Positions 1 through 58,181 of a stretch of DNA of 58,181 nucleotides are shown here, in pieces (positions within the stretch are counted from its first letter, which is position 1; every line of letters starts with the position of its first letter). Both the position numbers and the translations under genes were made by a program. The notes beneath the pieces were generated by a model that saw only the letters and a list, made by a program, of their open reading frames with translations, searched no databases and was not told the origin of the DNA. The DNA lies in IMG/VR virus record IMGVR_UViG_3300043429_000067, positions 1 to 58,181 of that record; one strand, given 5' to 3'. This DNA comes from a virus. Lineage: Duplodnaviria; Caudoviricetes.

Positions 1-273
1 CGTACATACAATGTACGTATGTTCGTGGCGTTAAAACCCACACGTACTGCAGCAGGTATGGATGAGGCGATATTTAACGATCTCGAAGATGTGATCATGC
101 ACGGTGCGCTACAGTCGCTCCTAGTGCTACCGAATACTAATTGGTCTGACCGTGAACTGGCGGCGTATCACGCGAAACAGCATGTGGCGCAGATTACTGA
201 GCGCCGTGCACGTGCGAATCTAGGTAATGCGCGTGGCACGTTTGCAGTACAGATGCAGCCGTTTGGAGCATGA
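1..273 (+). CDS. C-terminal part of head-tail adaptor-like protein, continued from 57772..58181
   Basis: Frame 1 reads RTYNVRMFVALKP..., continuing ...LPDAQRT at the window end. Confidence 0.75.
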   Translation, partial: RTYNVRMFVALKPTRTAAGMDEAIFNDLEDVIMHGALQSLLVLPNTNWSDRELAAYHAKQHVAQITERRARANLGNARGTFAVQMQPFGA

Positions 274-274
274 C

Positions 275-604
275 ATGGCGACTATAAGACTTGTTAAGGA
301 CGACACAGGACCGCAGTTGCGGCTGGAGTTCATCGACAACTACACTGGTGAACCGACGAACTTGCAGGGTGCTACGGTCACGCTGCACTTTAGGGCGGTG
401 AATACGACCACTACTCTGTTTAGCCGAGATGCGCTTATATTGTCCCCTGCATCAAACGGCGTGGCCGTTCTAGTTTGGGCGGAAGGTGACCTCAACCAAC
501 CAGCCGGAGACTACGAGGGTGAGGTGGAGGTAGTGTTGTCCAGCGGTATGCGCGAGACGCAGTTCGATCCGTTGCAGTTTACTATCCGAGAGGACTTCAC
601 GTGA
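275..604 (+). CDS. BppU N-terminal-like (Ig-like) virion protein
   Basis: ATG 275 after GGAG; motifs LVKDDTGPQL, NLQGATVTLHF, GDYEGEVEV. Confidence 0.6.
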   Translation: MATIRLVKDDTGPQLRLEFIDNYTGEPTNLQGATVTLHFRAVNTTTTLFSRDALILSPASNGVAVLVWAEGDLNQPAGDYEGEVEVVLSSGMRETQFDPLQFTIREDFT

Positions 605-1242
605 AGTTACGGACGATAGCTCTACAGTCTAAACTTAGACTGATCACACTGGCTACCAAAATGCGGGTAGCCGTGGGGGAGTTTATCGCCGCAGCTTTGT
701 TTGCTAATAATGCGTCGGTATCGGATGCGCCGTCTAAGCAACCAAGGAAAAGTCGTATAGAAAGTCTGACGCTTACTGATCAGATGGTGTTCATTCCGAA
801 CAAGCGTCCATCTGAAAATGTGGGAGCAACTGACGGAGATAACCCGTATTTTGCTGAGGACTATGTAACTGGCGCGCCGTCGGCGCAGAACTACACTATA
901 GCGGGCGGGTTCTTCTGGTTCATGACCAAGCTACTGCAGGAAGCCCCTGCGGTGTCTGATCAGGTAGCAAAGACGCTACCTAGTAAGGTATTCACAGAGA
1001 CGGTAAACGCTACCGATGATGTGAACGGTGCAGCGGCTGGGGATGACCAGATATTCCAGTATTTCAAAGTAACCACAAACCTTGCGGCTGTTTCTGATGG
1101 TGTGATTGCTAGAGCGGTAAGTAAGACCTTGTCCGACAGTGGCGCAGCTACGGATGATGGGGCGCTTAGGATGCAGAACTACACTGTTGATATGACGTAT
1201 TTTGCGGAGGATTATGTCGGTACCTCCAGCGTTTTTTCGTAA
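601..1242 (+). CDS. Putative tail/virion structural protein
   Basis: GTGA overlap with upstream gene; YFAEDYV occurs twice; in tail module. Confidence 0.6.
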   Translation: MKLRTIALQSKLRLITLATKMRVAVGEFIAAALFANNASVSDAPSKQPRKSRIESLTLTDQMVFIPNKRPSENVGATDGDNPYFAEDYVTGAPSAQNYTIAGGFFWFMTKLLQEAPAVSDQVAKTLPSKVFTETVNATDDVNGAAAGDDQIFQYFKVTTNLAAVSDGVIARAVSKTLSDSGAATDDGALRMQNYTVDMTYFAEDYVGTSSVFS

Positions 1243-1252
1243 AGGAAGTATT

Positions 1253-1714
1253 ATGAACACCTCCGAGAACCTGAAGTTACGTGGCGAACTGGACATCGTG
1301 TTGTTTGACAAAAACGGTGTAGTCAAGCAATCCCAGACCGTCGAGAACCTTGTTGTCAATACCGGCCTTGCGTACATCATCAGCCGCATGGTTGGCACCA
1401 GCAAAAACGTCATGAGTCATATGGCTCTTGGCGCTGGTACTTCACCGGCTGCTGCAGGTGACACCGCTCTTGGTAGCCAGTTGGGTAGCCGTGTTGCGCT
1501 GGATAGTACAACGATCAACGGCTCCAACAATGAGAAGGTGACTTACGTCACTACGTTTGGCGCTGGTGCAGGTACCGGTGCTGTGACCGAGGCGGGTATC
1601 TTCAACGCCTCTACCAGTGGCGATATGCTCTGCCGCACAGTTTTCTCCGTCGTCAATAAAGCAGCAGATGACACGATGGTGATCACTTGGACTATCACAC
1701 TGTCTGCTTCGTAA
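1253..1714 (+). CDS. Tail fibre/collar-associated structural protein
   Basis: ATG 1253 after AAGGAAG; motifs NLVVNTG, MALGAG, EAGIFNA, ITWTITL. Confidence 0.65.
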   Translation: MNTSENLKLRGELDIVLFDKNGVVKQSQTVENLVVNTGLAYIISRMVGTSKNVMSHMALGAGTSPAAAGDTALGSQLGSRVALDSTTINGSNNEKVTYVTTFGAGAGTGAVTEAGIFNASTSGDMLCRTVFSVVNKAADDTMVITWTITLSAS

Positions 1715-1724
1715 GAGGTGATCT

Positions 1725-2165
1725 ATGGCCAGTATAACTACCCGCGCTGGTAAGGGTTCGCCCCTTACCAATAATGAGCTAGACGCCAACTTCAACAATT
1801 TGAACGCGGGTCTGGCCGCCGCTGCTATTACTAGCGGTACCATCGACAGCGTTGCTGTATCAAACAGCACTGTAAACGCTACCACGATCGGAGCTACTGA
1901 TCCAAGCACCGGAAGGTTCACACAGGTGAACGTGGTGACGCAGGGTGATCTTCGATTGGAAGACACAACTGGAGGTCAGTACGTTGCGCTGCAAGCCCCC
2001 GGTACTGTCTCTGTTAGCTATACGCTCACCCTCCCAACTGCTGATGGTACGAGCGGGCAGGTTCTCGCAACCGATGGCGCAGGACAACTATCTTTTACTT
2101 CCGCTTCCGGTGGTGGTATATCAACAGGTAAGGCCATCGCTATGGCGATGATCTTCGGATTCTAA
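1725..2165 (+). CDS. Short tail-fibre-like protein
   Basis: RAGKGSPLTNNELDANFNNLN N-terminus; LTLPTADGTSGQVLATDGAGQLSF fibre motif. Confidence 0.65.
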   Translation: MASITTRAGKGSPLTNNELDANFNNLNAGLAAAAITSGTIDSVAVSNSTVNATTIGATDPSTGRFTQVNVVTQGDLRLEDTTGGQYVALQAPGTVSVSYTLTLPTADGTSGQVLATDGAGQLSFTSASGGGISTGKAIAMAMIFGF

Positions 2166-2174
2166 GGGGTAATC

Positions 2175-2549
2175 ATGGCTAATCCAAATATCGTCAACGT
2201 AGCGACCATCTTAGGGAATACGTCTACTACGTCGTTATCTAGTACGTCGGCTACTTCACTTATGAGTAATGCTGCGTCGAGCGGCAAAATTTATAAAGTG
2301 AATAATATCGTTGTGGCGAATACGTCAGCTTCATCGGCTACGATTACGATCAACATTTATAGTGCTGCGTCACTTGGTGGAACTGCGTTCCCTATTGCCT
2401 ACCAGATCAGTGTTCCTGCAAACGCTACGTTGATCGTAACTGACAAGACTACAGCATTCTATTTGCTGGAGGATAAGTCAGTCGGGGCTACTGCTGGTAC
2501 GTCTAGCGCGTTGGTAGTCACTGCGTCGTGGGAAGAACTCAACGCCTGA
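2175..2549 (+). CDS. Small beta-rich virion protein
   Basis: RBS AAGGGG; MANPNIVNV-type protein in tail module. Confidence 0.6.
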   Translation: MANPNIVNVATILGNTSTTSLSSTSATSLMSNAASSGKIYKVNNIVVANTSASSATITINIYSAASLGGTAFPIAYQISVPANATLIVTDKTTAFYLLEDKSVGATAGTSSALVVTASWEELNA

Positions 2550-2559
2550 TAGGTGACTT

Positions 2560-3411
2560 ATGCCGTTACGTTCCCTCCCCGGTAATTTTGTCTCTAACGG
2601 GTACAACCCCGCAATACAAACTACGTCTTTTATAGACGTGGAGTATCTCGTTGTTGGCGGTGGCGGTGCAGGTGGCGGTTCGGGCGGCGGTGGCGGTGGC
2701 GGTGGCGGTTTCCTAACTGGAACTAATTTTCCTGCACCTTTCGGTACAAGCCTTACTATCACTGTAGGATCAGGTGGCACAGGTGTTAGTGATGGTACTG
2801 GTAATAGCGGCGGCAACAGCGTATTCTCCTCAATAACCGCTACTGGCGGTGGCGGAGGAGGAAAAGGCGGCGCTCCTGCTGCCGCTGGGGTAAGTGGCGG
2901 TTCAGGTGGCGGCGGCGGTGGCTATCATGAGGGTACGTCGCAATCGGGGGGAAACGGCACTGCTGGACAAGGTAACAACGGCGGCACTGCTAGTGGAACT
3001 GGACCTGCTTATGGCGGCGGCGGTGGTGGTGGCGCTTCTGCTGTTGGGAGCAACGGTGGATCGACTTTTGCTGGAGCAGGAGGCGCTGGGCGCACGTCTA
3101 GTATAACGGGCACATTCACTACTTACGGCGGTGGCGGTGGCGGCGCAGGGTTTACCGGCTATTCTGGCGCAGGCGGCGCAGGCGGTGGAGGCGCAGGTAA
3201 TGGCACTGCTGGTACCGCAAACACAGGCGGTGGCGGCGGGGCTCGCGTAAATAGTGGAGCGACTACCGGTGCTAATGGTGGTTCTGGTGTTGTAATCCTT
3301 CGGCATTCATCGGCGTACCCAACCGCAACAACAACAGGCTCACCTACGGTTACCACTGCTAATGGTTATGTTACATATACATTCACGGGTTCGGGCACAA
3401 TTAGATTCTGA
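2560..3411 (+). CDS. Glycine-rich tail protein
   Basis: VEYLVVGGGG, GTANTGGGGG and GGSGVVILR motifs. Confidence 0.75.
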   Translation: MPLRSLPGNFVSNGYNPAIQTTSFIDVEYLVVGGGGAGGGSGGGGGGGGGFLTGTNFPAPFGTSLTITVGSGGTGVSDGTGNSGGNSVFSSITATGGGGGGKGGAPAAAGVSGGSGGGGGGYHEGTSQSGGNGTAGQGNNGGTASGTGPAYGGGGGGGASAVGSNGGSTFAGAGGAGRTSSITGTFTTYGGGGGGAGFTGYSGAGGAGGGGAGNGTAGTANTGGGGGARVNSGATTGANGGSGVVILRHSSAYPTATTTGSPTVTTANGYVTYTFTGSGTIRF

Positions 3412-3419
3412 GGTATGAC

Positions 3420-3893
3420 ATGGCACATTACGCACAACTAGATGAAAACAACGTGGTACTGCAAGTCATTGTGGTGCATAACAGCGAACTCGTGGCGAGC
3501 AAGCAAACGACTGTGAACGAAGATGGCAGCATTGCTGTCAGTGTTATCGAGTCGGAAGATAAAGGCGTCGAGTTTTGTCAATCACTGTTTGGCGCAGATA
3601 CTCGTTGGGTACAGACCAGCTACAACGGTAACTTCCGTGGTAAGTACGCAGGTATCGGGGATATATACGACGCAGAAACTAATGAGTTCCGTACCTCTAC
3701 TGAGGCGTCTAGCGACGACGTTCTTATTATCGCCCCTGCTATACAGACTCAGCAAACAGTCGTTTTAGAAACGCAAGCCACGATAGCTTTAGAAACGCAA
3801 GCCACGATAGTGTTGGAATCGGCAGATATTTCTGCTTTGATCTCGGCAGATATACAAGCATTGACCAGCCAGCAGATTTCCGGATTGGAGTAA
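3420..3893 (+). CDS. Putative tail-fibre assembly chaperone with repeat-containing C-terminal extension
   Basis: MAHYAQLDENNVV and WVQTSYNGNFRGKYAGIG motifs; follows Gly-rich gene. Confidence 0.55.
   Translation: MAHYAQLDENNVVLQVIVVHNSELVASKQTTVNEDGSIAVSVIESEDKGVEFCQSLFGADTRWVQTSYNGNFRGKYAGIGDIYDAETNEFRTSTEASSDDVLIIAPAIQTQQTVVLETQATIALETQATIVLESADISALISADIQALTSQQISGLE
3765..3810 (+). repeat. Tandem repeat, 24-nt period (ttagaaacgcaagccacgatag x2)
   Basis: Directly visible; encodes LETQATI twice. Confidence 0.85.
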
Positions 3894-3896
3894 ACG

Positions 3897-5990
3897 ATGC
3901 CTCAGTATCAGGGTATATGGAACCTAGCCCAGCAAGCGCAGGCGGTTGTTAGTCAGCAGTGGGGAACTGACCCTCTGTTTGATTACACTACGTTATTACT
4001 TCAAGGTGATAACGTATCTGGCAGTTCGCAGAACAATGTCTTTGTAGATTCCAGCACTAACAATTTTCTAATCACCCGCAACGGCAACACGACGCAGGGG
4101 ACGTTCTCGCCTTTTAGTCAACAGCCGGGGAATTGGAGTGTGTATTTTGGTGGTAGTGGCAATTATGCATCTTCCAGCTCTACTGTAATTTCTTCTACCA
4201 CTTCAACTTTCACCATCGAAGGTTGGATTTATCAAACTGCCGCGACTGTAGGAACAAATATACCTTCTATTATTGGGGATATGTCTCCAACGTCGTTTTC
4301 CGCCTATTGGTCATTTGGTACTCTGGCATCCGGCGCACTCAGCTTCTACTGGTATGATGGGTCGAACAGTCTAAGCGCAGTCACCACTACTACGGTCCCT
4401 CTAAATACTTGGGTACATATCGCAGTTTCTGTTAACTCCAACACCATTAGCATGTACATCAATGGTGTCCAACAATCATTAACTGGTAATACCACACTTA
4501 CAAACAGAGGCGGTACTAATACCCTTACTACATTCGCTCAGTTCTCTGCTGGGACGACTGGTCTATATACTGGGTATATTTCGAATTTCAGTGTACTTTC
4601 AGGCACCGCCAAATACAGCGGGTCTTTTACGCCCAGTTCGACCCCTCTTGCAACAGGCACCACTAACCAGACATTACTGTTTGCTTCAAGTAATAGGTTT
4701 GTGGATGCAAATACCGCCACTACCGCCAAGACATTTACTTTAACTGGAACCCCCTCCGTTCAAGCCTTCAGTCCGTTTGCACCTCAAGACCAGTACACAA
4801 CGCCTGTTATCGGCGGGTCTGGTTATTTTGATGGGAGCGGGGATTATCTCAGTGTGGCCGGATCAACGGTATTAAGTTCAACCGGCGACCTTACTATTGA
4901 AGCTTGGTGCTATATAACAAGTGCTTCAGCGTATGGCGGCATCTTTAGTATGCGAGAAGGTGTGAACGCAGATGGACTTGGAATAACTATATCAAACACA
5001 GGAAATTTCGAATTTACAATTGACCCCGGTGGCATAGTAAGCACACCAATACCTTTACGTCAATGGAACCATGTTGCCCTTGTTCGTTCCGGTAGTAGCA
5101 CAAATAACTGTAGCGCGTATTTAAACGGAGTGCGCGTCGGCCAATTTACCGCTACAAACCAAGCAAACATGGCTAATAATGTGGCTGTCATTGGGCGGTA
5201 TTACGCAAGCGGCGGTGATGCAAACTGGACTACTGGCTATATATCTGATGTTAGGTATGTCGTTGGGCAAGCCCTCTACTCTGGCGCGACAATAACTGTC
5301 CCAACTGCTCCGCTTACCACAACCTCGCAAGGCGCAACCGCATCAAATGTAGAGCTGCTTTGCAACTTCACCAACGCCGGTATCTACGACGGCACGATGA
5401 AGAACAACCTAGAGACGGTTGCTAATGCTCAGGTAAGCACCTCGGTGGTGAAGTACGGCTCAGGGTCCCTATACTTTGACGGCACAGGCGATTATTTAAT
5501 CATGCCGTTTTCTCCTTGGATGTCATTCGGCACTGGGGACTTCACTATAGAGGCGTGGGTATACCCCAATAGCCTTGCAAGCGCTCAGGATATAGGCTCT
5601 TTCAGGAAAGATTCTCCAAGCGTTAACTCGGACGTTGGTTGGGATATTTATGTTGGAGCGAATAATGCCAGCAATGAAGCGGCTATTTACAGCTCAACAA
5701 CCAAATATGCGGTAACTGGCTGGTCATTGACTGCAAAACAATGGCAACATATCGCTTTTGTAAGACGAAACGGTTACTTATTGTTTTTCCTTAATGGCGT
5801 ACAGCAAGGTTCCGCTACAGCCGCCAATGTGTCTGTTAACTCTGGAACAACGTGGTACACCGTTGTAGGCACGTACACTGCCGCTTCACGAAATTTTAAT
5901 GGCTACCTCGATGATTTTCGTATCACTGCAGGCATCGCCCGCTACACCCGTAATTTCACCCCTCCGCAAGTAGCATTACCGAGGCAATAA
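3897..5990 (+). CDS. LamG/concanavalin-A-like multidomain tail (receptor-binding) protein
   Basis: Three modules with YFDGxGDYL, FTIExW, WxH[IV]A, Y[IL]S[DN][FV]R motifs. Confidence 0.8.
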   Translation: MPQYQGIWNLAQQAQAVVSQQWGTDPLFDYTTLLLQGDNVSGSSQNNVFVDSSTNNFLITRNGNTTQGTFSPFSQQPGNWSVYFGGSGNYASSSSTVISSTTSTFTIEGWIYQTAATVGTNIPSIIGDMSPTSFSAYWSFGTLASGALSFYWYDGSNSLSAVTTTTVPLNTWVHIAVSVNSNTISMYINGVQQSLTGNTTLTNRGGTNTLTTFAQFSAGTTGLYTGYISNFSVLSGTAKYSGSFTPSSTPLATGTTNQTLLFASSNRFVDANTATTAKTFTLTGTPSVQAFSPFAPQDQYTTPVIGGSGYFDGSGDYLSVAGSTVLSSTGDLTIEAWCYITSASAYGGIFSMREGVNADGLGITISNTGNFEFTIDPGGIVSTPIPLRQWNHVALVRSGSSTNNCSAYLNGVRVGQFTATNQANMANNVAVIGRYYASGGDANWTTGYISDVRYVVGQALYSGATITVPTAPLTTTSQGATASNVELLCNFTNAGIYDGTMKNNLETVANAQVSTSVVKYGSGSLYFDGTGDYLIMPFSPWMSFGTGDFTIEAWVYPNSLASAQDIGSFRKDSPSVNSDVGWDIYVGANNASNEAAIYSSTTKYAVTGWSLTAKQWQHIAFVRRNGYLLFFLNGVQQGSATAANVSVNSGTTWYTVVGTYTAASRNFNGYLDDFRITAGIARYTRNFTPPQVALPRQ

Positions 5991-5993
5991 GAC

Positions 5994-8687
5994 ATGAGCA
6001 AATACGCAGGGAACATTATCACCACCGGCGCTGATGCGGGGTACTCTGTCTACTTTGATGGGACCGGGGATTATCTACAGTCTACTACGGCGGCCTTATC
6101 AGGCGCGTTTACTATCGAATTTTGGTACTACAGGGTAGGCACTGGTAGCAACTATTGTTTTACCGTAGGGGACTCGATTACTTCTACCGGCATAGAAGTC
6201 TATATCGGTACAAGCGGCACCGTATTTAATGCTATCTACAGTAACGGTGCGGCGCAAGTAACATCTACTACGCAAGTCCCTACAGCTAACGGTTGGTCCC
6301 ATATAGCTTTAGTCAGAGAAGGGGCTAACGTAATTAAATGTTATCTAAACGGTGTGCAAGTCACCGGCTCTTACACTTCATCTGCAACATTTAATAGTGT
6401 TGTACGTATTGGCGCAGAGTACTATAACGGGAATATTACCGGAAGTGCTAATGCGTATATCTCTAATTTTAGGATTGTTAATGGTACTGCGTTGTATACC
6501 GCAGCGTTTACTCCGCCGACTCAGTTATTAGCTATTACAAACACCAGTCTGCTGACATGTAACTCCCCGGCTATTATCGATCAGAGCAGTAACGCATTTG
6601 CGATTACTGCCAACGGTGATGCTAAGGTTAGTCCGTTCACGCCTTTTGCTGGCTACCAAGTATACAAACCAGAACTTGGTTCCGCGACGCCCGGCGTATG
6701 GACGCTCAGTGAAGCACTGCAAGCCAAGCAGACCCGCCAGTGGAATATGTACGACCCCTATTTCCGAGACACGGTGTTGGCGTTGCGTAGTGGTACAGTA
6801 GATGGAGCACAGAATAACTCTTTCGTAGATAGTTCATCTACTGGGTATTCTGTTGTTCGGAATCCTACGACTGGGCCTAATGCACCTACACAGGGTACAT
6901 TCACTCCGTTTAGTCCAACAGGCTGGTCGGTGTACACAAACTCTGATCGGCAGAGTTGGGTGTCAGTATCAAGTGCATCACTGGCATTGGGTACAGGTGA
7001 CTTCGAGATTTCGTTTTATATGTATTACATTAACGGCACCTATATCATGGGTACCGGCAATACTAGCGGCTCTTGGGCGTTCACCAGTGATGGCTCGTTT
7101 AGGCGGAATACACTAGCGTCCGACTTTATTAGCGGTGGAGTAACTGCACGTACATGGGCGAAGATTCGATGTGTACGTATATCTAGCGTTACTTACTTGT
7201 ACGTTAATGACGTACTACGTGGGTCAGCAGCGGATACCCAGAACTACACAAACTCTAATTTGGGTATAGGTAACTTCACCCAAGCCGCTGGCGGCTCGCC
7301 TAACTTTGCGTCTGAAGTTTATATCTCGAACCTGAAGATTGTTAAGGCTGGTACGACCATACTGGATACATTTAGGAACAATCGGTATATCGACAACAGT
7401 CCTACTCCACTGACTGTTACACCTAACGCTAACGCTACTTATCTACCGCCGTTTGTTGTTCCGTACACGCTGACCAACCCGGATGCTGCGTACTCTCCTG
7501 CGGTACATGGCGGTAGCGGCTACTTTGATGGTACTGATGATTACCTAAGTATCACTACTGCTGCGACTAATTATTACTCCGCACTTGGGGAATGGACATG
7601 GGAAGCATGGATATACCCGTTGTCTTTTAGTGGACCACAATACTCATGCGCGATTCTAGCGAGTTCGTTAGACAGTATGTTATTACGCGCTGATGTAACA
7701 ACTGCTATATCTACCACACTCAATATGTACGCTATTAACTCCTCCAATGGCGCGATATTGGGTGCATCCGGTACTAGCGCGGGTACACTCCGTCTTAATG
7801 AATGGGCGCACGTAGTTGTGCAGCGCCGCGCTGGCGAGTTCGATCTATTTATTAATGGCTCTCGTGTTGCTAATGTAAACACACAAACGGCCACAGCTAT
7901 TAGAACAACTGATACAGACCTATGGATAGGTAAAGGTAACGCTGGTACAAGCCCGTTCTGGAATGGGTATATATCGGATGTACGTATACAGAACGGTAGT
8001 GCTAAATATTCAGGAACTACCTATACGGTACCAACTGCCCCCTTGTCCCCTACAGGTGCAGCAGTAAAACTCAGCTTCACCAACGCTGCGATCTTTGATA
8101 CCACCGGTAAGAACGTATTAGAGACTGTAGGTAACGCGCAATCTAGTGTTGCCCAGAAGAAATATGGCCCTACGGCTATGTACTTTGATGGCACGGGGGA
8201 TTATCTATTACCTAGAACGAACAGTATAGGAGCCTTTGGCTCTGGCGATTTTACAATCGAGTTTTGGATAAACTTTGTTACGGTGTCGTCCGCCCAAATT
8301 ATCTTGGACTTTAGGACTGCTACATCTACAGTAGCTCCTGCGATCTCACTTAAAAACACCGGCGTAATCTATTACTACACGGGTGGCGGAAGCCCCGGCG
8401 AGCGCATAACCGGCTCTACTTTATCTGCAGGAACGTGGTACCACGTTGCGGTTTGTAGATCGAGCGGAAGTACAAGGATGTTTGTAAACGGCGTTCAAGT
8501 AGGATCGACGTATACAGACACTAATGTTTATGTTGGGGCTGCTAACCGCCCTTGGGTCGGGGGATTAGCAGATGGGACGACCCCAGCGCAATGGCTAAAC
8601 GCCTATGTAAGTGATTTACGGATAACTCGTTTTGCTCGTTATAAAGCGAACTTTACTCCACTAACTTCAAGAATTCAGGATCAGTGA
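5994..8687 (+). CDS. LamG/concanavalin-A-like multidomain tail (receptor-binding) protein
   Basis: About four LamG modules with the same motifs; paralog of upstream gene. Confidence 0.8.
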   Translation: MSKYAGNIITTGADAGYSVYFDGTGDYLQSTTAALSGAFTIEFWYYRVGTGSNYCFTVGDSITSTGIEVYIGTSGTVFNAIYSNGAAQVTSTTQVPTANGWSHIALVREGANVIKCYLNGVQVTGSYTSSATFNSVVRIGAEYYNGNITGSANAYISNFRIVNGTALYTAAFTPPTQLLAITNTSLLTCNSPAIIDQSSNAFAITANGDAKVSPFTPFAGYQVYKPELGSATPGVWTLSEALQAKQTRQWNMYDPYFRDTVLALRSGTVDGAQNNSFVDSSSTGYSVVRNPTTGPNAPTQGTFTPFSPTGWSVYTNSDRQSWVSVSSASLALGTGDFEISFYMYYINGTYIMGTGNTSGSWAFTSDGSFRRNTLASDFISGGVTARTWAKIRCVRISSVTYLYVNDVLRGSAADTQNYTNSNLGIGNFTQAAGGSPNFASEVYISNLKIVKAGTTILDTFRNNRYIDNSPTPLTVTPNANATYLPPFVVPYTLTNPDAAYSPAVHGGSGYFDGTDDYLSITTAATNYYSALGEWTWEAWIYPLSFSGPQYSCAILASSLDSMLLRADVTTAISTTLNMYAINSSNGAILGASGTSAGTLRLNEWAHVVVQRRAGEFDLFINGSRVANVNTQTATAIRTTDTDLWIGKGNAGTSPFWNGYISDVRIQNGSAKYSGTTYTVPTAPLSPTGAAVKLSFTNAAIFDTTGKNVLETVGNAQSSVAQKKYGPTAMYFDGTGDYLLPRTNSIGAFGSGDFTIEFWINFVTVSSAQIILDFRTATSTVAPAISLKNTGVIYYYTGGGSPGERITGSTLSAGTWYHVAVCRSSGSTRMFVNGVQVGSTYTDTNVYVGAANRPWVGGLADGTTPAQWLNAYVSDLRITRFARYKANFTPLTSRIQDQ

Positions 8688-8694
8688 GGAGATC

Positions 8695-8874
8695 ATGGCA
8701 ACGGTATCGGAAGTCGAAAACAAACTGGTAACGCACGAAGCAATTTGTGCCGAACGGTATGCTACGTTTATCCAAAGAGTGGACAGACTGGAGCGGTTAT
8801 TAATCGCTGCTGCTGGCATTCTTATCGTTGGCATGGCTGGTGTAATTATGTCCATTATCTTAAAAGGAGTATGA
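8695..8874 (+). CDS. Small membrane protein (59 aa; not in ORF track)
   Basis: GAGGAG RBS; MATVSEVENKLVTHEAICAERY... with C-terminal hydrophobic helix. Confidence 0.65.
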   Translation: MATVSEVENKLVTHEAICAERYATFIQRVDRLERLLIAAAGILIVGMAGVIMSIILKGV

Positions 8875-8876
8875 CC

Positions 8877-9011
8877 ATGATGAAGAAGAAACCTGCACCT
8901 CAAAAGCCCATGCCTTATAAGAAGGGCGGTATGGTATTCAAGCCTTGCGCCAAGTGCCCGAGCCCTGCGAAGTGTAAAGCTGCCGGAAAGTGCATGTTGA
9001 AGGCAAAGTAA
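8877..9011 (+). CDS. Small Lys/Cys-rich basic protein (44 aa)
   Basis: AAGGAG RBS; MMKKKPAPQKPMPYKKGGMVFKPCAKC... Confidence 0.6.
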   Translation: MMKKKPAPQKPMPYKKGGMVFKPCAKCPSPAKCKAAGKCMLKAK

Positions 9012-9012
9012 T

Positions 9013-9738
9013 GTGATCGATCCCCTGACCATTGTCACCGCGTACAAAGCGGCTACTACGGCCATCGAGATGGCCAAAAAAGGTGTGGCTCTATACAAAG
9101 AAATCAAGGCAACGGCAGGGGATGTCGGTGATGTTATTAAGGATTTACGGGAACAGTTTCATAAGATTACTGACCCCACTCCTGAACAGAAGAAGCAGTA
9201 TAACGAGGAGGTTAAACGTGTACAGCAGATTGCAGAAACTCCTCCACATGAGGCACTTGGTTCGATATGGGATCACCTTGGCACATTCGTAGATCAGTAC
9301 GACATCATGGTCAAGGCGTATGTAGCCAGTGAGATCAGCGCCAAGCAGGTGTACAAAGGCGACATGTCACTGGCTCGAAGGGCACTGGAGAGACTACGAT
9401 TAAAGTACCAGCTAGATTCAATGCTGGCAGAAGTACGTGAAGAAATGGTGTACAACACCCCGTCAGAACTTGGGGACTTGTGGACACGGTTTGAAAAGAT
9501 GTGGACGCAGATCGTACAGGAACAGAACGAAGCGATTGCTGAGGAAATGCGGAAAGCACAGGTGGCGCAATGGCGACGGGAAAAGGCACTGGAGGACCTA
9601 AAGGCAAAGGCGGTATGGATTGGGGCGATAGTGTTCGTCCTAGCATGGTTCAGCGGCCTCCTAATTCTTATTCGACTGACTCAAGCTTACAAAAGTACCT
9701 TTCTGCAGCCATGGTGGTCTTGTGTATTGTGCTTGTAG
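9013..9738 (+). CDS. Coiled-coil protein with C-terminal TM helix (lysis region)
   Basis: MIDPLTI start; hydrophobic AVWIGAIVFVLAWFSGLLILI. Confidence 0.6.
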   Translation: MIDPLTIVTAYKAATTAIEMAKKGVALYKEIKATAGDVGDVIKDLREQFHKITDPTPEQKKQYNEEVKRVQQIAETPPHEALGSIWDHLGTFVDQYDIMVKAYVASEISAKQVYKGDMSLARRALERLRLKYQLDSMLAEVREEMVYNTPSELGDLWTRFEKMWTQIVQEQNEAIAEEMRKAQVAQWRREKALEDLKAKAVWIGAIVFVLAWFSGLLILIRLTQAYKSTFLQPWWSCVLCL

Positions 9739-9855
9739 TACTGATACCAGTAACAGCAATGATGTGGGGCGATCTGAATTACGCGCTTGTACGGGCTGAA
9801 TATCAGACGGGGAAGATGGAAGCGTTGTATCGGAAACTCTTAGAGGAGAGGAAGC

Positions 9856-10152
9856 ATGAGCGAGCTACTAAACAAACAGGATTGGATGACCACCAAGTGG
9901 CGCCCGATGATGGCAATAACCTACATGCTGATTAACATCTGTGATTTCATTCTGTTCCCTGTGATGTTCACGATCGTGCAGTTCTGGGAGACTCAGGCCG
10001 CGAACGATGCGTTCCGCCAGTGGCAGCCGCTTTCGCTGCAGGGCGGCGGGTTTATTCATTTGGCTTTCGGTGCCATCCTTGGTATCTCTGCATGGACACG
10101 TGGGCAGGAGAAGGTAGAAGCCGCGAAGAAGACGGAGGGCGCAGGTGCCTAA
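9856..10152 (+). CDS. Holin
   Basis: KWRPMMAITY...FHLAFGAILG-like motif (FIHLAFGAILGISAWTRGQEK); TM helices; upstream of spanins and endolysin. Confidence 0.7.
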   Translation: MSELLNKQDWMTTKWRPMMAITYMLINICDFILFPVMFTIVQFWETQAANDAFRQWQPLSLQGGGFIHLAFGAILGISAWTRGQEKVEAAKKTEGAGA

Positions 10153-10654
10153 TCCTTGGGTAATTGTCGGTATGCTGGTGTTGGTGATCAGCAGCTACTT
10201 CTACGGCCACAATCAAGGCGGCAAGGAAATGCTCGCCGCATGGAACGCTGAGAAGGCTGAAGCCAACGCCCAAGCTACCAAAGTGCTGGAGGCTGAACGT
10301 GCCAAGGTCGCCGCAAAGGAAAAGGCGCAAGCCGCTAACTTCCGGGTGGCCGAGGCACGGCTCTTACGTGAAACCAAAAAGGTGCAAGATGAGAAAGCTG
10401 CTCTTATGTCTGCCGCTCGTACTGACGGCCTGTTCGTCAACCTCGATGCCTCCGCGTGTTCAGACGGTAGTGGCTCCATGCCCGGTGCTACCAGCGGTTC
10501 CGGAAACGGTGATGGTCGAACGCGAGCCAGACTTCCTGAACAGGTTGCAGAAAGTCTTATCGGGCTCGCAGCCGACGCCGACGAAGTAGTCGTACAGTTA
10601 CAAACTTGTCAACAAATCCTGAAAGCTGAAAGGAAAGATGATGCAACTAACTGA
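10145..10654 (+). CDS. Rz: i-spanin (Rz-like)
   Basis: N-terminal TM, coiled coil, ADEVVVQLQTCQ C-terminus. Confidence 0.8.
   Translation: MPNPWVIVGMLVLVISSYFYGHNQGGKEMLAAWNAEKAEANAQATKVLEAERAKVAAKEKAQAANFRVAEARLLRETKKVQDEKAALMSAARTDGLFVNLDASACSDGSGSMPGATSGSGNGDGRTRARLPEQVAESLIGLAADADEVVVQLQTCQQILKAERKDDATN
10389..10589 (+). CDS. Rz1: o-spanin lipoprotein embedded in i-spanin (+1 frame)
   Basis: MRKLLLCLPLVLTAC lipobox; Pro-rich mature part. Confidence 0.8.
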   Translation: MRKLLLCLPLVLTACSSTSMPPRVQTVVAPCPVLPAVPETVMVEREPDFLNRLQKVLSGSQPTPTK

Positions 10655-11075
10655 GCACTTCACCCTTGAGGAACTGACCGTCAGCGAATCGGCTGCACGT
10701 CAGGGTCTGGACAACACGCCTACCGGCGAGGCATTGGAGAACCTGAAGCGGCTGGCTGAGTTTCTGGAAGATGTACGTACCTTGTTGGGTAAGCCCATCA
10801 AGATCAACTCGGCCTACCGCGCTCCCGAGGTCAACGCCGCAGTCGGCGGTTCCAAGACCAGCCAGCACTGCCTTGGCTGCGCAGCGGATATTCGGGTAAC
10901 CGGCATGACCCCAGACGAGGTGGTACGTGCCATTACGGCATCTGACTTGGACTATGACCAGTGCATCCGGGAGTTTGATAGCTGGACGCACGTATCAATT
11001 CCCAACAAAGAGGACGCAAAACCCCGTAAAATGGCCTTAATTATTGACAAGCAGGGAACCCGGAGCTTTGCATAA
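10638..11075 (+). CDS. Endolysin, peptidase M15 family
   Basis: SAYR..N..VGG...SQH...AAD and WTHVS Zn-ligand motifs. Confidence 0.85.
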   Translation: MMQLTEHFTLEELTVSESAARQGLDNTPTGEALENLKRLAEFLEDVRTLLGKPIKINSAYRAPEVNAAVGGSKTSQHCLGCAADIRVTGMTPDEVVRAITASDLDYDQCIREFDSWTHVSIPNKEDAKPRKMALIIDKQGTRSFA

Positions 11076-13502
11076 ATGGCCGCTGTCAAGATAATCAACT
11101 TCCTCGGTACGGCTCCGAAAATATCCCCGGAGCTTCTACCGAACACAGCAGCGCAGGTAGCAAATAACTGCAAGCTGTACTCAGGAGACTTGATCCCATA
11201 TCCGCAACCTGTGGTGGTAGCAAACACCCAGCGCACGGGCGTGATCAAGACGTTGTTCGCGCTTCGCGATCCTGATACAGACGCGCTGAAATGGTTGTCT
11301 TGGCTGACTGATGTGGACATTGCAGTTGCGTCCGCAAACGAAGACGGTGAGCAACGCTTCTACTACACCGGTGACGGTAAGCCCAAGGTCAGTACGTATG
11401 AGTTGGCAACAGAGGGTACTCCTCCGTACCCGATCAATTACTACGATCTTGGCTTACCAGTCCCTCCGGATTCGGCGCAGCTAACTACAACGGCTTCGAC
11501 GTTTACTCAAAAAACGAGCAGCACGATTGCGCGAGACGCCGGTAATATCGTCACGTTGGTGACCTCGGCAGCGCATGGTTTGCGCACGGGTAATACGATT
11601 ACTGTCTCCGGCTTCGCGTTCCGTACGGGTACTTATAGCCAGTCGGGTACTACAGTCACAGTAACGATTAACGGACATGGGCTATCCAATGGTGCGTCCG
11701 TCACACTGGACTTCACATCTGGCACAACAACCGATGGTACGTTCACGATCACGGGCGTCACGACAAATACGTTTACCGTAACGGCGTCTGCGTCTGCGTC
11801 CACCAGTGGTAACGTAAGCTGGGATATTCGTGGTTTTAATGCTGTAAACGTAGAGTGCACCGTAGTCAATAGCACGACGCTCACCTACTTCAGCCCCGGA
11901 CCACAGGTAACTACGACCTCTACGTCTGATGGTAAGGTTGATCTTGGCGGTCTGACCCAAGCGAGATCGTATGTGTTCACGTGGTTCACCCCATGGGACG
12001 AGGAGTCGATTGCATCTAAGCCTTCGGAGAACCTGTATATCAAAGAAGGTATAACGGTAACGGTAAGTAATCTCCCAACAGTGAAGCCAACCGGCAATAA
12101 CTTTGTGCGTGGAGTGCGGCTGTATCGTACGCTGGCGTCTGCGTCCGGTACTGAATACTATCGATTGGCGACTCTTTGGTTCCCAACGGCGCTATCTCGT
12201 GTAGAACGTACTACTAACGTATCAAAAGTAACGACGCTGTATCCACACAACTTAGCCGTAGACGACCGCTTTAAAATCAGTGGGTGTACTGACGCGACGT
12301 TTGATATTACTGGCGGTATAGTTACTGATGTTATCGACGCCTACACTTTTGAATATTCACAAGCCGCAGCCAACGTAGCAGATACTGCCGTTGCCGCTGG
12401 TACGCTGTACCATGACGTATCTGAAGACCCGCCAACGTCTACCGCACGATACTGGGGCGACGGATCATATAACTTTACCGATGATTTTGATTCTCGATCG
12501 TTGTTCGACATTCTTGGCTCGGATGAGTACGATGCCCCGCCAGAAAATTTGAAGGGACTGACTTCCGCCCAGAACAACATCTTGGTAGGGTTCGTGGGCA
12601 ACCAATTGTTTTTCTCTGAACCGGGTGTGCCCCATGCTTGGCCAGCGCGGTACGCAGTAACACTACCCTATGACATCGTCGGCATCGCGGCGATCAGTGG
12701 TTCTATGCTGATAACCACCGTATCCTATCCGTATATCATTTCAGGTTCTGATCCGGCTGCGGGCATGTCAGTATCGCGTATTGATGCGCTGTATCCATGC
12801 CTGAATGCTAAGAGTATGGTGACGATGGGCTATGGCATTGTGTACTCTACACACGATGGACTTGCGGTATTCTCACCCGGCAGTGGTCCGACAATTATTA
12901 CCAAACTGCTGTACAACAACGATACATGGGAGACTGCAGTTGATCCCGCTACAGTCGTCGCGGAGTATTACGGGGATAGCTACGTAGCGTCTCACTCCGG
13001 CGGTGGACTGGTGTTTGACCGGGATGAAAAGGTTGGCGGATTTTTTGTAGACACAGACTACACATTCACTGCGTCTTGGTACGATGCTATCGCTGGCAAG
13101 CTGTACTACGTCTTTGGTGAGAACGGCGACATCTACGAGTGGAATGATCTAGCCCAACCGATGGTTACGCAGACATGGAAGTCTAAGGTGATCAATACCA
13201 AAGATATGATCAACCTTGGGGCTGCGCGGATCATTGCCGACTATGGGGATACGACTTCCGTGTGGGACGAAACAACCACGCAGTGGCAAACCACTACGGA
13301 TACATGGGACGCTCCCGATGCGATTACGTTCAAACTATGGGTAGACAAGGAACTGATCTACACCACTGTTGTGAACGACGATAATACGTTCCGTATGCCC
13401 ACCGGCTATCGGTCTGATACGTTTGAGATAGAGGTAAGCGGCAATATCCGAGTACGGGCGGTACATCTTGGGGAGACTCCGCTAAGTCTCAGGGAGGCAT
13501 AA
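11076..13502 (+). CDS. Tail nozzle/DNA-stabilisation protein with inserted HGL beta-barrel domains
   Basis: GFVGNQLFFSEP..PHAWP motif; three HGL/HNL repeats; lies before ejection proteins. Confidence 0.7.
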   Translation: MAAVKIINFLGTAPKISPELLPNTAAQVANNCKLYSGDLIPYPQPVVVANTQRTGVIKTLFALRDPDTDALKWLSWLTDVDIAVASANEDGEQRFYYTGDGKPKVSTYELATEGTPPYPINYYDLGLPVPPDSAQLTTTASTFTQKTSSTIARDAGNIVTLVTSAAHGLRTGNTITVSGFAFRTGTYSQSGTTVTVTINGHGLSNGASVTLDFTSGTTTDGTFTITGVTTNTFTVTASASASTSGNVSWDIRGFNAVNVECTVVNSTTLTYFSPGPQVTTTSTSDGKVDLGGLTQARSYVFTWFTPWDEESIASKPSENLYIKEGITVTVSNLPTVKPTGNNFVRGVRLYRTLASASGTEYYRLATLWFPTALSRVERTTNVSKVTTLYPHNLAVDDRFKISGCTDATFDITGGIVTDVIDAYTFEYSQAAANVADTAVAAGTLYHDVSEDPPTSTARYWGDGSYNFTDDFDSRSLFDILGSDEYDAPPENLKGLTSAQNNILVGFVGNQLFFSEPGVPHAWPARYAVTLPYDIVGIAAISGSMLITTVSYPYIISGSDPAAGMSVSRIDALYPCLNAKSMVTMGYGIVYSTHDGLAVFSPGSGPTIITKLLYNNDTWETAVDPATVVAEYYGDSYVASHSGGGLVFDRDEKVGGFFVDTDYTFTASWYDAIAGKLYYVFGENGDIYEWNDLAQPMVTQTWKSKVINTKDMINLGAARIIADYGDTTSVWDETTTQWQTTTDTWDAPDAITFKLWVDKELIYTTVVNDDNTFRMPTGYRSDTFEIEVSGNIRVRAVHLGETPLSLREA

Positions 13503-13849
13503 TGGCACGGTTTACCGCAATCCCTAACATACCGCAGACAGGACTTACCGATTGGCAGTTCAATACGTTGAACGCTATGAAGGAAAACCTAGAACTGCTG
13601 ACAGGGGCGCGTAACGAAAAGGACAGCAGTAGCCGCGCATTGACAAAATCAACAGTCACCGTGGCACCTGCTCCGACGCAAACTATGCAACGTGTAACTG
13701 CTGAAGGCGCTGGGTTCACTATCAGCAATGTAAATGTCCCGTCGTTGGCTGATTATGAGAAGCTGCTAATTAACGTACAGCAACTTGCCAATGATGTTGC
13801 CTCGTTACGTAACACCGTCAACACTTTGATCCAACAACTTAAGGCTTGA
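13502..13849 (+). CDS. Tail-associated protein with C-terminal coiled coil
   Basis: TAATG coupling; heptads at C-terminus. Confidence 0.55.
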   Translation: MARFTAIPNIPQTGLTDWQFNTLNAMKENLELLTGARNEKDSSSRALTKSTVTVAPAPTQTMQRVTAEGAGFTISNVNVPSLADYEKLLINVQQLANDVASLRNTVNTLIQQLKA

Positions 13850-13857
13850 GGTCTATC

Positions 13858-14613
13858 ATGAACGATCAATTCACCACCACTTCTATGGACCTGCCGCCCG
13901 CGCTGGCCAGCATTATGAACATGGGCTCCCAGCCTATACCGTCTACCCAGATGAACCCGAACTTCGGATTGTCTGGGGCTATGGGCGGCGGCCAGTCATT
14001 TATCCCTCAATACGAGCAGGGCGGTATGATTGGCCCCGGTGGTATGCCCCAGCCAACAGGCGTTGGAGTGCAGGAGGGCGGGATGCCTCAAGGTGGTATG
14101 AGTCCGCAGATGATCGAGATGCAGGTGAACCAGTTCGCCGCGCAGAATCCACAACAAGTACAGCAAATTTCTCAGGCTGTTCTTCAGGCCATGCAGAGTG
14201 GCGAGATCACGATGGACGAGATCAATATGGCCGAGCAGTTGGCCAAGGTAGCTATCCAGAACCCTGAGATGTACCCGTACATCCGAAACTTCCTGATCCA
14301 GCAGGGTGTCGCTACCGAAGAAACTATGTCCCCACAGTTCGACGCAGGATTGCTGTTTATTGTCCTATTAGCAATACGATCTGTTCGGCAGGGCACAGCC
14401 CAGACTGCCACCGGTGGTGTGCCAATGGGTATGCAGGGTAACCCGCCAATCCCCTCGATGGCAAAAGGCGGTCCGGTACCGCAGTCAAAAAAAGATGACG
14501 GGGGTGTACTGATTAACGCACATGAGGGAGAATACGTCATCCCGAAGAACGTCGTGCAGATGAAGGGCAGGGAGTTCTTCGATAACCTCGTGGAGAAATA
14601 CAAGGAAAGCTGA
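13858..14613 (+). CDS. Met/Gln/Gly-rich virion-associated protein
   Basis: GAGG RBS; MAKGG and AHEGEYVIPKNVV motif. Confidence 0.6.
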   Translation: MNDQFTTTSMDLPPALASIMNMGSQPIPSTQMNPNFGLSGAMGGGQSFIPQYEQGGMIGPGGMPQPTGVGVQEGGMPQGGMSPQMIEMQVNQFAAQNPQQVQQISQAVLQAMQSGEITMDEINMAEQLAKVAIQNPEMYPYIRNFLIQQGVATEETMSPQFDAGLLFIVLLAIRSVRQGTAQTATGGVPMGMQGNPPIPSMAKGGPVPQSKKDDGGVLINAHEGEYVIPKNVVQMKGREFFDNLVEKYKES

Positions 14614-15092
14614 TGACCCAGACACCCGGCGCAGACCCGATACCGCTGAACGAGTACGAACCTCTACTACTAAGTACTCCAGAACACTTTGAGAAATACT
14701 GGTCGGCGGCAAGACCTTTGATCGAGAAGTGTGTGCGTAGGGCGATGCACGGGGAGATAACGGTAGACGACATCAGAATACTTGCACAGCAACAGCAGTT
14801 CTATATTTTTGTTGTGAAGTGCGACAAGACGATCGTACCCAGTGTGAAACTGGTGGTGGTGTTAGACATCGTGGATTACCCAAGGTTAGCGGCATTGAAT
14901 GTAATGGCACTAGCCGGGTCTGATCTGGATTACTTCTATAGGAAGTACTGGAAGAAACTATGTGGATGGGCTTACATGAATGGAGTGCGAGTGATGGAGG
15001 GATGGGTCGCACCCGGCATGGAGCGTGTCATATCGAGATACAACTTCAAACGTGCATACATGTTGATGCGCTATGATCTGACGGAGGACTAA
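14613..15092 (+). CDS. GNAT-like acyltransferase (T7 gp13 position)
   Basis: Size, position before ejection proteins, DYPRLAALNVMALAG...EGW pattern. Confidence 0.5.
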   Translation: MTQTPGADPIPLNEYEPLLLSTPEHFEKYWSAARPLIEKCVRRAMHGEITVDDIRILAQQQQFYIFVVKCDKTIVPSVKLVVVLDIVDYPRLAALNVMALAGSDLDYFYRKYWKKLCGWAYMNGVRVMEGWVAPGMERVISRYNFKRAYMLMRYDLTED

Positions 15093-16532
15093 ATGTCTAT
15101 CACCACTCGCGCTCCATACGGGGCAGAACTTGACTATATGCCAGCAGAGGCGTTCAAGTTAAACCCTATTGCACGGGCATTTGGCCAACAACCTGATTTG
15201 TACGGCGGTGGTAAGAAGGGCGGTGGCGGTAAAGGCACTGTCGGTAAAATCCTCACTGTAGCTACTATGGTGGCAGTCCCTCACGTTGGGGCGGCGGTCG
15301 CATCATCAATTGGGGCGTCCTCTGCACTTGCAGTCACCGCGACACAGGCAGCCGTTGGCGCCGCAATGGGCGGCCTATCTGCGTACGCAACCGGAGGTAA
15401 TGTCAGACAGGGTGCATTGATGGGCGGTGTACTTGGAGGTATCAGTGGATACAACGCAGTGCCCTCTGCACCTAATACATCAACAATCACGGGCCAAGCT
15501 GGTGCAGCCGGTTACGGAGGCGGTGGTTATGGCACGATCCCAGCGGGTGGTGTATCGCCCATTGCAGCCGCACCAGCGGCAGGACTTACTGCAGCACCTG
15601 AAACTATTGGGCAAACCTATGGCGGCCTTGGTGCCCAGCCCGTTGGTCTTGCAGATGCTGGTGTGATGTCGACGTTCACAAACGCGCCCGTTCAGACATT
15701 TGCGAACGTCGCCCCCGGCCAGATTGGGCAATCATATGGAACGATAGCTACTGCACCCGCAGCTACACCGACAACTGCTGCACTGACTGCTGATCAGATT
15801 GGTGCGTCATATGCGTCAATGGCTCCGGGTGCAGCAACTGCACCAATCACTACAACTGCAGCCGCACCCGCTGTTGGTACAGGCGCAGGTACAGGGGTAG
15901 GTACAGAGTCTACCGGCTTTATTAAAGCCCTCAAGGACGTCCCCGGTAAAATTGCTGAACGATTCTCCAACTCTGAAAAACTTGCCGACATGACGCTGAA
16001 AGCCGCCGGATTATTGGCGGGCTCGTACATCATGCAGCCGGAGATACCGCAAGGCGAGCAAGACATGCTTAACGCACAGGTAGCAGAACTCCAGAAACTC
16101 CGTGATTCAAATGAAGCACTGTTTAAGCAGCGTCTTGAACAAGCACAGTCGCTTATCGGTGAGTCCAAGTACTTCGACCCAGAGTACTTCGGCCTACAAC
16201 GTGCACGTCGTGCACAGCTTTCCGCTGGTCGCGCTAAACGCGCAGGTCTGCGCGGTCTGACTGGGGCAGCGCGTGAAGCTGAAGCGCGTCGTTTTGATCT
16301 GGCTGCTGGCCGTGATGTAGGCACTGCCTACGATGTGGGTTATGGTCAAGGCATTTCTGGTCGTCTACAGACCCAACAGGCGGGTCTGGCTGCGATGCCA
16401 GCAGCGTACCCCGGTTCTGCGTTTGATGCAGGTTCTTCACTTATGACGCAGTATGCTTCGGCTACCAACCGTGCACGGACGCAGTCTGAGCGTGAGCGAC
16501 AAGCCGCCGGTAGCTTATTCGGAATGATCTAA
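15093..16532 (+). CDS. Internal virion/ejection protein 1
   Basis: Gly-rich N-terminal segment, hydrophobic A/G helices, Gln-rich coiled coil. Confidence 0.6.
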   Translation: MSITTRAPYGAELDYMPAEAFKLNPIARAFGQQPDLYGGGKKGGGGKGTVGKILTVATMVAVPHVGAAVASSIGASSALAVTATQAAVGAAMGGLSAYATGGNVRQGALMGGVLGGISGYNAVPSAPNTSTITGQAGAAGYGGGGYGTIPAGGVSPIAAAPAAGLTAAPETIGQTYGGLGAQPVGLADAGVMSTFTNAPVQTFANVAPGQIGQSYGTIATAPAATPTTAALTADQIGASYASMAPGAATAPITTTAAAPAVGTGAGTGVGTESTGFIKALKDVPGKIAERFSNSEKLADMTLKAAGLLAGSYIMQPEIPQGEQDMLNAQVAELQKLRDSNEALFKQRLEQAQSLIGESKYFDPEYFGLQRARRAQLSAGRAKRAGLRGLTGAAREAEARRFDLAAGRDVGTAYDVGYGQGISGRLQTQQAGLAAMPAAYPGSAFDAGSSLMTQYASATNRARTQSERERQAAGSLFGMI

Positions 16533-16543
16533 GGGAGCCCATC

Positions 16544-18628
16544 ATGGCTGTGTCTTTAGGAAGTCTTCTCGCCGGTGCCGGAGATATCGGCAAGGCCATG
16601 TACGAGCAGCAAAATACAATGCGGCAGTACGAGCGCGACAAAATTGCGCTGGACGAATTACGCCGTAGTGAAGCACTGCGCCGTGAGATGCTGAACGCCC
16701 CCATGCCGACACAGGTACCGGCGTTTGACTTTGGCGCTGGTGTACCGATGGAGAACATCGCTCCACCTCCTGCTGCTCCGGGCGCTCCTGCCCCTACACC
16801 AGCGGTATCAGATGGCTTTACTGCACTCGACCCCAACAGTCCACAAGCTCGTGCGCTGTACCAGCAGCGGTTTGAGCGGCTACGCGCCGAGCAGTCCAAA
16901 GCTGCAGGTGTGCCGTTGGCTGTTGAAGGTGCACCGAGTCGCGCCGGTATTACTCCTGCTCCGGGCGTCACACAGGTCAATCCAGAAGGTTCGCGCTTTA
17001 CCCAGTGGTATCAAGGTAACACCGCACAGAACCAAGTAACAGCACAACGCCAGAACATCCAGATGTCATTGGTTACTGGTGAGTATGGCGGTCCCGGCTC
17101 TGCCCCGATCCGAAACATCTATGGTTTCTTCGCTGATGATCCCAATACGGCCAAGGCTCGTGAACGTGCAGGGCTTGCTGCTGATTGGTATGGTTCGGAT
17201 ACAGCGGACAAGTACTTCCAGCAGAATCCCAACATGCTGGCGGAAGCACAGAAAGACCCAGTCGGTTTCTATGAGAAGGTATCTAAAGGTCAGAAGGCAC
17301 TGAAGACCGCAGTGGAACCTCAGCCGCTACCTGCCACCAAGAAAGCACTGAAGTACGACCAGACAAAGACCGAGTATGATGATCTGATCATGCAGAGCGC
17401 CCAGCAGTACGGTGTCGATCCTGTGATCTTCAAGCGCCTGATCGGTAGTGAGTCATCGTTTCAAGCTGACCCAACTGCGAACCGTAAGACTGCGCGGGGT
17501 ATTGCCCAGATTCATGTCAACAACATCAAAGCTGGCATGATCAGTCTGCAGGACTCGCTGAATCCGCAAGTAGCTATCCCCTTTGCAGCACAGTTGTTCT
17601 CCCGCTATCTGCAGGAGTCCGGCGGTAGTTATGAACAAGCCCTGCAAAAATACAAAGGCGCAGTGTCGATGCGCGGTAAGCAGTCAATGTCTGGTGTGAT
17701 CAACGATATTCTGTCTGGTACACAAACCCCTGCTGCACCTGTGGCACCACTGGGGGCAAACCAAGTAGCCGCAACAACCGACATCCAGAACCCATTCATA
17801 TCTTCTGCACAGGCCGCAACCCCTGCACCTGCTGCACCTGCTGCACCGGCAGCCGCGCCTACTCGTCAAGCTCAGGCTGATGCTTCATCGTTCTATCTAG
17901 CCAACCCGCAGTCAATCCCGATGGATATGCAACGCGCCAACCAGATGCGGGATGAGATGGCACGACTGGCCACGATGTACCAACGATCTGGTATGGGCGC
18001 TCAATATATGGAAGCCCGTATGAAGGTACTTGAGTTGGACAACAACATGACCTATCTGCAGGGTATGCAGGGGCTCCAAGAATTCTCTCTTGCCAACGAC
18101 CCTCGTCGCCTTGCTGCTGTATGGAGCCAGTACGCTGGTGTGCCGGTGGGTATTCAGCCGCGTAGCGATGGTACGTTCAACATCATCGTCAACGGTAAGA
18201 AGACTAAAGAAGGTATCAGTGCTTCTGACATCTCAGACGCTGCCCGCTCCGCATTCGACCAGACTTATCGCCAGCAGAAAGCTGAGACGGCTAAGACTAT
18301 GGGCATCGAAAGCTTCAAGAAGCAACTCGACGCACAGGTGGAAGCTGTCAAGCAGAACGCTCAGATGATCCGCGAAGCCACGGTCGAAGCTATCAAGGGT
18401 CGCAACAAGGTCATGGAGGTTCGCCTTGGCCGCGAGGACTTCGAGATCAAACCGATCGGAGATGGCACTGCTCGTGCATGGGTATCCAACAAGGCTGGCA
18501 CTGCGCTTGGTATGATCGATGCCAACACCGGGCAGTTCGTAGAGATGGACGGTTTGAAGATTCCCAAGCCGCCGACTTACACAGGAGTTCGTGGCGCTCC
18601 CGCTGGCGTATCCGGAAACGTGAGGTAA
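16544..18628 (+). CDS. Internal virion/ejection protein 2 with lytic transglycosylase (SLT) domain
   Basis: YGVDP..LIGSESS, ARGIAQI, AAQLFSRYL..GGSYEQALQKY motifs. Confidence 0.75.
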   Translation: MAVSLGSLLAGAGDIGKAMYEQQNTMRQYERDKIALDELRRSEALRREMLNAPMPTQVPAFDFGAGVPMENIAPPPAAPGAPAPTPAVSDGFTALDPNSPQARALYQQRFERLRAEQSKAAGVPLAVEGAPSRAGITPAPGVTQVNPEGSRFTQWYQGNTAQNQVTAQRQNIQMSLVTGEYGGPGSAPIRNIYGFFADDPNTAKARERAGLAADWYGSDTADKYFQQNPNMLAEAQKDPVGFYEKVSKGQKALKTAVEPQPLPATKKALKYDQTKTEYDDLIMQSAQQYGVDPVIFKRLIGSESSFQADPTANRKTARGIAQIHVNNIKAGMISLQDSLNPQVAIPFAAQLFSRYLQESGGSYEQALQKYKGAVSMRGKQSMSGVINDILSGTQTPAAPVAPLGANQVAATTDIQNPFISSAQAATPAPAAPAAPAAAPTRQAQADASSFYLANPQSIPMDMQRANQMRDEMARLATMYQRSGMGAQYMEARMKVLELDNNMTYLQGMQGLQEFSLANDPRRLAAVWSQYAGVPVGIQPRSDGTFNIIVNGKKTKEGISASDISDAARSAFDQTYRQQKAETAKTMGIESFKKQLDAQVEAVKQNAQMIREATVEAIKGRNKVMEVRLGREDFEIKPIGDGTARAWVSNKAGTALGMIDANTGQFVEMDGLKIPKPPTYTGVRGAPAGVSGNVR

Positions 18629-18632
18629 CAAC

Positions 18633-21600
18633 ATGGCACAGGCTGGACTGTCGTTCGCTAACCCGTTCATGGAAAAGACGAGTGTTGGCGAACCTGCTAA
18701 CCCCTATGCACCGTTCAGTCCTACATCATCCATCGGGATGGGTGGGCTCGGTCCTTCACTCGCTGACATGGCCGTCACCGGCCAGCAACTTATAAAGCAA
18801 AGTCAGTTCACTCTCCCTGAGTTCACCCGCCCACCCGCTGGCGCATCGATCGCATTTAGCCCGGCTGAGAAGAAAGTCTTTGTCAACGGGCTGACGTTCG
18901 ACGTAGATGATGCAACCTCCGCGCTGCAGTCTGAATCCTATATGCGTGGTCCCGGCACGGGACTCCCCAAAGGGGGCGACTGGGTTCCACTGGATGAAGG
19001 CACCTATGCACAGTATCTCGACGCCATTCGTAACCCTACTCTGGGACGCCTCGCAAGTAAGAATTTCGGGCGCGGTGTTGATGTTATGCAGTCTCTGGCT
19101 GGCCGGGCGCTGCAACTGGCGGGTGCTGAGGGACTGGGCGGTCGTATTGTCGCCGCGCAAGAGGCTGATCTGCGTAAGACAGCGCCTTATGAACGCCAGT
19201 TCACGGATATTGAATCGGGTCGCGGCGCTGTTGAGTGGCTGGTGGCTAACTTCGCACAGCAAGGACCCAACCTTATTGAATCTGTTGCGACTGCTGGACT
19301 GGGTTTCTTGGCTGGTACTGCTGTTGGCGGTCCTGCCGCTGGTGTGTCTGCTGCTTTCTCTGGCCTTCTAGGTAAGTCCGCATGGAAGGAATCCGTCAAA
19401 GCTGCACTGAAGAAGCAAGCCGCTGGTGAAGCACTGGACGCTGCAGAATCCAAGCTGATCAGGGAAGCCGCCGGTATCGCTGGCGCTGTTGCTACGTCCT
19501 ACGCACAGAATCTGGCCACGGGTGCCGCCGACATCTACGGTGAGTTGCGTGACCAAGGCGCTGATGCTGGTGATGTGGATGCTCGACTGAAGGCACTGGC
19601 AGGTTCCGTCCCGTACGCCGTCCTTGAGACACTGCCTGAATACCTGCTGGCCGGTCGTATCTTCAGCGGTATGGGTGCTCCACGGGCTATGGCTCCGGGC
19701 GCTTCGTTGGGTCGTCGTGGTGCTGAGTTGCTGCGCCGTGGCGCAGTCGGTGGTGTTGTCGGTGGTACGGCTGAAGGTGCCACGGAAGCTGGTCAGGAAG
19801 CTCTGTTGCTGGGTATATCTGGCCAAGACCTGTCCTCTCCTGAAGCCGTCAACCGGCTGATCAACTCGTTCGCTGCGGGCTTCGGCGTTGGTGGTCCGAT
19901 CGGCGCTGTGGCCAACCTGAAGGGTAAAGCTCCAGCCAACCTGTTGAACCCCGGCCAGACAACCGACCCGTCTCCTGAGCAACAGAATCCCCCGCCCGGT
20001 GGTCCGCTTGCCCCTGTGGCACCTGCGTCCCCGTTCGGCTTTACACAGCCCATGCCGCCCGCTCCGGGTGCTCCTGCTGCTCTCCCCGGTGGTGCTCCTG
20101 CTGCGCCCGCACTTGGCGCTCCTGTGACTGCTCTGCCTGCTGATCAGGCCATTATGGTGACTGGACAGGAACCGCTCCCGTCGGGTCCCGGCACTCAGGG
20201 TGTGCTGAATATCTTTGGACCTGAAGGTGTGTCGGCACAGGAGTTGGCAACCCGTATGCAGCCCCCGGCTGCTCCTGCTCCCCAGCCCGCAGCACCTGCT
20301 GCACCTACTCCGCAGCCCGGCCAAATGGCATTGCAGTTTGCCCCACCGGTACCGGGCGCAGAAGCTCCGTTCAATCCGCAGATGGCCAATCAGATGCAGG
20401 CCATCCAGCAACGCATTCAGCGGCAGCGTGAGTTCGAGATGGCTCAGGCACAGGCGGCTGCCCAGCAGCAAGCTCAGATGGATCAGATCGCACGACAGAG
20501 CCAGAACGCCCGTGATCTATACATCCTGCAGCAACAACAGGCGGCAGCCGCTGTACAGCCGTCCCCGCAACAACTTCCAAGAGTTCCTGCTACCCCGGCG
20601 GAGCCTGTGCAGTTACCGTTGTTCACACCCAAGCAAGCCCCACGTCCGTCACGTGGCGAGGGTCTGCGTAAAGGTGGCCGCGCAGCGGCGCTTCCTCCGA
20701 CTGGTGTACCGGCTGTACAACCACGTGTTGACCTGCGTCGTTCGCCACAACTTCCGCTGTTTACACAGGAAGGCCAGCCGTCGTTGGCAGCACTGCGAGC
20801 CGCAGGTGTGAAGGGCAAACTTCCAAAACCTACACTGGAGAAGGGTGCCAAGCAGATCAAGCCAACAGGCAAGGCTGTAACACCTGCCACGGTTGAGAAG
20901 GCCAAGGCAGATCGACTGGCTGCTATCAAGGCAGCTTCTGAGAAACTCAAAGCGAAGGGGAAAGAAGATGCCGCTCAAAAAGGGAAGCAGCAACAAGGTG
21001 GTGTCAGCCAACGTCAAGAAGATAATGGACGAGTACAAGGCGGGCGGCAAGCTGGGGAACAGCCCAAGGCCGAAGTCCAAAAAGGCGGCGCTGAAACAGG
21101 CCGTCGCGGCGAGCCTCTCAAGCGCGGGGCGCAGCAAGAAACCTTAACCGACAGGTTAAAAGCTCGTATTGCTAAAGGCGCTTTCGGGGGACCGACCCCA
21201 AAAAAAGTCGGGGCGGCGGTAGCCGCCGTTGAGGTCGAAGCTCTCCCACCGGCTGAAGCGTGGGAAGACATGAAGCCTGAAGGTGCACCAGCATACAACG
21301 CCCTGACACGCGCTGCCCAGCAGGAATGGGCGGGCGCACCTGCTCGTACTATGGCTTTGGCAGAGAAGCTGGCTGCTGGCGAGACAACGATCGAGGAGCG
21401 CGAGCCGACTGCCGCTGAGATACTTGCTGAGGAAATCCAAGCTGCTGAGGAAGCCACCGACATCCGGACATTCCGCGATGCTATCCAGACGGTGATGGAG
21501 TATGCGTTCTTCACCAACGAAGAAACCAACACCAAGAAACTCGTAGCCCAAGCACAAGCGTTCCTCGATAACACCCAGTTCTCACTGGAACAGATGGGCG

Positions 21601-24600
21601 CAATGGATCAGGCGTTCTTGGATGCTGCGCAGTATCGACTCACGCTGGATGCAACCTACACCCGTGGCGGTAAGAAAGACCAGCCCAAGCCGTGGTTTTC
21701 CTACGCGCTGGCACGTAACCTGCTGCCCAGTATCAAAGCCAAACTGATCAACCTGCCCGCTGTTTACAAGGCCGCTGCTCCCGCTGGCGAGAAGACGATG
21801 AAAGCTGGTGCGCCTAGCACAGCCAGCCGCATTACGAGCACACCACAGGAGTTGCTTGGTGAACTGATCAGTGATCTGATCACGCAGATTCGTGAAGTGT
21901 CCAACCTGAACGCGCCGATGAAGTTCCGTGGCGAGACGTATACCAACCTTGTTGATCTGGCCAAGCAGTTGTATGCCAAGGTGGACGCGGCTGGGAAAAA
22001 CTTCATCGTTCGTGGGTATAAACTCAGTGAGTACTTCAAGGCTGACGGCACACCCAAGACACTGAAGTCCGGTGGTCGCGTCATCATTACCAATAAGGAA
22101 CTGACTGCCGAACAGCAAGCCGAGTTGGAAAAGCAACAACGCGCCGAGAAGAAAGCAATGGCCGCCGAGCGCCGTGCCGCAGCACAGGAAGAATTCAACC
22201 GCACTGTGTCGCCCGAGGAAGATGCTTGGGACAATGACGATGGCCGCTTCTACCGTGATGATGGCAGCCCGATCAACACAACGGTGCCCATCGGTCGTGT
22301 CAAGATTCTGGTCAACAGCTTCCTGTCCAAGCTGCGCATGAAGCCAACCGTTGGTGTGTACGCCAATGTCGAAGACCTGCGCCGCCGCAACCCCAAGCTG
22401 TACGAACAGGCAGCCGCTGCTCGTGGTAATGGTGACTTCGGTACTGTCAAGGCTGCTGGCTATTCGTTCGGTAAAAACGTCCTGATCTTCACCGACTTCA
22501 TCCGTACTGAACAACAACTGAAGTTCATCCTTGCCCACGAAACACTGGGTCACTTTGGATTCAGGGGCATCATGCCAGCAGCACAACTGGACAAGGTGCT
22601 GAACCGTATCTACGAGGTTGACCCAGATGTCCGCGCCGGTGTGGACGCAATGATGCAAAGCCGTGGCCTTCCGAAGTCAGAGGCCATCGAAGAATATTTG
22701 GCAGACAACGCCGCTGATCTGGATGTGTCCATCGTGACCCGCATCTGGAATGCACTGAAGAACTTCCTGAACAAGCTGGGCATCACGTTCCAAGACGACG
22801 AGGCTCGGTACTTCATCAACCAAGCTCGCAAGTATGTGCGCCGTGGTGACACTGGTAACTACGTCAACGCCCGTACGCTTGTGGAGGATATGGAGCAACT
22901 CGATGCGGACAGAAATGATGGCCGTTACGCTACTGCTCCTATTGGTGATCTGGCTTCACGTGCATTTACTGCTGGCGCTCTGAACCGTAGGCACGGTGGT
23001 ACAGGTGGACTGGCTGGCGCAGCACAGGCATTTGTTGATGGGGTATTCGGTGCCCGGCGTAATGTGCCCGGCAAGGTTGCCTCCATCCTTGAACAGATAC
23101 AGACACTGGACAATAAGGCACGTCGTAGCTACGGCCTGAACCAGATATATCGGATGCTGGAAAAGCAACAGCAGTTCTCCCGCGCATTGCTGTCGAAGTA
23201 CCAACGCATGACTCAGTTCACCCACTCGCCTGATCTGTTTGGTCTGGGTAAAGGTGTGACAGAAGCTCAGAAAGAATCTGCTGGTGAGTTGCTGGCTCGT
23301 GCCGCCTTGCTCCGTGCGGCTGCTGCGACGGATGAAGCAATCAAGTCGTATGACTCTCTGGTATCTGTTGACGACATGGGTAATGTCACGGTCAATCCAC
23401 TGGTGCGTCAGCAGATCGAGCAAGCAGGTTTTGTTACCGCCGAGGAGTTCCGCAAGGGCTTTGACGTCGAGTACTCCAACGGTGAGAAGGTGCGCTTCCA
23501 GTTCGACGTGGACGAGAACAGCCCTGAGTGGAAGGTGTATCTGGAAACCCGTGATACGGTCAACGAAGCTGCCATCGATCTGATGCTGGCTAACTACGAA
23601 GCTGCACAGGCCGAGGGCAAACGGGTTGTTGGTGATCTGAACAACCAGCGCACTACCACCAACAAGTTTACGAACGATGATCTGGATGCTATCCGGCGTG
23701 CAGCGGAACTGTATAAGAACAAGCGGTACCAAGGTAGTGACGTGGCAAGTGCTGGTGTAGAGGTAAAGAAAGCGGCTGCCAAGGATTCGGAGGAGTTCAT
23801 CATTGCGTTCGGTCGTGCGCTGTTCAACGATGATGTGTACAAGGTGTGGGTGAAAGACCCGACCGCCAGCGCAGAGATTGCCAAGGACTTTGAGAAGTTC
23901 ATGGCTGCTGAGTACGACGATCTCCGCGCTGCCCTGCCAAGTCTGCGCTCCAAGATTCGCAACGAGAACGACTCGTTCGCTGTACAGAAGGCAGTGCGCG
24001 ATCTATTCATGTTCGACCTGCAGTCCAAGAACGCAGACTATTACGCCAAGCGTACTATCCTTGGCTCGTATGTACCGTTCGTACGCCGTGGTACTGAGCA
24101 GGTTCGATTGGTGGCAGTGGATGCAAACGGCAACACGGTTAAGCTGGACGAGAATATCCGCAGCACCCTGCCGTACTTCCACACTGACACCCGTTCCGAA
24201 GCAGAGGCTATCGCGGCTGATCTGGAGAAAGAGTTCGGTGACCAAGAGTTCACTATGCTGGACGATACCGGCGCAGAGGTTAAGGTACGCTTGATCACTG
24301 AGGTGTCGAAGAACCGACAGTCGCCTGACCTGACTGAAGCCGTGAACTTTAACGAGTTCGTGTACGTACTGAACAGGCTCAACGCCAACATTGCTCCGGA
24401 CGTACGCGAGAAGATCATCACGACACTGACCAACCAGAACAGTCGTGCTCGTCGTAACCTGCAGCGTTCCGGTACCGAGGGATGGGATAAGGATGTGATC
24501 CGCTCTGTGTCCGAGCACCTTGAGACATCTGCCCACGTAGCAGCCAAGAAACTCTATCGCCATCGACTGGACGATGTGCTGCTGGATAACCGCAACTGGC

Positions 24601-26474
24601 TGGGCGATGATCAGAAACTGAAAGACCTGAAGGATGCTGTAGCCAACGCGCAGACTGACGGTGAGCGGGCACGTGCGCAACGTGCCTACGATGAGTATGC
24701 GTACATGTACAGATACATGGCTGGTAGCACCGGCAAGCGTACTGTCACGATCGATGGCGAAGAAGTACCCACGCTGGGTCGTGGCGAAGATTATCGGGAA
24801 GAAGCCAAGCAGGTGCTGCGCTGGTACAGTGAGGCCACCAATATCACCGACTCCACTGAGGATATGCTCTCGGGTGAGGCTGGCTCTGCACTGAAACTGG
24901 CAACCGTCCTGATGCAACTCGGTGGCTCCGTGGCTACAGCGGTGATCAACTTGGCTTCGATGGCTACCCACAGTCTGCCGTACCTGTCCTACTACAACTC
25001 CAAGCGTGGCTTCGGTGGTGGATACGGTGAGTCCAAGGCTGCGTCTGCTCTGTTCCAAGCGGCTCGTGATGTGAAGAACCGCAACCTGTCCGAAGCTGCG
25101 TTCCTGAACGACATACTGCGTGAAGGTACGTACGACAGGTACAACCTGACAGAAGATGAAGCACAGTTCCTGTTCCAGCAGACTGAGGAAGGCACACTGC
25201 AAGCAGCCCAGTTCAACGCACTGGTGGGTACCGCTCGTGGCAAGGTGTTCAACAACAAGGCTCAGGCTGCGATCAAGCTCTGGATGGAGATGTTCTCCTA
25301 CACGGAACAGTTCAACCGCCGCGTAACCGCTCTGGCTGCGTACCGCTTGGAGAAGGAACGTGCACTGGCGCAGGGTCTGACCGAGGAGCAAGCCATCCGT
25401 GCTGCTACCGAAGCTGCTCGCACTGCCGTCAATACTGCTCAGGGTGAGTATGCGATGTTCAACCGCCCTGAGATGGCTCGCGGTAACGTACTGCAATACG
25501 TGTTCATGTACAAACAGTTCGTGATCGTTACAGTCCAGTTGATGCGCAGCTTGCCGGTCAAGGGTCAACTGATGATGCTGGGCTTCCTGCTGCTGACTTC
25601 TGGTCTGAAGGGTCTGCCGTTTGCAGAAGATATATTCGACATCGTTGACACCATAGCTCAAAAGCTGGGCTTGAAGATGGCCAGTGTGGAGAAGGAAATC
25701 ACTGAGTGGGTTGACAGCGTGGCTCCGGGTATGACCCCGTATCTGATGCGTGGTGTACTCGACCGGATGACTGGTGCCACGATGTCTACCCGTCTGGGTA
25801 TGGGTGATTTGGTGCCACTGACTGGTGCGTTCCGCGCTGGTGCTGACCCGGCTCGTGAAGTGTCTGACTTCGCTGGCCCTGTGTTCTCTGGTATCTCTGG
25901 TCTGGTAGGTATGGCTGGCAGCCTCGGTAAGTACGGTGCGGAAGTGATCGGTCTGCGGGATGATGTGACTACCATCAACGGTATCCTGCGTGACTCTCCG
26001 GTTGCGGCTCTACGTGCGATGGGTGACAGCTACGCTTACCTGAACAGCGGAATGATTACCAACGCTCAGGGACAAGTTGTACAGCGTGAAGCACCCTACC
26101 ACGTGATCCTTGCCCGACTGCTGGGCTTCTATCCGGCCATTGCTTCTGAGCAGAACGACATCGTGCGGCTGTCCAAGTACGTCGGTGACTATGCCAAGGC
26201 GATCAAGGCTGAGTATGTCAGTGCGTACGTCAAGGCAACACTGTCGGGTGATCGTGAACGTGCACGGGAGATTGCAGCCGCAGTGCAGGAGTGGAACCAA
26301 GGTGCTGAGGGTACGGGGCTTACTATCCGTACGTTTGAGAAAGATGCTGCACGTGCAGCCTTGGAAGCCGGTCGGCCTACAGCACTCAGGTATCTCCGTT
26401 CAGCACCCAAGCAGATGCGTCCGGAGACAATCGAGTTGCTGCAAGCCTATGGCCTGTACGACGAGATCAGGTAA
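18633..26474 (+). CDS. Giant internal virion/ejection protein (2613 aa, polyvalent-protein-like) with zincin-like motif
   Basis: Last gene of late arm; LAHETLGHFG...EEYLAD motif; Pro/Gln-rich linker. Confidence 0.7.
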   Translation: MAQAGLSFANPFMEKTSVGEPANPYAPFSPTSSIGMGGLGPSLADMAVTGQQLIKQSQFTLPEFTRPPAGASIAFSPAEKKVFVNGLTFDVDDATSALQSESYMRGPGTGLPKGGDWVPLDEGTYAQYLDAIRNPTLGRLASKNFGRGVDVMQSLAGRALQLAGAEGLGGRIVAAQEADLRKTAPYERQFTDIESGRGAVEWLVANFAQQGPNLIESVATAGLGFLAGTAVGGPAAGVSAAFSGLLGKSAWKESVKAALKKQAAGEALDAAESKLIREAAGIAGAVATSYAQNLATGAADIYGELRDQGADAGDVDARLKALAGSVPYAVLETLPEYLLAGRIFSGMGAPRAMAPGASLGRRGAELLRRGAVGGVVGGTAEGATEAGQEALLLGISGQDLSSPEAVNRLINSFAAGFGVGGPIGAVANLKGKAPANLLNPGQTTDPSPEQQNPPPGGPLAPVAPASPFGFTQPMPPAPGAPAALPGGAPAAPALGAPVTALPADQAIMVTGQEPLPSGPGTQGVLNIFGPEGVSAQELATRMQPPAAPAPQPAAPAAPTPQPGQMALQFAPPVPGAEAPFNPQMANQMQAIQQRIQRQREFEMAQAQAAAQQQAQMDQIARQSQNARDLYILQQQQAAAAVQPSPQQLPRVPATPAEPVQLPLFTPKQAPRPSRGEGLRKGGRAAALPPTGVPAVQPRVDLRRSPQLPLFTQEGQPSLAALRAAGVKGKLPKPTLEKGAKQIKPTGKAVTPATVEKAKADRLAAIKAASEKLKAKGKEDAAQKGKQQQGGVSQRQEDNGRVQGGRQAGEQPKAEVQKGGAETGRRGEPLKRGAQQETLTDRLKARIAKGAFGGPTPKKVGAAVAAVEVEALPPAEAWEDMKPEGAPAYNALTRAAQQEWAGAPARTMALAEKLAAGETTIEEREPTAAEILAEEIQAAEEATDIRTFRDAIQTVMEYAFFTNEETNTKKLVAQAQAFLDNTQFSLEQMGAMDQAFLDAAQYRLTLDATYTRGGKKDQPKPWFSYALARNLLPSIKAKLINLPAVYKAAAPAGEKTMKAGAPSTASRITSTPQELLGELISDLITQIREVSNLNAPMKFRGETYTNLVDLAKQLYAKVDAAGKNFIVRGYKLSEYFKADGTPKTLKSGGRVIITNKELTAEQQAELEKQQRAEKKAMAAERRAAAQEEFNRTVSPEEDAWDNDDGRFYRDDGSPINTTVPIGRVKILVNSFLSKLRMKPTVGVYANVEDLRRRNPKLYEQAAAARGNGDFGTVKAAGYSFGKNVLIFTDFIRTEQQLKFILAHETLGHFGFRGIMPAAQLDKVLNRIYEVDPDVRAGVDAMMQSRGLPKSEAIEEYLADNAADLDVSIVTRIWNALKNFLNKLGITFQDDEARYFINQARKYVRRGDTGNYVNARTLVEDMEQLDADRNDGRYATAPIGDLASRAFTAGALNRRHGGTGGLAGAAQAFVDGVFGARRNVPGKVASILEQIQTLDNKARRSYGLNQIYRMLEKQQQFSRALLSKYQRMTQFTHSPDLFGLGKGVTEAQKESAGELLARAALLRAAAATDEAIKSYDSLVSVDDMGNVTVNPLVRQQIEQAGFVTAEEFRKGFDVEYSNGEKVRFQFDVDENSPEWKVYLETRDTVNEAAIDLMLANYEAAQAEGKRVVGDLNNQRTTTNKFTNDDLDAIRRAAELYKNKRYQGSDVASAGVEVKKAAAKDSEEFIIAFGRALFNDDVYKVWVKDPTASAEIAKDFEKFMAAEYDDLRAALPSLRSKIRNENDSFAVQKAVRDLFMFDLQSKNADYYAKRTILGSYVPFVRRGTEQVRLVAVDANGNTVKLDENIRSTLPYFHTDTRSEAEAIAADLEKEFGDQEFTMLDDTGAEVKVRLITEVSKNRQSPDLTEAVNFNEFVYVLNRLNANIAPDVREKIITTLTNQNSRARRNLQRSGTEGWDKDVIRSVSEHLETSAHVAAKKLYRHRLDDVLLDNRNWLGDDQKLKDLKDAVANAQTDGERARAQRAYDEYAYMYRYMAGSTGKRTVTIDGEEVPTLGRGEDYREEAKQVLRWYSEATNITDSTEDMLSGEAGSALKLATVLMQLGGSVATAVINLASMATHSLPYLSYYNSKRGFGGGYGESKAASALFQAARDVKNRNLSEAAFLNDILREGTYDRYNLTEDEAQFLFQQTEEGTLQAAQFNALVGTARGKVFNNKAQAAIKLWMEMFSYTEQFNRRVTALAAYRLEKERALAQGLTEEQAIRAATEAARTAVNTAQGEYAMFNRPEMARGNVLQYVFMYKQFVIVTVQLMRSLPVKGQLMMLGFLLLTSGLKGLPFAEDIFDIVDTIAQKLGLKMASVEKEITEWVDSVAPGMTPYLMRGVLDRMTGATMSTRLGMGDLVPLTGAFRAGADPAREVSDFAGPVFSGISGLVGMAGSLGKYGAEVIGLRDDVTTINGILRDSPVAALRAMGDSYAYLNSGMITNAQGQVVQREAPYHVILARLLGFYPAIASEQNDIVRLSKYVGDYAKAIKAEYVSAYVKATLSGDRERAREIAAAVQEWNQGAEGTGLTIRTFEKDAARAALEAGRPTALRYLRSAPKQMRPETIELLQAYGLYDEIR
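20968..21147 (+). CDS. Nested small basic protein (59 aa) in +1 frame of giant gene
   Basis: GAAGGGG upstream of ATG; MPLKKGSSNKVVSANVKKIM...KQAVAASLSSAGRSKKP resembles a widespread stand-alone phage peptide family. Confidence 0.6.
   Translation: MPLKKGSSNKVVSANVKKIMDEYKAGGKLGNSPRPKSKKAALKQAVAASLSSAGRSKKP
21186..21232 (+). promoter_or_regulatory. Candidate -1 ribosomal frameshift signal
   Basis: GGGGGA, A7 run (A_AAA_AAA in frame), 5-nt spacer, GGCGGC-ggta-GCCGCC hairpin, TGA in -1 frame at 21230. Confidence 0.5.
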
Positions 26475-29322
26475 CTGCTTTCAACTGACCAATCGTCAGG
26501 TTGTCTATCGCGTCATCGGCGTCATTCAGCATCCCAATGGTTTGTGGGTTGTTGAGATTGATACCGATGACGTATGACTGACCCAGCTTGATCGGGGTGT
26601 CCTTACCAAGATACGCCTTGCCAGACTTCGGTGTGACGTTCAGTCCCTGCTCATCCAGTTCGTTCATGAAGGTCTTGTAGTCTGCGCCACGGGTGGATAG
26701 CCAGCGTCGGAAGTGCGTCTTGTCCAGTAACACCGTACCAGCAGACACTGTGCCGCCCATATCCTTGCGGTAGAAATCGAACCGGGCTCGTATCTCTCCA
26801 CGTGGTACACGGTTGTAATCCATCGTGGGTTTGTTGGTGCCGTTGTGGTACACCTGTACCTGTGCGTCGGCAATCTCGTTTAAGTACTCAGTCAGCAGAT
26901 CAAACGCATCCACCCTGTACTCAGCCACTGTCCTGCGGATAGCACCAATCTGTGCCAGTACCCACTCGGTACCGTTGTGGTTATCGAACTTGATCAGACC
27001 CCAGTCTTTCGCCAGCTTGCCAGCCAGATCAGCCAGCACAATACCCTGCTCCCAGTAACGCTCGGCACCGCCGAAGTCTGCCTTGTATCTAGCGTGGAAT
27101 GTGGATGATGCTTCTGCAATGGCAGCTTTCACACCGTCAGGACCCAGTTCCATCAGCTTGGATATGAACGCCCTGCCGATGTGTCCATAGTTTGTTGTCA
27201 GGAATTCGTAAATCTTTTTGCCTGCTTCTGTGCTGCGGGTAAACATCGGTAGGACAGGTACGCTAACCTCCAGTATCCGCGCCATCTGTGCGTCTGTGTC
27301 CATACCGGATGCGATCAGCTTAGAGTTCATCGACTTGTTGGTAGACACCACCACTGGCATTGCCCATGTCTTGGACTCGCGCTCCTCGGCTGATCGTGTC
27401 AGTCGTGCCTTGTCTCGCCCTTGGCTCACCCAGTATGCGAAGTCACCGACCTCTTTATCGTCCATCATTGTGGCTTCATCGATGGTCATTGGCATGTGGC
27501 AGTACATACCCATCCGGGAGAACAGTGTGTTCTGTGTGTACTTGGCAGCGAAGTGCAGCTTGTCTGGGTTGCCGTACAGCGACTGTATCCACAACTGTGC
27601 CAGTGTCTTACCACCACCTGTGGGACCGTACAGCGATATGGTCAGCCCCTTCAGTCCTGTGAACGCATACAGCGGAGCAGATAGACCAACGCATAGCGCA
27701 AACATGTGCGCTCTCATGTCGGCCTTCTCCAGCAGCGCAGTGAAGTTTGTCCATGCGTCAGCACTGCCGGAGCATCCGTACATATCCTGCCCAAGTCTCT
27801 GACTGGTGGATGCCAGCGCAACTTCTTCCTCAGCAATAGTCCCGTCTGGTTGCTTGCGCAGTATCGTGTCACCGATAACAAACTGGGAGTAGTTCTCTTT
27901 CCACCCGAACGTGGCGTACAGATTCGTCATTGCCCGTCTCTGCCGCAGTTCATCCATGTATGCTCGTAACATATATTGGAAGTATTGAGTCTGTGATTTG
28001 TTGTAAAGGACAATGCCTTGGTCAGCGATTGCCAGCGTGAAGTCTTTATCCTTGGCATCGGTCAGCAATCCCTGCCGCATCGACAACTCTTGCCAGCCTA
28101 CATGCGGACGGTTCCAGTGGTAGCGCACTGTCTCGTATCCGAGTGACTCATCCCTGCCGTACGACACTGGGTATATATCAAACCGGCAGACATCAATGTC
28201 TGTGTCGTCCAACGTCACCTTGATACCAGTGGCCGTACGCTTATATGGTTTGGGTAGCGGTATCTCTAAGGCAATCGGGTCGAGCACCTCAGTGGTTTGT
28301 GCAACCTCTTGAAACTGTGCGCCCAGCCTGATGGGGGAACCGATCTTACCCATGTACGGACACTTGTCGCATCCACTGGGGCGGTCGGCTTTGAACTTGT
28401 CGCATCGTGTCGGACCACTGGCAGACTGCTTCCAATGGTGCATTTTCCTCAGTGTGCTGTTCGGGTCGAACGTCGGATGGTTCTCGCTCCATGCAATCGC
28501 AGTAGCGTCAGCGTCTTGGCAGAACGCAGCCACACCGATCACGTTGTACCAGAACGGCTCCAGCACCTCATGCTGGTTCTCTACCGCCCACTTAATCTGC
28601 TTACACTTGGTAGCGATGATGGCCGCATTACCCGGTGGGAAGTCCTGCTGTACTGCCAGTGCTTGTGCCAACGCACTCACAGGCTTTGTGCTATGGCTCA
28701 CTGATTGAGCTACCGGCACATTGGAAACGTACGGTGCAAGTACTACAAACATGGCATTCAGATCAACCGGCTGGGCATCTACCAACAGCTTGACCTCATT
28801 ACCATTCTTGGGATTGTGTGTACCAATGGGGCGCAGCACCAGTGCATTGTTGGCTGTCAGCCCTGCGTCAACGTCGAACTTTCTGGCTGCTGTTGCTGCC
28901 TTCAGTGCGAGTGCCAGCGGCTTCCACCGCGCAGGTTCAAGCGCCTCGGTCAACACCCAGTACACATGCAGACCGTTACCTGAGTGGACGATCATGGGTT
29001 TAGGCAGTCCCATCTCTGAGATAAACTTACCCAATGCAAGCAGCCCTGCTTTCCAGTCGGGGAATGGTTTGTTCTCTCCGCAGTCAACGTCTAGCGCCAG
29101 TACTTTTGTCAGGCGTACGTTCTCCTGCTTCCTGCTGCCCTTATCCACGAACGTGGATATTCCGAAATATGTGTTGCTTCCGCGCTGATCAAGCGCCAGT
29201 ACTGCTTTCGATAGGTCTTCCACCGAGGAAAAGAATCCCTGCTTTGGCGCACCGTCAATTGTGATCGCCGCATAGAATCCTTCCGATGGTAAGACCCGCT
29301 GAAGAAAACTCAACGTGTCCAT
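26467..29322 (-). CDS. Primase-helicase (AEP-type primase, Cys-rich linker, DUF927-like domain and P-loop helicase)
   Basis: LDVD, SGNGLHVYW, CDKF..GCDKCPY, GPTGGGKT, TIDE motifs. Confidence 0.85.
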   Translation of the reverse strand: MDTLSFLQRVLPSEGFYAAITIDGAPKQGFFSSVEDLSKAVLALDQRGSNTYFGISTFVDKGSRKQENVRLTKVLALDVDCGENKPFPDWKAGLLALGKFISEMGLPKPMIVHSGNGLHVYWVLTEALEPARWKPLALALKAATAARKFDVDAGLTANNALVLRPIGTHNPKNGNEVKLLVDAQPVDLNAMFVVLAPYVSNVPVAQSVSHSTKPVSALAQALAVQQDFPPGNAAIIATKCKQIKWAVENQHEVLEPFWYNVIGVAAFCQDADATAIAWSENHPTFDPNSTLRKMHHWKQSASGPTRCDKFKADRPSGCDKCPYMGKIGSPIRLGAQFQEVAQTTEVLDPIALEIPLPKPYKRTATGIKVTLDDTDIDVCRFDIYPVSYGRDESLGYETVRYHWNRPHVGWQELSMRQGLLTDAKDKDFTLAIADQGIVLYNKSQTQYFQYMLRAYMDELRQRRAMTNLYATFGWKENYSQFVIGDTILRKQPDGTIAEEEVALASTSQRLGQDMYGCSGSADAWTNFTALLEKADMRAHMFALCVGLSAPLYAFTGLKGLTISLYGPTGGGKTLAQLWIQSLYGNPDKLHFAAKYTQNTLFSRMGMYCHMPMTIDEATMMDDKEVGDFAYWVSQGRDKARLTRSAEERESKTWAMPVVVSTNKSMNSKLIASGMDTDAQMARILEVSVPVLPMFTRSTEAGKKIYEFLTTNYGHIGRAFISKLMELGPDGVKAAIAEASSTFHARYKADFGGAERYWEQGIVLADLAGKLAKDWGLIKFDNHNGTEWVLAQIGAIRRTVAEYRVDAFDLLTEYLNEIADAQVQVYHNGTNKPTMDYNRVPRGEIRARFDFYRKDMGGTVSAGTVLLDKTHFRRWLSTRGADYKTFMNELDEQGLNVTPKSGKAYLGKDTPIKLGQSYVIGINLNNPQTIGMLNDADDAIDNLTIGQLKAVT

Positions 29323-29360
29323 TGCGCCCCTGCAAGCGGGGGAATTTCACCCCCGCAGAT

Positions 29361-29645
29361 TCATTTGGTTTCGTTTAACAACTCGATGAGTCGGTCTTTG
29401 CGTTCCTTCTGTGATGATGCAATCACTTCAGGCATCGGCCATCCATGTTGCGTCATCACATTCAGTAACTTGCGAAGCATATTCTTGACTGACTCCTCAT
29501 TGGATTTGCGAATCGTCTTGCCTTTCACCCATCCATAATAAGTCATTCGAGACACTCCTAACAACTCGGACATATCCTGAGTTGTCAGAAGCATATGCTT
29601 GCGTAAAGCCTCGACTCGTGTAAAGTCAAAAGGCTTAGGCATCAT
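29361..29645 (-). CDS. Cro/C1-type HTH DNA-binding protein
   Basis: LTTQDMSELLGVSRMTYYGW. Confidence 0.7.
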   Translation of the reverse strand: MMPKPFDFTRVEALRKHMLLTTQDMSELLGVSRMTYYGWVKGKTIRKSNEESVKNMLRKLLNVMTQHGWPMPEVIASSQKERKDRLIELLNETK

Positions 29646-30618
29646 CGGCGTTTACCTCCCCGACAAGTGCAGCGATCTCGTCAGCCAGTGACGACGCATC
29701 TGCCGCCGCAGCCGGTGCCGGAGCAGCAGCCTTGGGTTTGGTAGCAGGTGCGGTAGCCGCCGCTTTGGGAGCGCCAAAGCCACGTTTTGGAGCAGGAGCA
29801 GGTTCCGGTGCAGGGGCAGGTGCAGGTTCCGGTGCTGCTTGGACTACGGGCTTCGGCGCAACTGGAGCAGGTGCAGCAAGCTGCTGCGTCTGCGGAACTT
29901 GTTGTACACGTGGTGTCTCACCAGTGATCTCTTTGACTTGCGACGAACCGAACAAACTATCAACGGCTTGTTGAACGTCAGCTTCGAGGAAACCACCGAG
30001 GCCGAACTGTAGTTTGGGGAACGACGCATTGGTATCGAATGATACACGAGTCTTGACGATCTCTGGCGGGATGCCACGATGCGACAACTCTTTCTGATAC
30101 TGGTTCAGGCCAGTCAGCGCCGCCGGAGTAACCTCCAGCAGATACACAGGACCTTCAGGGTCATCGGCGCTCACCACAGCCAGACGTTTCTTGTCAGCAC
30201 AGGCTTTGATCTGCTTGCCCTGCGGAGTGATCTTGGAACCCCAAGCATTCTGCGGGCATGAAGCACACAGATCGTTCTGCGGTGCAGTAGATTGTGGGTC
30301 GGGGCCAATGCCGTCCAGCGAGAAGCAATCTGGTGCAGTCGGCTCTGCGTCAGGCTTCCACTCTTTGGCGTACCAAGTCTTCGATACACGTGGGTTAGCG
30401 CCGACGATCACAACGTCCAGTGCAAGTGTGTCAAGTACAGTCTCGGTGTCGCCTTCAAGGATGCGGAAACGTGCGCCCTTGATCGAGATGCGTGGGTACA
30501 TCTCACCACCACTACCCAAGCCACCGGCCAATGATTGTGCCAGTGCAGATGGTGTGCCGATACGTCCTGCCAGATGTGCAGGTACTTGGATGTTTGCTGG
30601 AATAAGTGCTGTGCTCAT
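29635..30618 (-). CDS. Putative ssDNA-binding protein
   Basis: PRISIKG, PDCFS.DG..P, CASCPQN.WGS, KACAD motifs; Pro/Ala linker and acidic C-terminus; in replication module. Confidence 0.6.
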   Translation of the reverse strand: MSTALIPANIQVPAHLAGRIGTPSALAQSLAGGLGSGGEMYPRISIKGARFRILEGDTETVLDTLALDVVIVGANPRVSKTWYAKEWKPDAEPTAPDCFSLDGIGPDPQSTAPQNDLCASCPQNAWGSKITPQGKQIKACADKKRLAVVSADDPEGPVYLLEVTPAALTGLNQYQKELSHRGIPPEIVKTRVSFDTNASFPKLQFGLGGFLEADVQQAVDSLFGSSQVKEITGETPRVQQVPQTQQLAAPAPVAPKPVVQAAPEPAPAPAPEPAPAPKRGFGAPKAAATAPATKPKAAAPAPAAAADASSLADEIAALVGEVNADDA

Positions 30619-30633
30619 GTGTTTACTCTCCTG

Positions 30634-31026
30634 TTAATAATGAGTTCGTTGTGCTGCTACCTGCGGACCTCTGGCTACCTTCGCTTGCGCCATATTCTGC
30701 TCACTACGTACGCCCGCTTCACCAAGGCCAAGTGCGGCTTTCGTCGCTTCACCGACAATATGTTCCGCAATATCCTGATGATCTTTGCAATAGTGGAACG
30801 TCGGTTGTCTTCCTGAGTATCCATCGTCTGGGCGTAATGACTGCACAAGGAATCCGTTGGCTATACGAAACGCCACAATAGCTGGCGAACCTTGGTGCAA
30901 TGAATGGGAGAACCGATCACGTTCTGCTGTCTGTGTACGTACCTCCTCATCTCGTTCATCTTCTATACGCTTGGCATCCTTGATCATCTTCAATAGGTGC
31001 TTCGCAAAAAATAATCTCAGCCCCAT
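30634..31026 (-). CDS. Hypothetical protein
   Basis: Coupled ORF in replication operon. Confidence 0.55.
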   Translation of the reverse strand: MGLRLFFAKHLLKMIKDAKRIEDERDEEVRTQTAERDRFSHSLHQGSPAIVAFRIANGFLVQSLRPDDGYSGRQPTFHYCKDHQDIAEHIVGEATKAALGLGEAGVRSEQNMAQAKVARGPQVAAQRTHY

Positions 31027-31430
31027 TAATCCTCCACTTTTGCTCTCGGTTTACGAACGCTCACCTCCAAACGTGTACCGTAGTTCACGCCGGGGGGAAC
31101 AGCTTTGTTCTGTTCGATGTACGCACGAACAGCGGTTTTGTTTACTGCCTTGTTCAACAGGTCGTACGCATCATGCTCACGTATAAACTGTAATGTCGCA
31201 TCCCAACTCTCCACAGTAGCGTAGTCAGTGGTGGTAAGGAATGCTGTACCTGCATCGGACTTCACGGAAGTCAGCCCCTGTGCATCCATCTGCACCTTAA
31301 GCCATGCTTCCAGCTTGTCCATCTTGCCCTTGATCTCTTTGACCTGTGATTCGATCTGAGTTTCAAGTGCATCCTTCTGCGCACGTAGTTTCATGTACGC
31401 TGATACTGCGTCTTTAATTTGTAGCGCCAT
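31026..31430 (-). CDS. Conserved phage replication-module protein (coiled coil)
   Basis: GAGG RBS; WDATLQFI...PPGVN motif. Confidence 0.6.
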   Translation of the reverse strand: MALQIKDAVSAYMKLRAQKDALETQIESQVKEIKGKMDKLEAWLKVQMDAQGLTSVKSDAGTAFLTTTDYATVESWDATLQFIREHDAYDLLNKAVNKTAVRAYIEQNKAVPPGVNYGTRLEVSVRKPRAKVED

Positions 31431-31431
31431 G

Positions 31432-33000
31432 TTATTTCCTCGTCTGTTCTTGTATTAGATCGAGCAGCAACCCCTGTAACTTCTGTTTGTTTCTCAGCCG
31501 CTCGTACATCTTATGCTCCAAGTCAGTGGACTCTATGTGGATGACGTTCGATACGTTCTTCTTACCGATACGTTCTATCCTGCCATTGGCCTGTACATAC
31601 GTCTCGTTGCTATTGCTCGGTCCATACCAGATGATGGTCGATGCCGTAGTCAGTGTCAGCCCATGCGCCATAGTTCCGGGGTGTGCCAGTAGCACGTGTG
31701 GTTCCTTGGCGTGTTGGAAGTCGTGGAATATCTGGTCACGCTTCGCTTTGGGTACTTCTCCATTGACTACACCCACCGTCCAATGCTTGGCCAACTCACG
31801 CTCCAACATGTGCAACGTACCGGTCAGTGGGACAAATACGATAACTTTATGTCCTGCTTCCTCGATCACCTCCTTCACTAAGTTAATGCGTGGTGAACAA
31901 TCGACCTCGATGTTCTGCCCGTCGTCACCGTACGCAACTCCACAACATATCTGCACCAACTTCTGCAACTTGACTGCCTCGTTCACGGCAGTGATGGTGC
32001 CGCCATTCGTCACCCGCTCCGCAGCCATCTCGGTCACGAAGTGTTTCAACATCTGTTGGTAATGCTTCTTCTGTATCGCGGTCAACTCCACCTGCCGTGT
32101 CTGGATGATGGTGTCTGGCAGATCAAAGCACTCGTCTCGTGTGTACCGCACCGCAGGTTGCAGGATATGTTTCACAATCTCGACCGACTCAGGACGTGGT
32201 ACGAACTTCCACTGACCAATCTTCATCATCACCTGTTCACGAAACGCTGTGAACGTCTTGGTGCAGTACGGACTATTCACCAACTTTGCCAGTGCCCACG
32301 CATCTGTCGGGTCGTTCGGTGTCGGTGTGCCGGTCATCAGCCACAGTCGTGTCTGTGGGTTGTTATCGATCCACTTACGGAATACCTTGAACCGCTGGGT
32401 CGATGGGTTACGCAGCACAGCCGCCTCGTCTACGATCACCAGATCAAATACGTTCGTGGTATGTGGTGCGATGATCGGGAAGCCATCGTGGTTGATGATG
32501 TAAAAGTCTACGTCTTGTTGCAGCAGTTTCATCCTGCGCTCTGCCGACCCATGCAGCACGACGAACTTCCTGTGCACAAGTCCTGTAAAGATACCGTCAC
32601 CCCAGACTCTCTCCAGTGTAGATAGTGGGGAGATGATCAGCACCCGCTTGACCTGCTTGGTCTTGATCAGGTAGTCAGCAGCCCACAGTGCGCTCTGGGT
32701 CTTGCCGGTACCGATCTCATTCAGCACCAGTCCGCGCTGGTTCAACGTCAGGAACGCCGCCGTCTCTTTCTGGTGGTCGAACGGTGTGTGCGGACCCGGC
32801 CAGTCGTAGTAGTGCAGAATAGGGGACGGTGCCTTGATACCCAGATTGCGCAGCACCTTCACCTCGTCCAGTCGGTGGGGCGTGATCACCAGTGGTACGC
32901 CCTTGATCTCGTACGTCTTGGCTGTCGGGATGCTGTCCAGCACCCGGTTCGGATTGTTCAGCTTCAGCGCAAGCGCCTTGGCTTTCTCAACGACCAGCAT
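31432..33000 (-). CDS. SNF2-family (SF2) helicase
   Basis: EIGTGKT, VDEA, MTGTP, HGLTLT, QANGRIERIG. Confidence 0.9.
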   Translation of the reverse strand: MLVVEKAKALALKLNNPNRVLDSIPTAKTYEIKGVPLVITPHRLDEVKVLRNLGIKAPSPILHYYDWPGPHTPFDHQKETAAFLTLNQRGLVLNEIGTGKTQSALWAADYLIKTKQVKRVLIISPLSTLERVWGDGIFTGLVHRKFVVLHGSAERRMKLLQQDVDFYIINHDGFPIIAPHTTNVFDLVIVDEAAVLRNPSTQRFKVFRKWIDNNPQTRLWLMTGTPTPNDPTDAWALAKLVNSPYCTKTFTAFREQVMMKIGQWKFVPRPESVEIVKHILQPAVRYTRDECFDLPDTIIQTRQVELTAIQKKHYQQMLKHFVTEMAAERVTNGGTITAVNEAVKLQKLVQICCGVAYGDDGQNIEVDCSPRINLVKEVIEEAGHKVIVFVPLTGTLHMLERELAKHWTVGVVNGEVPKAKRDQIFHDFQHAKEPHVLLAHPGTMAHGLTLTTASTIIWYGPSNSNETYVQANGRIERIGKKNVSNVIHIESTDLEHKMYERLRNKQKLQGLLLDLIQEQTRK

Positions 33001-33301
33001 AGCTATCCCTCATTGCGATCAACATAGACTCCAACGCCTCTATATCCTCCGGGTTGCGTACGATCAGCCACTTGCCACCAGCCTCCTGTATCTGCGCTCC
33101 AGTGCGCATCTGTAAATCGGTCGGCTTACCCTTGGCCGACTTCACCTCCACCCCTATGAACCGTCCGTACCAGCAGATGATGATGTCGGGGATGCCGCTC
33201 TTGCCAAACCCGTTGTTGCCGGGGAAGAAGTACCACGCCCTCATCGTCTTCAACATCTCTACCGTCTTTGCCTTAACTTTACTCTCTGGGGTAGTAGTCA
33301 T
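32987..33301 (-). CDS. VRR-NUC nuclease
   Basis: TPESKVK, GIPDII, GVEVK, PTDLQ. Confidence 0.85.
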   Translation of the reverse strand: MTTTPESKVKAKTVEMLKTMRAWYFFPGNNGFGKSGIPDIIICWYGRFIGVEVKSAKGKPTDLQMRTGAQIQEAGGKWLIVRNPEDIEALESMLIAMRDSYAGR

Positions 33302-33327
33302 TGTATGTCTCTTTACGTCAATGTCAA
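33300..33327 (-). promoter_or_regulatory. Sigma70-like promoter TTGACA-N16-TACAAT
   Basis: Near consensus; -10 box overlaps the VRR-NUC ATG. Confidence 0.4.
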
Positions 33328-33530
33328 GTTCTATTCTTCAATAAATTTACAAGGGCTGCGAACTCATAGTTTTCAGGTCTACGTAGATACGCCAGTCCGC
33401 TCTGGTATAAGGACTCGGACTCAGCAAAGTTACCCAGACTCAGGCGCTCGGCAATCTCTTTATGCCTTAGGCCATCCACCTGCCGCAGAACAACTACTTG
33501 CCTAATTTCCATCTCTCGGAGTCTGTTCAT
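33324..33530 (-). CDS. Small sigma70 region 4-like HTH protein
   Basis: VVVLRQVDGLRHKEIAERLSL; ATG right after upstream stop. Confidence 0.5.
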   Translation of the reverse strand: MNRLREMEIRQVVVLRQVDGLRHKEIAERLSLGNFAESESLYQSGLAYLRRPENYEFAALVNLLKNRT

Positions 33531-33531
33531 A

Positions 33532-34188
33532 TCAAACCAATGCAGAATCACAATCGTGTCGGGCTGGGCAATAGCGACATAGCCCACTGGGTCTGGCTGG
33601 CCAGCTATCGTGCTCCAAGGAACTGTGTATCCGCTGGATACGCTTCATGATCTCTGCCCATATCTCGTTGATGTTCACCCGGTTGTACGTCTCGGTGTCC
33701 ATCTCCATTGTCTTCAGCCATACAAGACTGGTCTTTACCCGTTGCACCTCGGGGCAATGCTTGAATACTTGCGCTGCAAACATCTGCATCTGGAAGAAGT
33801 CAGGCTTGCGCTTGCCGGTCTTCCAATCCATCACCACAGCGTCATGACCCTTGATTATCAAGATGTCAAGTTTACTGCGTAACCATGCGTCCGCGTCCCA
33901 CCAACCTGTTGGTGTAAGGTTTTCGGTCAGCGTCATCTCCCGCTCGACATGCAACTCCCCACCCGCAGCAGCCTTCTCGACTGACTTACACAGTGGTTCG
34001 TACATCGCCGCCTCAGTGGGTAAATCCGACCCTTTCAGTCGGCTTTCAAGGAAGGCATGTATACGTTCACCATACTTGCTGGCTTCGCCGCCCTCATCGA
34101 TGATGTCTTTGGCAACTCGCTGCCGGTAGTACCTGTACGGACACTGCTCGTACAACTTGATTGACGAATAGGAATGTGCAAGGCGCAT
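33532..34188 (-). CDS. Cas4/RecB-like PD-(D/E)XK exonuclease
   Basis: SYSSIKLYEQCP, LD, DWKTGK, QM..A, CRYCP...C; start reassigned to MRLAHS. Confidence 0.85.
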   Translation of the reverse strand: MRLAHSYSSIKLYEQCPYRYYRQRVAKDIIDEGGEASKYGERIHAFLESRLKGSDLPTEAAMYEPLCKSVEKAAAGGELHVEREMTLTENLTPTGWWDADAWLRSKLDILIIKGHDAVVMDWKTGKRKPDFFQMQMFAAQVFKHCPEVQRVKTSLVWLKTMEMDTETYNRVNINEIWAEIMKRIQRIHSSLEHDSWPARPSGLCRYCPARHDCDSALV

Positions 34189-34240
34189 AGGTTGTCGCCC
34201 CAAGGGTGCCCTTGGGGTATCAGATATTGGAAAGGCCAGT

Positions 34241-34480
34241 TTACTCCACTTCCTGCATACGTTGCAAGCTGTCGTATTTGAGTAGCTCGATGGCACCAAC
34301 AAGCTGTACCAGATCGTCCACACCAGTGGTCATTCGCCGCCAGCTATCGCCAATCTTCATCATGACGACTGCTTCAGTAGCATCGTCACCTGATTCACGT
34401 ACACGTTGGATAGCAGCCTCCAACATCTCGATCACATCTTTGTTACGCGGTTCACGTTTGATTTCTTTCAGGTTGCTCAT
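34241..34480 (-). CDS. Hypothetical protein
   Basis: 79-aa ORF in operon. Confidence 0.55.
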   Translation of the reverse strand: MSNLKEIKREPRNKDVIEMLEAAIQRVRESGDDATEAVVMMKIGDSWRRMTTGVDDLVQLVGAIELLKYDSLQRMQEVE

Positions 34481-34482
34481 GG

Positions 34483-34848
34483 TTATCTCTCGTCAATGAT
34501 TTCAAGTTCAGGGTTAAGGATGCGATGCTTTGCCAGTGCTGCTGTCAGTGAGTCCTCGGTGGGATACGTCAATACCTTGCCGTCTCCACTCTCGATCTGG
34601 TACATGCCACGTTTGGTCTTACGTACAATGATGCTGTTGCTATACGGATTACCATTGACATACGTACGTAGTACGTTATTTACGTTACGCACTACGGATA
34701 TATGCGACCACTTGTTCATCTCCAACTTCATAGACCCAATATCTATAGGCTCAGGTACACCTCCCGTCTCAGCGATATTGGCTACGTTCACCTTCCCGTC
34801 TGCTTTTGGGTACACCCATGCTTCAAAGGTATAGTCATCGCTCATCAC
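34483..34848 (-). CDS. Hypothetical protein with LamG-like fragments
   Basis: YTFEAWVYP and NKWSHISVVRN..RTYVNG. Confidence 0.5.
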   Translation of the reverse strand: MMSDDYTFEAWVYPKADGKVNVANIAETGGVPEPIDIGSMKLEMNKWSHISVVRNVNNVLRTYVNGNPYSNSIIVRKTKRGMYQIESGDGKVLTYPTEDSLTAALAKHRILNPELEIIDER

Positions 34849-36719
34849 GCATCTCCGTAGTTCTTGGCGTAGCCACTTTCACAAGCAACTGGTAAGTCTG
34901 GTGCCCACTTCGGCGGAGTGAACATGATCTGCTCAAGATACTGCTGTGCTGTAGTCGCCATACTTTCCTCCGCCGCGATGATGATCTCATCGTGAACTTG
35001 GAATACAACTTTGTACAACTTGCCAGCCGCGACCATCTGCTCACGGATAACCAATGCAGCCAGTGCTTGCACTACATTCTCTGTCACCTTCCCACCGTAG
35101 ATACGTGTCCATGACACATCGTCCATCGTGCCAGTCGTCACCCTGTCACGTATTGCCTTGCGGTATGAACGCGCATCACTGATGTACTCGAAGCCATTGG
35201 TCGACGAGCGCAGCGCAGGGTATTTGATACGCAACTTGTTCGGCAGGATGATGCCCTCGTTGTCGAACGCCAGCACACCGATGTTGCCATTGCCACCTTG
35301 TACCATCTGAGTCAGCGCGTTACCGCACTGGTTCCACAGTCCTACGATCTTGTGGTTCTTTGCGCGGTACAGTCTGACGATACGCTCGGCCTCGTTCATG
35401 TCGATCTTGACACTGATGCCAGCCTGTCCGATCTCCAGTGTGCGTCTGAACTTCTCTGCACCCATGCCGTAGCCCAGCCCAAGCACACAGGTCTTGCCAA
35501 CAAATCGCTCAACCTTATCCGCTTTGGTAATGGGGCGCCCATATACCTCCGTGGCAAACTCAGAGTACACATCCCGCTTCTCTCTGAACGCTTGCACCAG
35601 ATCATTCTGCCCGGCCAACCATGCAACAAGTCGTGCCTCGATCTGCGACGAGTCTGCTGCTACCAGTACATATCCCTCTGGTGCCTTCAGTGCTTTCTTG
35701 ATCGTCGTGTTGCCACGGCTCGGCAGGTTCTGAAGGTTCAGCTTATCGCCACCGGACAAGCGCCCCGTGTGTGCGCCATAGTAGTTCAGCATGATGGGCA
35801 AGCGCCCCCGCCCAGCGACACCGATCAGTGCGTTGGTGCGCGTCTCCTCAAGGGTAGACTTGACCCCCAGTCGTGCGGACACCACCGCTTGCACCCGCTC
35901 GTCCGGATGCTCCAACAGATCAGTCAGCCCCTTGTCTGTCTTTGAGAACGCCCACGTTTCTTTACCTGTAGTCGGGCTCACCTTGCGTGGTGGCTCTACC
36001 CCAAGGTTCTTCAGGTACTTGGCGAAGATGTCGTTGCTCATCAGCATCTTGGTCAGTGCTTCCTCGCTAACGCCTGTCAGCCCCAAGTCTCCAATGAGCG
36101 TCCGCTTGCGTGTCAGAACTTCAGCAAGATGTTTCTGAAGTAGCGGCACATCCAACTCGATCATCGGCTCGGTGTACATCCGTATGATCTGGTCAATCAC
36201 CATGATCTCAGTGACAGGGAAACCGATGCGCATCCGGTCGAACAATGCCTTGGTAATGTTGACATCGTTCTTGCAATACTCGGCGTACGCTTTCATTTCA
36301 TCAGGCGTAAAGTCTTTCTTGCGTTTCCCCAATGCGTTGGTAACTTCTGTGCCCTTCTGCCCCAGTCCATAGAACGTAGCCAGTGCAGCCAAGCTACCAC
36401 CCACAGTCAGGTTATGGGGAGGCCGCGCCATACTCAGTGTATCCAACCACAGCTTCGGCTTGATTCCGAAATGCCATGACAGGATGGCACCATCGAATGC
36501 AGTGTTGTGACATAGGATAGCTTTGTTCCTGTAGTCGAGGCTGTTCAGAAACTTGCCGGGGTTATCACCTGAGTACCAGTCAGTAGGGTAATCGTTGACC
36601 TTGATACCTACACCTATAACCTCGAACCTATCGTCACGTACGTACGCCTCCGTGGTCATCTTGGATAGTGAGTAGTCCTTATCGTAGTACGTCTCGAAGT
36701 CAATCGTCACTATGTCCAT
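34845..36719 (-). CDS. polA: DNA polymerase family A with 3'-5' exonuclease
   Basis: DFET, HNTAFD, HTGRLS, NLQNLP, DSSQIEAR, KTCVLGLGYG, VHDE. Confidence 0.95.
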   Translation of the reverse strand: MDIVTIDFETYYDKDYSLSKMTTEAYVRDDRFEVIGVGIKVNDYPTDWYSGDNPGKFLNSLDYRNKAILCHNTAFDGAILSWHFGIKPKLWLDTLSMARPPHNLTVGGSLAALATFYGLGQKGTEVTNALGKRKKDFTPDEMKAYAEYCKNDVNITKALFDRMRIGFPVTEIMVIDQIIRMYTEPMIELDVPLLQKHLAEVLTRKRTLIGDLGLTGVSEEALTKMLMSNDIFAKYLKNLGVEPPRKVSPTTGKETWAFSKTDKGLTDLLEHPDERVQAVVSARLGVKSTLEETRTNALIGVAGRGRLPIMLNYYGAHTGRLSGGDKLNLQNLPSRGNTTIKKALKAPEGYVLVAADSSQIEARLVAWLAGQNDLVQAFREKRDVYSEFATEVYGRPITKADKVERFVGKTCVLGLGYGMGAEKFRRTLEIGQAGISVKIDMNEAERIVRLYRAKNHKIVGLWNQCGNALTQMVQGGNGNIGVLAFDNEGIILPNKLRIKYPALRSSTNGFEYISDARSYRKAIRDRVTTGTMDDVSWTRIYGGKVTENVVQALAALVIREQMVAAGKLYKVVFQVHDEIIIAAEESMATTAQQYLEQIMFTPPKWAPDLPVACESGYAKNYGDA

Positions 36720-36999
36720 TTAAGACCCTCTCTTTAGCTTTCTGAGCAATCTTCCAAGCATTGAATGCGTCCCTCATTGTAGGCATTGTTTGAAAATAAA
36801 ACTCCATGAATTGGTTGAGTCGCTGGATATGATGTGTCTGCTCCATTAAAGCCAGCCGCAACCCGTCGATAGTTTGGGTGTGTACATTTACATCGCTGGT
36901 TATGTTATTCAATTGCGAATCCAATCTGTACATATCGAGCACGTCGGTGTATCTCCCGTTGACATTGACACTCTGCACTACCGGCATGTGATTGATCAT
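36700..36999 (-). CDS. Hypothetical protein
   Basis: Start MINHMP after GGGGGAAGGG. Confidence 0.5.
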   Translation of the reverse strand: MINHMPVVQSVNVNGRYTDVLDMYRLDSQLNNITSDVNVHTQTIDGLRLALMEQTHHIQRLNQFMEFYFQTMPTMRDAFNAWKIAQKAKERVLNGHSDD

Positions 37000-37229
37000 T
37001 ACCCTTCCCCCCTTAACTCTACCGGCCAGCAATGCTGGCAGTACTCGTTGTGATCACATTCGCATTTAGATAGGTCGCGCTTTGCCCATATCTCGTCGCG
37101 AGTAAGTCGAGAGCGGAGGGTGTCAATCGCTTTTTGGTGGTATACAATGTCATCCCCGTTTGATATATACGGCGCAACCTCCAACGCATCCAGCACCTGC
37201 TGCGCTTCCTCGCGGGTTAAGTTAATCAT
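36999..37229 (-). CDS. Hypothetical protein
   Basis: MINLTREEAQQVLDALE; Cys-rich C-terminus. Confidence 0.55.
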   Translation of the reverse strand: MINLTREEAQQVLDALEVAPYISNGDDIVYHQKAIDTLRSRLTRDEIWAKRDLSKCECDHNEYCQHCWPVELRGEG

Positions 37230-37489
37230 CCTTCCCCCTTATACAGTTCACGTATCTGTTCTATCGACAGGTCTGTCTTGTCGTATATGACGATCAACAG
37301 TCTGTGCGATAACCCTTTGCTGCCACGGCGTAACCTGCTTATCTCTGCCGGGGATGTAATCAAGAAGTCCCCTACCTGTAGATCGTTCTTCAGGTTGTAC
37401 CTCCACTTGATATACCCAAGCAGCAAGTTATCATCGTCAACCTGTGGTCGTACCCTCGCTTTGTTGTAGCCCTTCAGATCGGCTGTCAT
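37226..37489 (-). CDS. HTH-like protein (LKND family)
   Basis: GGAG RBS; NLKND..PAEISRLR..LLIVIYDKTDLSIEQIRELY. Confidence 0.55.
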   Translation of the reverse strand: MTADLKGYNKARVRPQVDDDNLLLGYIKWRYNLKNDLQVGDFLITSPAEISRLRRGSKGLSHRLLIVIYDKTDLSIEQIRELYKGEG

Positions 37490-37880
37490 CGAACACTCCA
37501 AAATATTTACGTAAGAAATAACTCTGCTCTCGCAGTATCTCGTCCATTGCCTCCAGCAACTTCTCTCTCGACGGTGTAGTCTTGCTTGTATGGATAGTGA
37601 ACTCCGCTGTCTCGGCAAACCCTACCAGTACATCACTGGGAAAGTCCTGATTCTTGATGCACCATGCCAGTCGACGTAACCACACAACATCCCCCCAGTG
37701 CGGACGTTCATACGTGCCACGCCTACGTGCGCTACCAACATCCTGTAGATACTTATCCAGTACCCCCAGCTTGGCACGTAAACGTACGCCTTGCTTGAAC
37801 GCCCGCAACTTGGAAAGCCACTCACGCTTTACATCAGGGTTCTCTACCACATGAGGCGGCTTTATCTTGCGTACCCTCAT
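37437..37880 (-). CDS. Hypothetical protein
   Basis: ATGA-coupled ORF. Confidence 0.55.
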   Translation of the reverse strand: MRVRKIKPPHVVENPDVKREWLSKLRAFKQGVRLRAKLGVLDKYLQDVGSARRRGTYERPHWGDVVWLRRLAWCIKNQDFPSDVLVGFAETAEFTIHTSKTTPSREKLLEAMDEILREQSYFLRKYFGVFDDSRSEGLQQSEGTTTG

Positions 37881-38503
37881 ACGATAAGCTTCTGTGCCGT
37901 AGCCATAGCAGTCAGCCTACCCAGATCGACGTTCAACTGTGGCTCATCCTTCTTAACCTTCTCTTTGATCTCACGGTGCTTGTCCTTAGCCCACTCAGGT
38001 ACGATGTCCCATAGCGGAGGCCATGTCCGTAGCGCAGCCGCAAGCGTTGCATGGTTGTTGACTACCTCACGTACCATGTCACGGAACTCAGTACGCCTCT
38101 GCTGTGCAGCGTGAATCCTCTCGCGTTTAGCAGTGTATAGGTGGAATAGTTCATCCCATACAGTGTGCTGCCTCAACTCGAAATTATTGTATGAATCCAT
38201 ACGTATAAGTTCGTTATCCCATGATCCGAAAGGCATAACTTCAGAATTTGTAAGTGTGAAACTTAGGAAGCATTGAATACCACCAATCTTATTAACCTTA
38301 ATTTCGCTTCTCGTATACAGAAATTGTGTAGGTACAGCACTCAGCACATCCCTGTACTCACCGAAGATAGTCTCGTAGATGTAATCTCCCCAGTGTTCAC
38401 CCAGATCAATCCTCTCGGCTTCCTCTACCTGTTTGCTGAACTTGTTGTATGCAGACGTTATGATCTGATTACGCAGTTCAGTACCCAATTTAACTGTCGC
38501 CAT
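37877..38503 (-). CDS. Hypothetical protein, Nmad5-like
   Basis: GGAGGGGG RBS; TLAAALRTWPPLWDIVP motif. Confidence 0.5.
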   Translation of the reverse strand: MATVKLGTELRNQIITSAYNKFSKQVEEAERIDLGEHWGDYIYETIFGEYRDVLSAVPTQFLYTRSEIKVNKIGGIQCFLSFTLTNSEVMPFGSWDNELIRMDSYNNFELRQHTVWDELFHLYTAKRERIHAAQQRRTEFRDMVREVVNNHATLAAALRTWPPLWDIVPEWAKDKHREIKEKVKKDEPQLNVDLGRLTAMATAQKLIV

Positions 38504-38714
38504 GTGTACCCCCTCCTGTTTGTCGTTTAACTCGAACCTCGATACCAGTTTCTGTACGGCGCACATCGACATTACCTGAAGCAATATCATTCAATGCCCG
38601 ACTCATCATGTTACAAGCATCACGTGCTTCATTAAGCTGGTGCTGTAGGTATATGACGTACCCACCCAGTCCGATGAATGCAACGAGCGCAATGAACTCA
38701 GCGTATGTAATCAT
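38490..38714 (-). CDS. Small membrane-anchored protein
   Basis: N-terminal TM helix then coiled coil. Confidence 0.55.
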   Translation of the reverse strand: MITYAEFIALVAFIGLGGYVIYLQHQLNEARDACNMMSRALNDIASGNVDVRRTETGIEVRVKRQTGGGTHGDS

Positions 38715-38992
38715 TTAATTCCCATCCTATAACGTGCAGTCATCGCTACACACAAGTCCTCTACGGTGTCGAACTTTATCCACGGTGAACCGGGAGATGA
38801 TATCTTCGCAGCGTACTGTACCTTCATGTTGTACATCTCTGGGTTGTACTCAATCTGCTTTGCCATCTTGAATGCAGGGTACCAGTCCAGCTTGTCAGCA
38901 TTCCACCAGTTGACACGCACCTCCCATTCCGTACCACTGAGATGGTGCCTGTCACGCTTGTGTATAGCAAACCCTTCGGGTAGCCGTATCAT
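38711..38992 (-). CDS. Hypothetical protein
   Basis: ATGA-coupled ORF. Confidence 0.55.
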   Translation of the reverse strand: MIRLPEGFAIHKRDRHHLSGTEWEVRVNWWNADKLDWYPAFKMAKQIEYNPEMYNMKVQYAAKISSPGSPWIKFDTVEDLCVAMTARYRMGIK

Positions 38993-40146
38993 TTCATCAT
39001 CACCACTTCACCAAACGGTGCCTTGTCACGATAGTTGGATACCCACAGCACAGGGCAATCGGGCTCATCACCGAACGAGTCACAGCACAAGTCAGTCAGG
39101 AACACACAAGCTACCGGTTCGATCTGGTGCTCACGCATGTACTCGAACACTGGTGCAAAGTCTGTACCGCCACCGCCATGTGGCTTGATGTCCAGTGAAT
39201 CATCACGCTCATACGACTCGTAGTGGCATACCTCACTGTCGAAATAGATAACGTGTATCTTGGATGGGTTCATATCATCCTTGACGAACTGTATCTCGGC
39301 AGCGAACTGGTTGATCTCACGCTGTCCAATCGAACCGGAGCAGTCAACAGCGAACACAAGCTCACCCAACTGTTCACCACTGACACTGGGCAGATAGATT
39401 CCTTGTGACATAAAGCGACGATTCGGTCGTGCCCATGAACGGCTGTCAGTCTTGGCCTTCTGTACGAACTTACGCAGCACATCCCGCCAGTCAACGGCAG
39501 GTTGCAGCACCTCATCTACCAGTCGTCGCATGTTCTGAGATAGCTTGCCCATCATCTTCGCTGCCTGTGCAGCCTGCGCAACAGCTACCTTCAACTCAGC
39601 TTGTTGCTGTGCCTGTTCAGCCGGAGAACCATCAGCATCTTCGCAGTCATCTAGCGGACCGCCGGGTTCACCAGCACCGCTACCATCACCGGGCATATCA
39701 GGCAGGACGTTGTAGATACCGTCAGCAGTACCACCACCTGCGTTATAGATGTTCCTATCCAGCAGCCCCTGCTTTGGCATCTTGCCGATGTTCTCGTCCG
39801 ACAGTAACTGGTTGATCACATAGTCACCGGCCATGTTCCATCGCTTTGCTTGCCGCCCGTTACGCCGGAAGATATGCTCAAGCATAGGGTGAAAGCACTC
39901 GTGTGCTGCAAGGAACTTAACCTCCTCGTCAGTCAGCGTATCCAGAAAGTCAGGATTGAATACCACCCGCTTGCCATTGGTTGCTGCCGTAGGTACATGT
40001 CGGCTTAACTCAAACGGCATACGCATGGCGATACTACCGATGAACGGATGCTCCAGTATCAGGCTGGTCTTTGCTTTAGCCAAACGGATACGGTTCTTCT
40101 CCGCTTCCTGCGGAGTAATTTCTTTTGTCTCGATTACTGTAGTCAT
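38989..40146 (-). CDS. HExxH metallopeptidase plus VWA domain protein (DUF2201-like)
   Basis: TAATNG, AHECFH, DCSGS MIDAS, GGGGTDF, FLTD; GGAGG RBS. Confidence 0.85.
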   Translation of the reverse strand: MTTVIETKEITPQEAEKNRIRLAKAKTSLILEHPFIGSIAMRMPFELSRHVPTAATNGKRVVFNPDFLDTLTDEEVKFLAAHECFHPMLEHIFRRNGRQAKRWNMAGDYVINQLLSDENIGKMPKQGLLDRNIYNAGGGTADGIYNVLPDMPGDGSGAGEPGGPLDDCEDADGSPAEQAQQQAELKVAVAQAAQAAKMMGKLSQNMRRLVDEVLQPAVDWRDVLRKFVQKAKTDSRSWARPNRRFMSQGIYLPSVSGEQLGELVFAVDCSGSIGQREINQFAAEIQFVKDDMNPSKIHVIYFDSEVCHYESYERDDSLDIKPHGGGGTDFAPVFEYMREHQIEPVACVFLTDLCCDSFGDEPDCPVLWVSNYRDKAPFGEVVMMK

Positions 40147-40265
40147 AAGTCCTCCACGCATTCACGTACATACTCTCGCGCCCCTTCAAAGGCAACGATA
40201 ACCATAGCGATAGGCAACATGAACCATGCCATCACGCCAGTAACTACTGCGATTACTTTACTCAT
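40143..40265 (-). CDS. 40-aa hydrophobic peptide (not in ORF track)
   Basis: MSKVIAVVTGVMAWFMLPIAMVIVAF...; ATGA coupling. Confidence 0.45.
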   Translation of the reverse strand: MSKVIAVVTGVMAWFMLPIAMVIVAFEGAREYVRECVEDL

Positions 40266-40269
40266 ATAC

Positions 40270-40374
40270 TCACCCCAATATCCACATCGCTAGGAAAAAA
40301 CCTGCGGATACCAGACACACCAGTACCCAGCAGGTTATTGCTATTGCTCTCAAGAAGTCATCATCGTCACCCAT
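40270..40374 (-). CDS. 34-aa TM peptide
   Basis: MGDDDDFLRAIAITCWVLVCLVSAGFFLAMWILG. Confidence 0.4.
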   Translation of the reverse strand: MGDDDDFLRAIAITCWVLVCLVSAGFFLAMWILG

Positions 40375-41221
40375 TGGATGCACCCATGAACGAACCCATA
40401 GCCGCCATGATTCGTCGTGCCTCCTCTGCCGTATCGCTACGCAGATCAGGGTCATTACGCAGTGCATCAGGATGTTTCAGCAGCTTGCTCTCGACCTCCT
40501 GCCGCAATGCCTCAAGGTTAGGGTCGTCAGCAAAGTTAAGGCGAGGCAGTAACGCACACAGTTCACGTGCATTCTCGATCATGCTGGATTGAAAGACAGC
40601 CTTCGGGTCAGACAGCTTCTCTGCCATGTGTTTAACACGGTCAAATAATCGCTGCCATACCTCTTGCATGGCGTTCTGTTGTGCATTCATGACTCTGGCC
40701 TCAACGTCCTGTTGGATACGCGACAACTCGTCTGATGCAATGCTTACTCGGAAGTCTGATGATGGCACAGGAAATACCGCCATGTCCATACGAAACTTAT
40801 CAGTGATAGATTCCTGCGATGGGTAATCAGCCGGATCATAGAGACTACCTAAGATACTCTGAGCGTTCTGTATAAGTACAGGATACTCAGTCACAAAGTC
40901 ATTGACCAGCGACATCCACTCTGACTTCTGCTTGCGAAACTCTGTCATGAATTGCAAGTAGTTACTCGACGGCAGCATCATCGTGCCATCCATACCCCAC
41001 GGCAAAGTGTTCTTGTAGTAGATGTTCCTGACAGTCGTTGTCTTTTTGTGTACTGCATCCAGTAAATTGTGCATCGGCAGCAACGACTTGTTATACCGGC
41101 CAGCATCGACTGTCGTGCCATGTGTATTGGCAACCTCTTTGGTTACCTTCTTGTCGTACTTACGTGCCATCCACTGGCTGACGTTCAACTGTACGAGTAG
41201 TGCTCTGTCATTCAGGTTCAT
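40367..41221 (-). CDS. Conserved helical phage protein (DUF3150-like)
   Basis: TLPW, YDPADYPS, LPRLNFADDP motifs; between ATPase and VWA genes. Confidence 0.65.
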   Translation of the reverse strand: MNLNDRALLVQLNVSQWMARKYDKKVTKEVANTHGTTVDAGRYNKSLLPMHNLLDAVHKKTTTVRNIYYKNTLPWGMDGTMMLPSSNYLQFMTEFRKQKSEWMSLVNDFVTEYPVLIQNAQSILGSLYDPADYPSQESITDKFRMDMAVFPVPSSDFRVSIASDELSRIQQDVEARVMNAQQNAMQEVWQRLFDRVKHMAEKLSDPKAVFQSSMIENARELCALLPRLNFADDPNLEALRQEVESKLLKHPDALRNDPDLRSDTAEEARRIMAAMGSFMGASNG

Positions 41222-41472
41222 TTAATTCCCCTTAAAAGTTTGCATTTAGTTACGTATGCTACGAAGTGCTCGCTGTGTTCTACTGCTTTGGATACTGCAT
41301 AGTTGTGTACTACTGTGCTAGTGGTTACCTGCCCTGCCAATCGTCGATGATCAGCAGGGGTTATCAGTGACAGCTTGTCGAGATATATGACCCAATCGTA
41401 TATAAAGACTGGGTCATTCCAATGAATGTCGCTCTCCATTAGAACAGCACATTCTGGTGCTTCAACGACCAC
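41218..41472 (-). CDS. Hypothetical protein (true start probably ATG 41439)
   Basis: Fills gap between coupled genes. Confidence 0.45.
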   Translation of the reverse strand: MVVEAPECAVLMESDIHWNDPVFIYDWVIYLDKLSLITPADHRRLAGQVTTSTVVHNYAVSKAVEHSEHFVAYVTKCKLLRGIK

Positions 41473-42428
41473 TTGATAAACGCTTGTGTGTTAGCCAAGT
41501 CAGGATTCTTACGGCAAGCGTAGCTGATGGTCAGCACTGAGAACTCCGGAGGCATACGCTCTGCATAGGTACAGACACGTTCAAAGTTATTCTCGGTAGC
41601 ACGTTCAGCAATCGAACCGGACAGGGCATACAGTGTCGCAGGGTCAGTCGGTACTTCACCAGCAGTCGGGTTCAGCAGGATGTTGTCAGGGTTAGGTAGC
41701 TTGCGCCATATCCGCAGATAGCCAGTGAACTCGGCAGCAGCACCCTCACCGACAGCACCCTTGAAGCACTCGAACTCGGCAGATGCAGGGACAGTACCCA
41801 TGATGGCAGACACACCCTCAACCCATGACCGTGGTGTCGGGTTGCTATCACGCTGTGGATCGAAGTCATGCAGCAGACCGCTACGAAACCGCAGGAACGA
41901 TATGACCTCGGCCTTGACACCGTTATCGATCATCCACTGTGTACTATCGTCAAGATGCGTCTCAAGCTCAAGCACTGTCTCGCGGTTACGCAAGTGGCTT
42001 AGGATACGGTTCGCACCAGCCCTGTCAGACTGACGATTGCCCGTCGATATGACCATCCACCCGTCAGGCATCGGTGTGCCATGCAGGTTACGTGCTTGAC
42101 AGATGTTGGCCAGCACCTTCTGCAACTCGTTACCAGCCTGATTGCGGTCGTCGAATAGCAGGATGCCCTCATCAGGCGCTTCCCCCTTGACTGGAAACCA
42201 GTCGGGCAACTCGTAATGTAAGCCTCGCTTGTTATCATTCTTGAACAGGATGCCGAAGTCCTCGACCAGCATGGTCGGCATGTGCTTCTCTACAACAGGT
42301 ATACCAAGCTCCTGTGCAGCTTCATGAACGATCGTTGTCTTACCACCTCCGGGAGCACCCTCGATCGACAATGTACGACGTGTTGGATACAGTGCCTTGA
42401 TAGTGTCCTTCAACAGTGATGCTCTCAT
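41439..42428 (-). CDS. MoxR-like AAA+ ATPase
   Basis: GAPGGGKT, LLFDD, STGNRQSDRAG, LRNR, PTPRSW. Confidence 0.85.
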   Translation of the reverse strand: MRASLLKDTIKALYPTRRTLSIEGAPGGGKTTIVHEAAQELGIPVVEKHMPTMLVEDFGILFKNDNKRGLHYELPDWFPVKGEAPDEGILLFDDRNQAGNELQKVLANICQARNLHGTPMPDGWMVISTGNRQSDRAGANRILSHLRNRETVLELETHLDDSTQWMIDNGVKAEVISFLRFRSGLLHDFDPQRDSNPTPRSWVEGVSAIMGTVPASAEFECFKGAVGEGAAAEFTGYLRIWRKLPNPDNILLNPTAGEVPTDPATLYALSGSIAERATENNFERVCTYAERMPPEFSVLTISYACRKNPDLANTQAFIKWSLKHQNVLF

Positions 42429-42430
42429 TC

Positions 42431-42604
42431 TCAGACTCCCTTGTAAAGTTTATGGTCTATACCGTATGAAACTACTGTGTCACCGCCAAACATGTCACGT
42501 GTTTGTTTAGCGTCCTGCTTGTTGCCGAAGTACATAATGCTGCCGTCCTCGTCCTTCACTGGTGCACCACCCTTGCCATAGCGCAGCATGAATAGCCTCA
42601 TCAT
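42431..42604 (-). CDS. Hypothetical protein
   Basis: MMRLFMLR...VVSYGIDH; GGGGG RBS. Confidence 0.5.
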   Translation of the reverse strand: MMRLFMLRYGKGGAPVKDEDGSIMYFGNKQDAKQTRDMFGGDTVVSYGIDHKLYKGV

Positions 42605-42681
42605 ATTCCCCCTGTTAAATCGATAATGAACCATACAACCAGCCCTGCCAGTACTACCAATGCAATATCAACTCCCGTCAT
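42601..42681 (-). CDS. 26-aa TM peptide (not in ORF track)
   Basis: GAGGGGG RBS; MTGVDIALVVLAGLVVWFIIDLTGGI. Confidence 0.45.
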   Translation of the reverse strand: MTGVDIALVVLAGLVVWFIIDLTGGI

Positions 42682-42859
42682 GATTCCCCCTCGGCGGTAT
42701 GGTGTAGAACAGATCATGCAACTGTCGATGTATAGCGTCTTTGCGCTCTGTCTCCAGTGCATAAGTAGTACGCTTCTCTACCTTACGAGCATGTTTACCT
42801 GCACCACTCTGCTTGGCAGCAGCTACGAAATTACGCGGCTTTAGCTTTGGCTTTGTCAT
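42668..42859 (-). CDS. Small basic protein
   Basis: KPRNFVA...GAGKH motif; GGAGGG RBS. Confidence 0.5.
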   Translation of the reverse strand: MTKPKLKPRNFVAAAKQSGAGKHARKVEKRTTYALETERKDAIHRQLHDLFYTIPPRGNHDGS

Positions 42860-43406
42860 TTTTCTTCCCTCCATCTGGCCATCCAGCTTTCATCAAGTCC
42901 GTTACCAAGTCCGTAATGGCTGGTAACGTCTTACACTTTGGGTCAGCATCCTCCGGCAGATACTTAGCAAACTCAGGCATTGCATCTCTGGCTTGCTTGA
43001 CTGTATTAAACGACCGGATAGTGGCGTATAGTTTGGTTTCCAATGAACCAAGCACTTTACTTTGTGCTATCTCATCGGCATCAATCTTCCGCAGTGCAAG
43101 CACTACGTCCTTGTCTGTAATCTTGTACGTAGTACTACCGCCATCTGTATCAGGCACAAGCCAGAACTTGCCCAGACCCCACGAGTAACGGCTATTGTTT
43201 TCTGATTCATAACATACATGGTCAGGACGGAAATATATTTGCGTTGCCTTGTCCTTGTACATACGCATCACACTGGCTGGTGCAATGGCAAACAGGTGAT
43301 CTTGTATAACTTTCCTGCGCTGTTCCATGTGATCCACCTTCGGTGTGTCCTGCAATACCGAATTTACAAACGCACTGCGGATAGAATCGTTAAGACGAAT
43401 ACTCAT
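42831..43406 (-). CDS. Nmad5-like protein
   Basis: RLNDSIRSAFV...TVKQARDAMPEFAKYLP pattern. Confidence 0.6.
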   Translation of the reverse strand: MSIRLNDSIRSAFVNSVLQDTPKVDHMEQRRKVIQDHLFAIAPASVMRMYKDKATQIYFRPDHVCYESENNSRYSWGLGKFWLVPDTDGGSTTYKITDKDVVLALRKIDADEIAQSKVLGSLETKLYATIRSFNTVKQARDAMPEFAKYLPEDADPKCKTLPAITDLVTDLMKAGWPDGGKKNDKAKAKAA

Positions 43407-43624
43407 TTGATAATCCCTCCCTTGTTGTTGATACCCTTCAGATCATCGGGGTTAGTAAAAAGCATATAGTTACTCTTGTGCATCGGTGCTACGGTGTGCT
43501 TCACCTGCTTGGCCGCCTCCTCCCCACACCACAGGCAAAGGCGGTAACCTAGTTTCACCCTGCGATGGTCTACATTCCCACCGCATTGTGGACACAGATA
43601 ACGTGTATCTTCATTCATTGACAA
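43403..43624 (-). CDS. C4 zinc-finger protein
   Basis: CPQC...CLWC; PMHKSNY. Confidence 0.6.
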   Translation of the reverse strand: MSMNEDTRYLCPQCGGNVDHRRVKLGYRLCLWCGEEAAKQVKHTVAPMHKSNYMLFTNPDDLKGINNKGGIIK

Positions 43625-43760
43625 CCCTCCATGCGTATACGAAATTGCAATCTACACACTGTGCTGTTGTGCTACTGTTGGTCGGATTCTTGCGGAACCG
43701 CAGTATGATGGTGTTGGTACTTCCACAACGCGGACACGGACAATCCACTCGCTCATTCAT
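43611..43760 (-). CDS. 49-aa zinc-ribbon protein (not in ORF track)
   Basis: MNERVDCPCPRCGSTN...QCVDCNFVY. Confidence 0.5.
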   Translation of the reverse strand: MNERVDCPCPRCGSTNTIILRFRKNPTNSSTTAQCVDCNFVYAWRVVNE

Positions 43761-43986
43761 CCCATCTCCCTGTCAGTCGTACCTTCGCTGCTCTGGATAG
43801 AGCAACCTCGGTGTCTGCAACGAATATGTACCCAGTGCAATTGTTGTTTGAGTACACACTTTGTAAAACATTACACATGCTTGTGTTATAGCCAAGGTTT
43901 GACTCACCTCGATCAGCAATACACCCTGAGCACCCGCCCTTCACAAGCTCGTCGATCTGCACGATTTTGAAGTCGATATGCTTCAA
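43753..43986 (-). CDS. Cys-rich hypothetical protein (paralog A)
   Basis: GCSGCIA...C...C. Confidence 0.55.
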   Translation of the reverse strand: MKHIDFKIVQIDELVKGGCSGCIADRGESNLGYNTSMCNVLQSVYSNNNCTGYIFVADTEVALSRAAKVRLTGRWDE

Positions 43987-44228
43987 TGCAAATCCTCCTC
44001 ATGTAAAGTCGATCCCTCCGGCGGGTTAAGCTCGTCGTAAGGACTGCCGTCGAACATCTTGGCTACAGGGATGATGTCGGTCATACCATCCTCGTACTGT
44101 GCAATGGCACAGACAGCGATGACTGTCTTACCGGTTTGTTTATCGGTACACTCCACCAGTGCCAGATCACCGTTCTGGGCAGCAGCAAGCAGCGTGTCGA
44201 AGTTGAACTTGTGTCCTTCGGTAATCAT
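43983..44228 (-). CDS. Conserved hypothetical protein
   Basis: NFDTLLAAA..GDLALVEC...P.AKMFDGSPY. Confidence 0.6.
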   Translation of the reverse strand: MITEGHKFNFDTLLAAAQNGDLALVECTDKQTGKTVIAVCAIAQYEDGMTDIIPVAKMFDGSPYDELNPPEGSTLHEEDLH

Positions 44229-44461
44229 TTTGTTATCCTTTGCTTTGTATAGTTAGCGATATGCTCGGGTGTGTCGATGATGTAGATCATGCTGGATTCC
44301 CTGCACCGACCATTGATGCTTTGAAAATGGACACAGAGCGTTTCATTGTCATCTTCATCGGGGTAGATGTTATGGGCTACACACCCTGCACAATCGCCCT
44401 CCTCAATCTCTTGGACACGGATGAATGTGATGGTTGTATAGGTGCTTGGTTTAATCATCAT
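44225..44461 (-). CDS. Cys-rich hypothetical protein (paralog B)
   Basis: DCAGCVA...C...C; start MMIKPS. Confidence 0.55.
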   Translation of the reverse strand: MMIKPSTYTTITFIRVQEIEEGDCAGCVAHNIYPDEDDNETLCVHFQSINGRCRESSMIYIIDTPEHIANYTKQRITK

Positions 44462-44835
44462 CCCCCCATGAATGCCATCAGTGCTTCGGTCTGTGACTGT
44501 CGCTGATCGGGACGGCTGAGTATCCGTTCCTTTGCAATGGCCGCCCATCCCCCCTGTGCAAGCCGTTTCATCCAAGCAGTGGATAACAGGATGGTATTGG
44601 TATGTGGATGGGCTTGTGACCGGTGTCGCTTGGTAGACTGGCTGTAGCTATCTTCGTTCTCGAACCAGCAACCATTGGCATGGATGAACAAAGGCCAGTG
44701 CTCACCGTAGCTATACACTACGTACCAGTTCTCATCGGGGTTTAGATTGGTGTATACACGGCTGTATAGATTGCTACCCTCGAATGACTCACGCCGTTGG
44801 ACAAGGGCACGACACTTGCTGTTGGCTACCTTCAT
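44458..44835 (-). CDS. Conserved early phage protein
   Basis: YVVYSYGEHWPLF..YSQSTKRH; GGAG RBS. Confidence 0.6.
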   Translation of the reverse strand: MKVANSKCRALVQRRESFEGSNLYSRVYTNLNPDENWYVVYSYGEHWPLFIHANGCWFENEDSYSQSTKRHRSQAHPHTNTILLSTAWMKRLAQGGWAAIAKERILSRPDQRQSQTEALMAFMGG

Positions 44836-44906
44836 ATAATCTCCAGTAGATGTTGTGGAAAGTTAATACGATGAGGGACTGAGTAAATTGCCCCTCACCG
44901 CTGGTG

Positions 44907-45182
44907 TTACAGGGATACAACCTTTGAATACACTTCTGCTTGATTCTCATAGCCACTGACGAATGCACAGATTGCAGTATTGCGAAAGTTATAACGAATC
45001 ATGTCGCCGTAATTACTGTCGCATTTGGCACTGGGCAAGCTCATAGACTGTCGAACCTTACGGATAGCACCACGGGCTGTATTGGCGTGTACCTTGAATC
45101 TGTGTACCCATGAGTAATTGGCTTCACCACCATAGGTGTCTGTTACTTCCACAAAGAATATAGAACGCATCTTCATAGTCAC
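44907..45182 (-). CDS. Conserved early phage protein
   Basis: EVTDTYGGEANYSWV motif; GAGGAG RBS. Confidence 0.6.
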   Translation of the reverse strand: MTMKMRSIFFVEVTDTYGGEANYSWVHRFKVHANTARGAIRKVRQSMSLPSAKCDSNYGDMIRYNFRNTAICAFVSGYENQAEVYSKVVSL

Positions 45183-45185
45183 TCC

Positions 45186-45473
45186 TCACGCCAGTTTTAC
45201 AGTACGTACCACAGCAGATGGTGTCTCTTGTGCTGGTAGTACAGCAAGATACGGCTTGCCCCATTTGTCTGACATGATGATCGGTGTATCACCGTTTGCT
45301 TTGGGCTTGTATACTTTGGCTTCCATCTTGTGCTGCTTGGACAGCTTCTGAATGGTTGTGTACAGTTCCACGACATTGGTCATGTCAAATTTACCATCGG
45401 TGTCTGCCTTGATGGTGATGCGCTTCTTAGTATCTGCATATACAGATACTTTACCATTGTAAATCTTAGCCAT
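45186..45473 (-). CDS. Early protein, paralog of 46561..46857
   Basis: AAGGAG RBS; start MAKIYNG. Confidence 0.65.
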   Translation of the reverse strand: MAKIYNGKVSVYADTKKRITIKADTDGKFDMTNVVELYTTIQKLSKQHKMEAKVYKPKANGDTPIIMSDKWGKPYLAVLPAQETPSAVVRTVKLA

Positions 45474-45521
45474 GTAAAGCTCCTTAAAAGGTAAAGTTAA
45501 TGCCCCAAGCGGGGCAACCTC

Positions 45522-45550
45522 AGACTCGCTCAGGCCGCCCTCGGCGTCAA
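45522..45550 (-). promoter_or_regulatory. Promoter-like TTGACG-N17-GAGTCT
   Basis: Same boxes and spacing as 46932..46960. Confidence 0.55.
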
Positions 45551-45589
45551 GTTTGGCCTGTGATCCATGAAAAGCGGGTGATGTAAAGC

Positions 45590-46050
45590 GCAACAATCTA
45601 AGTTTACATGTAAACAATCTAAATAAATGTGTATAGTTAGATTGCTGTTAGATCGTGCAAGTGATTGATTTATAAGGATATTGCAGTGCACAATCTAAAT
45701 AATCTACGTTTTTTAGGGTAGAGTGAGAAATTTTTTAGGGGGAGTGTGTTAGGCCGATGTCAAGTATCGGCGTCGTCGATTCGCTACATGAAAGGGTATG
45801 AAAAAAACCTATATTATTTAGATTGTTTAGATTAGATATAATCTATCACTCATGGTATATCGCCTGAAAACCCGCATGGATACTGGGTTTCACTCAAACT
45901 GTACATGTAAGGTTTGTAAACTTAGGCCATATAGTTTACGTGAAAACGTGGCGACTTTTCGTTAGATCGTTTAGATTGTTTGCATACTTGTTAACAGAAT
46001 GTGTAAGGTTACTAAAAATCGATAGTTTATAGCTATACTTGACACGTTTT
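45590..46050. other. AT-rich non-coding region with ACAATCTAA-like iterons; putative replication origin
   Basis: Repeated aatcta/tagatt in both orientations; palindrome gtttacatgtaaac; IHF consensus. Confidence 0.55.
45658..45670 (-). promoter_or_regulatory. IHF-binding consensus (AATCAAtcacTTG)
   Basis: Exact match to WATCAANNNNTTR. Confidence 0.45.
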
Positions 46051-46185
46051 TATGTCAGGTTACAGCGTTTTGATAGGCTGCGGCGATCGTGCGAGCCATG
46101 ACCCCCCGACGTATGGTCTATTATATATCTATTGATAACAAACGATGACCCTACCCGGTGCGTTTCACTTGTTGCGTTTGCGTGG

Positions 46186-46212
46186 GCAATAAAAAACCCG
46201 GCTTGCGCCGGG
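46186..46212 (-). terminator. Rho-independent terminator
   Basis: CCCGGC-GCAA-GCCGGG followed by TTTTTTATT. Confidence 0.8.
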
Positions 46213-46218
46213 CTTGGG

Positions 46219-46302
46219 TTAGATCGAGAGCAGCACCACAAACATCAGGTAGGTAGTGACTGCCATTGTTATGGCAAGGACAGCTTGCAGGATCAGTTGC
46301 AT
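46219..46302 (-). CDS. 27-aa hydrophobic peptide
   Basis: GGAG RBS; MQLILQAVLAITMAVTTYLMFVVLLSI. Confidence 0.5.
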   Translation of the reverse strand: MQLILQAVLAITMAVTTYLMFVVLLSI

Positions 46303-46340
46303 TTGGTTCTCCAGTTGCCCGGCTTGCGCCGGGCTTTGGG

Positions 46341-46514
46341 TTAGTATCGGTGGTGAATACCGTATGTGTTTTGTGCCACGAGTTGCGTGAATTCTATGTC
46401 CCATTCACGCCGGATAAACTTGCTTGTCCTAGTGAAATAGTGTCTTTGGCACGCGGTGTGGTGTGCAAGCCGCGTTTCCCAGTTTTGTCTTTTCACTCGT
46501 TTTACTCTCCGCAT
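46341..46514 (-). CDS. Small Arg-rich protein (57 aa)
   Basis: GGAG RBS; MRRVKRVKRQNW. Confidence 0.55.
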   Translation of the reverse strand: MRRVKRVKRQNWETRLAHHTACQRHYFTRTSKFIRREWDIEFTQLVAQNTYGIHHRY

Positions 46515-46560
46515 GATAGTCTCCAAGGTAGTGGGAGCCGGTTGCCCGGCTCCCGTGGTG

Positions 46561-46857
46561 TTACGCCAGCTTCGTCACAGTTTTCTTGCTACCGCCGCCG
46601 TCGCCGCGTGGTGCGAGCAGTGCGATGTAAGGGTTGCCGTAACGATTGACCAGTAAGACAGGGTCTTTGCCGCCGTCTACTACGAACAGCGAGTACTTGT
46701 TGATCGGGTTCTTCTTGCTCGAGAACTCTTTCATCAAGCGGTAAATCTCGGTAGCATCAGCAGCGGTGAATTTGCCGCTTGCTTCCTTTTTGAGAGCAAC
46801 TTCGCCCTTCGTATTGAGGATGATCGAGACATTACCTTCAAAGGTCTTTGCAGCCAT
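46561..46857 (-). CDS. First early protein, paralog of 45186..45473
   Basis: GGAGG RBS; start MAAKTFEG. Confidence 0.65.
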   Translation of the reverse strand: MAAKTFEGNVSIILNTKGEVALKKEASGKFTAADATEIYRLMKEFSSKKNPINKYSLFVVDGGKDPVLLVNRYGNPYIALLAPRGDGGGSKKTVTKLA

Positions 46858-46931
46858 GATGGCCTCCAGTAAGTGAGTTGTTAAAGAGTACTGCGTAGTG
46901 CTGAACAAGCGTTGTGTCATTCAGCACTTTC

Positions 46932-46960
46932 AGACTCACATAAGTTGACAACGACGTCAA
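46932..46960 (-). promoter_or_regulatory. Promoter-like TTGACG-N17-GAGTCT
   Basis: Duplicate of 45522..45550. Confidence 0.55.
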
Positions 46961-47186
46961 GTATGAGTGTTTATGCGGGCTCTCAGCGATAATAAAATGA
47001 CATCGCGCCGGTGTGCGCCTGCTTGCGTGATCGGGGTCGAGGGGGTGGGTACATGGATTGGCGCGACGACCCCTCCCCCTACATATCTAAACTCCTTAAA
47101 CCACAACCCCAAAAAAGGAACGTGTAAAGTTAGCTCCCAAAAATTTTCCAGCCCCCCGAAAACCAATGTTGCCATAACAACAACGC

Positions 47187-47215
47187 TTGACAACCCCGTA
47201 TTTCTGCCCTACGTT
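47187..47215 (+). promoter_or_regulatory. Sigma70-like promoter TTGACA-N17-TACGTT (leaderless transcript)
   Basis: ATG 47222 follows the -10 box after 6 nt; no SD. Confidence 0.55.
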
Positions 47216-47221
47216 TCGCCC

Positions 47222-47713
47222 ATGGACAGATTCCCACTCAACCACACCAAATGGTCCGATCGCTTGGCGTTCGACGTAGCCCTGCTGCTGGAAGGCAGCG
47301 GGGAGACAATGGCCGAGGTGATGGATCGCCACAAGATCGATGCCAACGACCTGTTGGTGTTTAACTCCGACAAAGTGTTCCTTAAAAAAGTCGAGCACTA
47401 CCGAGATGAAATCCGCGAGAAGGGGCTGACGTTCAAACTCAAAGCCCGCGCCCAAGCCGAGGAGTTGCTGACCACCTCGTGGCTTCTGATCCATGACCCA
47501 TCCACCTCCCCTGCGGTCAAAGCCGACCTGATCAAGTCCACGGTAAAGTGGGCTGGACTGGAGCCCAAGACTGACGCAGTGGTCGAGTCCGGCGGTGGCG
47601 GAGTGCGCATCACGATCAACCTTGGCAACACCCCCAACGACGCACGTACGATCGAAGCCCCCATAACCGAGGTCACTGATGTCGATTCCATCGAGCATTC
47701 TGAGTCTGTTTAA
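47222..47713 (+). CDS. Putative terminase small subunit
   Basis: First late gene; helical core with VRITINLG C-terminal motif; upstream of TerL. Confidence 0.6.
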   Translation: MDRFPLNHTKWSDRLAFDVALLLEGSGETMAEVMDRHKIDANDLLVFNSDKVFLKKVEHYRDEIREKGLTFKLKARAQAEELLTTSWLLIHDPSTSPAVKADLIKSTVKWAGLEPKTDAVVESGGGGVRITINLGNTPNDARTIEAPITEVTDVDSIEHSESV

Positions 47714-47879
47714 CGGCACCTACGACGGGGTACCGGCTGCCCAGTTGAAAAGCGCAAACGAGGCGCACAACGTGGAGATCGCACTGCGCGAAGCTGGCCA
47801 GTCGTTCCAGACCAAAATCAAAAAGTCCAAGAAACACGGACGCCTGTTCATCGTGATGCTGCTGGGAGAACCTGCGTGA
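47679..47879 (+). CDS. Hypothetical protein
   Basis: GAGG RBS; 66 aa. Confidence 0.5.
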   Translation: MSIPSSILSLFNGTYDGVPAAQLKSANEAHNVEIALREAGQSFQTKIKKSKKHGRLFIVMLLGEPA

Positions 47880-48043
47880 CGTGGCATGTGTACCCCGTGG
47901 GAGATTTAAAAGAACATATTACGGATACCAGAGAAGGTGTATGCTGGTGCGAGCCGATGTATGACGAGGAGTACGATACCTACACCCACAATTCGTTGGA
48001 TGGTCGGGAACTTTACGAAACTGGCGAGAGGAAGCTGAACTGA
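47876..48043 (+). CDS. Small His/Cys protein (55 aa; not in ORF track)
   Basis: MTWHVYPVGDLKEH..CWCEP..HNSLDGRE; coupled on both sides. Confidence 0.55.
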   Translation: MTWHVYPVGDLKEHITDTREGVCWCEPMYDEEYDTYTHNSLDGRELYETGERKLN

Positions 48044-48282
48044 TGGAATTGGTGAAACTTTACGAGACGAATTACCGCGACCCCGTGGCCATGCTGCGCA
48101 AGCTGGCTGATGACGTGGAGGCTGGTGTCTACGGCGACGTTGCTTGCGTAGGGGTGGCGCTGCTTGCAGACCAGTTGGAGGTGTTTGGATTCGGTCCTGA
48201 CAGCGAGGCACCGTCGGTCGGCATGGTTCTGCAAGCCGGAGCGTTGAAACTTACTATGCCGTTCCTCCATCATGGCACTTGA
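48043..48282 (+). CDS. Hypothetical protein
   Basis: TGATG coupling. Confidence 0.5.
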   Translation: MELVKLYETNYRDPVAMLRKLADDVEAGVYGDVACVGVALLADQLEVFGFGPDSEAPSVGMVLQAGALKLTMPFLHHGT

Positions 48283-49660
48283 TATTAACTATACACCGCC
48301 GCCAACCGGGCTGAAGTTCATGTCCAATGACGCAAAGATGCGGGTTCTCATGGGGCCTGTCGGTTCCGGTAAGTCGGTGACATCGTCCTTCGAGATCGTG
48401 CGGCGGGCGTCGATGCAGGAGCCCAACCAGCAGGGGGTTCGCAAGACGCGCGCGGCGATCGTGCGAGAAACGGCGCGGCAGTTGCAGGATACGACGATCA
48501 AGACGTTTCTCGATTGGTTCCCGCCGGGGCAGTGTGGCCAGTACATGCGCACCACCAAGACTTACTTTTTCAAGGTAGGAGATGTAGAGTGCGAGATAAT
48601 GTTCCGTGCACTGGACGATGCGGACGATGTTGCCAACTTGAACTCGTTGGAATTGACGTTTGCATGGTTCAACGAGTGTCGAGACATCCACCCGGATATT
48701 GTGGACGCGATGTCAAAACGTATCGGGCGATTCCCCTCAGCGAAGGACGGCGGCCCGACGTGGCACGGGATGTGGGGCGACACTAACCCACCGACGATGG
48801 ACACGTGGTGGTATTACCAAATGGAAGGCTTAGACCCGAAAGATGGCGTATCTCCGAACAATAATGGCTGGGCCGTCTTCAAGCAACCGTCCGGACGCAG
48901 TGCGTTTGCTGAAAACATCGAGAACCTACCGGACGGATACTACGACACGCAAGGCCGTAGTGAAGAATACATCCGTGTCTATATCGACGGAGAGTATGGG
49001 CTCTCCTCGGCTGGTATGCCGGTGTATAAGTATTTCCGGCCAGACTACCATATGGCTCGATCACCACTACGCTTTATCAGTAATGGGGTTCGACCCATTG
49101 TTGTGGGGATGGACTTGGGGCTCACCCCCGCTGCCGTTATCGGACAGCAAGACCCCCGTGGACGGGCAATAATACTTGACGAGGCTGTCAGCTTTGATAT
49201 GGGTGTGCAGCGGTTTTGCCGGACGATACTGAAGCCGCTGATCTACGAACGGTTCTCCGGTGCGCCGGTGCTGATCGTGACCGACCCGGCGGGTGTGCAG
49301 CGGGCGCAGACCGATGAGCGCAGCGCCGTGGACATCATCAAGGCTGAAGGATTCAAGGTCATCCCGGCCAAGACCAACAACGTCTCGGCGCGGATCAACG
49401 CGGTGGACGAGTACCTGATGCGGCAAGTTGATGGCGATCCGGGCTTTGTTGTTGACCCCCGGTGTACCCAGTTGAAAGCAGCGATGATGGGCGGCTACCG
49501 GTACAAGCCCAAGGGTGATGGCGACATCGAGAAGAACAAACACTCCCACGTGGCCGAAGCCCTGCAGTATCTGATGCTTCATATCGCCAGCGCCGGTGAG
49601 GGCTACCAAACTATACAGCGACGTGAAGTTAAGCGGGTTGCGGCTGCCGGATGGACGTGA
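48272..49660 (+). CDS. terL: Terminase large subunit
   Basis: GPVGSGKS Walker A, WFNE Walker B, DTNPP, GMDLGLTPA nuclease motif, HVAEALQY. Confidence 0.92.
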   Translation: MALDINYTPPPTGLKFMSNDAKMRVLMGPVGSGKSVTSSFEIVRRASMQEPNQQGVRKTRAAIVRETARQLQDTTIKTFLDWFPPGQCGQYMRTTKTYFFKVGDVECEIMFRALDDADDVANLNSLELTFAWFNECRDIHPDIVDAMSKRIGRFPSAKDGGPTWHGMWGDTNPPTMDTWWYYQMEGLDPKDGVSPNNNGWAVFKQPSGRSAFAENIENLPDGYYDTQGRSEEYIRVYIDGEYGLSSAGMPVYKYFRPDYHMARSPLRFISNGVRPIVVGMDLGLTPAAVIGQQDPRGRAIILDEAVSFDMGVQRFCRTILKPLIYERFSGAPVLIVTDPAGVQRAQTDERSAVDIIKAEGFKVIPAKTNNVSARINAVDEYLMRQVDGDPGFVVDPRCTQLKAAMMGGYRYKPKGDGDIEKNKHSHVAEALQYLMLHIASAGEGYQTIQRREVKRVAAAGWT

Positions 49661-49704
49661 TACATTGGCTTTGCATTTCTCGCTGACGACCCCCTCGTCA
49701 GGTA

Positions 49705-49731
49705 AGCCCCCATTGCTGGGGGCTCTTTTTC
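49705..49731 (+). terminator. Rho-independent terminator
   Basis: AGCCCCCA-ttgc-TGGGGGCT then CTTTTT. Confidence 0.7.
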
Positions 49732-49760
49732 TTGCGAGTTCAAAAACTTCGTGATATAAG
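49732..49760 (+). promoter_or_regulatory. Candidate promoter TTGCGA-N17-TATAAG with extended TG
   Basis: Directly after terminator, before portal operon. Confidence 0.4.
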
Positions 49761-49794
49761 CTGTGCCAATTCAACCCGCGCTCGCGGAGGGCAC

Positions 49795-50133
49795 ATGGCT
49801 ACCAAACAGTCCACGATGTATTCCACAAATCCAAAGATGGATGGTTCAGGCATCACTGCCAAGGAACCGCGATCGGAATACGTCATGACCAAGAACGGTG
49901 GCAAGGACGTGCCGCTAACTCCACGTACCGTTACAGGCGGGATGCTCTACAAGAAGGGCTTGATGGAGCAGGAGAACTTCAACAAGACCAAGACCATCAC
50001 TCGTCCGGAGATGCTCCGCAAAGCTGCGACGATGGTCAACCAAGGTACATCTCCCAAGTACGCGATGGACATACTTGAGGAACAGGACGAAGCAAAGAGC
50101 AACTACAACTCGTGCTCCTACTGGGATAAGTAA
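49795..50133 (+). CDS. Hypothetical protein
   Basis: GGAGG RBS; start MATKQS. Confidence 0.55.
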   Translation: MATKQSTMYSTNPKMDGSGITAKEPRSEYVMTKNGGKDVPLTPRTVTGGMLYKKGLMEQENFNKTKTITRPEMLRKAATMVNQGTSPKYAMDILEEQDEAKSNYNSCSYWDK

Positions 50134-52190
50134 TGGCCGGTCTGACATTCCTTCGCGTTGTAGATAACTCCACTCTTGCAAAGCAGGAGAAGGAAGCGGC
50201 TTCTCAAGCGTTGGCCGAGCGGCAGAATCAGCCGGTTATCCTTGGGTTGGTTGCTCATCTGAAGGCATGTTGGGATGTGGCCGAGATGGCCAAGCGTCCG
50301 ATCGAACAGGTTATGCTCCGTGCGCTGCGCCAGCGCAACGGTGAATACGAAGCATCAAAGCTTCAGGAGATACGCAAGCAAGGCGGCTCCGAGGTTTACA
50401 TGATGATCACCGAGGTGAAGTGCCGTGCGGCTGAGTCATGGCTGCGCGACATTCTCTTGGACAATGGCAGTCCTCCGTGGGACTTACAAGCCACACCAAT
50501 ACCTGATCTATCTCCTACACAATCCAAAGCAGTTCAAGAGGAACTTGCTCAGAAAGTGCTGAAAATGGTCGAGCAGTTGGGGGTTGCCCCCACTGTTGAG
50601 GAGATGGCCGAGATGAAGGAAATGGTGTCTCAGGACTACCGTTTCCGCATATTGCGGGAAGCCCAGAGCAGGGCAGACCGCATGAAAATCAAGATTCAAG
50701 ACCAGTTCGCGCAAGGCGGCTGGGAAGATTCATTCAACGACTTCATCACCGATCTGGTGACATTCCCTGCAGCATTTGTCAAAGGTCCGATCGTGCGCCG
50801 TCAGCGCACACTGGGCTGGAAGCAAGATGCTATGGGGCGTACTGTGGTTGAGCCGATCGAGAAACTCGGCCCAGAGTACGAGCGTGTTGACCCCTTCCGC
50901 ATCTATCCTGAACCCGGAATCAGTAACCTCCACGAAGGTTATTTATTCGAGCATCATAGAATGACTCGCATGGAACTCTCCGACCTTATCGGTGTTCCGG
51001 GCTACGACGATGACGCTATCCGTGCCGTGCTTGAGATTGGCAACGGTCAGTCGTGGATCAACGAGGATGTGGAACTCCAAAAAGACGAGGAGGAGCGCAA
51101 GTACTATGCGTACATGCGGCCAACCACTGAGTTCGACGCGCTTGAGTTCTGGGGCAAGATCAGCGGTCAGATGCTGATCGAGTGGGGTATCGACGAGGCA
51201 GATGTGCCTGATCCCGCACGTGAGTACGACGCCAACGTCTGGCTCGTGGGTAACTACGTGATCAAGGCGGTGCTGAACTATGACCCCCTCGGGGAGAAGC
51301 CGTATGCCAAGACTTCGTTCATTAAATGCCCCGGTGCTTTTTGGGGTAAGGGCATCCCGGAGATCATCGAAGACCTCCAAGGTGTCTGTAACGCAGCGGC
51401 TCGTGCACTTGTTAATAACATGGGCATCTCCAGTGGGCCGCAAGTTGAGGTTAATCTCGAACGCATTCCCGCCAACGAAGACATAACCCAGCTTTCACCG
51501 TGGAAGATATGGCAGACGACCAACGACCCGTTGGGCTCCACTGCACCGGCGATCAGGTTCACACAGCCTGACTCGCGCGCGCAGGAGTTGATGGCTGTCT
51601 ACGAGAAGTTCAGCAAGTTGGCTGATGACCACTCCGGCATCCCGGCGTATGTGTATGGCGACCTGAATGTACAGGGCGCAGGGCGTACATCGTCTGGTCT
51701 GTCGATGCTGATGGGCGCAGCCGGTAAAGGTATTCGACAGGTGGTGATGCACATCGACACAGATGTGGTCAAACCGATCGTCCTGCGCCAGTTTGTGTAC
51801 AACATGCGCTACGACGAAGACGAGTCAATCAAGGGCGATGTTCAGGTGATTGCTAAAGGTGCGATCAACCTTGCCGTCAAAGAGACGGTCAACATTCGCC
51901 GTATCGAGTTCCTCAACGCAACCGCCAATCCGATCGATATTGAAATCATCGGTAAGGAAGGACGCGCCACCATCCTGCGGGAAGTGGCGAAAGGGTTGCA
52001 AATGCCTGTGGACGAGGTTGTTCCGTCTCGGGAGAAGTCTGCTTTCATGGGGCAGGTGCAAGCTATGGCAATGGCTCAGGCCGCACAGCAATCCCCTGAA
52101 GGCGGTACGCCGCAGTTACCTGACGGCTCTCCCAAAGGCGGTATGGCAGCGAACACGGTACAAAGCCGTGCTAGTGGGAGGGCAGCATGA
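50133..52190 (+). CDS. Portal protein
   Basis: 685 aa after TerL; FWGKGIPE, RTSSGLSMLM motifs. Confidence 0.85.
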   Translation: MAGLTFLRVVDNSTLAKQEKEAASQALAERQNQPVILGLVAHLKACWDVAEMAKRPIEQVMLRALRQRNGEYEASKLQEIRKQGGSEVYMMITEVKCRAAESWLRDILLDNGSPPWDLQATPIPDLSPTQSKAVQEELAQKVLKMVEQLGVAPTVEEMAEMKEMVSQDYRFRILREAQSRADRMKIKIQDQFAQGGWEDSFNDFITDLVTFPAAFVKGPIVRRQRTLGWKQDAMGRTVVEPIEKLGPEYERVDPFRIYPEPGISNLHEGYLFEHHRMTRMELSDLIGVPGYDDDAIRAVLEIGNGQSWINEDVELQKDEEERKYYAYMRPTTEFDALEFWGKISGQMLIEWGIDEADVPDPAREYDANVWLVGNYVIKAVLNYDPLGEKPYAKTSFIKCPGAFWGKGIPEIIEDLQGVCNAAARALVNNMGISSGPQVEVNLERIPANEDITQLSPWKIWQTTNDPLGSTAPAIRFTQPDSRAQELMAVYEKFSKLADDHSGIPAYVYGDLNVQGAGRTSSGLSMLMGAAGKGIRQVVMHIDTDVVKPIVLRQFVYNMRYDEDESIKGDVQVIAKGAINLAVKETVNIRRIEFLNATANPIDIEIIGKEGRATILREVAKGLQMPVDEVVPSREKSAFMGQVQAMAMAQAAQQSPEGGTPQLPDGSPKGGMAANTVQSRASGRAA

Positions 52191-52402
52191 TCAAGCCTGA
52201 TCCGCGAATCATCAAGTTGATGGCGACCATCACTCGGCAGCATCCGGATTTTCTGGAGTGGCTGGGCGAATGGCGTATGCGGGAGCTTGAGCAATTACCA
52301 CTGGCGGCAAACAATACAGCACTGATGCAGGGGCGGTGCCAAGTATTGGGTGAACTGTACAAGTTCGCCAAAGACTCCCCTGAACTAGCGGCAAAGTTAT
52401 GA
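52187..52402 (+). CDS. Small head-assembly protein
   Basis: Between portal and scaffold; LMQGRCQVL. Confidence 0.55.
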   Translation: MIKPDPRIIKLMATITRQHPDFLEWLGEWRMRELEQLPLAANNTALMQGRCQVLGELYKFAKDSPELAAKL

Positions 52403-52446
52403 CAAAACTCGCCGTCTAATCACGCACACCGATAGGAGCGTTCAAC

Positions 52447-53508
52447 ATGGCACTTCCAGAGCAGATTCGTAAACAGACTGAGGCTGTACAGGAGTTGTAT
52501 AAGCAACTCAATGGAGCAGACAACAACACAGGCGGAGACAACCCTCCCGCCGATGGCACTGTCACGCCACCAGATGATGCTACCCCCACTCCGCCAAAAG
52601 CCGACAGTAATCCTGTACCGAATGATGCTACGCCGTCACCAGAGGGTGAGCACAATACTGGTGATATAAGCCCTGAAGATGACCCAAACTCTGAGACTTA
52701 TGCTCAGAAATGGCGTACTTTACAAGGTATGTACAACGCCGAGGTTCCGCGTCTGCATCATCAGAACCGCGAACTGGTAGGCCGCCTACAGAATCTGGAA
52801 CAATTGATTGCATCGATGTCTGCTACACCGCAGACCCCAGCCGCACCTCCGTCAGTTGAGAAACTGGTGTCTGACAAAGAGGTTGAGGAATACGGTGAGT
52901 CGATCGATGTCATGCGTAAGGTAAGTCGGGAGGAGTTGACGCCCGTTGCCCAGCGTCTGGCCAAGATCGAAGCAGTACTGCAGCAACTTCAAGCCAACGT
53001 AGTACCGCAGGTTCAGGCGGTGGCACAGAAGCAGCAGATGACATCGGAGCAGAAGTTCTGGTCTGATCTTGCGACCGCAGTGCCAAATTGGCGGCAGGTC
53101 AACGACAACGAGTCATTCCAATCATGGCTCTTGGAGGCTGATCCGCTGACTGGCATTACTCGCCAGACGTACCTTGAAGACGCGCAGCGTTCGCTGGATG
53201 CGCCGCGTGTGTCTAATTTCTTTAGGACTTGGCTTGAGGCTACTGGACAAGCCGCAGTTGCTCAATCCACCGGTTCTGTAAATGCTGCTGCATCTGAGTT
53301 GGAGAAGCAGGTAACTCCGGGGCGCTCACGCGCTGCGGGCGCACCGTCGCCAACCACCACAGCAAAAACTTATGCCCCGAACGACATCCAAAAATTCTTT
53401 AACGATGTTCGTGCGGGTAAATATAAGGGCAGAGAGCAAGAGCGGGATCGTATCGAACGCGACATTTTCGCCGCACAGCGGGAAGGTCGTATTGTTGCTA
53501 ACGCCTGA
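52447..53508 (+). CDS. Capsid scaffolding protein
   Basis: Acidic/Pro-rich N-terminus, QKWRTLQGMY, AQREGRI C-terminus; precedes capsid. Confidence 0.75.
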   Translation: MALPEQIRKQTEAVQELYKQLNGADNNTGGDNPPADGTVTPPDDATPTPPKADSNPVPNDATPSPEGEHNTGDISPEDDPNSETYAQKWRTLQGMYNAEVPRLHHQNRELVGRLQNLEQLIASMSATPQTPAAPPSVEKLVSDKEVEEYGESIDVMRKVSREELTPVAQRLAKIEAVLQQLQANVVPQVQAVAQKQQMTSEQKFWSDLATAVPNWRQVNDNESFQSWLLEADPLTGITRQTYLEDAQRSLDAPRVSNFFRTWLEATGQAAVAQSTGSVNAAASELEKQVTPGRSRAAGAPSPTTTAKTYAPNDIQKFFNDVRAGKYKGREQERDRIERDIFAAQREGRIVANA

Positions 53509-53524
53509 TTAGAGGAGTTTTATC

Positions 53525-54451
53525 ATGTCTTATCCTAACTCGCCCGGCAAGCCGAATTACAGCGGTAACTTTATCCCTGAGATTTGGTCCGGCAAACTGA
53601 TCGAGAACTTCTACGACGCCACCGTGCTCGCAGCTATCTCGAATACCGACTACGAAGGCGAAATTCGCCAGTACGGCGATACCGTCAATATCCGCACCAC
53701 TCCGGAAATCACCATCCGTGAGTACGTCAAGGGTCAAACCCTGACCGTGGAGAACCCGGACAAGCCGAAGATTCAACTGCTGATCGACAAGGGCGAGTAC
53801 TTTGCTTGCGTCGAAGACGACGTGGACAAGGTTCAGTCGGACATCAACCTGATGGATACTTGGTCGAAAGACGCTTCTGAGCGTATGAAGATCAAGATCG
53901 ATCAGCGCGTTCTGACCGACATCCTGCCCGGCATCGCTTCTACCAACAAGGGCGCTAACGCAGGTGAGCAGTCCGGTTCGTTCAATCTGGGCACCAGCGG
54001 CGCACCGCTGACCGTGACCAAAGACGGCGCATCGACAACCACTGCTGTGGTTGATCTGATCGTTGACATGGGTACCGTTCTGGATGAGGCTAACGCCCCT
54101 GAGTCGGATCGCTTCATCGTGATTCCGGCCAAGATGGCTAACCTGATCAAGAAGTCGGAACTGAAAGACGCTTCGCTGTCTGGCGATAGCATGTCGGTTC
54201 TGCGTAACGGTCGTCTGGGTATGATCGATCGCTTCACGATCTATGTCAGCCACAACCTGAACGTATCTTCGGGCAAGTACAGCATCATCGCTGGCCACAA
54301 GATGGGCTTCACGTTTGCCTCGCAGATGACGAACATGGAAACCATCCGTTCTGAGTCCACCTTCGGTAACATCATCCGTGGTCTGCAAGTCTACGGCTAC
54401 AAGGTTACCAAGGGCGAAGCACTGGCTCAGGCCGTTATCCAGTTCGCTTAA
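53525..54451 (+). CDS. Major capsid protein
   Basis: FIPEIWS, DYEGEI..GDTVNI, RGLQVYG; strongly biased codons. Confidence 0.9.
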   Translation: MSYPNSPGKPNYSGNFIPEIWSGKLIENFYDATVLAAISNTDYEGEIRQYGDTVNIRTTPEITIREYVKGQTLTVENPDKPKIQLLIDKGEYFACVEDDVDKVQSDINLMDTWSKDASERMKIKIDQRVLTDILPGIASTNKGANAGEQSGSFNLGTSGAPLTVTKDGASTTTAVVDLIVDMGTVLDEANAPESDRFIVIPAKMANLIKKSELKDASLSGDSMSVLRNGRLGMIDRFTIYVSHNLNVSSGKYSIIAGHKMGFTFASQMTNMETIRSESTFGNIIRGLQVYGYKVTKGEALAQAVIQFA

Positions 54452-54471
54452 TCTGATAGGAGGATTAAATC

Positions 54472-54927
54472 ATGGCTGCTTATACTGATACCCTTGGCTT
54501 TAACAAGGGCACTGCCGCGTATCCGGCAAATAACCACGATGTCAACAAGTTCGAAGTTGAACTGAACTTTGCTACCATCGTCGCTGCTCGTTCGGCTGCT
54601 GGTGCTACTGCACTGGCTGCTGGCGACACGCTGCAGGTGATCAGCCTCCCGGCTGGTTCGGTTGTTCTGTCCGCTGGTCTGATGGTGACCAAGGCTGAGA
54701 CTACCAACACCACAGCTACGTTTGATCTGGGCTACACCGGCGGCTCTCCGGCTGCTGCTAACGCCTACGCAAACGATGCAGCGTCCAACGCGCTCGGCCT
54801 CAAAGCTGCTGATCTTGCAAACCCGACCGTCGTTGCGTCGGCAGATACTATCGATCTGCTGATCAACACTGCAGTTCCGACGGATTGCATCGTCAAGGCG
54901 TTTGCGGTTGTCGTCAACGCAAACTAA
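54472..54927 (+). CDS. Capsid decoration/cement protein
   Basis: Follows capsid; AGGAGG RBS; LPAGSVV motif. Confidence 0.6.
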   Translation: MAAYTDTLGFNKGTAAYPANNHDVNKFEVELNFATIVAARSAAGATALAAGDTLQVISLPAGSVVLSAGLMVTKAETTNTTATFDLGYTGGSPAAANAYANDAASNALGLKAADLANPTVVASADTIDLLINTAVPTDCIVKAFAVVVNAN

Positions 54928-54956
54928 GCTGATGGGGGCTTCGGCCCCCAGCTTTT
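54928..54956 (+). terminator. Rho-independent terminator
   Basis: GGGGGC-TTCG-GCCCCC then AGCTTTT. Confidence 0.65.
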
Positions 54957-54968
54957 GAGGAGATTGTT

Positions 54969-55352
54969 ATGGGTCTTTATACCGGCATAGCACAAGATAA
55001 TGTCACTATTAATAGTGGCAATATCAATGCGACCAATCTCTCTGTGGCAAATAACATTAAGTCTACTGCCCCAGTTATTAAGACTGCGGCGTTTACTCTT
55101 GGTGCTACGGAGAATTACGTTGTCTGTAATGGCTCTGCATCGATCACTGTTACGTTACCGACTGCTTCGGCAAATACGGGTCGTTCCGTGACGATCAAAA
55201 CCATTGCTGCATACACTGTTGTTTCCGCTTCATCTAACGTGAAGCCTATCGATTCCAACACCGCTGGTACCGCTATTCTGGGTAACACGGCTGGTAAGTG
55301 GGCTACGTTGGTGTGCGACGGCACCAACTGGGTAGTTATGGCCACTGGCTAA
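54969..55352 (+). CDS. Virion structural protein
   Basis: TVTLPTA..GRSVTIK..CDGTNW motif. Confidence 0.6.
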   Translation: MGLYTGIAQDNVTINSGNINATNLSVANNIKSTAPVIKTAAFTLGATENYVVCNGSASITVTLPTASANTGRSVTIKTIAAYTVVSASSNVKPIDSNTAGTAILGNTAGKWATLVCDGTNWVVMATG

Positions 55353-55393
55353 TAGGATGGGGCTTCGGCCCCTCCTCTCTATAGGATTCTGTT

Positions 55394-56278
55394 ATGCCTA
55401 CCAATCTGACCGGCTCCACTATTGCCGACACATTTGATCAACTGCTACATATTAGCGATGGTCCGGAAGCGACTGAGAAAGTCGTGTACAGCGGGACCGG
55501 CGTTGCTACGGCGTTGAAACTTGGCACACAGTCTGCATCGGTTGATAACATCAAGATTGACGGCAACACCATCTCATCTACAGACACTGATGGGGATATT
55601 AATCTAACGCCTAATGGCACCGGTTCTGTAAATGTAACGAACTTGGTTCTTGTTAGTGGTTCTATTACAGCAGACAATATCCAGATAGATGGGAACACAA
55701 TTTCGTCTACAGATACAGACGGTAATATAAACCTCACACCCGATGGCACTGGTTCAGTTGTTATCTCTAAAGTAGATATTACGGCGGGGACCATACCATT
55801 TAGCGTTATGGCTGGTAGGGCGTACGCGGCTTTTTCAGATGTGACTGATCAGTCGGGCAGTACATCGGTGGCAACTGCGGTTAAGTTCGGTACTACAGAT
55901 ATTGCTGGCGCGGGTGTCACTATGGTTACTGATGGCACGAATTTGACCAGAATGACATTTGCTGCTGCTGGGACTTATATGGTCGCCCCAAGCATCCAAT
56001 TAACAAATTCTGATACGGTTGACCACGACGTGACGTTTTGGTTTGCCTTGAATGGGACAGCAATACCACGATCGGCCACTAAATTGACCGTACCAAAAAC
56101 TGGGGACGGCGGTAATCTTGCATTCCAGATTGTGTTCTACGCCTCTGTTACCGCAGGGCAATATATACAACTTATGTGGCTACCTGAGAATGTAGCAATT
56201 ACTTTGGACCACACTGCCGCTGGTGCTATTGCCCCAGCTATTCCGTCTGCAATTATTGTTGCTGAAAGGATCGCGTAA
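55394..56278 (+). CDS. Head/tail fibre-like protein with internal repeat
   Basis: DNIxIDGNTISSTDTDGxINLTPxGTGSV twice; beta-rich C-terminal domain. Confidence 0.65.
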   Translation: MPTNLTGSTIADTFDQLLHISDGPEATEKVVYSGTGVATALKLGTQSASVDNIKIDGNTISSTDTDGDINLTPNGTGSVNVTNLVLVSGSITADNIQIDGNTISSTDTDGNINLTPDGTGSVVISKVDITAGTIPFSVMAGRAYAAFSDVTDQSGSTSVATAVKFGTTDIAGAGVTMVTDGTNLTRMTFAAAGTYMVAPSIQLTNSDTVDHDVTFWFALNGTAIPRSATKLTVPKTGDGGNLAFQIVFYASVTAGQYIQLMWLPENVAITLDHTAAGAIAPAIPSAIIVAERIA

Positions 56279-56526
56279 TGGCTAAGACTCCAGCATGGCA
56301 ACGTAAGGAAGGACAAGACCCCAAAGGTGGCTTGAATGCAAAGGGTCGTGCGTCCTACAACAAGGCGACCGGCGGTAATCTGAAGCCTCCGCAGCCTGAA
56401 GGTGGTTCTCGTAAGAAGTCGTTCTGCGCCCGGATGGAAGGTATGAAGAAGAAACTTACCTCCGCTAAGACCGCGAATGATCCGAACAGCCGCATCAATA
56501 AATCTTTGAGGGCTTGGAAATGCTGA
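56278..56526 (+). CDS. Small basic protein
   Basis: GGLNAKGR..RKKSFCARM..SLRAWKC. Confidence 0.65.
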   Translation: MAKTPAWQRKEGQDPKGGLNAKGRASYNKATGGNLKPPQPEGGSRKKSFCARMEGMKKKLTSAKTANDPNSRINKSLRAWKC

Positions 56527-56681
56527 AGAAACCTGTCTGGGAGAAGCCGCGCCCAAAGAATCTTGGTCCGTCCAAGAAACTAACACCGGCGCAAAAGACT
56601 AAGGCGAAGACTATGGCTGCTAAAGCAGGACGGCCATACCCGAACCTTGTGGACAACATGAGAGCCGCGAAGGGGAAATGA
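56520..56681 (+). CDS. Small basic protein (53 aa; not in ORF track)
   Basis: KLTPAQKTKAK..AGRPYPNLVDNM. Confidence 0.6.
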   Translation: MLKKPVWEKPRPKNLGPSKKLTPAQKTKAKTMAAKAGRPYPNLVDNMRAAKGK

Positions 56682-56682
56682 C

Positions 56683-56865
56683 ATGGCAGTCTCATCGAAC
56701 TGGATCAAGGGCGCAATCAAAAAGCCGGGCGCTTTGCGTAAGACACTGGGCGTGAAAAAAGGCGAAACCATCCCGACTGAGAAGTTGGCGAAGGCAGCAA
56801 AGATGCCGGGTAAGACCGGCCAACGTGCGCGACTGGCGCAGACACTCAAAAAACTGGGGAAATGA
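56683..56865 (+). CDS. Small basic protein
   Basis: WIKGAIKKPGALR..RARLAQTLKK. Confidence 0.65.
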   Translation: MAVSSNWIKGAIKKPGALRKTLGVKKGETIPTEKLAKAAKMPGKTGQRARLAQTLKKLGK

Positions 56866-57134
56866 CAATGAGCAAAATGTACATCCGTGTAAAAAAGGAC
56901 GGCTTCATCTACGACTACAGCGATATTTTGGCGCGTAATCCGGAGTGCGAAGTTGTTCCAGAGGAAGTTGCTTACCCAGAACGCTTCGTCCAGCCCGAGG
57001 TTGTAGAGAAGGTAAAGGCCGAGCGTAAGAAGCGCGGCTCTGCACTTGATCTATCAACTGCTGACATTCCTGAGCCGCCGGTCTATACTGCGCCTGAGTT
57101 GGCGGCTGAAGCCGCGAAGGGGTTCCCTGAATGA
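56862..57134 (+). CDS. Hypothetical protein
   Basis: ATGA-coupled ORF. Confidence 0.55.
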   Translation: MTMSKMYIRVKKDGFIYDYSDILARNPECEVVPEEVAYPERFVQPEVVEKVKAERKKRGSALDLSTADIPEPPVYTAPELAAEAAKGFPE

Positions 57135-57772
57135 CACCCGCAGATGTGATAGCCGAAGTAAGGAATGTCGTCCAAGATACGCGGGCGACATATCGTTACA
57201 GTGATACGCTTTTATTGGGGTTCGTCAACACGACCATCAAGCGTATGGCTATCCTTCGCCCTGATCTTTTCACTGTTATCGGTGACATCAGCATCACGGC
57301 TAATACGGTTGTACAGGATTGCCCTGCCGGTGCAGTTCGACTTGTCGAGATATTCCAAGTCAAGAATGGTGACGTAATCACTGAGGTATCGCGGGAGATG
57401 CTTGACCAAACGTATCCCGAGTGGCGTACTGAGACTCCCGGTACCCCAGTGAACTATATGCGACATGTGCGTAATCCAACGCAGTTCTTCCTTGTACCAC
57501 GTCCAGTCAACAGCGTGATCCTGATTGGCGAGTATGTGGCGTCGCCACCGACATACGCAATTAATGAGGATATTGATCTACCGGCTGCGTACTTCCCGGT
57601 ACTCGTTGACGGCACCGTGTTTATGGCGGAGTCGGTGGATAACGAGCATGTTAATTCTGGCCGGGCGAAGTTGTACCAAGATTCGTTCACGCAGCTTCTT
57701 GGCGTTGGTTTGCAGTCTCGTTCGGTGACTGATACTGAGGAAGGCGGACTCGATCCGAAACAGGTGATCTAA
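57131..57772 (+). CDS. Head-tail adaptor-like protein
   Basis: YRYSDTLLLGFVN..RPDL; REMLDQTYPEW; position after capsid module. Confidence 0.65.
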   Translation: MTPADVIAEVRNVVQDTRATYRYSDTLLLGFVNTTIKRMAILRPDLFTVIGDISITANTVVQDCPAGAVRLVEIFQVKNGDVITEVSREMLDQTYPEWRTETPGTPVNYMRHVRNPTQFFLVPRPVNSVILIGEYVASPPTYAINEDIDLPAAYFPVLVDGTVFMAESVDNEHVNSGRAKLYQDSFTQLLGVGLQSRSVTDTEEGGLDPKQVI

Positions 57773-58181
57773 TGGCATCTCGTGACTTTTCCTCACTTGC
57801 TGTACGCCTGCAACCTACGGTGCCGGGCTGCCCTCGGCAAACGATCGTTCAGTATATCCGTGACGCTGCGATCAAGACATGTGAGCGTACGCTCGCGTGG
57901 CGCTATCAGGTACCGAAATTTGACCTGACTCCGGGGACGTATATCTACGATTACCGTAAGCCATTTGATTCTCAGGTTCACGCGGTGTTCGCAGCGTTTC
58001 AGAATAACGTCCCGTTGGAAGTCCTGACACTGGATCGCGCACTGGAGTTGTACCCTGAGTGGGCGGACAAATACACCACATCTGGGGATATATCACTGTA
58101 TGGTACCCAGCCCAGATCATTGACTGAGGTTAGCCCACACCAGTTTGCGGTGCTACCGCTGCCAGATGCGCAGCGTACATA
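57772..58181 (+). CDS. Second adaptor-like protein, N-terminal part (continues at 1..273)
   Basis: TAATG coupling; open to the window end; VPGCP..IRDAAIKTCERT. Confidence 0.7.
   Translation, partial: MASRDFSSLAVRLQPTVPGCPRQTIVQYIRDAAIKTCERTLAWRYQVPKFDLTPGTYIYDYRKPFDSQVHAVFAAFQNNVPLEVLTLDRALELYPEWADKYTTSGDISLYGTQPRSLTEVSPHQFAVLPLPDAQRT

What the first reader, a model, noticed from the sequence alone, without database searches (positions are those of the whole stretch)
20968..21147. Basic-protein gene overprinted inside the 2613-aa ejection-protein gene
Seen: a +1-frame ORF with a purine-rich RBS encodes MPLKKGSSNKVVSANVKKIMDEYKAGGKLGNSPRPKSKKAALKQAVAASLSSAGRSKKP. Over the same bases the main frame becomes low-complexity Q/G/R sequence (KGKQQQGGVSQRQEDNGRVQGGRQAG). 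From recall, MPLKKG...KQAVA.AL peptides usually occur as free-standing small genes in phage head modules. Inference: either a small gene was engulfed when the giant ORF read through it, or it is maintained as a dual-coding unit co-expressed with the ejection protein.
Basis: partly seen in the sequence, partly recalled or inferred. Interest (0 to 1): 0.8.

Follow-up and report, generated by a model that had tools for sequence, protein, structure and literature searches.

The report
Small gene nested inside giant gene
A 59-residue basic protein gene that is normally free-standing in phage head modules sits, in a shifted reading frame and apparently still under selection, inside a giant virion-protein gene of this freshwater phage, and related phages carry a different small gene at the same spot.

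Summary
ORF 20968..21147 lies in the +1 frame of the 2613-aa ORF 18633..26474 and has an SD-like AAGGGGA 6 nt upstream.

It is a real, selected gene.
- It belongs to a large phage family (phrog_2423; 352 relatives in viral contigs). These are mostly free-standing genes overlapping the end of the portal gene.
- 12 distinct nested copies keep an ATG or GTG start and an SD.
- Pooled pN/pS is 0.28 in the nested frame and 1.87 in the giant frame. Of 14 windows along the giant gene, only this one flips.
- The giant-equivalent frame is open in 9 of 9 nested copies and in 0 of 66 free-standing ones. T at third codon positions is 1.3% against 22%.

The slot behaves as a swappable cassette. Of 29 informative relatives of the giant gene, 6 carry this gene, 19 carry an unrelated small gene (MPFKSEAQ type) at the same site and frame, and 4 carry none.

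So the old gene is the nested one, and the giant frame merely reads through it. Translation has not been shown and the function is unknown. I rate it a new variant of a known kind (embedded genes such as lambda Rz1 in Rz).

The parts
18633..26474 (+). Giant host gene (2613 aa). It has a conserved N-terminal domain (about aa 1-440), a low-complexity P/A/Q/G/K-rich linker (about aa 440-905), and a C-terminal PLxRFG domain.
   Evidence: ORF. NCBIfam NF032893 scores 199.7 bits (cut-off 100) on residues 1813-2567. phrog_11358 and phrog_21376 match the C-terminus. Main-frame pN/pS is 0.19-0.88 in the 13 of 14 windows outside the nested ORF.
19950..21350 (+). Part of the giant gene that encodes the low-complexity linker. 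This is the tolerant region that hosts the cassette.
   Evidence: Composition seen directly. Relatives align poorly here, with many indels. Coordinates are approximate.
20955..20961 (+). Shine-Dalgarno-like AAGGGGA, 6 nt upstream of the nested start.
   Evidence: Duplex energy with the anti-SD is -7.9 kcal/mol, and only 2 of 179 other out-of-frame ATG/GTG in the giant gene are as strong. All 19 nested starts tested rank in the top 9% of their gene.
20968..21147 (+). Nested +1-frame gene for a 59-aa basic protein of the phrog_2423 family (type A cassette). The stop is TAA at 21145-21147.
   Evidence: phrog_2423 E 2.3e-8. 352 relatives in viral contigs. pN/pS is 0.28 against 1.87 in the giant frame. 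34 of 55 residues are invariant against 7 of 55 in the giant frame. AF2 gives a helical hairpin, H9-24 and H38-52, pLDDT 75.
24069..26333 (+). PLxRFG (tail-700) domain of the giant protein.
   Evidence: NCBIfam NF032893, residues 1813-2567. tblastn matches residues 2082-2604 to structural/PLxRFG proteins of F116-like Pseudomonas phages at 27-28% identity.

Best explanation
20968..21147 is a functional protein-coding gene embedded out of frame (+1) in a disordered linker of a giant PLxRFG-domain virion protein gene.

Shown:
- The nested frame is the one under purifying selection.
- It has its own conserved ATG or GTG start and an SD.
- Its family is old and widespread as a free-standing gene, most often coupled to the end of the portal gene.
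- The giant frame shows no amino-acid constraint over these bases. It stays open because T is avoided at nested third codon positions, where T followed by AA, AG or GA would make a stop.
- The segment from SD to stop behaves as a cassette: relatives of the giant gene carry this gene, an unrelated small gene, or nothing at the same site.

Inferred:
- Ribosomes initiate internally on the late mRNA of the giant gene (no promoter-like site was found). This would make the small protein independently of, but together with, the giant protein.
- The cassette entered the linker by recombination, in a register that kept the host frame open.
- The small basic helical-hairpin protein is a virion-assembly or ejection accessory factor that acts with the portal or the giant protein. 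I put this at about 40%.
For: 1. Homology. phrog_2423 E 2.3e-8. Six phage records match, including a gene right after the portal of phage DSL-LC04. Seven database proteins are 50-91% identical. 352 of 599 candidate stretches in viral contigs were confirmed.
2. Nested arrangement. 9 of 80 viral loci hold the gene nested in ORFs of 1874-2718 aa, and 71 hold it free-standing. There are 12 distinct nested copies in all, 9 with ATG and 3 with GTG.
3. Selection.
- Variable sites at nested codon positions 1/2/3 are 24/24/40 of 55 each, Fisher p 4.8e-4.
- Pooled NG86 pN/pS over 28 pairs is 0.28 nested, 1.87 giant frame, 1.54 third frame.
- Ser is kept across AGY/TCN at codons 8, 13 and 49, and Arg across AGR/CGN at codons 34 and 55.
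- In three pairwise comparisons along the giant gene, only window 780-835 flips (giant frame 1.7-3.0, +1 frame 0.12-0.33). The other 13 windows give 0.19-0.88 for the giant frame.
4. Giant frame kept open. It has 0 stops in 9 of 9 distinct nested copies. The equivalent frame is open in 0 of 66 distinct free-standing copies (mean 4.2 stops). T3 is 1.3% against 22%.
5. SD. See, and the conserved AGGAG-like motifs in otherwise unalignable flanks.
6. Cassette.
- Of 29 informative relatives of the giant gene, 6 are type A, 19 type B and 4 none. All 25 nested copies are in frame +1, at aa 755-949.
- L101 and L099 have near-identical flanks with a sharp replacement between them.
- The window (type A) and L100 (type B) share homologous flanks on both sides.
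7. Host genes diverge more than the guest. The L004 giant is about 34% identical to the window's giant, and only over its C-terminal part. The L013 giant gives no BLASTP hit and no PLxRFG match. Both carry the nested gene, at 96% and 62% identity.
8. Metagenome contigs from four studies match only 20968-21140 and then run into other flanks.
Against: - No evidence of expression. No RNA run holds the stretch, and no proteomics or ribosome profiling is at hand.
- The gene is dispensable at this site. 4 of 29 informative relatives have no cassette. One of them is a complete genome with terminal repeats that has neither family anywhere at E <= 0.01.
- The nested copies lack the C-terminal extension that most portal-linked copies carry, so their function may differ.
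- The PHROG match of the window's protein covers only residues 1-22.
- In four type A relatives the SD is only moderate at -5.6 kcal/mol, with 8-17 other sites in the gene as strong.
- Pairwise pN/pS values are not independent, and NG86 is not designed for overlapping frames. The within-gene control answers this only in part.
- Function is unknown: no Pfam hit, no PDB hit, no fold match.
Confidence: 0.8

Rival explanations
1. Programmed ribosomal frameshift. Ribosomes translating the giant gene slip into the +1 frame and make a truncated N-terminal product that ends in the small-protein sequence. On this reading there is no independent small protein.
For: In the window the +1 frame is open for 25 codons before the ATG. 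One relative (L007) has a run of seven A just upstream. Frameshift products are common in phage structural genes (general knowledge).
Against: The conserved peptide begins exactly at an ATG or GTG in 12 of 12 type A and 44 of 44 type B distinct nested copies. A same-frame stop lies only 1-5 codons upstream in 3 type A and 10 type B copies. A strong SD sits at the right distance. Free-standing homologues start at the same residue. No conserved slippery site is seen in the unalignable upstream flanks.
Confidence: 0.05
2. Engulfed relic. A small gene was captured when the giant ORF came to read through it, and it is no longer expressed. Its sequence persists only because divergence is recent or because the giant protein needs this segment.
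For: Some close relatives lack it without any visible replacement. There is no expression evidence.
Against: Synonymous divergence in the nested frame reaches 0.5-0.9 while dN stays at 0.03-0.19. The giant frame evolves at pN/pS of about 1.9, with 7 of 55 residues invariant, so the giant protein is not what constrains the sequence. The start codon and SD are kept in every copy. A copy only 62% identical is still intact inside a giant gene that shows no BLASTP similarity.
Confidence: 0.05
3. The conservation reflects a nucleic-acid element (RNA structure, packaging or recombination signal), and the open +1 frame is a by-product.
For: The segment is a sharply bounded island of conservation inside divergent flanks. 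A short inverted repeat, TTAACC-gaca-GGTTAA, spans the stop codon.
Against: Variation concentrates at nested third positions. Ser, Arg and Leu are kept through multi-base switches between codon families. That is a protein-level signature, not a nucleotide-level one. Free-standing homologues at 50-60% protein identity have quite different DNA (GC 34-59%). The inverted repeat is not in the divergent downstream flanks of relatives.
Confidence: 0.03
4. Assembly or annotation artefact. The giant ORF would be a chimera or a frameshift error, and the small gene really lies between two separate genes.
For: The record is a metagenome-assembled virus. Giant ORFs with low-complexity linkers are prone to misassembly.
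Against: The same architecture is present in 13 contigs for type A and in 44 distinct type B copies from many metagenomes. Contigs from other studies cover the junctions at 99% or more (X4 records 9 and 10). The depletion of T3 shows long-term selection to keep the giant frame open.
Confidence: 0.02

Closest known systems
Embedded two-component spanin genes (lambda Rz1 inside Rz, T7 18.7 inside 18.5)
   Same: A small gene lies wholly inside a larger phage gene in another frame, with its own start. The shared DNA falls on a mutationally tolerant linker of the host gene. The same functional pair exists in embedded, overlapped and separated layouts in different phages. Gene callers miss the embedded gene (passages of PMC6139136 read).
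   Different: The nested protein is not a lipoprotein: it has no Cys and no signal sequence. The host is a 2613-aa virion protein, not an i-spanin. [quoted passage not shown] Here one family has both nested and free-standing members. The slot also holds alternative, unrelated guests.
phrog_2423 and Pfam DUF6496 small basic proteins of unknown function
   Same: The N-terminal motif MPLKKGSS and the KQAVAxAL helix are shared. Ten columns are invariant across 38 aligned members. The HMM match is E 2.3e-8. The nearest protein-atlas clusters are all viral hypothetical proteins.
   Different: The window's protein has no DUF6496 hit. Only 7 of 38 family members reach E <= 1, the best at 9.5e-4. The nested copies lack the C-terminal extension of most portal-linked copies. 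No function is known for either family, and no paper in the library mentions DUF6496.
Classical overprinting (de novo genes in alternative frames, e.g. phiX174 and many RNA viruses)
   Same: Two proteins are read from the same bases in different frames, with asymmetric constraint and a disordered, compositionally odd product in one frame (abstracts of PMC8227390 and PMC6195259 in the listing).
   Different: The polarity is reversed. The nested frame is the ancient, widely distributed one. The compositionally odd 'new' product is the host gene's read-through (Q/G/R-rich), evolving at pN/pS of about 1.9.
Giant virion-packaged polyvalent / PLxRFG proteins
   Same: The host gene has the PLxRFG (tail-700) domain. 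It lies in the virion module after an internal-virion-protein homologue. It has long linkers between modules, and an HExxH motif is visible. A host of a type B copy carries a MutS-I-like piece, a domain listed for polyvalent proteins (passage of PMC5512222).
   Different: The passages of that paper found with the terms overlapping, embedded, nested and reading frame mention no out-of-frame gene inside such proteins. I did not read the whole text or its supplements.

Membership tests
phrog_2423 small phage protein family (type A) | Significant match to the family HMM | tested here: met
   E 2.3e-8, 34.9 bits, but only residues 1-22 of the window's protein. Other members match over 44-49 of 52 profile positions.
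phrog_2423 small phage protein family (type A) | Full-length alignment with conserved N-terminal MPLKKGSS and the C-terminal KQAVAxAL helix | tested here: met
   Alignment A2 has invariant M1 P2 L3 K4 G6 S8 K10 N15 A45 A47 across 38 sequences.
Pfam DUF6496 (PF20106) | Score above the gathering cut-off (24 bits) | tested here: not met
   No hit for P0001 at E <= 1. 7 of 38 family members reach E <= 1, the best at 9.5e-4. One atlas cluster has DUF6496 on 17% of its members. This is a possible distant relative, not a member.
Embedded out-of-frame gene (Rz1-in-Rz type architecture) | ORF wholly inside another ORF on the same strand in a different frame | tested here: met
   Frame +1, 20968..21147 inside 18633..26474.
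Embedded out-of-frame gene (Rz1-in-Rz type architecture) | Own start codon and ribosome-binding site, conserved in relatives | tested here: met
   12 of 12 distinct copies start with ATG or GTG. SD energy is -7.9 kcal/mol, with 2 of 179 other sites as strong.
Embedded out-of-frame gene (Rz1-in-Rz type architecture) | Purifying selection on the embedded frame | tested here: met
   pN/pS is 0.28 against 1.87. Only window 780-835 flips.
Embedded out-of-frame gene (Rz1-in-Rz type architecture) | Embedded product shown to be made | not testable with these tools
   No RNA holder is listed. No proteomic or ribosome-profiling data are available.
Spanin (o-spanin) identity of the nested protein | Lipoprotein signal with lipobox Cys | tested here: not met
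   The 59-residue sequence has no Cys and no hydrophobic signal.
De novo overprinted gene | The nested frame is the younger one, taxonomically restricted to the clade with the overlap | tested here: not met
   66 distinct free-standing copies occur in otherwise unrelated phages. Only 2 of their neighbouring ORFs match any window ORF in BLASTP.
Programmed frameshift site | Conserved slippery sequence, and no need for a start codon | tested here: not met
   A start codon is present in all 56 distinct nested copies. Same-frame stops lie 1-5 codons upstream in 13 of them.
PLxRFG domain-containing virion protein (host gene) | NCBIfam NF032893 above its cut-off | tested here: met
   199.7 bits against a cut-off of 100, residues 1813-2567.

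The most novel reading that the evidence does not exclude
Giant virion (polyvalent/ejection-type) protein genes of many uncultivated phages contain a dedicated guest slot in a disordered linker. This slot hosts alternative, unrelated small basic protein genes in the +1 frame, exchanged by recombination as SD-to-stop cassettes. The guests would be obligate partners (assembly chaperones, packaging adaptors or co-ejected factors) of the portal or the giant protein. Nesting would then be a way to lock their expression to that of the giant gene. If so, hundreds of such genes are missing from phage annotations, and overlapping genes can arise by capture of an old gene rather than by de novo birth.
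Probability: 0.35. Interest if true: 0.85.

Novelty: new variant of a known kind. Interest (0 to 1): 0.72.

Why it matters
- It gives a well-controlled natural example of an overlapping gene pair in which the nested gene is the ancestor and the host frame is the newcomer. This reverses the usual overprinting story.
- It shows a measurable cost of dual coding: near-total loss of T at third codon positions.
- It shows that a disordered linker of a giant virion protein can act as a landing pad for swappable gene cassettes.
- It links two abundant small phage protein families of unknown function to the portal and to giant virion or tail proteins, which narrows where to look for their role.
- Gene callers forbid nested genes, so these copies are likely to go unannotated. 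In the samples examined, 9 of 80 loci for one family and 35 of 80 for the other were nested.

Tried and rejected
A second request sent in the same turn was rejected for a missing field. No earlier findings were seen.
- Function search gave nothing.
  - Pfam and NCBIfam gave no hit for either small protein.
  - PDB sequence profiles gave nothing below E 0.1.
  - Foldseek on the type A model gave no match at E <= 0.001 in PDB. In BFVD it found only uncharacterised phage proteins that look like family members.
- Types A and B are not detectably homologous: hhalign probability 1.3%.
- blastn of 20000-22000 against isolated phages found no match.
- tblastn of the giant protein matched only its C-terminal 20%, so no cultured close relative is at hand.
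- BLASTP of the neighbours of free-standing copies against window ORFs gave only 2 hits. The idea that free-standing copies sit between homologues of the two halves of the giant gene found no support there.
- No sigma-70-like promoter was found in 18000-27000: 0 found against 3.1 expected. Terminator-like sites were at background level.
- No RNA holder is listed among the sequencing runs. The contigs laid cannot show expression.
- No type B gene and no second type A copy occur in the window's genome.
- Literature. Searches for DUF6496 (0 papers), PLxRFG (5 papers, none relevant by title or abstract), and phage nested/embedded/out-of-frame gene terms found no description of this arrangement. 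Supplements are closed, and subscription journals are not in the library.
Full report
**Observation.** The window is a complete 58,181-base virus record (CheckV 100%).
- ATG 20968 opens a 59-codon ORF that ends at TAA 21145-21147.
- It lies in frame +1 of the 2613-codon ORF 18633..26474.
- AAGGGGA sits 6 nt upstream of the ATG.
- The open frame proves nothing alone, because this GC-rich stretch is full of alternative-frame ORFs.

**The nested ORF belongs to a real, large family.**
- It matches phrog_2423 at E 2.3e-8.
- tblastn finds it in six isolated phage records. In phage DSL-LC04 it is an annotated gene overlapping the end of the portal gene.
- The large protein database returns seven relatives at 50-91% identity.
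- A scan of viral contigs confirms 352 relatives, of which 80 loci were kept.
- An alignment of 38 members has ten invariant columns.

**Nested or free-standing.**
- In 71 of the 80 loci the gene is free-standing.
- In 9 (L004-L010, L013, L014) it is nested at +1 in ORFs of 1874-2718 aa, two of them cut by contig ends.
- At least 44 of 72 upstream neighbours of free-standing copies match portal family phrog_1216. Two match phrog_156 (portal) and five match head maturation protease.
- In 43 of 72 the small gene overlaps the end of the upstream gene by 11 nt, and in 6 by 23 nt.

**Which frame is selected.**
- Across the window and eight relatives, variable sites at nested codon positions 1/2/3 number 24/24/40 of 55 each. 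Fisher p is 4.8e-4.
- Nei-Gojobori counts pooled over 28 pairs give pN/pS of 0.28 for the nested frame, 1.87 for the giant frame and 1.54 for the third frame.
- Among 11 nested copies, 34 of 55 nested residues are invariant against 7 of 55 giant-frame residues.
- Ser is kept across AGY/TCN at three codons, Arg across AGR/CGN at two, and Leu across CTN/TTR at one.
- As a within-gene control I ran three pairwise comparisons in 14 windows along the giant gene.
  - Only residues 780-835 flip, with the giant frame at 1.7-3.0 and the +1 frame at 0.12-0.33.
  - The other 13 windows give 0.19-0.88 for the giant frame.
- Caveat: the pairs are not independent, and the method is not built for overlapping frames.

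**The giant frame is kept open.**
- Over the first 55 codons, the frame that the giant gene uses has no stop in 9 of 9 distinct nested copies. This count includes the window.
- It has at least one stop in all 66 distinct free-standing copies (mean 4.2).
- T at nested third positions is 1.3% against 22%.
- So both frames are under selection: one for its protein sequence, the other only for staying open.

**Independent initiation.**
- All 12 distinct nested copies start with ATG (9) or GTG (3).
- A same-frame stop lies 4-5 codons upstream in three of them.
- The flanks diverge beyond alignment, yet each carries an AGGAG-like motif 6-9 nt before the start.
- The window's SD scores -7.9 kcal/mol, and 2 of 179 other out-of-frame ATG/GTG in the gene are as strong. 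All 19 nested starts tested are in the top 9% of their gene. Accepted gene starts in the window score between +1.2 and -11.1.
- No promoter-like site lies in 18000-27000. Translation from the giant gene's mRNA is therefore inferred, not shown.

**A second guest at the same site.** I fetched 34 loci that encode relatives of the giant protein's N-terminal domain.
- Five end before the site.
- Of the 29 informative loci:

| Content at the site | Loci |
|---|---|
| Type A (this gene) | 6 |
| Type B (different +1 ORF beginning MPFKSEAQ or close variants) | 19 |
| Neither | 4 |

- The four without a cassette are L086, L093, L098 and L099. L086 is a complete genome with terminal repeats that lacks both families anywhere at E <= 0.01. 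L093 has the N-terminal domain on an 862-aa protein.
- All 25 guests are at +1, at residues 755-949 of the host.
- Types A and B are not detectably related: hhalign probability 1.3%.
- Type B has 279 confirmed relatives in viral contigs.
  - 35 of 80 kept loci are nested in ORFs of 600 aa or more, all at +1.
  - T3 is 2.3% nested against 22.7% free-standing.
  - The host-equivalent frame is open in 34 of 34 nested copies and in 2 of 41 free-standing ones.
  - Free-standing type B genes follow tail-fibre-like or virion structural genes.
  - All 44 distinct nested type B copies start with ATG or GTG.

**Cassette behaviour.**
- L101 (type A) and L099 (none) have flanks that are nearly identical at the DNA level, with a sharply bounded replaced segment between them.
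- The window (type A) and L100 (type B) share homologous host-frame flanks on both sides of a segment that runs from the SD to the guest's stop.
- The guest is better conserved than its host.
  - The L004 giant aligns to the window's only over its C-terminal part, at about 34% identity.
  - The L013 giant gives no BLASTP hit and has no PLxRFG match.
  - Both hold the guest, at 96% and 62% identity.
- Contigs from four coded metagenome runs match only 20968 to about 21140 and then run into other flanks. Two of those flanks end in AGGAGG just before 20968.
- By my hand count of the rows shown, 12 of 21 variable places inside the ORF are nested third positions. Eight rows were not shown.

**The host gene and the proteins.**
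- The giant protein carries the PLxRFG (tail-700) domain at 199.7 bits against a cut-off of 100.
- Its C-terminus resembles structural proteins of F116-like Pseudomonas phages at 27-28% identity.
- It follows a homologue of an internal virion protein.
- AlphaFold2 gives type A a two-helix hairpin (pLDDT 75) and type B two short helices plus a basic tail (pLDDT 78.6).
- Neither protein has a solved or annotated relative.
- A distant link of type A to DUF6496 is only a lead.

**Interpretation.**
- The polarity is unusual. The nested gene is the old, widely distributed one, and the giant frame across it is an unconstrained read-through spacer.
- The closest known arrangement is the embedded spanin pair Rz/Rz1. 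That pair also exists in separated layouts and also exploits a flexible linker of the host gene (passages of PMC6139136).
- The differences are the identity of both partners, one family occurring in both nested and free-standing forms, and the interchangeable guests.
- I found no description of this arrangement in six library searches, nor in passages of the polyvalent-protein paper. Supplements and subscription journals were out of reach.
- Translation and function remain unshown.

Noticed in passing
L087, L089, L090, L095, L097, L100, L102, L109-L117 (e.g. L090:11516-11680, L095:11264-11407): A second small-protein family (MPFKSEAQ type, weak match to phrog_1375) is nested at +1 at the same site of related giant genes. 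It is also nested in giant genes of other kinds (35 of 80 loci). Free-standing copies follow tail-fibre-like genes.
   Followed up: yes
L099:about 9650-9850 against L101:11340-11620: Two nearly identical phage contigs differ by a sharply bounded replacement. One holds the nested gene. The other holds about 190 nt encoding a segment that resembles the sequence found just downstream of the cassette in the window.
   Followed up: partly
window 52187-52402: In the post-portal position, where other phages keep the MPLKKG gene, this phage has an unrelated 71-aa ORF that overlaps the portal stop by 4 nt. Its family was not examined.
   Followed up: no
window 22400-22600 (giant protein about residues 1285-1295): There is an HExxH motif (AHETLGH) in the middle of the giant protein. 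It may be a zincin-like peptidase module of the kind described for polyvalent virion proteins. Pfam gave no hit.
   Followed up: no
window 3897-5990 and 5994-8687: Two adjacent large genes share a C-terminal module of about 190 aa. It matches many PHROG families annotated as baseplate wedge, virion structural or tail proteins. They are probably paralogous receptor-binding proteins.
   Followed up: no
L093:9001-11589: One relative has the giant protein's N-terminal domain on a stand-alone 862-aa protein followed by small genes. This shows that the giant gene is modular at about the position of the cassette.
   Followed up: partly
window 21140-21165: A short inverted repeat (TTAACC, 4-nt loop, GGTTAA) spans the stop codon of the nested gene. 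It is not seen in the relatives' divergent flanks and is probably chance.
   Followed up: partly
L140-L144, L160, L161, L194 (small gene at 5001): In these loci the type B small gene starts 3-98 nt after the stop of an ORF of at least 1630 aa. This ORF is tail-fibre or collagen-like and is cut by the locus edge. So type B genes associate with very large structural genes even when they are not nested.
   Followed up: partly

Follow-up and report, generated by a model that had tools for sequence, protein, structure and literature searches.

Does a giant phage protein, probably carried in the capsid, bear docking sites for the sliding clamp of its bacterial host? The question arises from a 2613-aa open reading frame (ORF) in the window, by which we mean the whole 58,181-nucleotide stretch of viral DNA (Caudoviricetes) that was analysed, and more precisely from a Pro/Gln-rich linker in its product, in which the string QLPLF occurs twice. 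Clamp-binding motifs (CBMs) with the consensus QL[S/D]LF are carried by cellular Pol II, Pol III alpha, Pol IV, Pol V, Hda and MutS/MutL, and a preliminary description of this DNA had read the two strings, together with two upstream variants, as clamp-binding-like motifs in a virion ejection protein. No paper that connects CBMs with proteins of the virion, with ejection proteins or with polyvalent proteins came up in a literature search. The conserved motifs described below suggest that an injected phage protein docks on a replication hub of the host, and that the linker is probably a multivalent docking site for the host clamp.

Results

Setting and architecture of the giant protein

The giant ORF lies directly downstream of an ORF with an SLT domain, which likely encodes an internal virion protein, within a block of genes on the + strand. 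The features of this region are:

16544..18628, + strand: upstream neighbour, 694 aa, with a lytic transglycosylase (SLT) domain (PF01464, E 3.1e-08, aa 281-372)
18633..26474, + strand: giant ORF P0001, 2613 aa, probable internal virion or ejection protein (ORF and translation)
18633..19952, + strand: conserved N-terminal domain, aa 1 to about 440, Gly/Ala-rich (most conserved part of the 120-sequence alignment)
19953..21242, + strand: Pro/Gln/Ala-rich linker, aa 441-870, carrying the motifs (composition, alignment and model)
20376..20555, + strand: aa 582-641, a long predicted helix rich in Gln that separates site B from site C (residues 183-242 of the model)
20808..21242, + strand: Lys/Arg-rich low-complexity stretch, aa 726-870 (K+R 0.22)
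22272..22784, + strand: putative zincin-like metallopeptidase domain, HExxGH at nt 22536-22553 (invariant columns, weak matches)
24069..26333, + strand: C-terminal PLxRFG ('tail-700') domain, aa 1813-2567 (NCBIfam NF032893, E 8.2e-59)

A search with the giant protein returned 326 homologs at E<=1e-3. No family was found at E<=0.01 in a Pfam scan of the entire protein, which detected no methyltransferase, helicase or LPD domain, and a profile built from 21 full-length homologs had no match among PDB sequences at E<=1. Against the phage collection, megablast of the gene gave no match and tblastn of the protein matched only the C-terminal PLxRFG domain, where the giant proteins of F116-like phages and of some others are 26-28% identical to it. 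This domain scored 199.7 bits against NF032893 (about 680 residues, curated cut-off 100), its region matches PHROGs 11358 and 21376, and its hydropathy peaks lie at aa 2086-2111, 2286-2331 and 2413-2431. None of the literature matches listed for PLxRFG dealt with function. One homolog of the domain, gp60 of phage H66, is annotated as 'verified by mass spectrometry as part of the virion'; from this homolog and the position of the gene we infer that the giant protein is probably a capsid-carried ejection protein. Its copy number in the virion is probably low.

The N-terminal domain contains two moderately hydrophobic segments, with hydropathy peaks at aa 214-232 and 409-427, and is also encoded, together with the linker, as a separate ORF of about 930 aa in other phages. 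Conserved islands separated by indel-rich sequence make up the linker in the alignment. That this linker is disordered, as had been proposed, agrees with its composition (P 0.14, Q 0.13, A 0.18) and with an AlphaFold2 model of aa 400-900, mostly coil, in which 309 of 501 residues have pLDDT <50, which is modest evidence of disorder since the alignment of 8 sequences used here is shallow and can by itself lower pLDDT. The motifs lie in coil in this model, with block pLDDT of about 36-53. The Gln-rich helix between sites B and C was modelled with block pLDDT of 83-93 and is possibly a coiled coil. The Lys/Arg-rich stretch is gap-rich and weakly conserved, part of it is helical in the model, and it possibly binds DNA.

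Elsewhere in the window the phage encodes its own Pol A, a DUF927 primase-helicase and an SNF2 helicase. Neither dnaN nor tRNA genes were found in the window, and a host search by scanning genome contigs matched only two MAG contigs of about 2 kb. These replication genes and the lack of a phage dnaN, together with the absence of QLxLF from the other ORFs (below), count in favour of a clamp of the host as the target.

Four motif sites in the linker

The four strings, all in the frame of the giant ORF, are:

20196..20216, + strand: site A, QGVLNIF, aa 522-528 (conserved island; outside the CBM definition)
20322..20339, + strand: site B, QMALQF, aa 564-569 (borderline hexameric CBM-like string)
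20610..20624, + strand: site C, QLPLF, aa 660-664 (matches the canonical pentameric clamp-binding motif)
20748..20807, + strand: site D, QLPLF, aa 706-710 (nt 20748-20762), with a conserved flank to aa 725 (alignment and model)

In the excerpted text of a review, CBMs are defined as Q-aliphatic-x-[L/M]-[F/L] or Q-aliphatic-x-[L/M]-x-[F/L], the best clamp binders are QLxLF, and position 3 is tolerant, with Asp slightly preferred (PMC11139829). Sites C and D fit the pentamer exactly. The clamp-binding label that the preliminary description gave to all four strings therefore holds for the two QLPLF copies and is borderline for site B, which agrees with the hexamer only when Met is allowed as an aliphatic residue (the family consensus is QGALQF); it fails for site A, which fits neither form.

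The tandem pair stands well above its compositional expectation: two QLxLF were observed vs 0.041 expected from the amino-acid composition of the giant protein and 0.0044 expected in aa 440-900, and for exact QLPLF 0.0022 were expected in the giant protein. The two copies are written in different codons (CAG TTA CCG TTG TTC vs CAA CTT CCG CTG TTT), which argues against a recent duplication of DNA. In a set of 72 ORFs picked greedily from the window (18,661 aa), no ORF other than the giant one contains QLxLF, and one other (33532..34323) holds the looser QMQMF. A phage polymerase as the clamp user was considered and rejected, Pol A and the other ORFs lacking QLxLF.

Conservation among close homologs

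Conservation was read from an alignment of the best 120 of the 326 homologs, the query included. At site C, Q660, L663 and F664 are invariant (120/120), as is P658 (120/120), and L661 is kept in 117/120, while position 3 varies freely (P73 D32 E9 S5 N1) and positions -1 and +1 are variable. Site D is looser in its anchors: Q706 is kept in 120/120, position 2 is L68 V26 G13 I12 A1, L709 is L106 M14, and position 5 is F88 I31 L1. Synonymous codon variation is seen at conserved motif residues across homologs.

Conservation extends beyond the cores. Close homologs keep P670, P672, L678 and R679 beside site C fairly well, and likewise G714, P716, A720 and L721 beside site D, where G714, A720 and L721 are invariant within the flank TQEGQPSxAALRxAG, a pattern likewise compatible with a more extended surface on which some other partner docks. 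Site A has the family form QGVLD[IV]FG, with Q522, G523, V524 and L525 invariant, and belongs to a longer conserved island that extends to AQELAxRMQP. At site B, Q564, L567, Q568 and F569 are invariant.

Enrichment and turnover across the divergent family

A divergent set was formed from 79 full-length representatives of 50% identity clusters, drawn from 150 listed of 268 matches. The interval aa 401-900 of these proteins holds 49 instances of Q[LM]x[LM]F vs 0.61 expected, counts that are not independent events because the representatives share ancestry; outside this interval 5 were observed vs 3.75 expected. Four altered motifs used as controls (reverse, Q>E, Q>N and F>Y) had 0 matches each in the linkers. 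A relaxed motif gave 133 matches in 51 proteins in the same interval, vs a mean of 8.3 matches in 7.9 proteins over 200 shuffles (maxima 18 and 16).

The preliminary description had proposed to check if the motifs survive where the rest of the linker has diverged, and for some of the family they do: within the fixed interval aa 401-900 the strict motif is present in 29/79 representatives and missing from 50/79, and even the relaxed motif is missing from 28/79. Divergent members carry 3-5 copies (e.g. P0152 with 5, P0228 with 4 and P0262 with 3) at shifted positions and with acidic or otherwise unrelated flanks, and such turnover is what would be expected if the target were a conserved pocket of the host.

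Giant proteins of other phages were also inspected. Neither gp60 of Pseudomonas phage H66 (3787 aa) nor the DarB-like protein of Pseudoalteromonas phage Y7 (4513 aa read) contains Q[LM]x[LM]F or Q[LM]xLx[FL], the former having one QxxLxF, and gp084-086 of Rhizobium phage RHph_TM3_14A lack Q[LM]x[LM]F, Q[LM]xLx[FL] and Qxx[LM]F. We therefore rejected the idea that CBM-like motifs are a general trait of ejection or polyvalent proteins.

Predicted complex with DnaN

A structure prediction with the clamp, also proposed in the preliminary description, was run with two copies of E. coli DnaN and aa 648-728 of the giant protein, covering sites C and D. E. coli DnaN served as a stand-in for the clamp of the host. 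The three runs gave ipSAE values of 0.69, 0.70 and 0.72, whereas none of 3 controls scored above 0.00; the mark used was reached by 58/80 solved complexes and 2/110 mismatched pairs, a calibration only roughly valid here. Contact agreement between runs was at least 77% and the pLDDT of the partner at least 54.

The model places one QLPLF in each of the two canonical clefts of the DnaN dimer, a pass that may reflect memory of the many solved clamp-peptide structures. The predicted interface involves residues 172, 174-177, 242, 247, 320, 344, 360 and 362-365 of both DnaN copies, positions that are included among the subsite I and II residues given in the excerpted review (PMC11139829). Site C is modelled against DnaN 172-177, 247, 320, 360 and 362-364 with an expected error of 1.0-1.8 A, and in the region of site D residues 705-710, 714, 716-717 and 719-725 take part in the modelled interface.

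A putative zincin-like region downstream of the linker

Further along the chain, H1302, E1303, G1306 and H1307 of the HExxGH string are invariant in homolog alignments, and the region gave sub-threshold matches to Peptidase_M48 in 9/10 family members (best E 0.0093). Its fold model has a mean pLDDT of 49, and VIA-align placed minimal zincins in its top rows, with Z 5.5 (rmsd 3.5, 71 aligned) followed by Z 5.1 (3.2, 75) and Z 5.1 (3.1, 67), all of them below the level that the tool calls meaningful. On these weak signals the region is at most a putative zincin-like domain, and we do not claim a peptidase.

Discussion

Comparison with known systems

Sites C and D resemble cellular CBMs in matching the pentamer, in conserved anchors with a free position 3, in lying within a region of predicted disorder, and in their modelled docking in cleft subsites I and II of DnaN. 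They differ in their carrier, which is a 2613-aa protein of a phage structural module and no replication or repair enzyme, and in being internal, two to five per linker, and mostly Pro at position 3. Among mobile elements, IS and Tn7 transposases reportedly bind the beta clamp, TnsE of Tn7 being a clamp-binding transposition protein. These too are mobile-element proteins whose CBMs couple their action to replication of the host; in contrast to the giant protein, which would arrive from outside the cell and in which no DNA-processing activity was identified, they act on DNA targets.

A phage parallel is MuC of phage Mu (Mor/C family), which in the excerpted report binds the E. coli clamp via two near-consensus CBMs; it is a 16.5-kDa DNA-binding activator of late transcription, made during infection, with CBMs at both termini, and an over-occupied clamp is toxic to the host (PMC12867686). 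Both are phage proteins with two CBMs (predicted ones here) that exploit, or would exploit, the host clamp, whereas the giant protein is probably pre-packaged and has its candidate CBMs in an internal linker. No homology of the giant protein to Mor/C was detected. Podovirus virions contain giant or 'polyvalent' proteins with a PLxRFG domain (the F116/H66 gp60, DarB-like and phi24B gp47 types), which share with the giant protein its size and this C-terminal domain; homology is limited to the C-terminal 520-750 aa or so, and H66 gp60 and the Y7 DarB-like protein are unlike it in having no CBM-like motif. In the excerpted text of a preprint, phi24B gp47, a large polyvalent protein, is proposed to be an encapsidated ejection protein (10.64898/2026.04.10.717836).

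What the motifs may bind

Overall, binding of the linker motifs to the DnaN sliding clamp of the host is the best explanation, one that the motif pattern and the complex model make reasonably probable. To regard the two QLPLF instead as a functionless chance product of low-complexity Pro/Gln/Leu-rich sequence, one may point out that the motif was picked after the sequence had been seen, so that any single-sequence probability is post hoc, and that low-complexity linkers can repeat short words. This reading is nevertheless hardly credible in view of the excess of QLxLF in the giant protein (2 vs 0.041), the anchors kept in all of the best 120 of 326 homologs through synonymous codon changes, and the 49 matches vs 0.61 expected in the 79 representatives with none for the four altered motifs; nor are the homologs near-duplicates, with identities of 47-83% and representatives from 50% identity clusters.

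A more serious contender takes the likeness of the Q..L.F islands to CBMs as superficial and assigns them to docking or assembly with a partner that the phage itself encodes (the portal, the scaffold, the capsid interior, another ejection protein, or self-association in a trans-envelope conduit). In its favour are the conservation of all four islands, two of which lie outside the CBM definition, and of the flanks of sites C and D in close homologs, the need of the giant protein to enter the capsid and later assemble with partners, and the existence in three other phages of related giant proteins that function with no motif of this kind. Co-evolution with such a partner would be anticipated, but members whose N-domains are only 35-45% identical still carry a Q[LM]x[LM]F core, one that differs among them in position, number and flanks and leaves position 3 free exactly as in CBMs, and in the model both motifs occupy canonical clamp clefts whereas the controls score 0.00; on balance we consider such a partner unlikely. 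The islands might also be true short linear motifs for a different hub of the host, such as another factor with a role in replication, division or proteolysis, or a protein of the periplasm that serves in crossing the envelope. Colicins set a precedent, as envelope-crossing proteins with disordered translocation regions that bear host-binding epitopes, and QGVLD[IV]FG at site A fits no CBM definition. This we hold to be very unlikely, because the motifs match both the CBM definition and the clamp pocket specifically and a literature search found no other bacterial motif class with Q-L-x-L-F anchors, the non-clamp matches being unrelated and eukaryotic.

A model for clamp docking during infection

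Under clamp binding, the giant protein would be packaged in the capsid and ejected along with the DNA. The N- and C-terminal domains, both hydrophobic, would remain at the envelope, and the middle part (the linker, the Lys-rich stretch and the HExxGH domain) would enter the cytoplasm. There the motifs would tether this middle part to host clamps prior to any phage gene expression. The QLPLF pair would occupy both clefts of one clamp dimer in high-avidity bivalent binding, both being reachable at once given the spacing of about 41 residues between sites C and D in a disordered chain, and one or two weaker Q..L.F-type islands would lie upstream of this canonical pair. As to purpose, the preliminary description had suggested that such binding could block host replication or bring the clamp to phage DNA. 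We consider targeting the most likely purpose: an injected protein of low copy number, along with the modules downstream of the motifs, would be led to DNA that is marked by clamps. Competition with host Pol III and Hda for the cleft would be a side effect or a second role. The probably low copy number argues against stoichiometric sequestration of the clamp.

An extension of this model, which we think decidedly improbable, is a clamp-tethered effector, in which the CBMs and the basic stretch would dock on DNA-loaded host clamps within seconds of infection and the HExxGH domain would cleave the clamp or host proteins bound to it, among them the replisome, repair enzymes or defence enzymes that track along DNA. 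A virion protein would in this way take over the replication hub of the host catalytically, ahead of phage gene expression. Its logic would parallel that of SPRTN/Spartan, a eukaryotic zincin protease whose PIP box recruits it to PCNA: the two may share the combination of a clamp-binding short linear motif, a basic DNA-binding stretch and HExxH in one chain, an analogy only, as the peptidase assignment here is weak. If true, such an effector would be common across a family of environmental podoviruses that is itself abundant.

Implications

The clamp cleft has been discussed, in the excerpted review, as an antibacterial target site (PMC11139829), and the tandem motifs, if they bind it, would be a natural bivalent ligand for this cleft. 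Carriers of CBMs already include cellular replication and repair enzymes, transposases and, recently, MuC of phage Mu. If a capsid-packaged protein carries them as well, infection would target the sliding clamp already at its earliest stage, before transcription, and one of the poorly understood giant internal proteins of podoviruses would gain a concrete partner in the host. With hundreds of family members in metagenomes (326 and 268 matches), the result would apply widely.

Genome context and architecture of the giant protein

The virus record looks complete (CheckV estimate 100%) and encodes a family A DNA polymerase, a DUF927 primase-helicase, an SNF2 helicase and a PD-(D/E)XK nuclease, together with a large terminase. 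Its portal, of SU10 type, most resembles those of Rhizobium phage RHph_TM3_14A (35% identity) and of HMO-2011-type marine podoviruses. Neither a dnaN gene nor tRNA genes were found in the window, and a host search of genome contigs matched just two MAG contigs of ~2 kb. Two adjacent large proteins (3897-5990 and 5994-8687, +) contain three concanavalin-like Laminin_G_3 stretches apiece (E 7.5e-53 and 4e-53) and probably serve in receptor binding or as tail fibres. A DUF2201 putative metallopeptidase and VWA-like protein (E 6.6e-46, 2.2e-28) has a weakly matching AAA ATPase in its vicinity (38992-40161, -; 41442-42428, -), a pairing that resembles MoxR/VWA systems; in RHph_TM3_14A, early-region proteins are annotated 'ATPase domain-containing protein' and 'metallopeptidase domain-containing protein'.

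The giant protein, P0001 (2613 aa), is the product of a single very long ORF (18633..26474, +) that directly follows one encoding a lytic transglycosylase domain. A Pfam scan of P0001 gave no family at E<=0.01. The C-terminal third consists of a PLxRFG ('tail-700') domain (NF032893, 199.7 bits vs a cut-off of 100), also matched by PHROGs 11358 and 21376; giant proteins of F116-like Pseudomonas phages, and of a few others, have C-termini 26-28% identical to it. One such relative, H66 gp60, carries the record note 'verified by mass spectrometry as part of the virion', and a 2811-aa polyvalent protein of phi24B is proposed in a preprint (10.64898/2026.04.10.717836) to be an encapsidated ejection protein. 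From these neighbours and relatives we reasonably infer that P0001 is a virion ejection protein; a literature search on 'PLxRFG' yielded nothing on function.

Layout of P0001 (all +)
aa 1-~440: N-terminal domain, well conserved, Gly/Ala-rich, with two moderately hydrophobic segments
aa 441-870: linker, Pro/Gln/Ala-rich, with many indels
aa 522-528, nt 20196: site A, QGVLNIF, in frame
aa 564-569, nt 20322: site B, QMALQF, in frame
aa 582-641, 20376-20555: long confident Gln-rich helix of ~60 residues between sites B and C (AlphaFold2 block, pLDDT 83-93)
aa 660-664, nt 20610: site C, QLPLF, in frame
aa 706-710, nt 20748: site D, QLPLF, in frame
aa ~1215-1385, about 22272-22784: conserved alpha/beta region surrounding an invariant HExxGH
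aa 1813-2567: PLxRFG domain (NF032893), with three hydrophobic stretches

AlphaFold2 modelling of aa 400-900, from an alignment of 8 sequences, left 309 of 501 residues at pLDDT <50 and placed all four sites in coil. The modelled helix at aa 582-641 could form a coiled coil that oligomerises P0001 and multiplies motif valency, and after site D, Lys and Arg make up 22% of aa 726-870. Further downstream, residues H1302, E1303, G1306 and H1307 (22536-22553) are invariant, and Peptidase_M48 gave sub-threshold matches in 9/10 family members (best E 0.0093). The structures nearest to the model of this region (mean pLDDT 49) are minimal zincin-like metalloproteases, all under the tool's meaningful level (Z 5.5, rmsd 3.5, 71 aligned; 5.1, 3.2, 75; 5.1, 3.1, 67); the region is a candidate metallopeptidase module that would enter the cell with P0001. 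Overlapping the linker in other frames are an ORF of 198 aa at 20215..20811 (+) and several of 50-367 aa on both strands (19368-21574). The first may be what was previously called a nested gene; long alternative-frame ORFs are frequent in GC- and Pro/Ala-rich coding sequence.

Motif occurrence above chance

The four motif strings assigned to the giant protein in the preliminary description all lie in its reading frame. QLxLF occurs twice in P0001, whereas amino-acid composition predicts 0.041 occurrences in the whole protein and 0.0044 in aa 440-900; the observation is far above chance. Codons differ between the two QLPLF copies, which rules out a recent DNA duplication. QLxLF is absent from every other ORF of the window (greedy set, 72 ORFs, 18,661 aa). 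The sole other match to Q[LM]x[LM]F among the window's ORFs, QMQMF at aa 178 of the nuclease ORF (33532-34323, -), may be due to chance.

Conservation in close and distant homologs

A word-indexed search with aa 1-1000 returned 326 proteins at E<=0.001, and the first 1150 residues of the best 120, query included (47-83% identity), were aligned with MAFFT.

Residues at sites C and D in the best 120 of 326 homologs
Site C, P658, Q660, L663, F664: invariant, 120/120
Site C, position 2 (661): L117 M2 I1
Site C, position 3 (662): P73 D32 E9 S5 N1
Site C, positions -1 and +1: variable
Site D, Q706: invariant, 120/120
Site D, position 2 (707): L68 V26 G13 I12 A1
Site D, position 4 (709): L106 M14
Site D, position 5 (710): F88 I31 L1

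Strict QLxLF is absent from 2 of these 120 proteins, single in 83 and present twice in 35. Sites A and B are likewise conserved islands (family forms QGVLD[IV]FG and QGALQF). Two things weigh against these counts: flanks of sites C and D are partly conserved too (P670, P672, L678, R679; G714, P716, A720, L721), and the 120 proteins are close relatives. Across nine loci, conserved residues are written with synonymous codons (CAG/CAA, TTA/CTC/CTT/TTG, CTG/CTA/TTG, TTC/TTT), and selection therefore acts on the peptide. A MORN-repeat match (PF02493, precomputed) occurs in 6 of the 120 homologs listed (P0011, P0032, P0038, P0050, P0071, P0099) and is lacking in P0001, which points to variable inserts across the family.

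To reach further, 50%-identity cluster representatives were searched exhaustively with HMMER (query aa 1-1000), giving 268 matches at E<=0.001, of which the best 150 were examined; 79 of these are >=2000 aa. Within aa 401-900 of the 79, Q[LM]x[LM]F was observed 49 times vs 0.61 expected, in 29 proteins, and in the remainder of the same proteins 5 times vs 3.75; the representatives share ancestry, so these counts are not independent events. In the same linkers, the reversed motif and the Q>E, Q>N and F>Y variants each occurred 0 times (0.61, 0.53, 0.24 and 0.26 expected, respectively), Q[LM]x[LM]L 4 times (1.96 expected) and Q[IV]x[LM]F 8 times (0.59 expected). Relaxing the pattern, to either Qxx[LM]F or Q[LM]xLx[LF], gave 133 matches in 51/79 proteins, vs a mean of 8.3 (maximum 18) in a mean of 7.9 proteins (maximum 16) over 200 shuffles. 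Persistence of the motif in divergent linkers, which the preliminary description had put forward as a check, was thus seen in part: in this fixed interval the strict motif is missing from 50/79 and the relaxed one from 28/79.

In divergent members, motif position and copy number shift (five copies in P0152, four in P0228, three in P0262), flanks are unrelated and often acidic, and hexameric forms include QLELDF, QLDLPF and QLELPL; position 3 over the best 150 of 268 representatives is P35 D21 E11 A8 S8 and others. Here the anchors stay fixed, the middle position is free, and sites change in place and number within a disordered linker, as is the way short linear motifs (SLiMs) evolve. Such a pattern is expected for a conserved host pocket, not for a co-evolving phage partner.

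The giant gene also occurs split. In record G001 (of L008; loci L019-L021), the N-domain and motif linker form a separate 928-aa open frame (QLPLF at aa 682, QLPMF at aa 728), and a 1964-aa frame several kb off holds the C-terminal part. Lengths among the best 150 of 268 representatives (P0121-P0270) fall mainly at 600-799 aa (32), 900-1099 aa (15) and 2300-2999 aa (75), the short ones being either complete genes or contig-end fragments. Split forms bear on the earlier idea of a short isoform.

Fit to the clamp-binding motif and model with DnaN

According to a 2024 review (PMC11139829), natural beta-clamp-binding motifs (CBMs) take the forms Q-aliphatic-x-[L/M]-[F/L] and Q-aliphatic-x-[L/M]-x-[F/L], with QLxLF and QLxLxF binding tightest, Gln and the final two hydrophobic residues contributing most, and position 3 tolerant with a slight Asp preference. 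Of the four clamp-binding-like motifs proposed for P0001, sites C and D are exact pentamers and site B is borderline, a loose fit to the hexamer (QMALQF here, mostly QGALQF among relatives); site A fits neither form.

A complex model with DnaN, the beta sliding clamp, as the preliminary description had suggested, was built from aa 648-728, with a 21-row alignment, and a pair of DnaN chains from E. coli that stood in for the host clamp. It scored ipSAE 0.69, 0.70 and 0.72 vs 0.00 for the best of three controls; the calibration mark is reached by 58/80 solved complexes and 2/110 mismatched pairs, counts that apply only roughly here. Runs share >=77% of contacts, with partner pLDDT >=54. The confident interface comprises P0001 residues 656-664, 705-710, 714, 716-717 and 719-725 and, in both DnaN copies, 172, 174-177, 242, 247, 320, 344, 360 and 362-365, which are among the subsite I and II residues named in the review (PMC11139829). 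The lowest-error pairs are Q660 with N320, M362 and M364, and L663 with T172, G174, L177, V247 and V360, so that the modelled contacts of site C show canonical clamp-cleft geometry. The interface lists, naming both copies and both motif ranges, suggest one motif per protomer. Many clamp-peptide complexes have been solved, and passing therefore shows likeness to them, not binding by P0001; clamp binding by the sites is plausible and supported in silico.

Discussion

What the motifs bind has several candidate answers. Chance, to which we give next to no weight, is contradicted by the 120/120 anchors in the best 120 of 326 homologs, by 49 motifs vs 0.61 expected in the 79 representatives and by 133 relaxed matches vs a shuffle mean of 8.3. 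A phage-internal docking or assembly motif would account for the conservation of all four islands and some flanks, and for other giant proteins without the motif, but it leaves unexplained why exact CBM anchors are retained through motif turnover, and we consider it unlikely. That the motifs target a different host hub seems to us very improbable. We lean towards binding of DnaN.

In the picture that we favour, P0001 would be packaged and then ejected, its hydrophobic end domains being held at the envelope with the middle part in the cytoplasm. Sites C and D, ~41 residues apart, would grip both clefts of a single DnaN dimer, with possible extra valency from sites A and B or from a putative coiled coil at aa 582-641. 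Cellular CBMs usually bring low-abundance enzymes to clamp-marked DNA, and P0001 probably has a low copy number in the virion. We therefore think it likelier that the motifs target or tether the downstream modules (the basic stretch, the HExxGH region) than that they sequester clamps stoichiometrically, although Pol III and Hda would still find their clefts blocked by bivalent occupation. Within the DnaN-binding reading, we tentatively regard targeting or tethering as a possible main purpose and cleft blocking as a rather doubtful one, the remainder being clamp binding without a purpose that we can name. The phage replication genes are without QLxLF, which fits a phage polymerase independent of the host clamp.

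IS transposases reportedly bind the beta clamp. Two CBMs are described for MuC of phage Mu (PMC12867686), and T4 turns on late transcription via its own clamp (review, PMC9690074). The CBM class and the use of the host clamp by mobile elements are thus already known. Our literature search, which covered article text without supplements such as the one in which the MuC authors survey Mor/C CBMs, found nothing that connects proteins of the virion, ejection or polyvalent kind with CBMs. A CBM-like motif is absent from H66 gp60, from the DarB-like protein of Y7 and from the giant protein that RHph_TM3_14A encodes in synteny, which rules out the CBM as a general feature of giant proteins. The earlier proposal of a virion ejection protein binding host DnaN multivalently is supported in part, with two canonical motifs, site B borderline and site A outside the definition, and with clamp binding plausible in silico. 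What would be new is a known host-hub SLiM on a new carrier, at a new stage of infection.

What the first reader, a model, noticed from the sequence alone, without database searches (positions are those of the whole stretch)
21186..21232. dnaX-style -1 frameshift signal predicting a ~866-aa short isoform of the giant protein
Seen: SD-like GGGGGA (21186-91), then CCA AAA AAA G (A7 at 21200-06), a 5-nt spacer, a GC hairpin GGCGGC-GGTA-GCCGCC (21212-27), and a -1-frame TGA at 21230. Known: E. coli dnaX uses an internal SD, an A-rich slippery site and a stem-loop to make a truncated isoform. Inference: the phage makes the N-terminal third (helical domain plus Pro/Gln linker, ending KKSRGGGSRR) separately from the full-length protein. 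The signal lies ~40 nt after the nested gene. Caveat: the in-frame heptamer is A_AAA_AAA, not the stronger A_AAA_AAG; transcriptional slippage on A7 is an alternative.
Basis: partly seen in the sequence, partly recalled or inferred. Interest (0 to 1): 0.75.

Follow-up and report, generated by a model that had tools for sequence, protein, structure and literature searches.

The report
Conserved frameshift signal in giant phage gene
A giant virion-protein gene of an uncultured freshwater phage carries a conserved ribosome-slipping signal, built like that of the bacterial dnaX gene, that should stop a fixed share of ribosomes after the first third of the protein.

Summary
The 2613-aa ORF (18633..26474) reads CCA AAA AAA GTC. 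So A_AAA_AAA (21200-06), and an overlapping C_CCA_AAA, are in -1 slippery register. A 5-nt spacer, the hairpin GGCGGC-GGTA-GCCGCC and a -1 TGA follow. The product would be 866 aa.

In this one sequence none of it beats chance: hairpin z is -0.63, and 45% of positions have a -1 stop within 8 codons. The case rests on comparison.

- 39 distinct homologous sites carry one of four heptamers in register; 35 of 39 have a GC stem, at 5 nt in 30.
- The stem shows compensatory changes, e.g. GGGGGC/GCCCCC and GGCTGC/GCAGCC.
- An SD-like element lies about 9 nt upstream in roughly half.
- Synonymous conservation at the site is in the top 0.4% of windows by ratio.
- Slippery heptamers are otherwise depleted in the gene (3 seen, 11.1 expected).

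The cassette belongs to one clade: 26 of 60 fused, covered genes have it, with several losses. In three split-gene variants it persists about 70-90 codons into the separate C-part gene. I therefore read it as setting the ratio of the N-terminal to the C-terminal module.

It is a new member of a known kind (dnaX/CsoS2-type truncating -1 frameshifting). No product has been observed.

The parts
18633..26474 (+). Giant ORF (2613 aa), zero frame; full-length product
   Evidence: NCBIfam NF032893 PLxRFG 'tail-700' domain at aa 1813-2567, 199.7 bits against a cut-off of 100; phrog_11358 and phrog_21376
18633..21232 (+). Coding span of the predicted 866-aa short isoform (zero frame to 21206, then -1 frame to the TGA)
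   Evidence: stand-alone homologs of this third exist as separate genes
20968..21147 (+). Nested small gene in the +1 frame (59 aa, ATG, own SD); context only, not part of the signal
   Evidence: phrog_2423 E 2.3e-8; strongest synonymous-constraint peaks of the giant gene
21186..21191 (+). Internal SD-like element GGGGGA, 8 nt before the A7 heptamer
   Evidence: anti-SD duplex -8.6 kcal/mol, top 2.2% of positions in its own gene; 19 of 39 distinct sites fall in the top 5%
21197..21206 (+). Tandem slippery site C_CCA_AAA_AAA (heptamers at 21197 and 21200), in X_XXY_YYZ register
   Evidence: four heptamer types interchange at the homologous position
21207..21211 (+). 5-nt spacer GTCGG
   Evidence: spacer is 5 nt in 30, 6 nt in 4 and 4 nt in 1 of the 35 sites with a stem
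21212..21227 (+). Stimulatory hairpin GGCGGC-GGTA-GCCGCC
   Evidence: perfect GC-rich stem in 35 of 39 distinct sites; 2 of 6 pairs with compensatory changes
21230..21232 (+). TGA stop in the -1 frame
   Evidence: a -1 stop lies 1-17 codons after the heptamer in all 39 sites, but this is uninformative
21252..21284 (+). AEAWEDMKPEG motif, first conserved block of the C-terminal part
22527..22559 (+). ILAHETLGHFG (HExxH motif) in the part missing from the short isoform
   Evidence: motif seen by eye only, no profile match
24069..26333 (+). PLxRFG-type C-terminal domain (aa 1813-2567)
   Evidence: tblastn to F116-like Pseudomonas phages, 26-28% identity over aa 2082-2604

Best explanation
This is a functional programmed -1 ribosomal frameshift cassette of the bacterial three-part type: an internal SD-like element, an X_XXY_YYZ heptamer, a 5-nt spacer and a GC hairpin.

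Proposed mechanism. A ribosome has tRNA-Pro/Lys or Lys/Lys on C_CCA_AAA_AAA and is held by the hairpin at its mRNA entrance. In many relatives it is also pulled by anti-SD pairing about 9 nt upstream. It slips back one base in a fixed share of passages, reads 8 more codons and stops at TGA 21230-32.

The result is an 866-aa protein: the helical N-terminal domain plus the Pro/Gln linker. That share of ribosomes never makes the 1750-aa C-terminal part, which holds the HExxH region and the PLxRFG domain. The cassette thus fixes a ratio in which the C-terminal module is less abundant than the N-terminal module of a virion-associated giant protein.

Shown: the sequence anatomy and its conservation under selection.
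Inferred: that ribosomes shift, the efficiency, and the use of the two products.
For: 1. Register and conservation. 39 distinct 79-nt site sequences were collected. All carry an in-frame heptamer: A_AAA_AAA 10, C_CCA_AAA 21, A_AAA_AAG 7, C_CCA_AAG 1. The residue of the first codon varies (P, L, A, S), but its third base always fits the heptamer.

2. Given the amino acids, synonymous resampling yields a heptamer with P 0.01-0.17 per lineage and a 6-bp stem with P 0-0.19.

3. Stem. 35 of 39 sites have a perfect GC-rich stem of 5 bp or more; the spacer is 5 nt in 30. Variant stems keep pairing through changes on both sides: GGGGGC/GCCCCC, GGCTGC/GCAGCC, AGCGGCG/CGCCGCT. On 24 rows, 95.1% of cells pair, 2 of 6 pairs have compensatory changes, and the covariation score is 0.129 against 0.045, with 0 of 500 shuffles as high.

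4. Synonymous constraint. The 11-codon site window has obs/exp 2.28. That is the top 0.37% of 2727 windows by ratio, and the top 0.04% outside the nested-gene region. The gene-wide value is 1.15. The nested gene serves as a positive control, z about 20.

5. SD-like element. 19 of 39 sites are in the top 5% of their own gene, mostly 8-10 nt upstream.

6. In-frame slippery heptamers are avoided elsewhere in the ORF: 3 observed, 2 of them at the site, against 11.1 +/- 3.2 expected.

7. The boundary is a real module boundary. The N-third exists as a separate gene in L009, L066 and L074, and in many 900-1070-aa proteins.

8. The cassette persists in 3 of 4 related split forms, inside the C-part gene.

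9. Pattern control. 7 of these lay in long ORFs in register, and 6 of the 7 belong to this gene family.
Against: - No protein, ribosome or RNA data exist. No RNA run was listed and the phage is uncultured.
- In the window alone the hairpin is not better than shuffles, z -0.63. The near -1 stop is expected by chance.
- The stem is made of Ala codons (GCN). Sliding the partner by +3 still pairs 85.4% of cells, and only 4 cells show compensatory changes.
- The cassette is not universal. Of 60 fused genes that cover the region, 34 lack it. These are mostly distant clades, but also the near relatives L002/L051 and L046, where it is decayed to T_CCA_AAA with GGCAGC/GCCGCC.
- L022, L023 and L024 have A_AAA_AAG but no stem.
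- In split forms the shifted product would be only a ~75-100-aa peptide. That does not fit a reading in which the point is to free the N-third.
- The sites were located by their heptamer, so '39 of 39 with a heptamer' holds by construction. The unbiased figures are 14 of 14 rows that an unguided alignment placed in one column and 26 of 60 fused genes.
Confidence: 0.62

Rival explanations
1. Frameshifting is real, but its selected effect is only to throttle translation of the C-terminal part. The truncated product is a by-product without a role of its own.
For: In the split forms L009, L066 and L074 the cassette sits 70-90 codons into the separate C-part gene. Shifting there yields only a short peptide. 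The -1 tail is just the hairpin read out of frame.
Against: A weaker start site would throttle more cheaply. In fused genes the cassette lies exactly at the boundary that nature also uses to split the gene. The head peptide made in split forms may itself dock on the tail of the N-third: weak support, ipSAE 0.48 against best control 0.01. That mark was reached by 58 of 80 solved complexes and 2 of 110 mismatched pairs, but at 0.60 or under by only 7 of those 80 and by both mismatches. The runs agreed in at least 97% of contacts and the partner's pLDDT was 76.
Confidence: 0.18
2. There is no recoding. The nucleotide conservation reflects a P-K-K/A-A-x-A-A peptide with biased codons, or a conserved junction at which the N- and C-modules recombine.
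For: The Ala-codon stretch is self-complementary by nature (slide control). The N-domain and C-part trees disagree. One contig of run X7 joins a different upstream sequence exactly at 21198. The hairpin pattern alone is common in IMG/VR, at least 117 loci.
Against: Residues change while the heptamer rule holds. L022/L023 encode a similar V-A-A-P-A peptide without a stem, so the peptide does not force the stem. Compensatory stem changes occur. Heptamers are depleted elsewhere in the ORF. A recombination junction does not explain a reading-frame-specific pattern.
Confidence: 0.12
3. RNA polymerase slips on the A7 run. Some mRNAs gain or lose an A and encode the truncated protein, as in Thermus dnaX.
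For: A7 in the window and in 9 other distinct sites. Sharma et al. 2014 note that AAAAAAA is under-represented in all frames, possibly because of transcriptional slippage (PMC4066793, passages seen).
Against: 22 of 39 distinct sites have only A3 or A4 after C3-5, and 7 have A6G. The conserved spacer, stem and SD-like element have no role in polymerase slippage. Register-specific conservation points to the ribosome.
Confidence: 0.05
4. The hairpin followed by T7 on the minus strand is an intrinsic terminator for antisense transcription.
For: The scan lists GGCGGCTACCGCCGCC CCGACTTTTT on the minus strand.
Against: 2 such sites were found against 2.2 expected in shuffles. Five bases separate the stem from the T run. 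In the 22 C_CCA_AAR sites the T run shrinks to 3-4. No minus-strand gene ends there.
Confidence: 0.02

Closest known systems
E. coli dnaX tau/gamma -1 frameshift
   Same: Three-part signal: an internal SD upstream, a Lys-codon heptamer (A_AAA_AAG occurs in 7 of the 39 sites here) and a stem-loop a few bases downstream. The shifted ribosome stops almost at once, so the frameshift product is the shorter protein lacking C-terminal domains (Atkins et al. 2016, PMC5009743, passages seen).
   Different: The genes are unrelated; this is a phage giant virion-type protein. The window uses A_AAA_AAA/C_CCA_AAA and a weaker SD (GGGGGA). The stem is 6 bp. Rfam's families gave no match. Efficiency is unknown. 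The dnaX spacings and its ~50% efficiency are recalled, not taken from a call.
CsoS2 (alpha-carboxysome) -1 frameshift giving CsoS2A/CsoS2B
   Same: A repetitive scaffold-like protein is made in a long and a truncated form by -1 frameshifting. The signal is present in only part of the family: 79 of 162 species in the review passage (PMC5009743).
   Different: Cellular organelle protein with different repeats. Details of its signal were not examined here.
Phage lambda G/GT and related tail-chaperone frameshifts; T7/T3 capsid 10A/10B
   Same: Phage structural genes in which -1 slippage fixes a ratio of two products that share an N-terminus (PMC5009743).
   Different: There the shifted product is the longer, rarer fusion. 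Here it is the shorter one. The gene family is different.
Polyvalent proteins of phages (Iyer et al. 2017)
   Same: A giant multidomain protein encoded among virion genes, with an HExxH motif. That paper proposes that modules are separated by zincin-like peptidases (PMC5512222, passages seen). The N-domain model gives weak fold hits to proteins named 'large polyvalent protein-associated domain' (E 0.02 and worse).
   Different: The paper does not contain the word frameshift (0 occurrences in the search listing). Here modules would be separated at the ribosome, or by gene fission. Membership was not shown by any profile.

Membership tests
Bacterial three-part -1 PRF signal (dnaX / IS3 type) | X_XXY_YYZ heptamer in the zero-frame register | tested here: met
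   Window: A_AAA_AAA at 21200 and C_CCA_AAA at 21197. All 14 rows that an unguided alignment put in one column carry one. 39 distinct sites in all.
Bacterial three-part -1 PRF signal (dnaX / IS3 type) | Stable stem-loop or pseudoknot about 5-8 nt downstream, maintained in evolution | tested here: met
   35 of 39 sites have a stem; the spacer is 5 nt in 30. 95.1% of cells pair and 2 of 6 pairs are compensatory. Caveat: the Ala-codon periodicity, and the window's own z is -0.63.
Bacterial three-part -1 PRF signal (dnaX / IS3 type) | Internal Shine-Dalgarno-like stimulator upstream | tested here: inconclusive
   19 of 39 sites are in the top 5% and 23 of 39 in the top 10% of their own gene. The window is at 2.2%. 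It is absent or weak in the rest. The host's anti-SD is unknown; a recalled consensus was used.
Bacterial three-part -1 PRF signal (dnaX / IS3 type) | Enhanced synonymous-site conservation at the site | tested here: met
   Obs/exp 2.28; top 0.37% of 2727 windows by ratio.
Bacterial three-part -1 PRF signal (dnaX / IS3 type) | Two products observed, dependent on the heptamer | not testable with these tools
   No RNA or protein data; the phage is uncultured.
dnaX gene family (homology) | Sequence or RNA-family similarity to dnaX or its frameshift element | tested here: not met
   No Pfam family for the protein. No Rfam match in 20000-22500 at E up to 1. The likeness is in mechanism only.
PLxRFG-domain giant phage proteins | Match to NCBIfam NF032893 above its cut-off | tested here: met
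   199.7 bits against a cut-off of 100, aa 1813-2567. No literal PLxRFG string in this protein.
Polyvalent proteins (Iyer et al. 2017) | Zincin-like metallopeptidase or other catalogued domains shown by profile | tested here: inconclusive
   The HExxH motif was seen by eye. There is no Pfam, PADLOC or PDB sequence match. Only weak fold hits to named LPD proteins.

The most novel reading that the evidence does not exclude
The cassette is a portable ratio-setter that survives gene fission.

In split-gene relatives an inserted block of fibre-like genes is flanked by a ~45-aa tail on the N-third and a ~65-aa head on the C-part. The two dock on each other. The frameshift site just after the head makes a head-only peptide that caps N-third tails, in competition with head-plus-C-part.

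The same fixed share of N-third copies therefore stays free of cargo, whether the link is covalent or not. Together with the nested +1 gene, one stretch of linker would then encode three products by three decoding routes.
Probability: 0.2. Interest if true: 0.75.

Novelty: new member of a known kind. Interest (0 to 1): 0.6.

Why it matters
Truncating -1 frameshifts of the dnaX type are few, and none turned up for giant virion or polyvalent phage proteins. The searches were 'PLxRFG', frameshifting terms with phage and internal-virion terms and 'polyvalent proteins' with 'frameshift'.

This case comes with natural experiments in one family: four interchangeable heptamers, compensatory stems, losses, a decayed copy and gene-fission variants. 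That makes it a good system for asking what a fixed ratio of short to long isoform is for.

It also affects annotation. These 2600-aa ORFs probably yield at least two proteins, plus a nested third.

Tried and rejected
- blastn of the site region against cultured phages found no match. tblastn found only the C-terminal domain, in 44 records. No cultured phage with the cassette is therefore at hand.
- Pfam, PADLOC, PDB sequence search and Foldseek against PDB gave nothing significant for the protein or its N-domain.
- No tRNA genes in the window. No Rfam match around the site.
- No RNA holder was listed among public runs, so RNA-level slippage could not be looked at.
- The search for split-form genes whose protein shows the PPKK-AEAA motif before the tail found none in viral contigs: 410 pattern matches, none confirmed. 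Their DNA could not be obtained.
- The earlier-findings tool was not open.
- The minus-strand terminator reading was rejected.
- An internal start site fed by the SD-like element was rejected. No ATG, GTG or TTG lies 5-13 nt after 21191.
- A link between the stop of the nested gene and the site was rejected. The distance ranges from 17 to 620 nt among relatives.
- The supplementary tables of Sharma et al. 2014, with per-motif efficiencies, were not seen. They may bear on how slippery A_AAA_AAA and C_CCA_AAA are.
Full report
WHAT THE WINDOW IS

The window is a complete 58,181-nt virus record from IMG/VR. It encodes a terminase, a portal/adaptor, an internal virion protein (phrog_511) and large fibre-like proteins. 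The finding lies in a 2613-aa ORF, 18633..26474 on the + strand.

The last quarter of this ORF matches NCBIfam NF032893, a 'PLxRFG domain-containing protein' (199.7 bits against a cut-off of 100, aa 1813-2567). That part is shared at 26-28% identity with giant proteins of F116-like Pseudomonas phages and a few others (44 records, all matches in aa 2082-2604). The first two thirds have no Pfam family, no PDB relative and no relative in cultured phages.

THE OBSERVATION

- The zero frame reads ACC CCA AAA AAA GTC GGG GCG GCG GTA GCC GCC GTT GAG.
- A_AAA_AAA (21200-06) is in slippery register.
- The hairpin GGCGGC-GGTA-GCCGCC (21212-27) starts 5 nt later.
- The -1 frame reads K K S R G G G S R R and stops at TGA 21230-32, giving an 866-aa product.
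- C_CCA_AAA at 21197 overlaps the A run, so the site is a tandem one.

DNA contigs from two other runs (X4, X5) cross the A7 run without an indel, so the long open frame is not an assembly slip.

Taken alone, the sequence proves little.
- The hairpin folds no better than shuffles: z -0.63, with 50 of 200 shuffles as good.
- 45% of positions in the ORF have a -1 stop within 8 codons.
- The terminator scan lists the stem on the minus strand, but at chance frequency: 2 found against 2.2 expected.

COMPARATIVE EVIDENCE

Three searches supplied homologs.
- 14 viral loci found with the whole protein.
- 29 metagenome loci found with the region after the site.
- 80 viral loci found with the N-terminal third, ten of them on contigs already seen.

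At the homologous place I found 39 distinct 79-nt site sequences. Every one has an in-register heptamer:
- A_AAA_AAA, 10 sites;
- C_CCA_AAA, 21 sites;
- A_AAA_AAG, 7 sites;
- C_CCA_AAG, 1 site.

Because I located sites by their heptamer, that count holds by construction. Two unbiased statements stand beside it. All 14 representative rows that MAFFT placed in one column carry a heptamer there. Of 60 fused genes among the 80 N-third loci that cover the region, 26 carry the cassette.

The residue in the first codon changes (Pro, Leu, Ala, Ser), but its third base always fits the heptamer. Given the amino acids, gene-specific codon usage would give a heptamer with P 0.01-0.17 per lineage.

A tree of the C-terminal part has three deep clades, one on a branch of 1.67 changes per site. 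By my reading of that tree, the heptamer type switches at least four times without leaving the X_XXY_YYZ rule.

The stem:
- 35 of 39 sites have a perfect GC-rich stem of 5-8 bp.
- The spacer is 5 nt in 30 sites, 6 nt in 4 and 4 nt in 1.
- Loops are 4, 5, 7 or 8 nt.
- 25 sites share GGCGGC/GCCGCC.
- Others keep pairing through changes on both sides: GGGGGC/GCCCCC (L054), GGCTGC/GCAGCC (L080, L084), AGCGGCG/CGCCGCT (L060), AGGCGGCG/CGCCGCCT (L073), GCGCCG/CGGCGC (L118).

On the 24 rows with a 4-nt loop, including two rows without a stem, 95.1% of cells pair. Two of 6 pairs show compensatory change. The covariation score is 0.129 against 0.045 in shuffles, with 0 of 500 as high. The caveat is real: the arms are Ala codons, and sliding the partner by +3 still pairs 85.4%.

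An SD-like element (often AAGGAGG) lies mostly 8-10 nt upstream. 19 of 39 sites are in the top 5% of anti-SD pairing within their own gene. The window's GGGGGA is at 2.2%.

Synonymous-site conservation was measured on 20 representatives, using the 152 pairs below 65% amino-acid identity.
- Gene-wide obs/exp is 1.15, so synonymous sites are close to randomised.
- The 11-codon window over the site has obs/exp 2.28 and z 13.1.
- That puts it in the top 1.65% of 2727 windows by z and the top 0.37% by ratio.
- Outside the nested-gene region it is in the top 0.45% by z and 0.04% by ratio.
- The strongest peaks (z about 20) lie just upstream and are explained by a nested +1-frame gene. This serves as a positive control for the method.

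In-frame slippery heptamers are avoided in the rest of the window's ORF: 3 observed, two of them at the site, against 11.1 +/- 3.2 in synonymous shuffles.

LIMITS OF THE CONSERVATION

The cassette belongs to one large clade, not to the whole family.
- 34 of the 60 fused, covered genes lack it. These are mostly distant, partly AT-rich clades.
- Within the clade it was lost in L002/L051, which reads GCC CCG CCG AAG AAA CCG with no stem.
- It was also lost in the L064 group and in L088.
- L046 holds a decayed copy with one change in the heptamer (T_CCA_AAA) and one in the stem (GGCAGC/GCCGCC).
- L022, L023 and L024 have the strongest heptamer type, A_AAA_AAG, but no stem.

GENE FISSION AND WHAT IT SAYS ABOUT FUNCTION

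The N-terminal third also exists as a separate gene.
- In L009 it is a 927-aa gene. About 4 kb of fibre-like genes follow, and then a 1959-aa gene for the rest.
- L066 and L074 are built the same way.
- A protein search found 55 relatives of 476-1516 aa. Many are 900-1070 aa long and sit on long contigs.
- Ten of the twelve I read end in a conserved ~45-aa tail (..DG.K...L..I.K.E.LL.CL..).

The frameshift site therefore lies at a boundary that evolution also uses to cut the gene.

Unexpectedly, the cassette stays with the C-part gene in 3 of 4 related split forms (L009, L066, L074; not L042). It sits 70-90 codons after the start, behind a conserved ~65-aa head. Heptamer, spacer and stem are intact, and an SD-like run (GGAGGG in L009, GGAGGA in L066) lies upstream by eye. 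There a shift yields only a short head peptide.

I therefore read the selected function as fixing the amount of the C-part relative to the N-module, not merely freeing an N-third.

A complex prediction of tail with head gave weak support. The score was 0.48 against a best control of 0.01. The mark was reached by 58 of 80 solved complexes and 2 of 110 mismatched pairs, but at 0.60 or under by only 7 of those 80 and by both mismatches. The runs agreed in at least 97% of contacts, and the partner's pLDDT was 76. If the two dock, a head-only peptide would cap N-third copies. That would reproduce non-covalently what the short isoform does in fused genes. This is my boldest reading and is not shown.

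Several stand-alone N-third proteins show a PPKK-AEAAxAA-like motif just before the tail. Their DNA could not be obtained.

WHAT THE PROTEIN IS

An AlphaFold model of residues 1-460 (45-row alignment, mean pLDDT 71.6) is a helical bundle with a small sheet. It has no significant PDB match. In BFVD it matches unnamed giant phage proteins (best E 1.6e-16). More weakly, at E 0.02 and worse, it matches proteins named 'large polyvalent protein-associated domain'.

The part missing from the short isoform contains an HExxH motif at aa 1299-1309. Iyer et al. 2017 describe phage polyvalent proteins as virion-packaged. They propose that zincin-like peptidases process them (PMC5512222, passages seen). 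That fits as a lead, but no profile supports membership here.

RIVALS

- Transcriptional slippage is unlikely, because 22 of 39 sites have only 3-4 A.
- A pure peptide or codon-bias explanation fails on four points: the register rule, the compensatory stems, the stem-free L022/L023 that encode a similar peptide, and the depletion of heptamers elsewhere.
- A recombination junction has some support. The N-domain and C-part trees disagree, and one X7 contig has a junction exactly at 21198. Still, it would not produce a frame-specific pattern. It is more likely a consequence of the conserved stretch.
- The antisense terminator reading is at chance level and is not conserved.

COMPARISON WITH WHAT IS KNOWN

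The signal works like E. coli dnaX: an internal SD, a Lys heptamer and a stem-loop, with the shifted product being the shorter one. It also resembles CsoS2, where only part of the family uses the shift (PMC5009743, passages seen). It is not a homolog of either.

Phage G/GT and T7 10A/10B also set ratios by -1 shifts, but there the shift makes the longer product.

No paper on a frameshift in PLxRFG or polyvalent proteins came up. I searched for 'PLxRFG' (5 papers, none on this), for frameshifting terms with phage terms and for 'polyvalent proteins' with 'frameshift'. For the first three I saw listings and abstracts only.

Sharma et al. 2014 report that A_AAA_AAG shifts efficiently and is avoided, and that AAAAAAA is under-represented in all frames (PMC4066793, passages seen). 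Their per-motif tables are supplements that I could not see.

VERDICT

I put about 0.8 on real programmed frameshifting, and 0.62 on the ratio-setting reading with a functional short isoform. It is a new member of a known kind, with unusually rich natural variation.

Noticed in passing
window 20968-21147 (+1 frame of the giant ORF): A nested 59-aa gene with its own SD and ATG lies inside the Pro/Gln linker. Every clade has one at this place, but from one of two alternative small-protein families. Type A (PLKKGSS...KQAVAASLSSAG) is in the window. Type B (PFKSxAQRRYLHA...EWExKY) is in L003, L007, L014, L024, L002 and L009. It gives the strongest synonymous-constraint peaks of the giant gene and hits phrog_2423.
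   Followed up: partly
L009 2790-15439; L066 5998-14580; L074 5998-14736: These are gene-fission variants. The giant gene is cut by 3-4 kb of fibre-like genes. The cut is flanked by a conserved ~45-aa tail on the N-third and a ~65-aa head on the C-part, each with an invariant Cys. Tail-head binding has weak predicted support, 0.48 against 0.01 for the best control.
   Followed up: partly
window 18633-26474: In-frame X_XXY_YYZ heptamers are depleted: 3 observed against 11.1 +/- 3.2 in synonymous shuffles.
   Followed up: yes
window 21198 (run X7, record 12): A contig from another sample matches from 21198 onward but carries a different upstream sequence, of the type seen in L010/L017. This is a mosaic junction exactly at the slip site. 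The trees of the N-domain and of the C-part also disagree.
   Followed up: no
window 21252-21340 and homologs: A Trp-bracketed motif (EAWEDMKPEG...QQEW) follows the site. It is repeated a variable number of times, and in some relatives it also lies upstream of the site (L009 has three copies; L010, L017 and L002 have one before the site).
   Followed up: no
window 22527-22559: An HExxH motif (ILAHETLGHFG) lies in a conserved block of the C-terminal part. It may be a zincin-like peptidase as in polyvalent proteins, but no profile match was obtained.
   Followed up: partly
L046 8710-8790: A decayed copy of the cassette lies behind an inserted ~80-aa segment: T_CCA_AAA, with the stem broken by one G-to-A change and the SD-like AAGAAGGAG kept.
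   Followed up: yes
window 3897-5990 and 5994-8687: Two adjacent large genes share the same C-terminal families (phrog_3545, phrog_24074, baseplate-wedge-like). They are probably paralogous fibre or spike proteins.
   Followed up: no

Follow-up and report, generated by a model that had tools for sequence, protein, structure and literature searches.

Several described systems combine a MoxR-class ATPase with a VWA-domain partner. Genes 24 and 25 of phage N4 are, in the accessible part of the source, core genes of N4-like phages expressed as middle transcripts (PMC4193335), and a pair formed by a MoxR ATPase and a peptidase-vWA protein was noted in group 2.2 jumbo phages in the available sections of Iyer et al. 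(2021; PMC7824862). The way in which a VWA partner engages the MoxR hexamer has been shown for NorQ-NorD, as far as the accessible text describes it (PMC13036017). In addition, MoxR-vWA ternary conflict systems of the VMAP, iSTAND and FtsH types were described by Kaur et al. (2020; PMC7159879, sections of the article).

The locus analysed here lies in a 58,181-nucleotide stretch of DNA from an uncultured virus of the Caudoviricetes (IMG/VR record IMGVR_UViG_3300043429_000067), hereafter the window. On its minus strand, three near-adjacent genes in the ORF list encode a MoxR-like AAA+ ATPase, a DUF3150-like protein and a zincin-VWA fusion, and small ORFs are found between them:

41439..42428, minus strand: MoxR-class AAA+ ATPase, 329 aa (ORF; phrog_1297; fold; motifs)
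41218..41472, minus strand: 84-aa ORF between the ATPase gene and the DUF3150-like gene (ORF)
40367..41221, minus strand: DUF3150-like protein, 284 aa (ORF; Pfam matches of relatives; BFVD fold; linkage)
40270..40467, minus strand: 65-aa hydrophobic ORF (ORF)
40143..40265, minus strand: 40-aa hydrophobic ORF (ORF)
38989..40161, minus strand: 390-aa fusion of a zincin metallopeptidase and a VWA domain (ORF; DUF2201_N and DUF2201; phrog_1314)

The stop of the 84-aa ORF overlaps the start of the DUF3150-like gene by 4 nt. This ORF had no Pfam or PHROG match and, among 80 related loci, tblastn detected relatives in L005 and L041 only (~50% identity); judging from sequence comparison, it is lineage-specific. 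The 65-aa and 40-aa ORFs, of putative membrane character, sit in the spacer of ~200 nt that runs from the DUF3150-like gene to the VWA gene (40143..40467). Their tblastn matches among the 80 loci, all with <70% coverage, fell in L005 and L041 for the shorter ORF and in L005, L041, L024 and L030 for the longer one; on this evidence both are confined to the nearest relatives.

The ATPase matches phrog_1297 (E 7.6e-65) and the 390-aa protein matches phrog_1314 (E 2.6e-106), both well outside what chance would give. The N4 24/25 and jumbo-phage pairs belong to these same two families, that of the VWA protein with DUF2201_N plus DUF2201, and they likewise have the ATPase gene upstream of the VWA gene in an early/middle region near polA. 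The window module differs from them in its fixed DUF3150-like gene and in a Walker B pair reading DD instead of DE.

A preliminary description of this DNA had proposed a MoxR-type ATPase with a VWA partner, encoded in three near-adjacent genes with intact Walker A, HExxH and MIDAS motifs. These points were borne out, as the ORFs occupy the coordinates given above, every motif could be located and its residues are conserved. In the ATPase, the Walker A motif GAPGGGKT (residues 24-31) fits GxxGxGK[ST], and 108 of 113 unique relatives retain its K30, with a gap there in the remaining five. The Walker B motif reads LLFDD (residues 90-94), an acidic pair with D-D instead of the usual D-E, just as that description had it. 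It had also proposed a check of this variant in homologs. Among the 113 unique ATPases, 58 carry DD, 52 DE and three EE; in the window clade every member has DD (53/53), and most distant relatives have DE. By this alignment DD is a lineage variant and not decay, and it may be associated with slow or altered ATP hydrolysis in the window clade. N131 and R149 are invariant (113/113) and R200 is kept in 112/113 unique sequences; they are candidate sensor-1, arginine finger and sensor-2 residues, respectively, with roles read from the alignment.

The structural model of the ATPase (pLDDT 90.8, pTM 0.79) gave NorQ or CbbQ2 in all of its ten best Foldseek PDB matches (E 9.8e-10 to 6.1e-9, target TM 0.61-0.67, 251-261 aligned columns), in agreement with the MoxR type already proposed. 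Against Pfam, the match to AAA reached an E of 4e-4 at best, AAA_5 scored 18.1 bits, below its cut-off of 22, and AAA_3 was not reported. Therefore, the ATPase is MoxR-like by fold and context, not as a Pfam-threshold member.

In the 390-aa protein, HECFH at residues 87-91 forms part of an HExxHxxxxH that spans residues 87-96, followed by an acidic Gly-rich linker (~140-200) and by a MIDAS motif DCSGS at 273-277 (D273-x-S-x-S), with T333 and D357. DUF2201_N was matched at residues 26-260 (E 6.6e-46, 157.5 bits vs. a cut-off of 23.2) and DUF2201, which is VWA-like, at residues 268-389 (E 2.2e-28, 99.3 bits vs. a cut-off of 26.4). An alignment of 27 VWA proteins shows no variation at H87, E88, H91, H96, D273, S275, S277, T333 and D357. 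The HExxH site and the MIDAS are complete, and the protein is a predicted peptidase.

In the cellular pairs NorQ-NorD, CbbQ-CbbO, RavA-ViaA and CobS-CobT, an ATPase of the same fold class is also encoded next to a MIDAS-bearing VWA partner. To our knowledge, these partners have no zincin peptidase domain and no DUF3150 subunit, and the clients of cellular MoxR/VWA pairs are defined cellular metalloenzymes, whereas the window module rides on mobile elements. The nearest solved folds being metal-insertion or enzyme-activation chaperones, the trio could be an insertase like NorQD, CobST or CbbQO that supplies a metal or cofactor to a phage enzyme, for example the products of the Nmad5-like genes that flank it, which we take to be DNA modification proteins (an adjoining gene at 42831-43406, Pfam E 5.7e-11, and a weak match at 37877-38590, Pfam E 0.0081). 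However, none of the 80 related loci, in which the trio persists, showed the upstream Nmad5-like gene, and no constant candidate client enzyme was seen on the trio-bearing plasmids or cyanophage. The invariant HExxH site of the 390-aa protein also fits poorly, as we know of no counterpart to it in the NorQD/CobST/CbbQO chaperones. An insertase is thus a very improbable reading.

The product of the middle gene had been described as a 'helical protein', which is correct for its C-terminal part, a four-helix bundle (residues 163-284), but not for the N-terminal alpha/beta domain (residues 1-151) present in the same model (pLDDT 90.6). The protein itself falls below the Pfam reporting level (no match at E<=0.01), although its relatives and its best viral fold match share the DUF3150 name: PF11348 (DUF3150) is matched by 12 of 31 aligned relatives (best E 1.3e-7) and by 29% of the members of an Atlas neighbour cluster, and the top BFVD fold match, one of eight at E<=1e-3, is a 'DUF3150 domain-containing protein' (E 6.5e-18, TM 0.54/0.53). 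The MinM2 homologue also carries a DUF3150 annotation. By profile and modelled fold, the 284-aa protein is a distant DUF3150 member. The family is very large, with 6410 cluster representatives (50% identity) matching at E<=1e-3, and a search of the literature for DUF3150 found it near absent, with one passing mention in one paper. The identity of this protein and its place as a fixed third member, the published status of the ATPase-VWA pair and carriage on conjugative plasmids had escaped the preliminary description.

The Foldseek search of the DUF3150-like model against the PDB gave no match at E<=1e-3. Palm-type domains (Cmr2/Cas10, GGDEF, adenylyl cyclase, Thg1) recurred at E 0.2-0.7, too weakly to be accepted, and apolipoprotein A-IV, the sole match in a profile search of PDB sequences (E 0.0033), was rejected because it reflects helical composition. 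Kinship with the Nmad5-like neighbour was also discarded (hhalign probability 0.13). The N-terminal domain, for which no fold match emerged, may have an enzyme or DNA-binding role, and the C-terminal bundle, as modelled, is of a generic kind known from peptide-binding modules.

Linkage was counted in viral loci with enough flanking sequence, 47 of them close and 40 distant. All three genes were found together in 47/47 close loci, always in the order ATPase-DUF3150-VWA, and also in 40/40 distant loci, where the order was ATPase-VWA-DUF3150 in 26, ATPase-DUF3150-VWA in 13 and DUF3150-ATPase-VWA in one. Co-occurrence is thus without exception, and the objection that the preliminary description had itself foreseen, genes that do not co-occur, fails. 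As judged from these loci, the DUF3150-like gene is a fixed third member of the module; the pair of ATPase and peptidase-VWA protein was already known. A search for fusions yielded four of 2990 candidates (582-675 aa) joining DUF3150-like and DUF2201_N/DUF2201 regions, but these were discounted as evidence and read as frameshifted assemblies of adjacent genes, because they come from one lineage and have near-identical N-terminal halves with differing out-of-frame Arg/Pro-rich stretches.

Among 50,697 cultured phage records, relatives of the ATPase were found in 618 and of the VWA protein in 705, and the DUF3150-like gene was found by tblastn in four. Cultured-phage homologues of window proteins show identities of <=37%, and no cultured phage matched the region by megablast. 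When the ORFs of Thermus phage phiFa, Vibrio phage D511 and Rhizobium phage RHph_TM29 were searched with a DUF3150-like HMM, the best E was 1.9, and the 230-360-aa neighbours in these phages had no Pfam match. In the Tunturiibacter phage Tunturi_3, a DUF3150-like gene lies ~2 kb from a gene for a 531-aa classical AAA ATPase, and no VWA gene was found in a 12.7-kb stretch, suggesting that DUF3150 may have AAA+ motor partners of several kinds.

The trio is carried by cyanophage Pra-JY27 and is also present on conjugative plasmids, namely pBVIE02 and a Simplicispira plasmid. MinM2 and Pag-Yong1 are further cultivable carriers. The plasmid carriers detected by tblastn in PLSDB were Burkholderiales and a few others, with no record from enterobacteria at E<=1e-3 and 1e-5, and the matches of the DUF3150-like and VWA proteins showed equal genus counts and adjacent coordinates. 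In the window, the minus-strand block with the trio also holds polA and genes for an exonuclease, an SNF2 helicase and a primase, with polA and replication genes directly downstream of the trio, whereas head and tail genes are on the opposite strand. The trio belongs among the early/middle replication genes. A scan for promoters and terminators gave no excess over shuffled controls.

These data bear on a possible role in virion assembly, as a chaperone that also processes structural proteins by peptidolysis. Assembly chaperones are known among MoxR-VWA systems. For the jumbo-phage pair such a role was proposed by analogy with tail assembly of the Acidianus two-tailed virus, in the available sections of Iyer et al. 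(2021; PMC7824862). However, conjugative plasmids make no virions, so that carriage of the trio by plasmids argues against this role, and the trio is not encoded with virion components, as in the ATV-type system, but in a replication block on the strand opposite to the head and tail genes. In addition, the N4 24/25 transcripts are middle and not late, according to the accessible part of the source (PMC4193335). Virion assembly is accordingly a very improbable role.

Our preferred reading, to which we give about even chances, is that the three genes encode one machine of phages and conjugative plasmids that is expressed soon after entry and acts on a host protein. We infer a complex in which the ATPase, by analogy with solved MoxR/VWA pairs, would form a hexameric motor, with the 390-aa protein docking on it via its VWA domain. 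The metal site of the MIDAS would grip an acidic residue of the target protein, and ATP-driven remodelling would expose this target to the fused zinc peptidase, while the DUF3150-like protein, as a third subunit that is always present, would most probably serve as adaptor or regulator. The target would most likely be a host protein that hinders the establishment of incoming DNA, counter-defence or host takeover being the leading candidates for the role.

The preliminary description had also suggested that the module remodels or degrades host defence proteins, a suggestion that found partial support only. In the accessible part of a preprint, phage Bas54 can do without its MoxR ATPase on Escherichia coli K-12 but requires it when facing DS-28, a predicted defence system (bioRxiv 10.1101/2025.11.20.689424). 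This sole experimental link to defence concerns a presumed homologue (putatively bas54_0063) from another phage family, in the subfamily Vequintavirinae, whose ATPases share ~27% identity with that of the window over 64% of the length of the latter; at that distance, and as far as the preprint text goes, the statement partially supports counter-defence. Against it stands the conservation of the trio, with median identities in the clade of 77, 68 and 69%, compared to 73% for polA and 35-52% for neighbouring genes. The trio thus evolves as slowly as DNA polymerase. Such conservation, together with core-gene status, is unusual for arms-race genes and fits a housekeeping role equally well.

According to this alternative, the trio would be a remodeller that assembles, activates or processes the replication or recombination complexes of the element itself, not host proteins. 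Its position directly upstream of polA and replication genes is in agreement with this, as is the location of the ATPase-VWA pair upstream of polA in phages D511 and RHph_TM29; the core status given to N4 genes 24/25 in the available text (PMC4193335) points the same way. Conjugative plasmids, which share the trio, must establish replication too. However, the Bas54 knock-out grows on K-12 and, as the preprint text states it, lacks something needed only against a single predicted defence system, which is a misfit with a replication function essential to Bas54. Nor did this analysis identify a replication protein bearing a conserved cleavage site or an acidic docking motif. We consider housekeeping a real possibility, yet clearly less probable than action on a host protein.

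The ternary conflict systems resemble the trio in combining a MoxR ATPase with a vWA protein and with another conserved, partly helical component, with peptidase domains frequent according to the accessible sections of Kaur et al. (2020; PMC7159879). The window module differs in that its third component is DUF3150-like and in the lack of significant PADLOC matches for any window protein: the VWA and DUF3150-like proteins had none, and the best E of the ATPase, 0.0025, was limited to the P-loop region. Furthermore, the conflict systems are found on the chromosomes of multicellular bacteria, whereas the module is carried by phages and plasmids and has its peptidase fused to the vWA protein. A more specific and rather doubtful version of the preferred reading is that the trio is a so far undescribed three-subunit 'establishment protease' of tailed phages and conjugative plasmids, in which DUF3150 selects or senses the target and a conserved host barrier to incoming DNA is destroyed, so that it would be a counter-defence device of broad reach and slow evolution and not a chaperone. 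If true, this would also explain the long-obscure role of the N4 core genes 24 and 25.

The window is one uncultured example with no special experimental handle. Few phage gene pairs lacking an assigned function are as widespread as that of the ATPase and the peptidase-VWA protein, which belongs to the core genes of N4-like phages and also occurs in rV5-like and jumbo phages. The trio offers a clean three-protein set for biochemistry, and the existence of a strictly linked module common to phages and conjugative plasmids narrows its possible functions and disfavours virion assembly.

The three open reading frames of the module were found by ORF listing at exactly the coordinates of the preliminary description, and all the motifs noted there (Walker A, the Walker B variant LLFDD, HExxH and MIDAS) were located, the last two as HECFH and DCSGS:

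41439-42428, minus strand, ATPase
40367-41221, minus strand, DUF3150-like protein
38989-40161, minus strand, zincin-VWA protein

The VWA protein as query gave 335 pattern matches, 326 of them confirmed, from which the 80 best were retained as a set of close viral loci; 47 of them, with at least 2.5 kb on either side of the DUF3150-like gene, were counted and the other 33 were excluded for short flanks. All 47 carried the three genes in the order ATPase-DUF3150-VWA. A more distant set was obtained with a 12-sequence DUF3150 alignment as query (31-42% identity, 114/114 confirmed, best 80 kept), from which the 40 loci with upstream flanks of 4.5 kb or more and downstream flanks of 3 kb or more were counted. 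Here too all three genes were present on the same strand (40/40), in the orders ATPase-VWA-DUF3150 (26 loci), ATPase-DUF3150-VWA (13) and DUF3150-ATPase-VWA (1). No ATPase match was obtained in 13 of the 40 excluded distant loci; all 13 have their DUF3150 gene starting less than 2.3 kb from the contig end, on the side where the missing gene is expected. The trio is also carried by Planktothrix phage Pra-JY27 and by two conjugative plasmids, one from Simplicispira suum and the other, pBVIE02, from Burkholderia vietnamiensis G4. PLSDB gave matches in 62 records for the DUF3150-like protein and in 84 for the VWA protein, at adjoining coordinates and with the same genus counts for both across the Burkholderiales (27 for Burkholderia, 9 for Paraburkholderia, 8 for Cupriavidus, and others). 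At the thresholds used there, carriage by IncC plasmids was not seen. The trio is a real module, intact and with strict linkage, and of all the observations the persistence of this linkage through permutation of gene order speaks most strongly for joint action of the three genes.

The window is a complete IMG/VR virus record of 58,181 bp (estimated completeness 100%); its plus strand carries genes for head, portal and terminase proteins, and no tRNA gene was found. A minus-strand block between about 46.2 and 26.5 kb, read leftward, contains many small genes, then the trio and then replication genes:

34845-36719, minus strand, family A DNA polymerase (polA)
after polA, minus strand, PD-(D/E)XK exonuclease, SNF2 helicase and DUF927 primase

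The closest cultured relatives through polA are the Rhizobium phages RHph_TM (37% identity), megablast of the region gave no cultured-phage match, and the window belongs to an uncultured clade. Near-identical GC-rich hairpins with T tails on opposite strands (46194-46215, minus; 46317-46334, plus) lie where this leftward block of early genes meets the genes that run rightward, and may be a terminator pair. Elsewhere, a 2613-aa ORF after the tail genes (18633-26474), with PHROG matches of unknown function only over its C-terminal 500 residues or so, may encode a giant virion or ejected protein, and the adjacent large genes 3897-5990 and 5994-8687, which have in common a C-terminal domain matching the same tail/baseplate PHROGs, probably encode paralogous receptor-binding proteins.

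The 329-aa ATPase matched phrog_1297 ('ATPase', E 7.6e-65) and, in Pfam, AAA weakly (E 4e-4), with AAA_5 under its cut-off. Its AlphaFold model, built from 23 sequences (pLDDT 90.8, pTM 0.79), had as its top ten PDB matches only NorQ or CbbQ2 (E about 1e-9 to 6e-9; TM by target 0.61-0.67; sequence identity about 13-16%), both of them MoxR-class chaperones, followed by dynein, Rea1 and clamp-loader AAA+ modules. By its predicted fold the protein is therefore MoxR-like, as had been proposed from the sequence. The Walker B variant, for which examination of homologues had been advised, was compared across the fetched loci, which gave 113 unique ATPases (DD in 58, DE in 52, EE in 3). DD was fixed in the clade of the window (53/53) and reappeared in 5 of 56 distant ATPases; all four cultured-phage homologues compared had DE. 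Because DD is fixed in the clade and the remaining ATP-site residues were retained in at least 112 of the 113 proteins (K30 of Walker A in 108/108 ungapped), the substitution is a selected lineage variant, not decay.

The 390-aa protein is unambiguously a DUF2201_N zincin (E 6.6e-46) fused to a DUF2201 VWA domain (E 2.2e-28), the only Pfam matches that it gave. Residues H87, E88, H91 and H96 and the complete MIDAS (D273, S275, S277, T333 and D357) were invariant across 27 diverse VWA proteins. PHROG 1314 labels this protein 'HNH endonuclease', a name repeated in many GenBank phage records and apparently a misannotation that has spread. In Tunturiibacter phage Tunturi_3, it is the DUF3150-like gene that has been given this label.

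The middle protein of the window had no significant match in Pfam or PHROG. Its relatives numbered 2134 among 3090 candidates at E<=1e-3 (90% clusters), and 6410 among 50% cluster representatives at the same threshold, 4511 of these at E<=1e-10. PF11348 (DUF3150) was matched by 12 of 31 aligned relatives (best E 1.3e-7), the top viral structural match of the model bears the name DUF3150 (E 6.5e-18) and DUF3150 is the annotation given to the Synechococcus phage MinM2 homologue; the middle gene probably encodes a distant member of the DUF3150 family. The model (pLDDT 90.6, pTM 0.55) has two parts, an alpha/beta domain at the N-terminus and a four-helix bundle at the C-terminus. Near the C-terminus, a small-aromatic-hydrophobic-Gly motif (e.g. 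AYMG, SFMG) is conserved in most of the 31 aligned proteins, with a variable tail of 0 to about 60 residues after it; model confidence falls around it, and it might be a docking peptide. In Tunturi_3, a classical AAA ATPase (531 aa; PF00004, E 1.9e-7) is encoded about 2 kb upstream of the DUF3150-like gene:

2180-3775, AAA ATPase
5875-6834, DUF3150-like protein

No MoxR-like ATPase or VWA gene was found in this 12.7-kb stretch, and DUF3150 may partner other AAA+ motors too.

Within the close clade, median identity was 77% for the ATPase, 68% for the DUF3150-like protein, 69% for the VWA protein and 73% for polA, and 35-52% for the genes flanking the trio. Small ORFs between the trio genes are lineage-specific. 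The spacer of about 200 nt between the DUF3150-like and VWA genes (40143-40467) holds two small hydrophobic ORFs, of 40 aa, whose tblastn matches are limited to the two nearest relatives (L005 and L041), and of 65 aa, with additional partial matches in two further loci (L024 and L030); in most other relatives the two genes are packed closer. Genes resembling Nmad5, which is nucleotide-modification-associated, lie on both sides:

42831-43406, upstream of the trio, clear Nmad5-like gene (E 5.7e-11)
37877-38590, downstream of the trio, weak Nmad5-like gene (E 0.0081)

The downstream gene is retained in the clade at 23-42% identity and the upstream one was found in none of 80 related loci. Mutation of nmad5 in a Dhillonvirus leads to escape from Tmn defence (PMC11846954).

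Cultured phage records were matched by the ATPase (618) and the VWA protein (705), mostly in N4-like, rV5-like and jumbo phages, and by the DUF3150-like protein in only four. The ATPase and VWA genes of Thermus phiFa, Vibrio D511 and Rhizobium RHph_TM29 follow each other in that order, separated by zero to three small genes; polA lies downstream in two of the three phages, and no third partner was found in them by DUF3150 HMM or Pfam. Therefore, the module of the window is a three-gene variant of a common, published two-gene phage module. Iyer et al. (2021, PMC7824862) report from jumbo phages of group 2.2 a pair of MoxR AAA+ and vWA with N-terminal metallopeptidase, and N4 genes 24 (unknown) and 25 (vWFA domain) are listed among 14 core genes and as middle transcripts (Chan et al., 2014, PMC4193335). 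No description of the three-gene form was found in the literature searched on MoxR, vWA and metallopeptidase phage proteins and on DUF3150, in which DUF3150 appeared in one paper only, as a passing BLAST remark. MoxR-vWA ternary conflict systems, with third components of other kinds, have been described (Kaur et al., 2020, PMC7159879).

For the jumbo-phage pair, virion assembly and processing was the role suggested (Iyer et al., 2021); where the trio lies in the genome, and that plasmids carry it as well, argues against assembly of virions as its general role. In the NorQ-NorD system, a finger of the NorD VWA domain is reported to enter the NorQ pore, and the NorD C-terminus to touch NorQ (Kahle et al., 2026, PMC13036017). 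A MoxR ATPase of the Vequintavirinae phage Bas54, bas54_0063, is reported as one of two genes required to overcome the predicted defence system DS-28 (HIDEN-SEQ preprint, 10.1101/2025.11.20.689424), a result that favours action on host defence, whereas the polymerase-like conservation of the trio favours a core, possibly housekeeping, function. Our leading candidate is counter-defence or host takeover, ahead of an internal role in replication. The trio is best read as one ATP-driven, MIDAS-guided putative remodelling protease of mobile DNA, co-expressed with replication genes.
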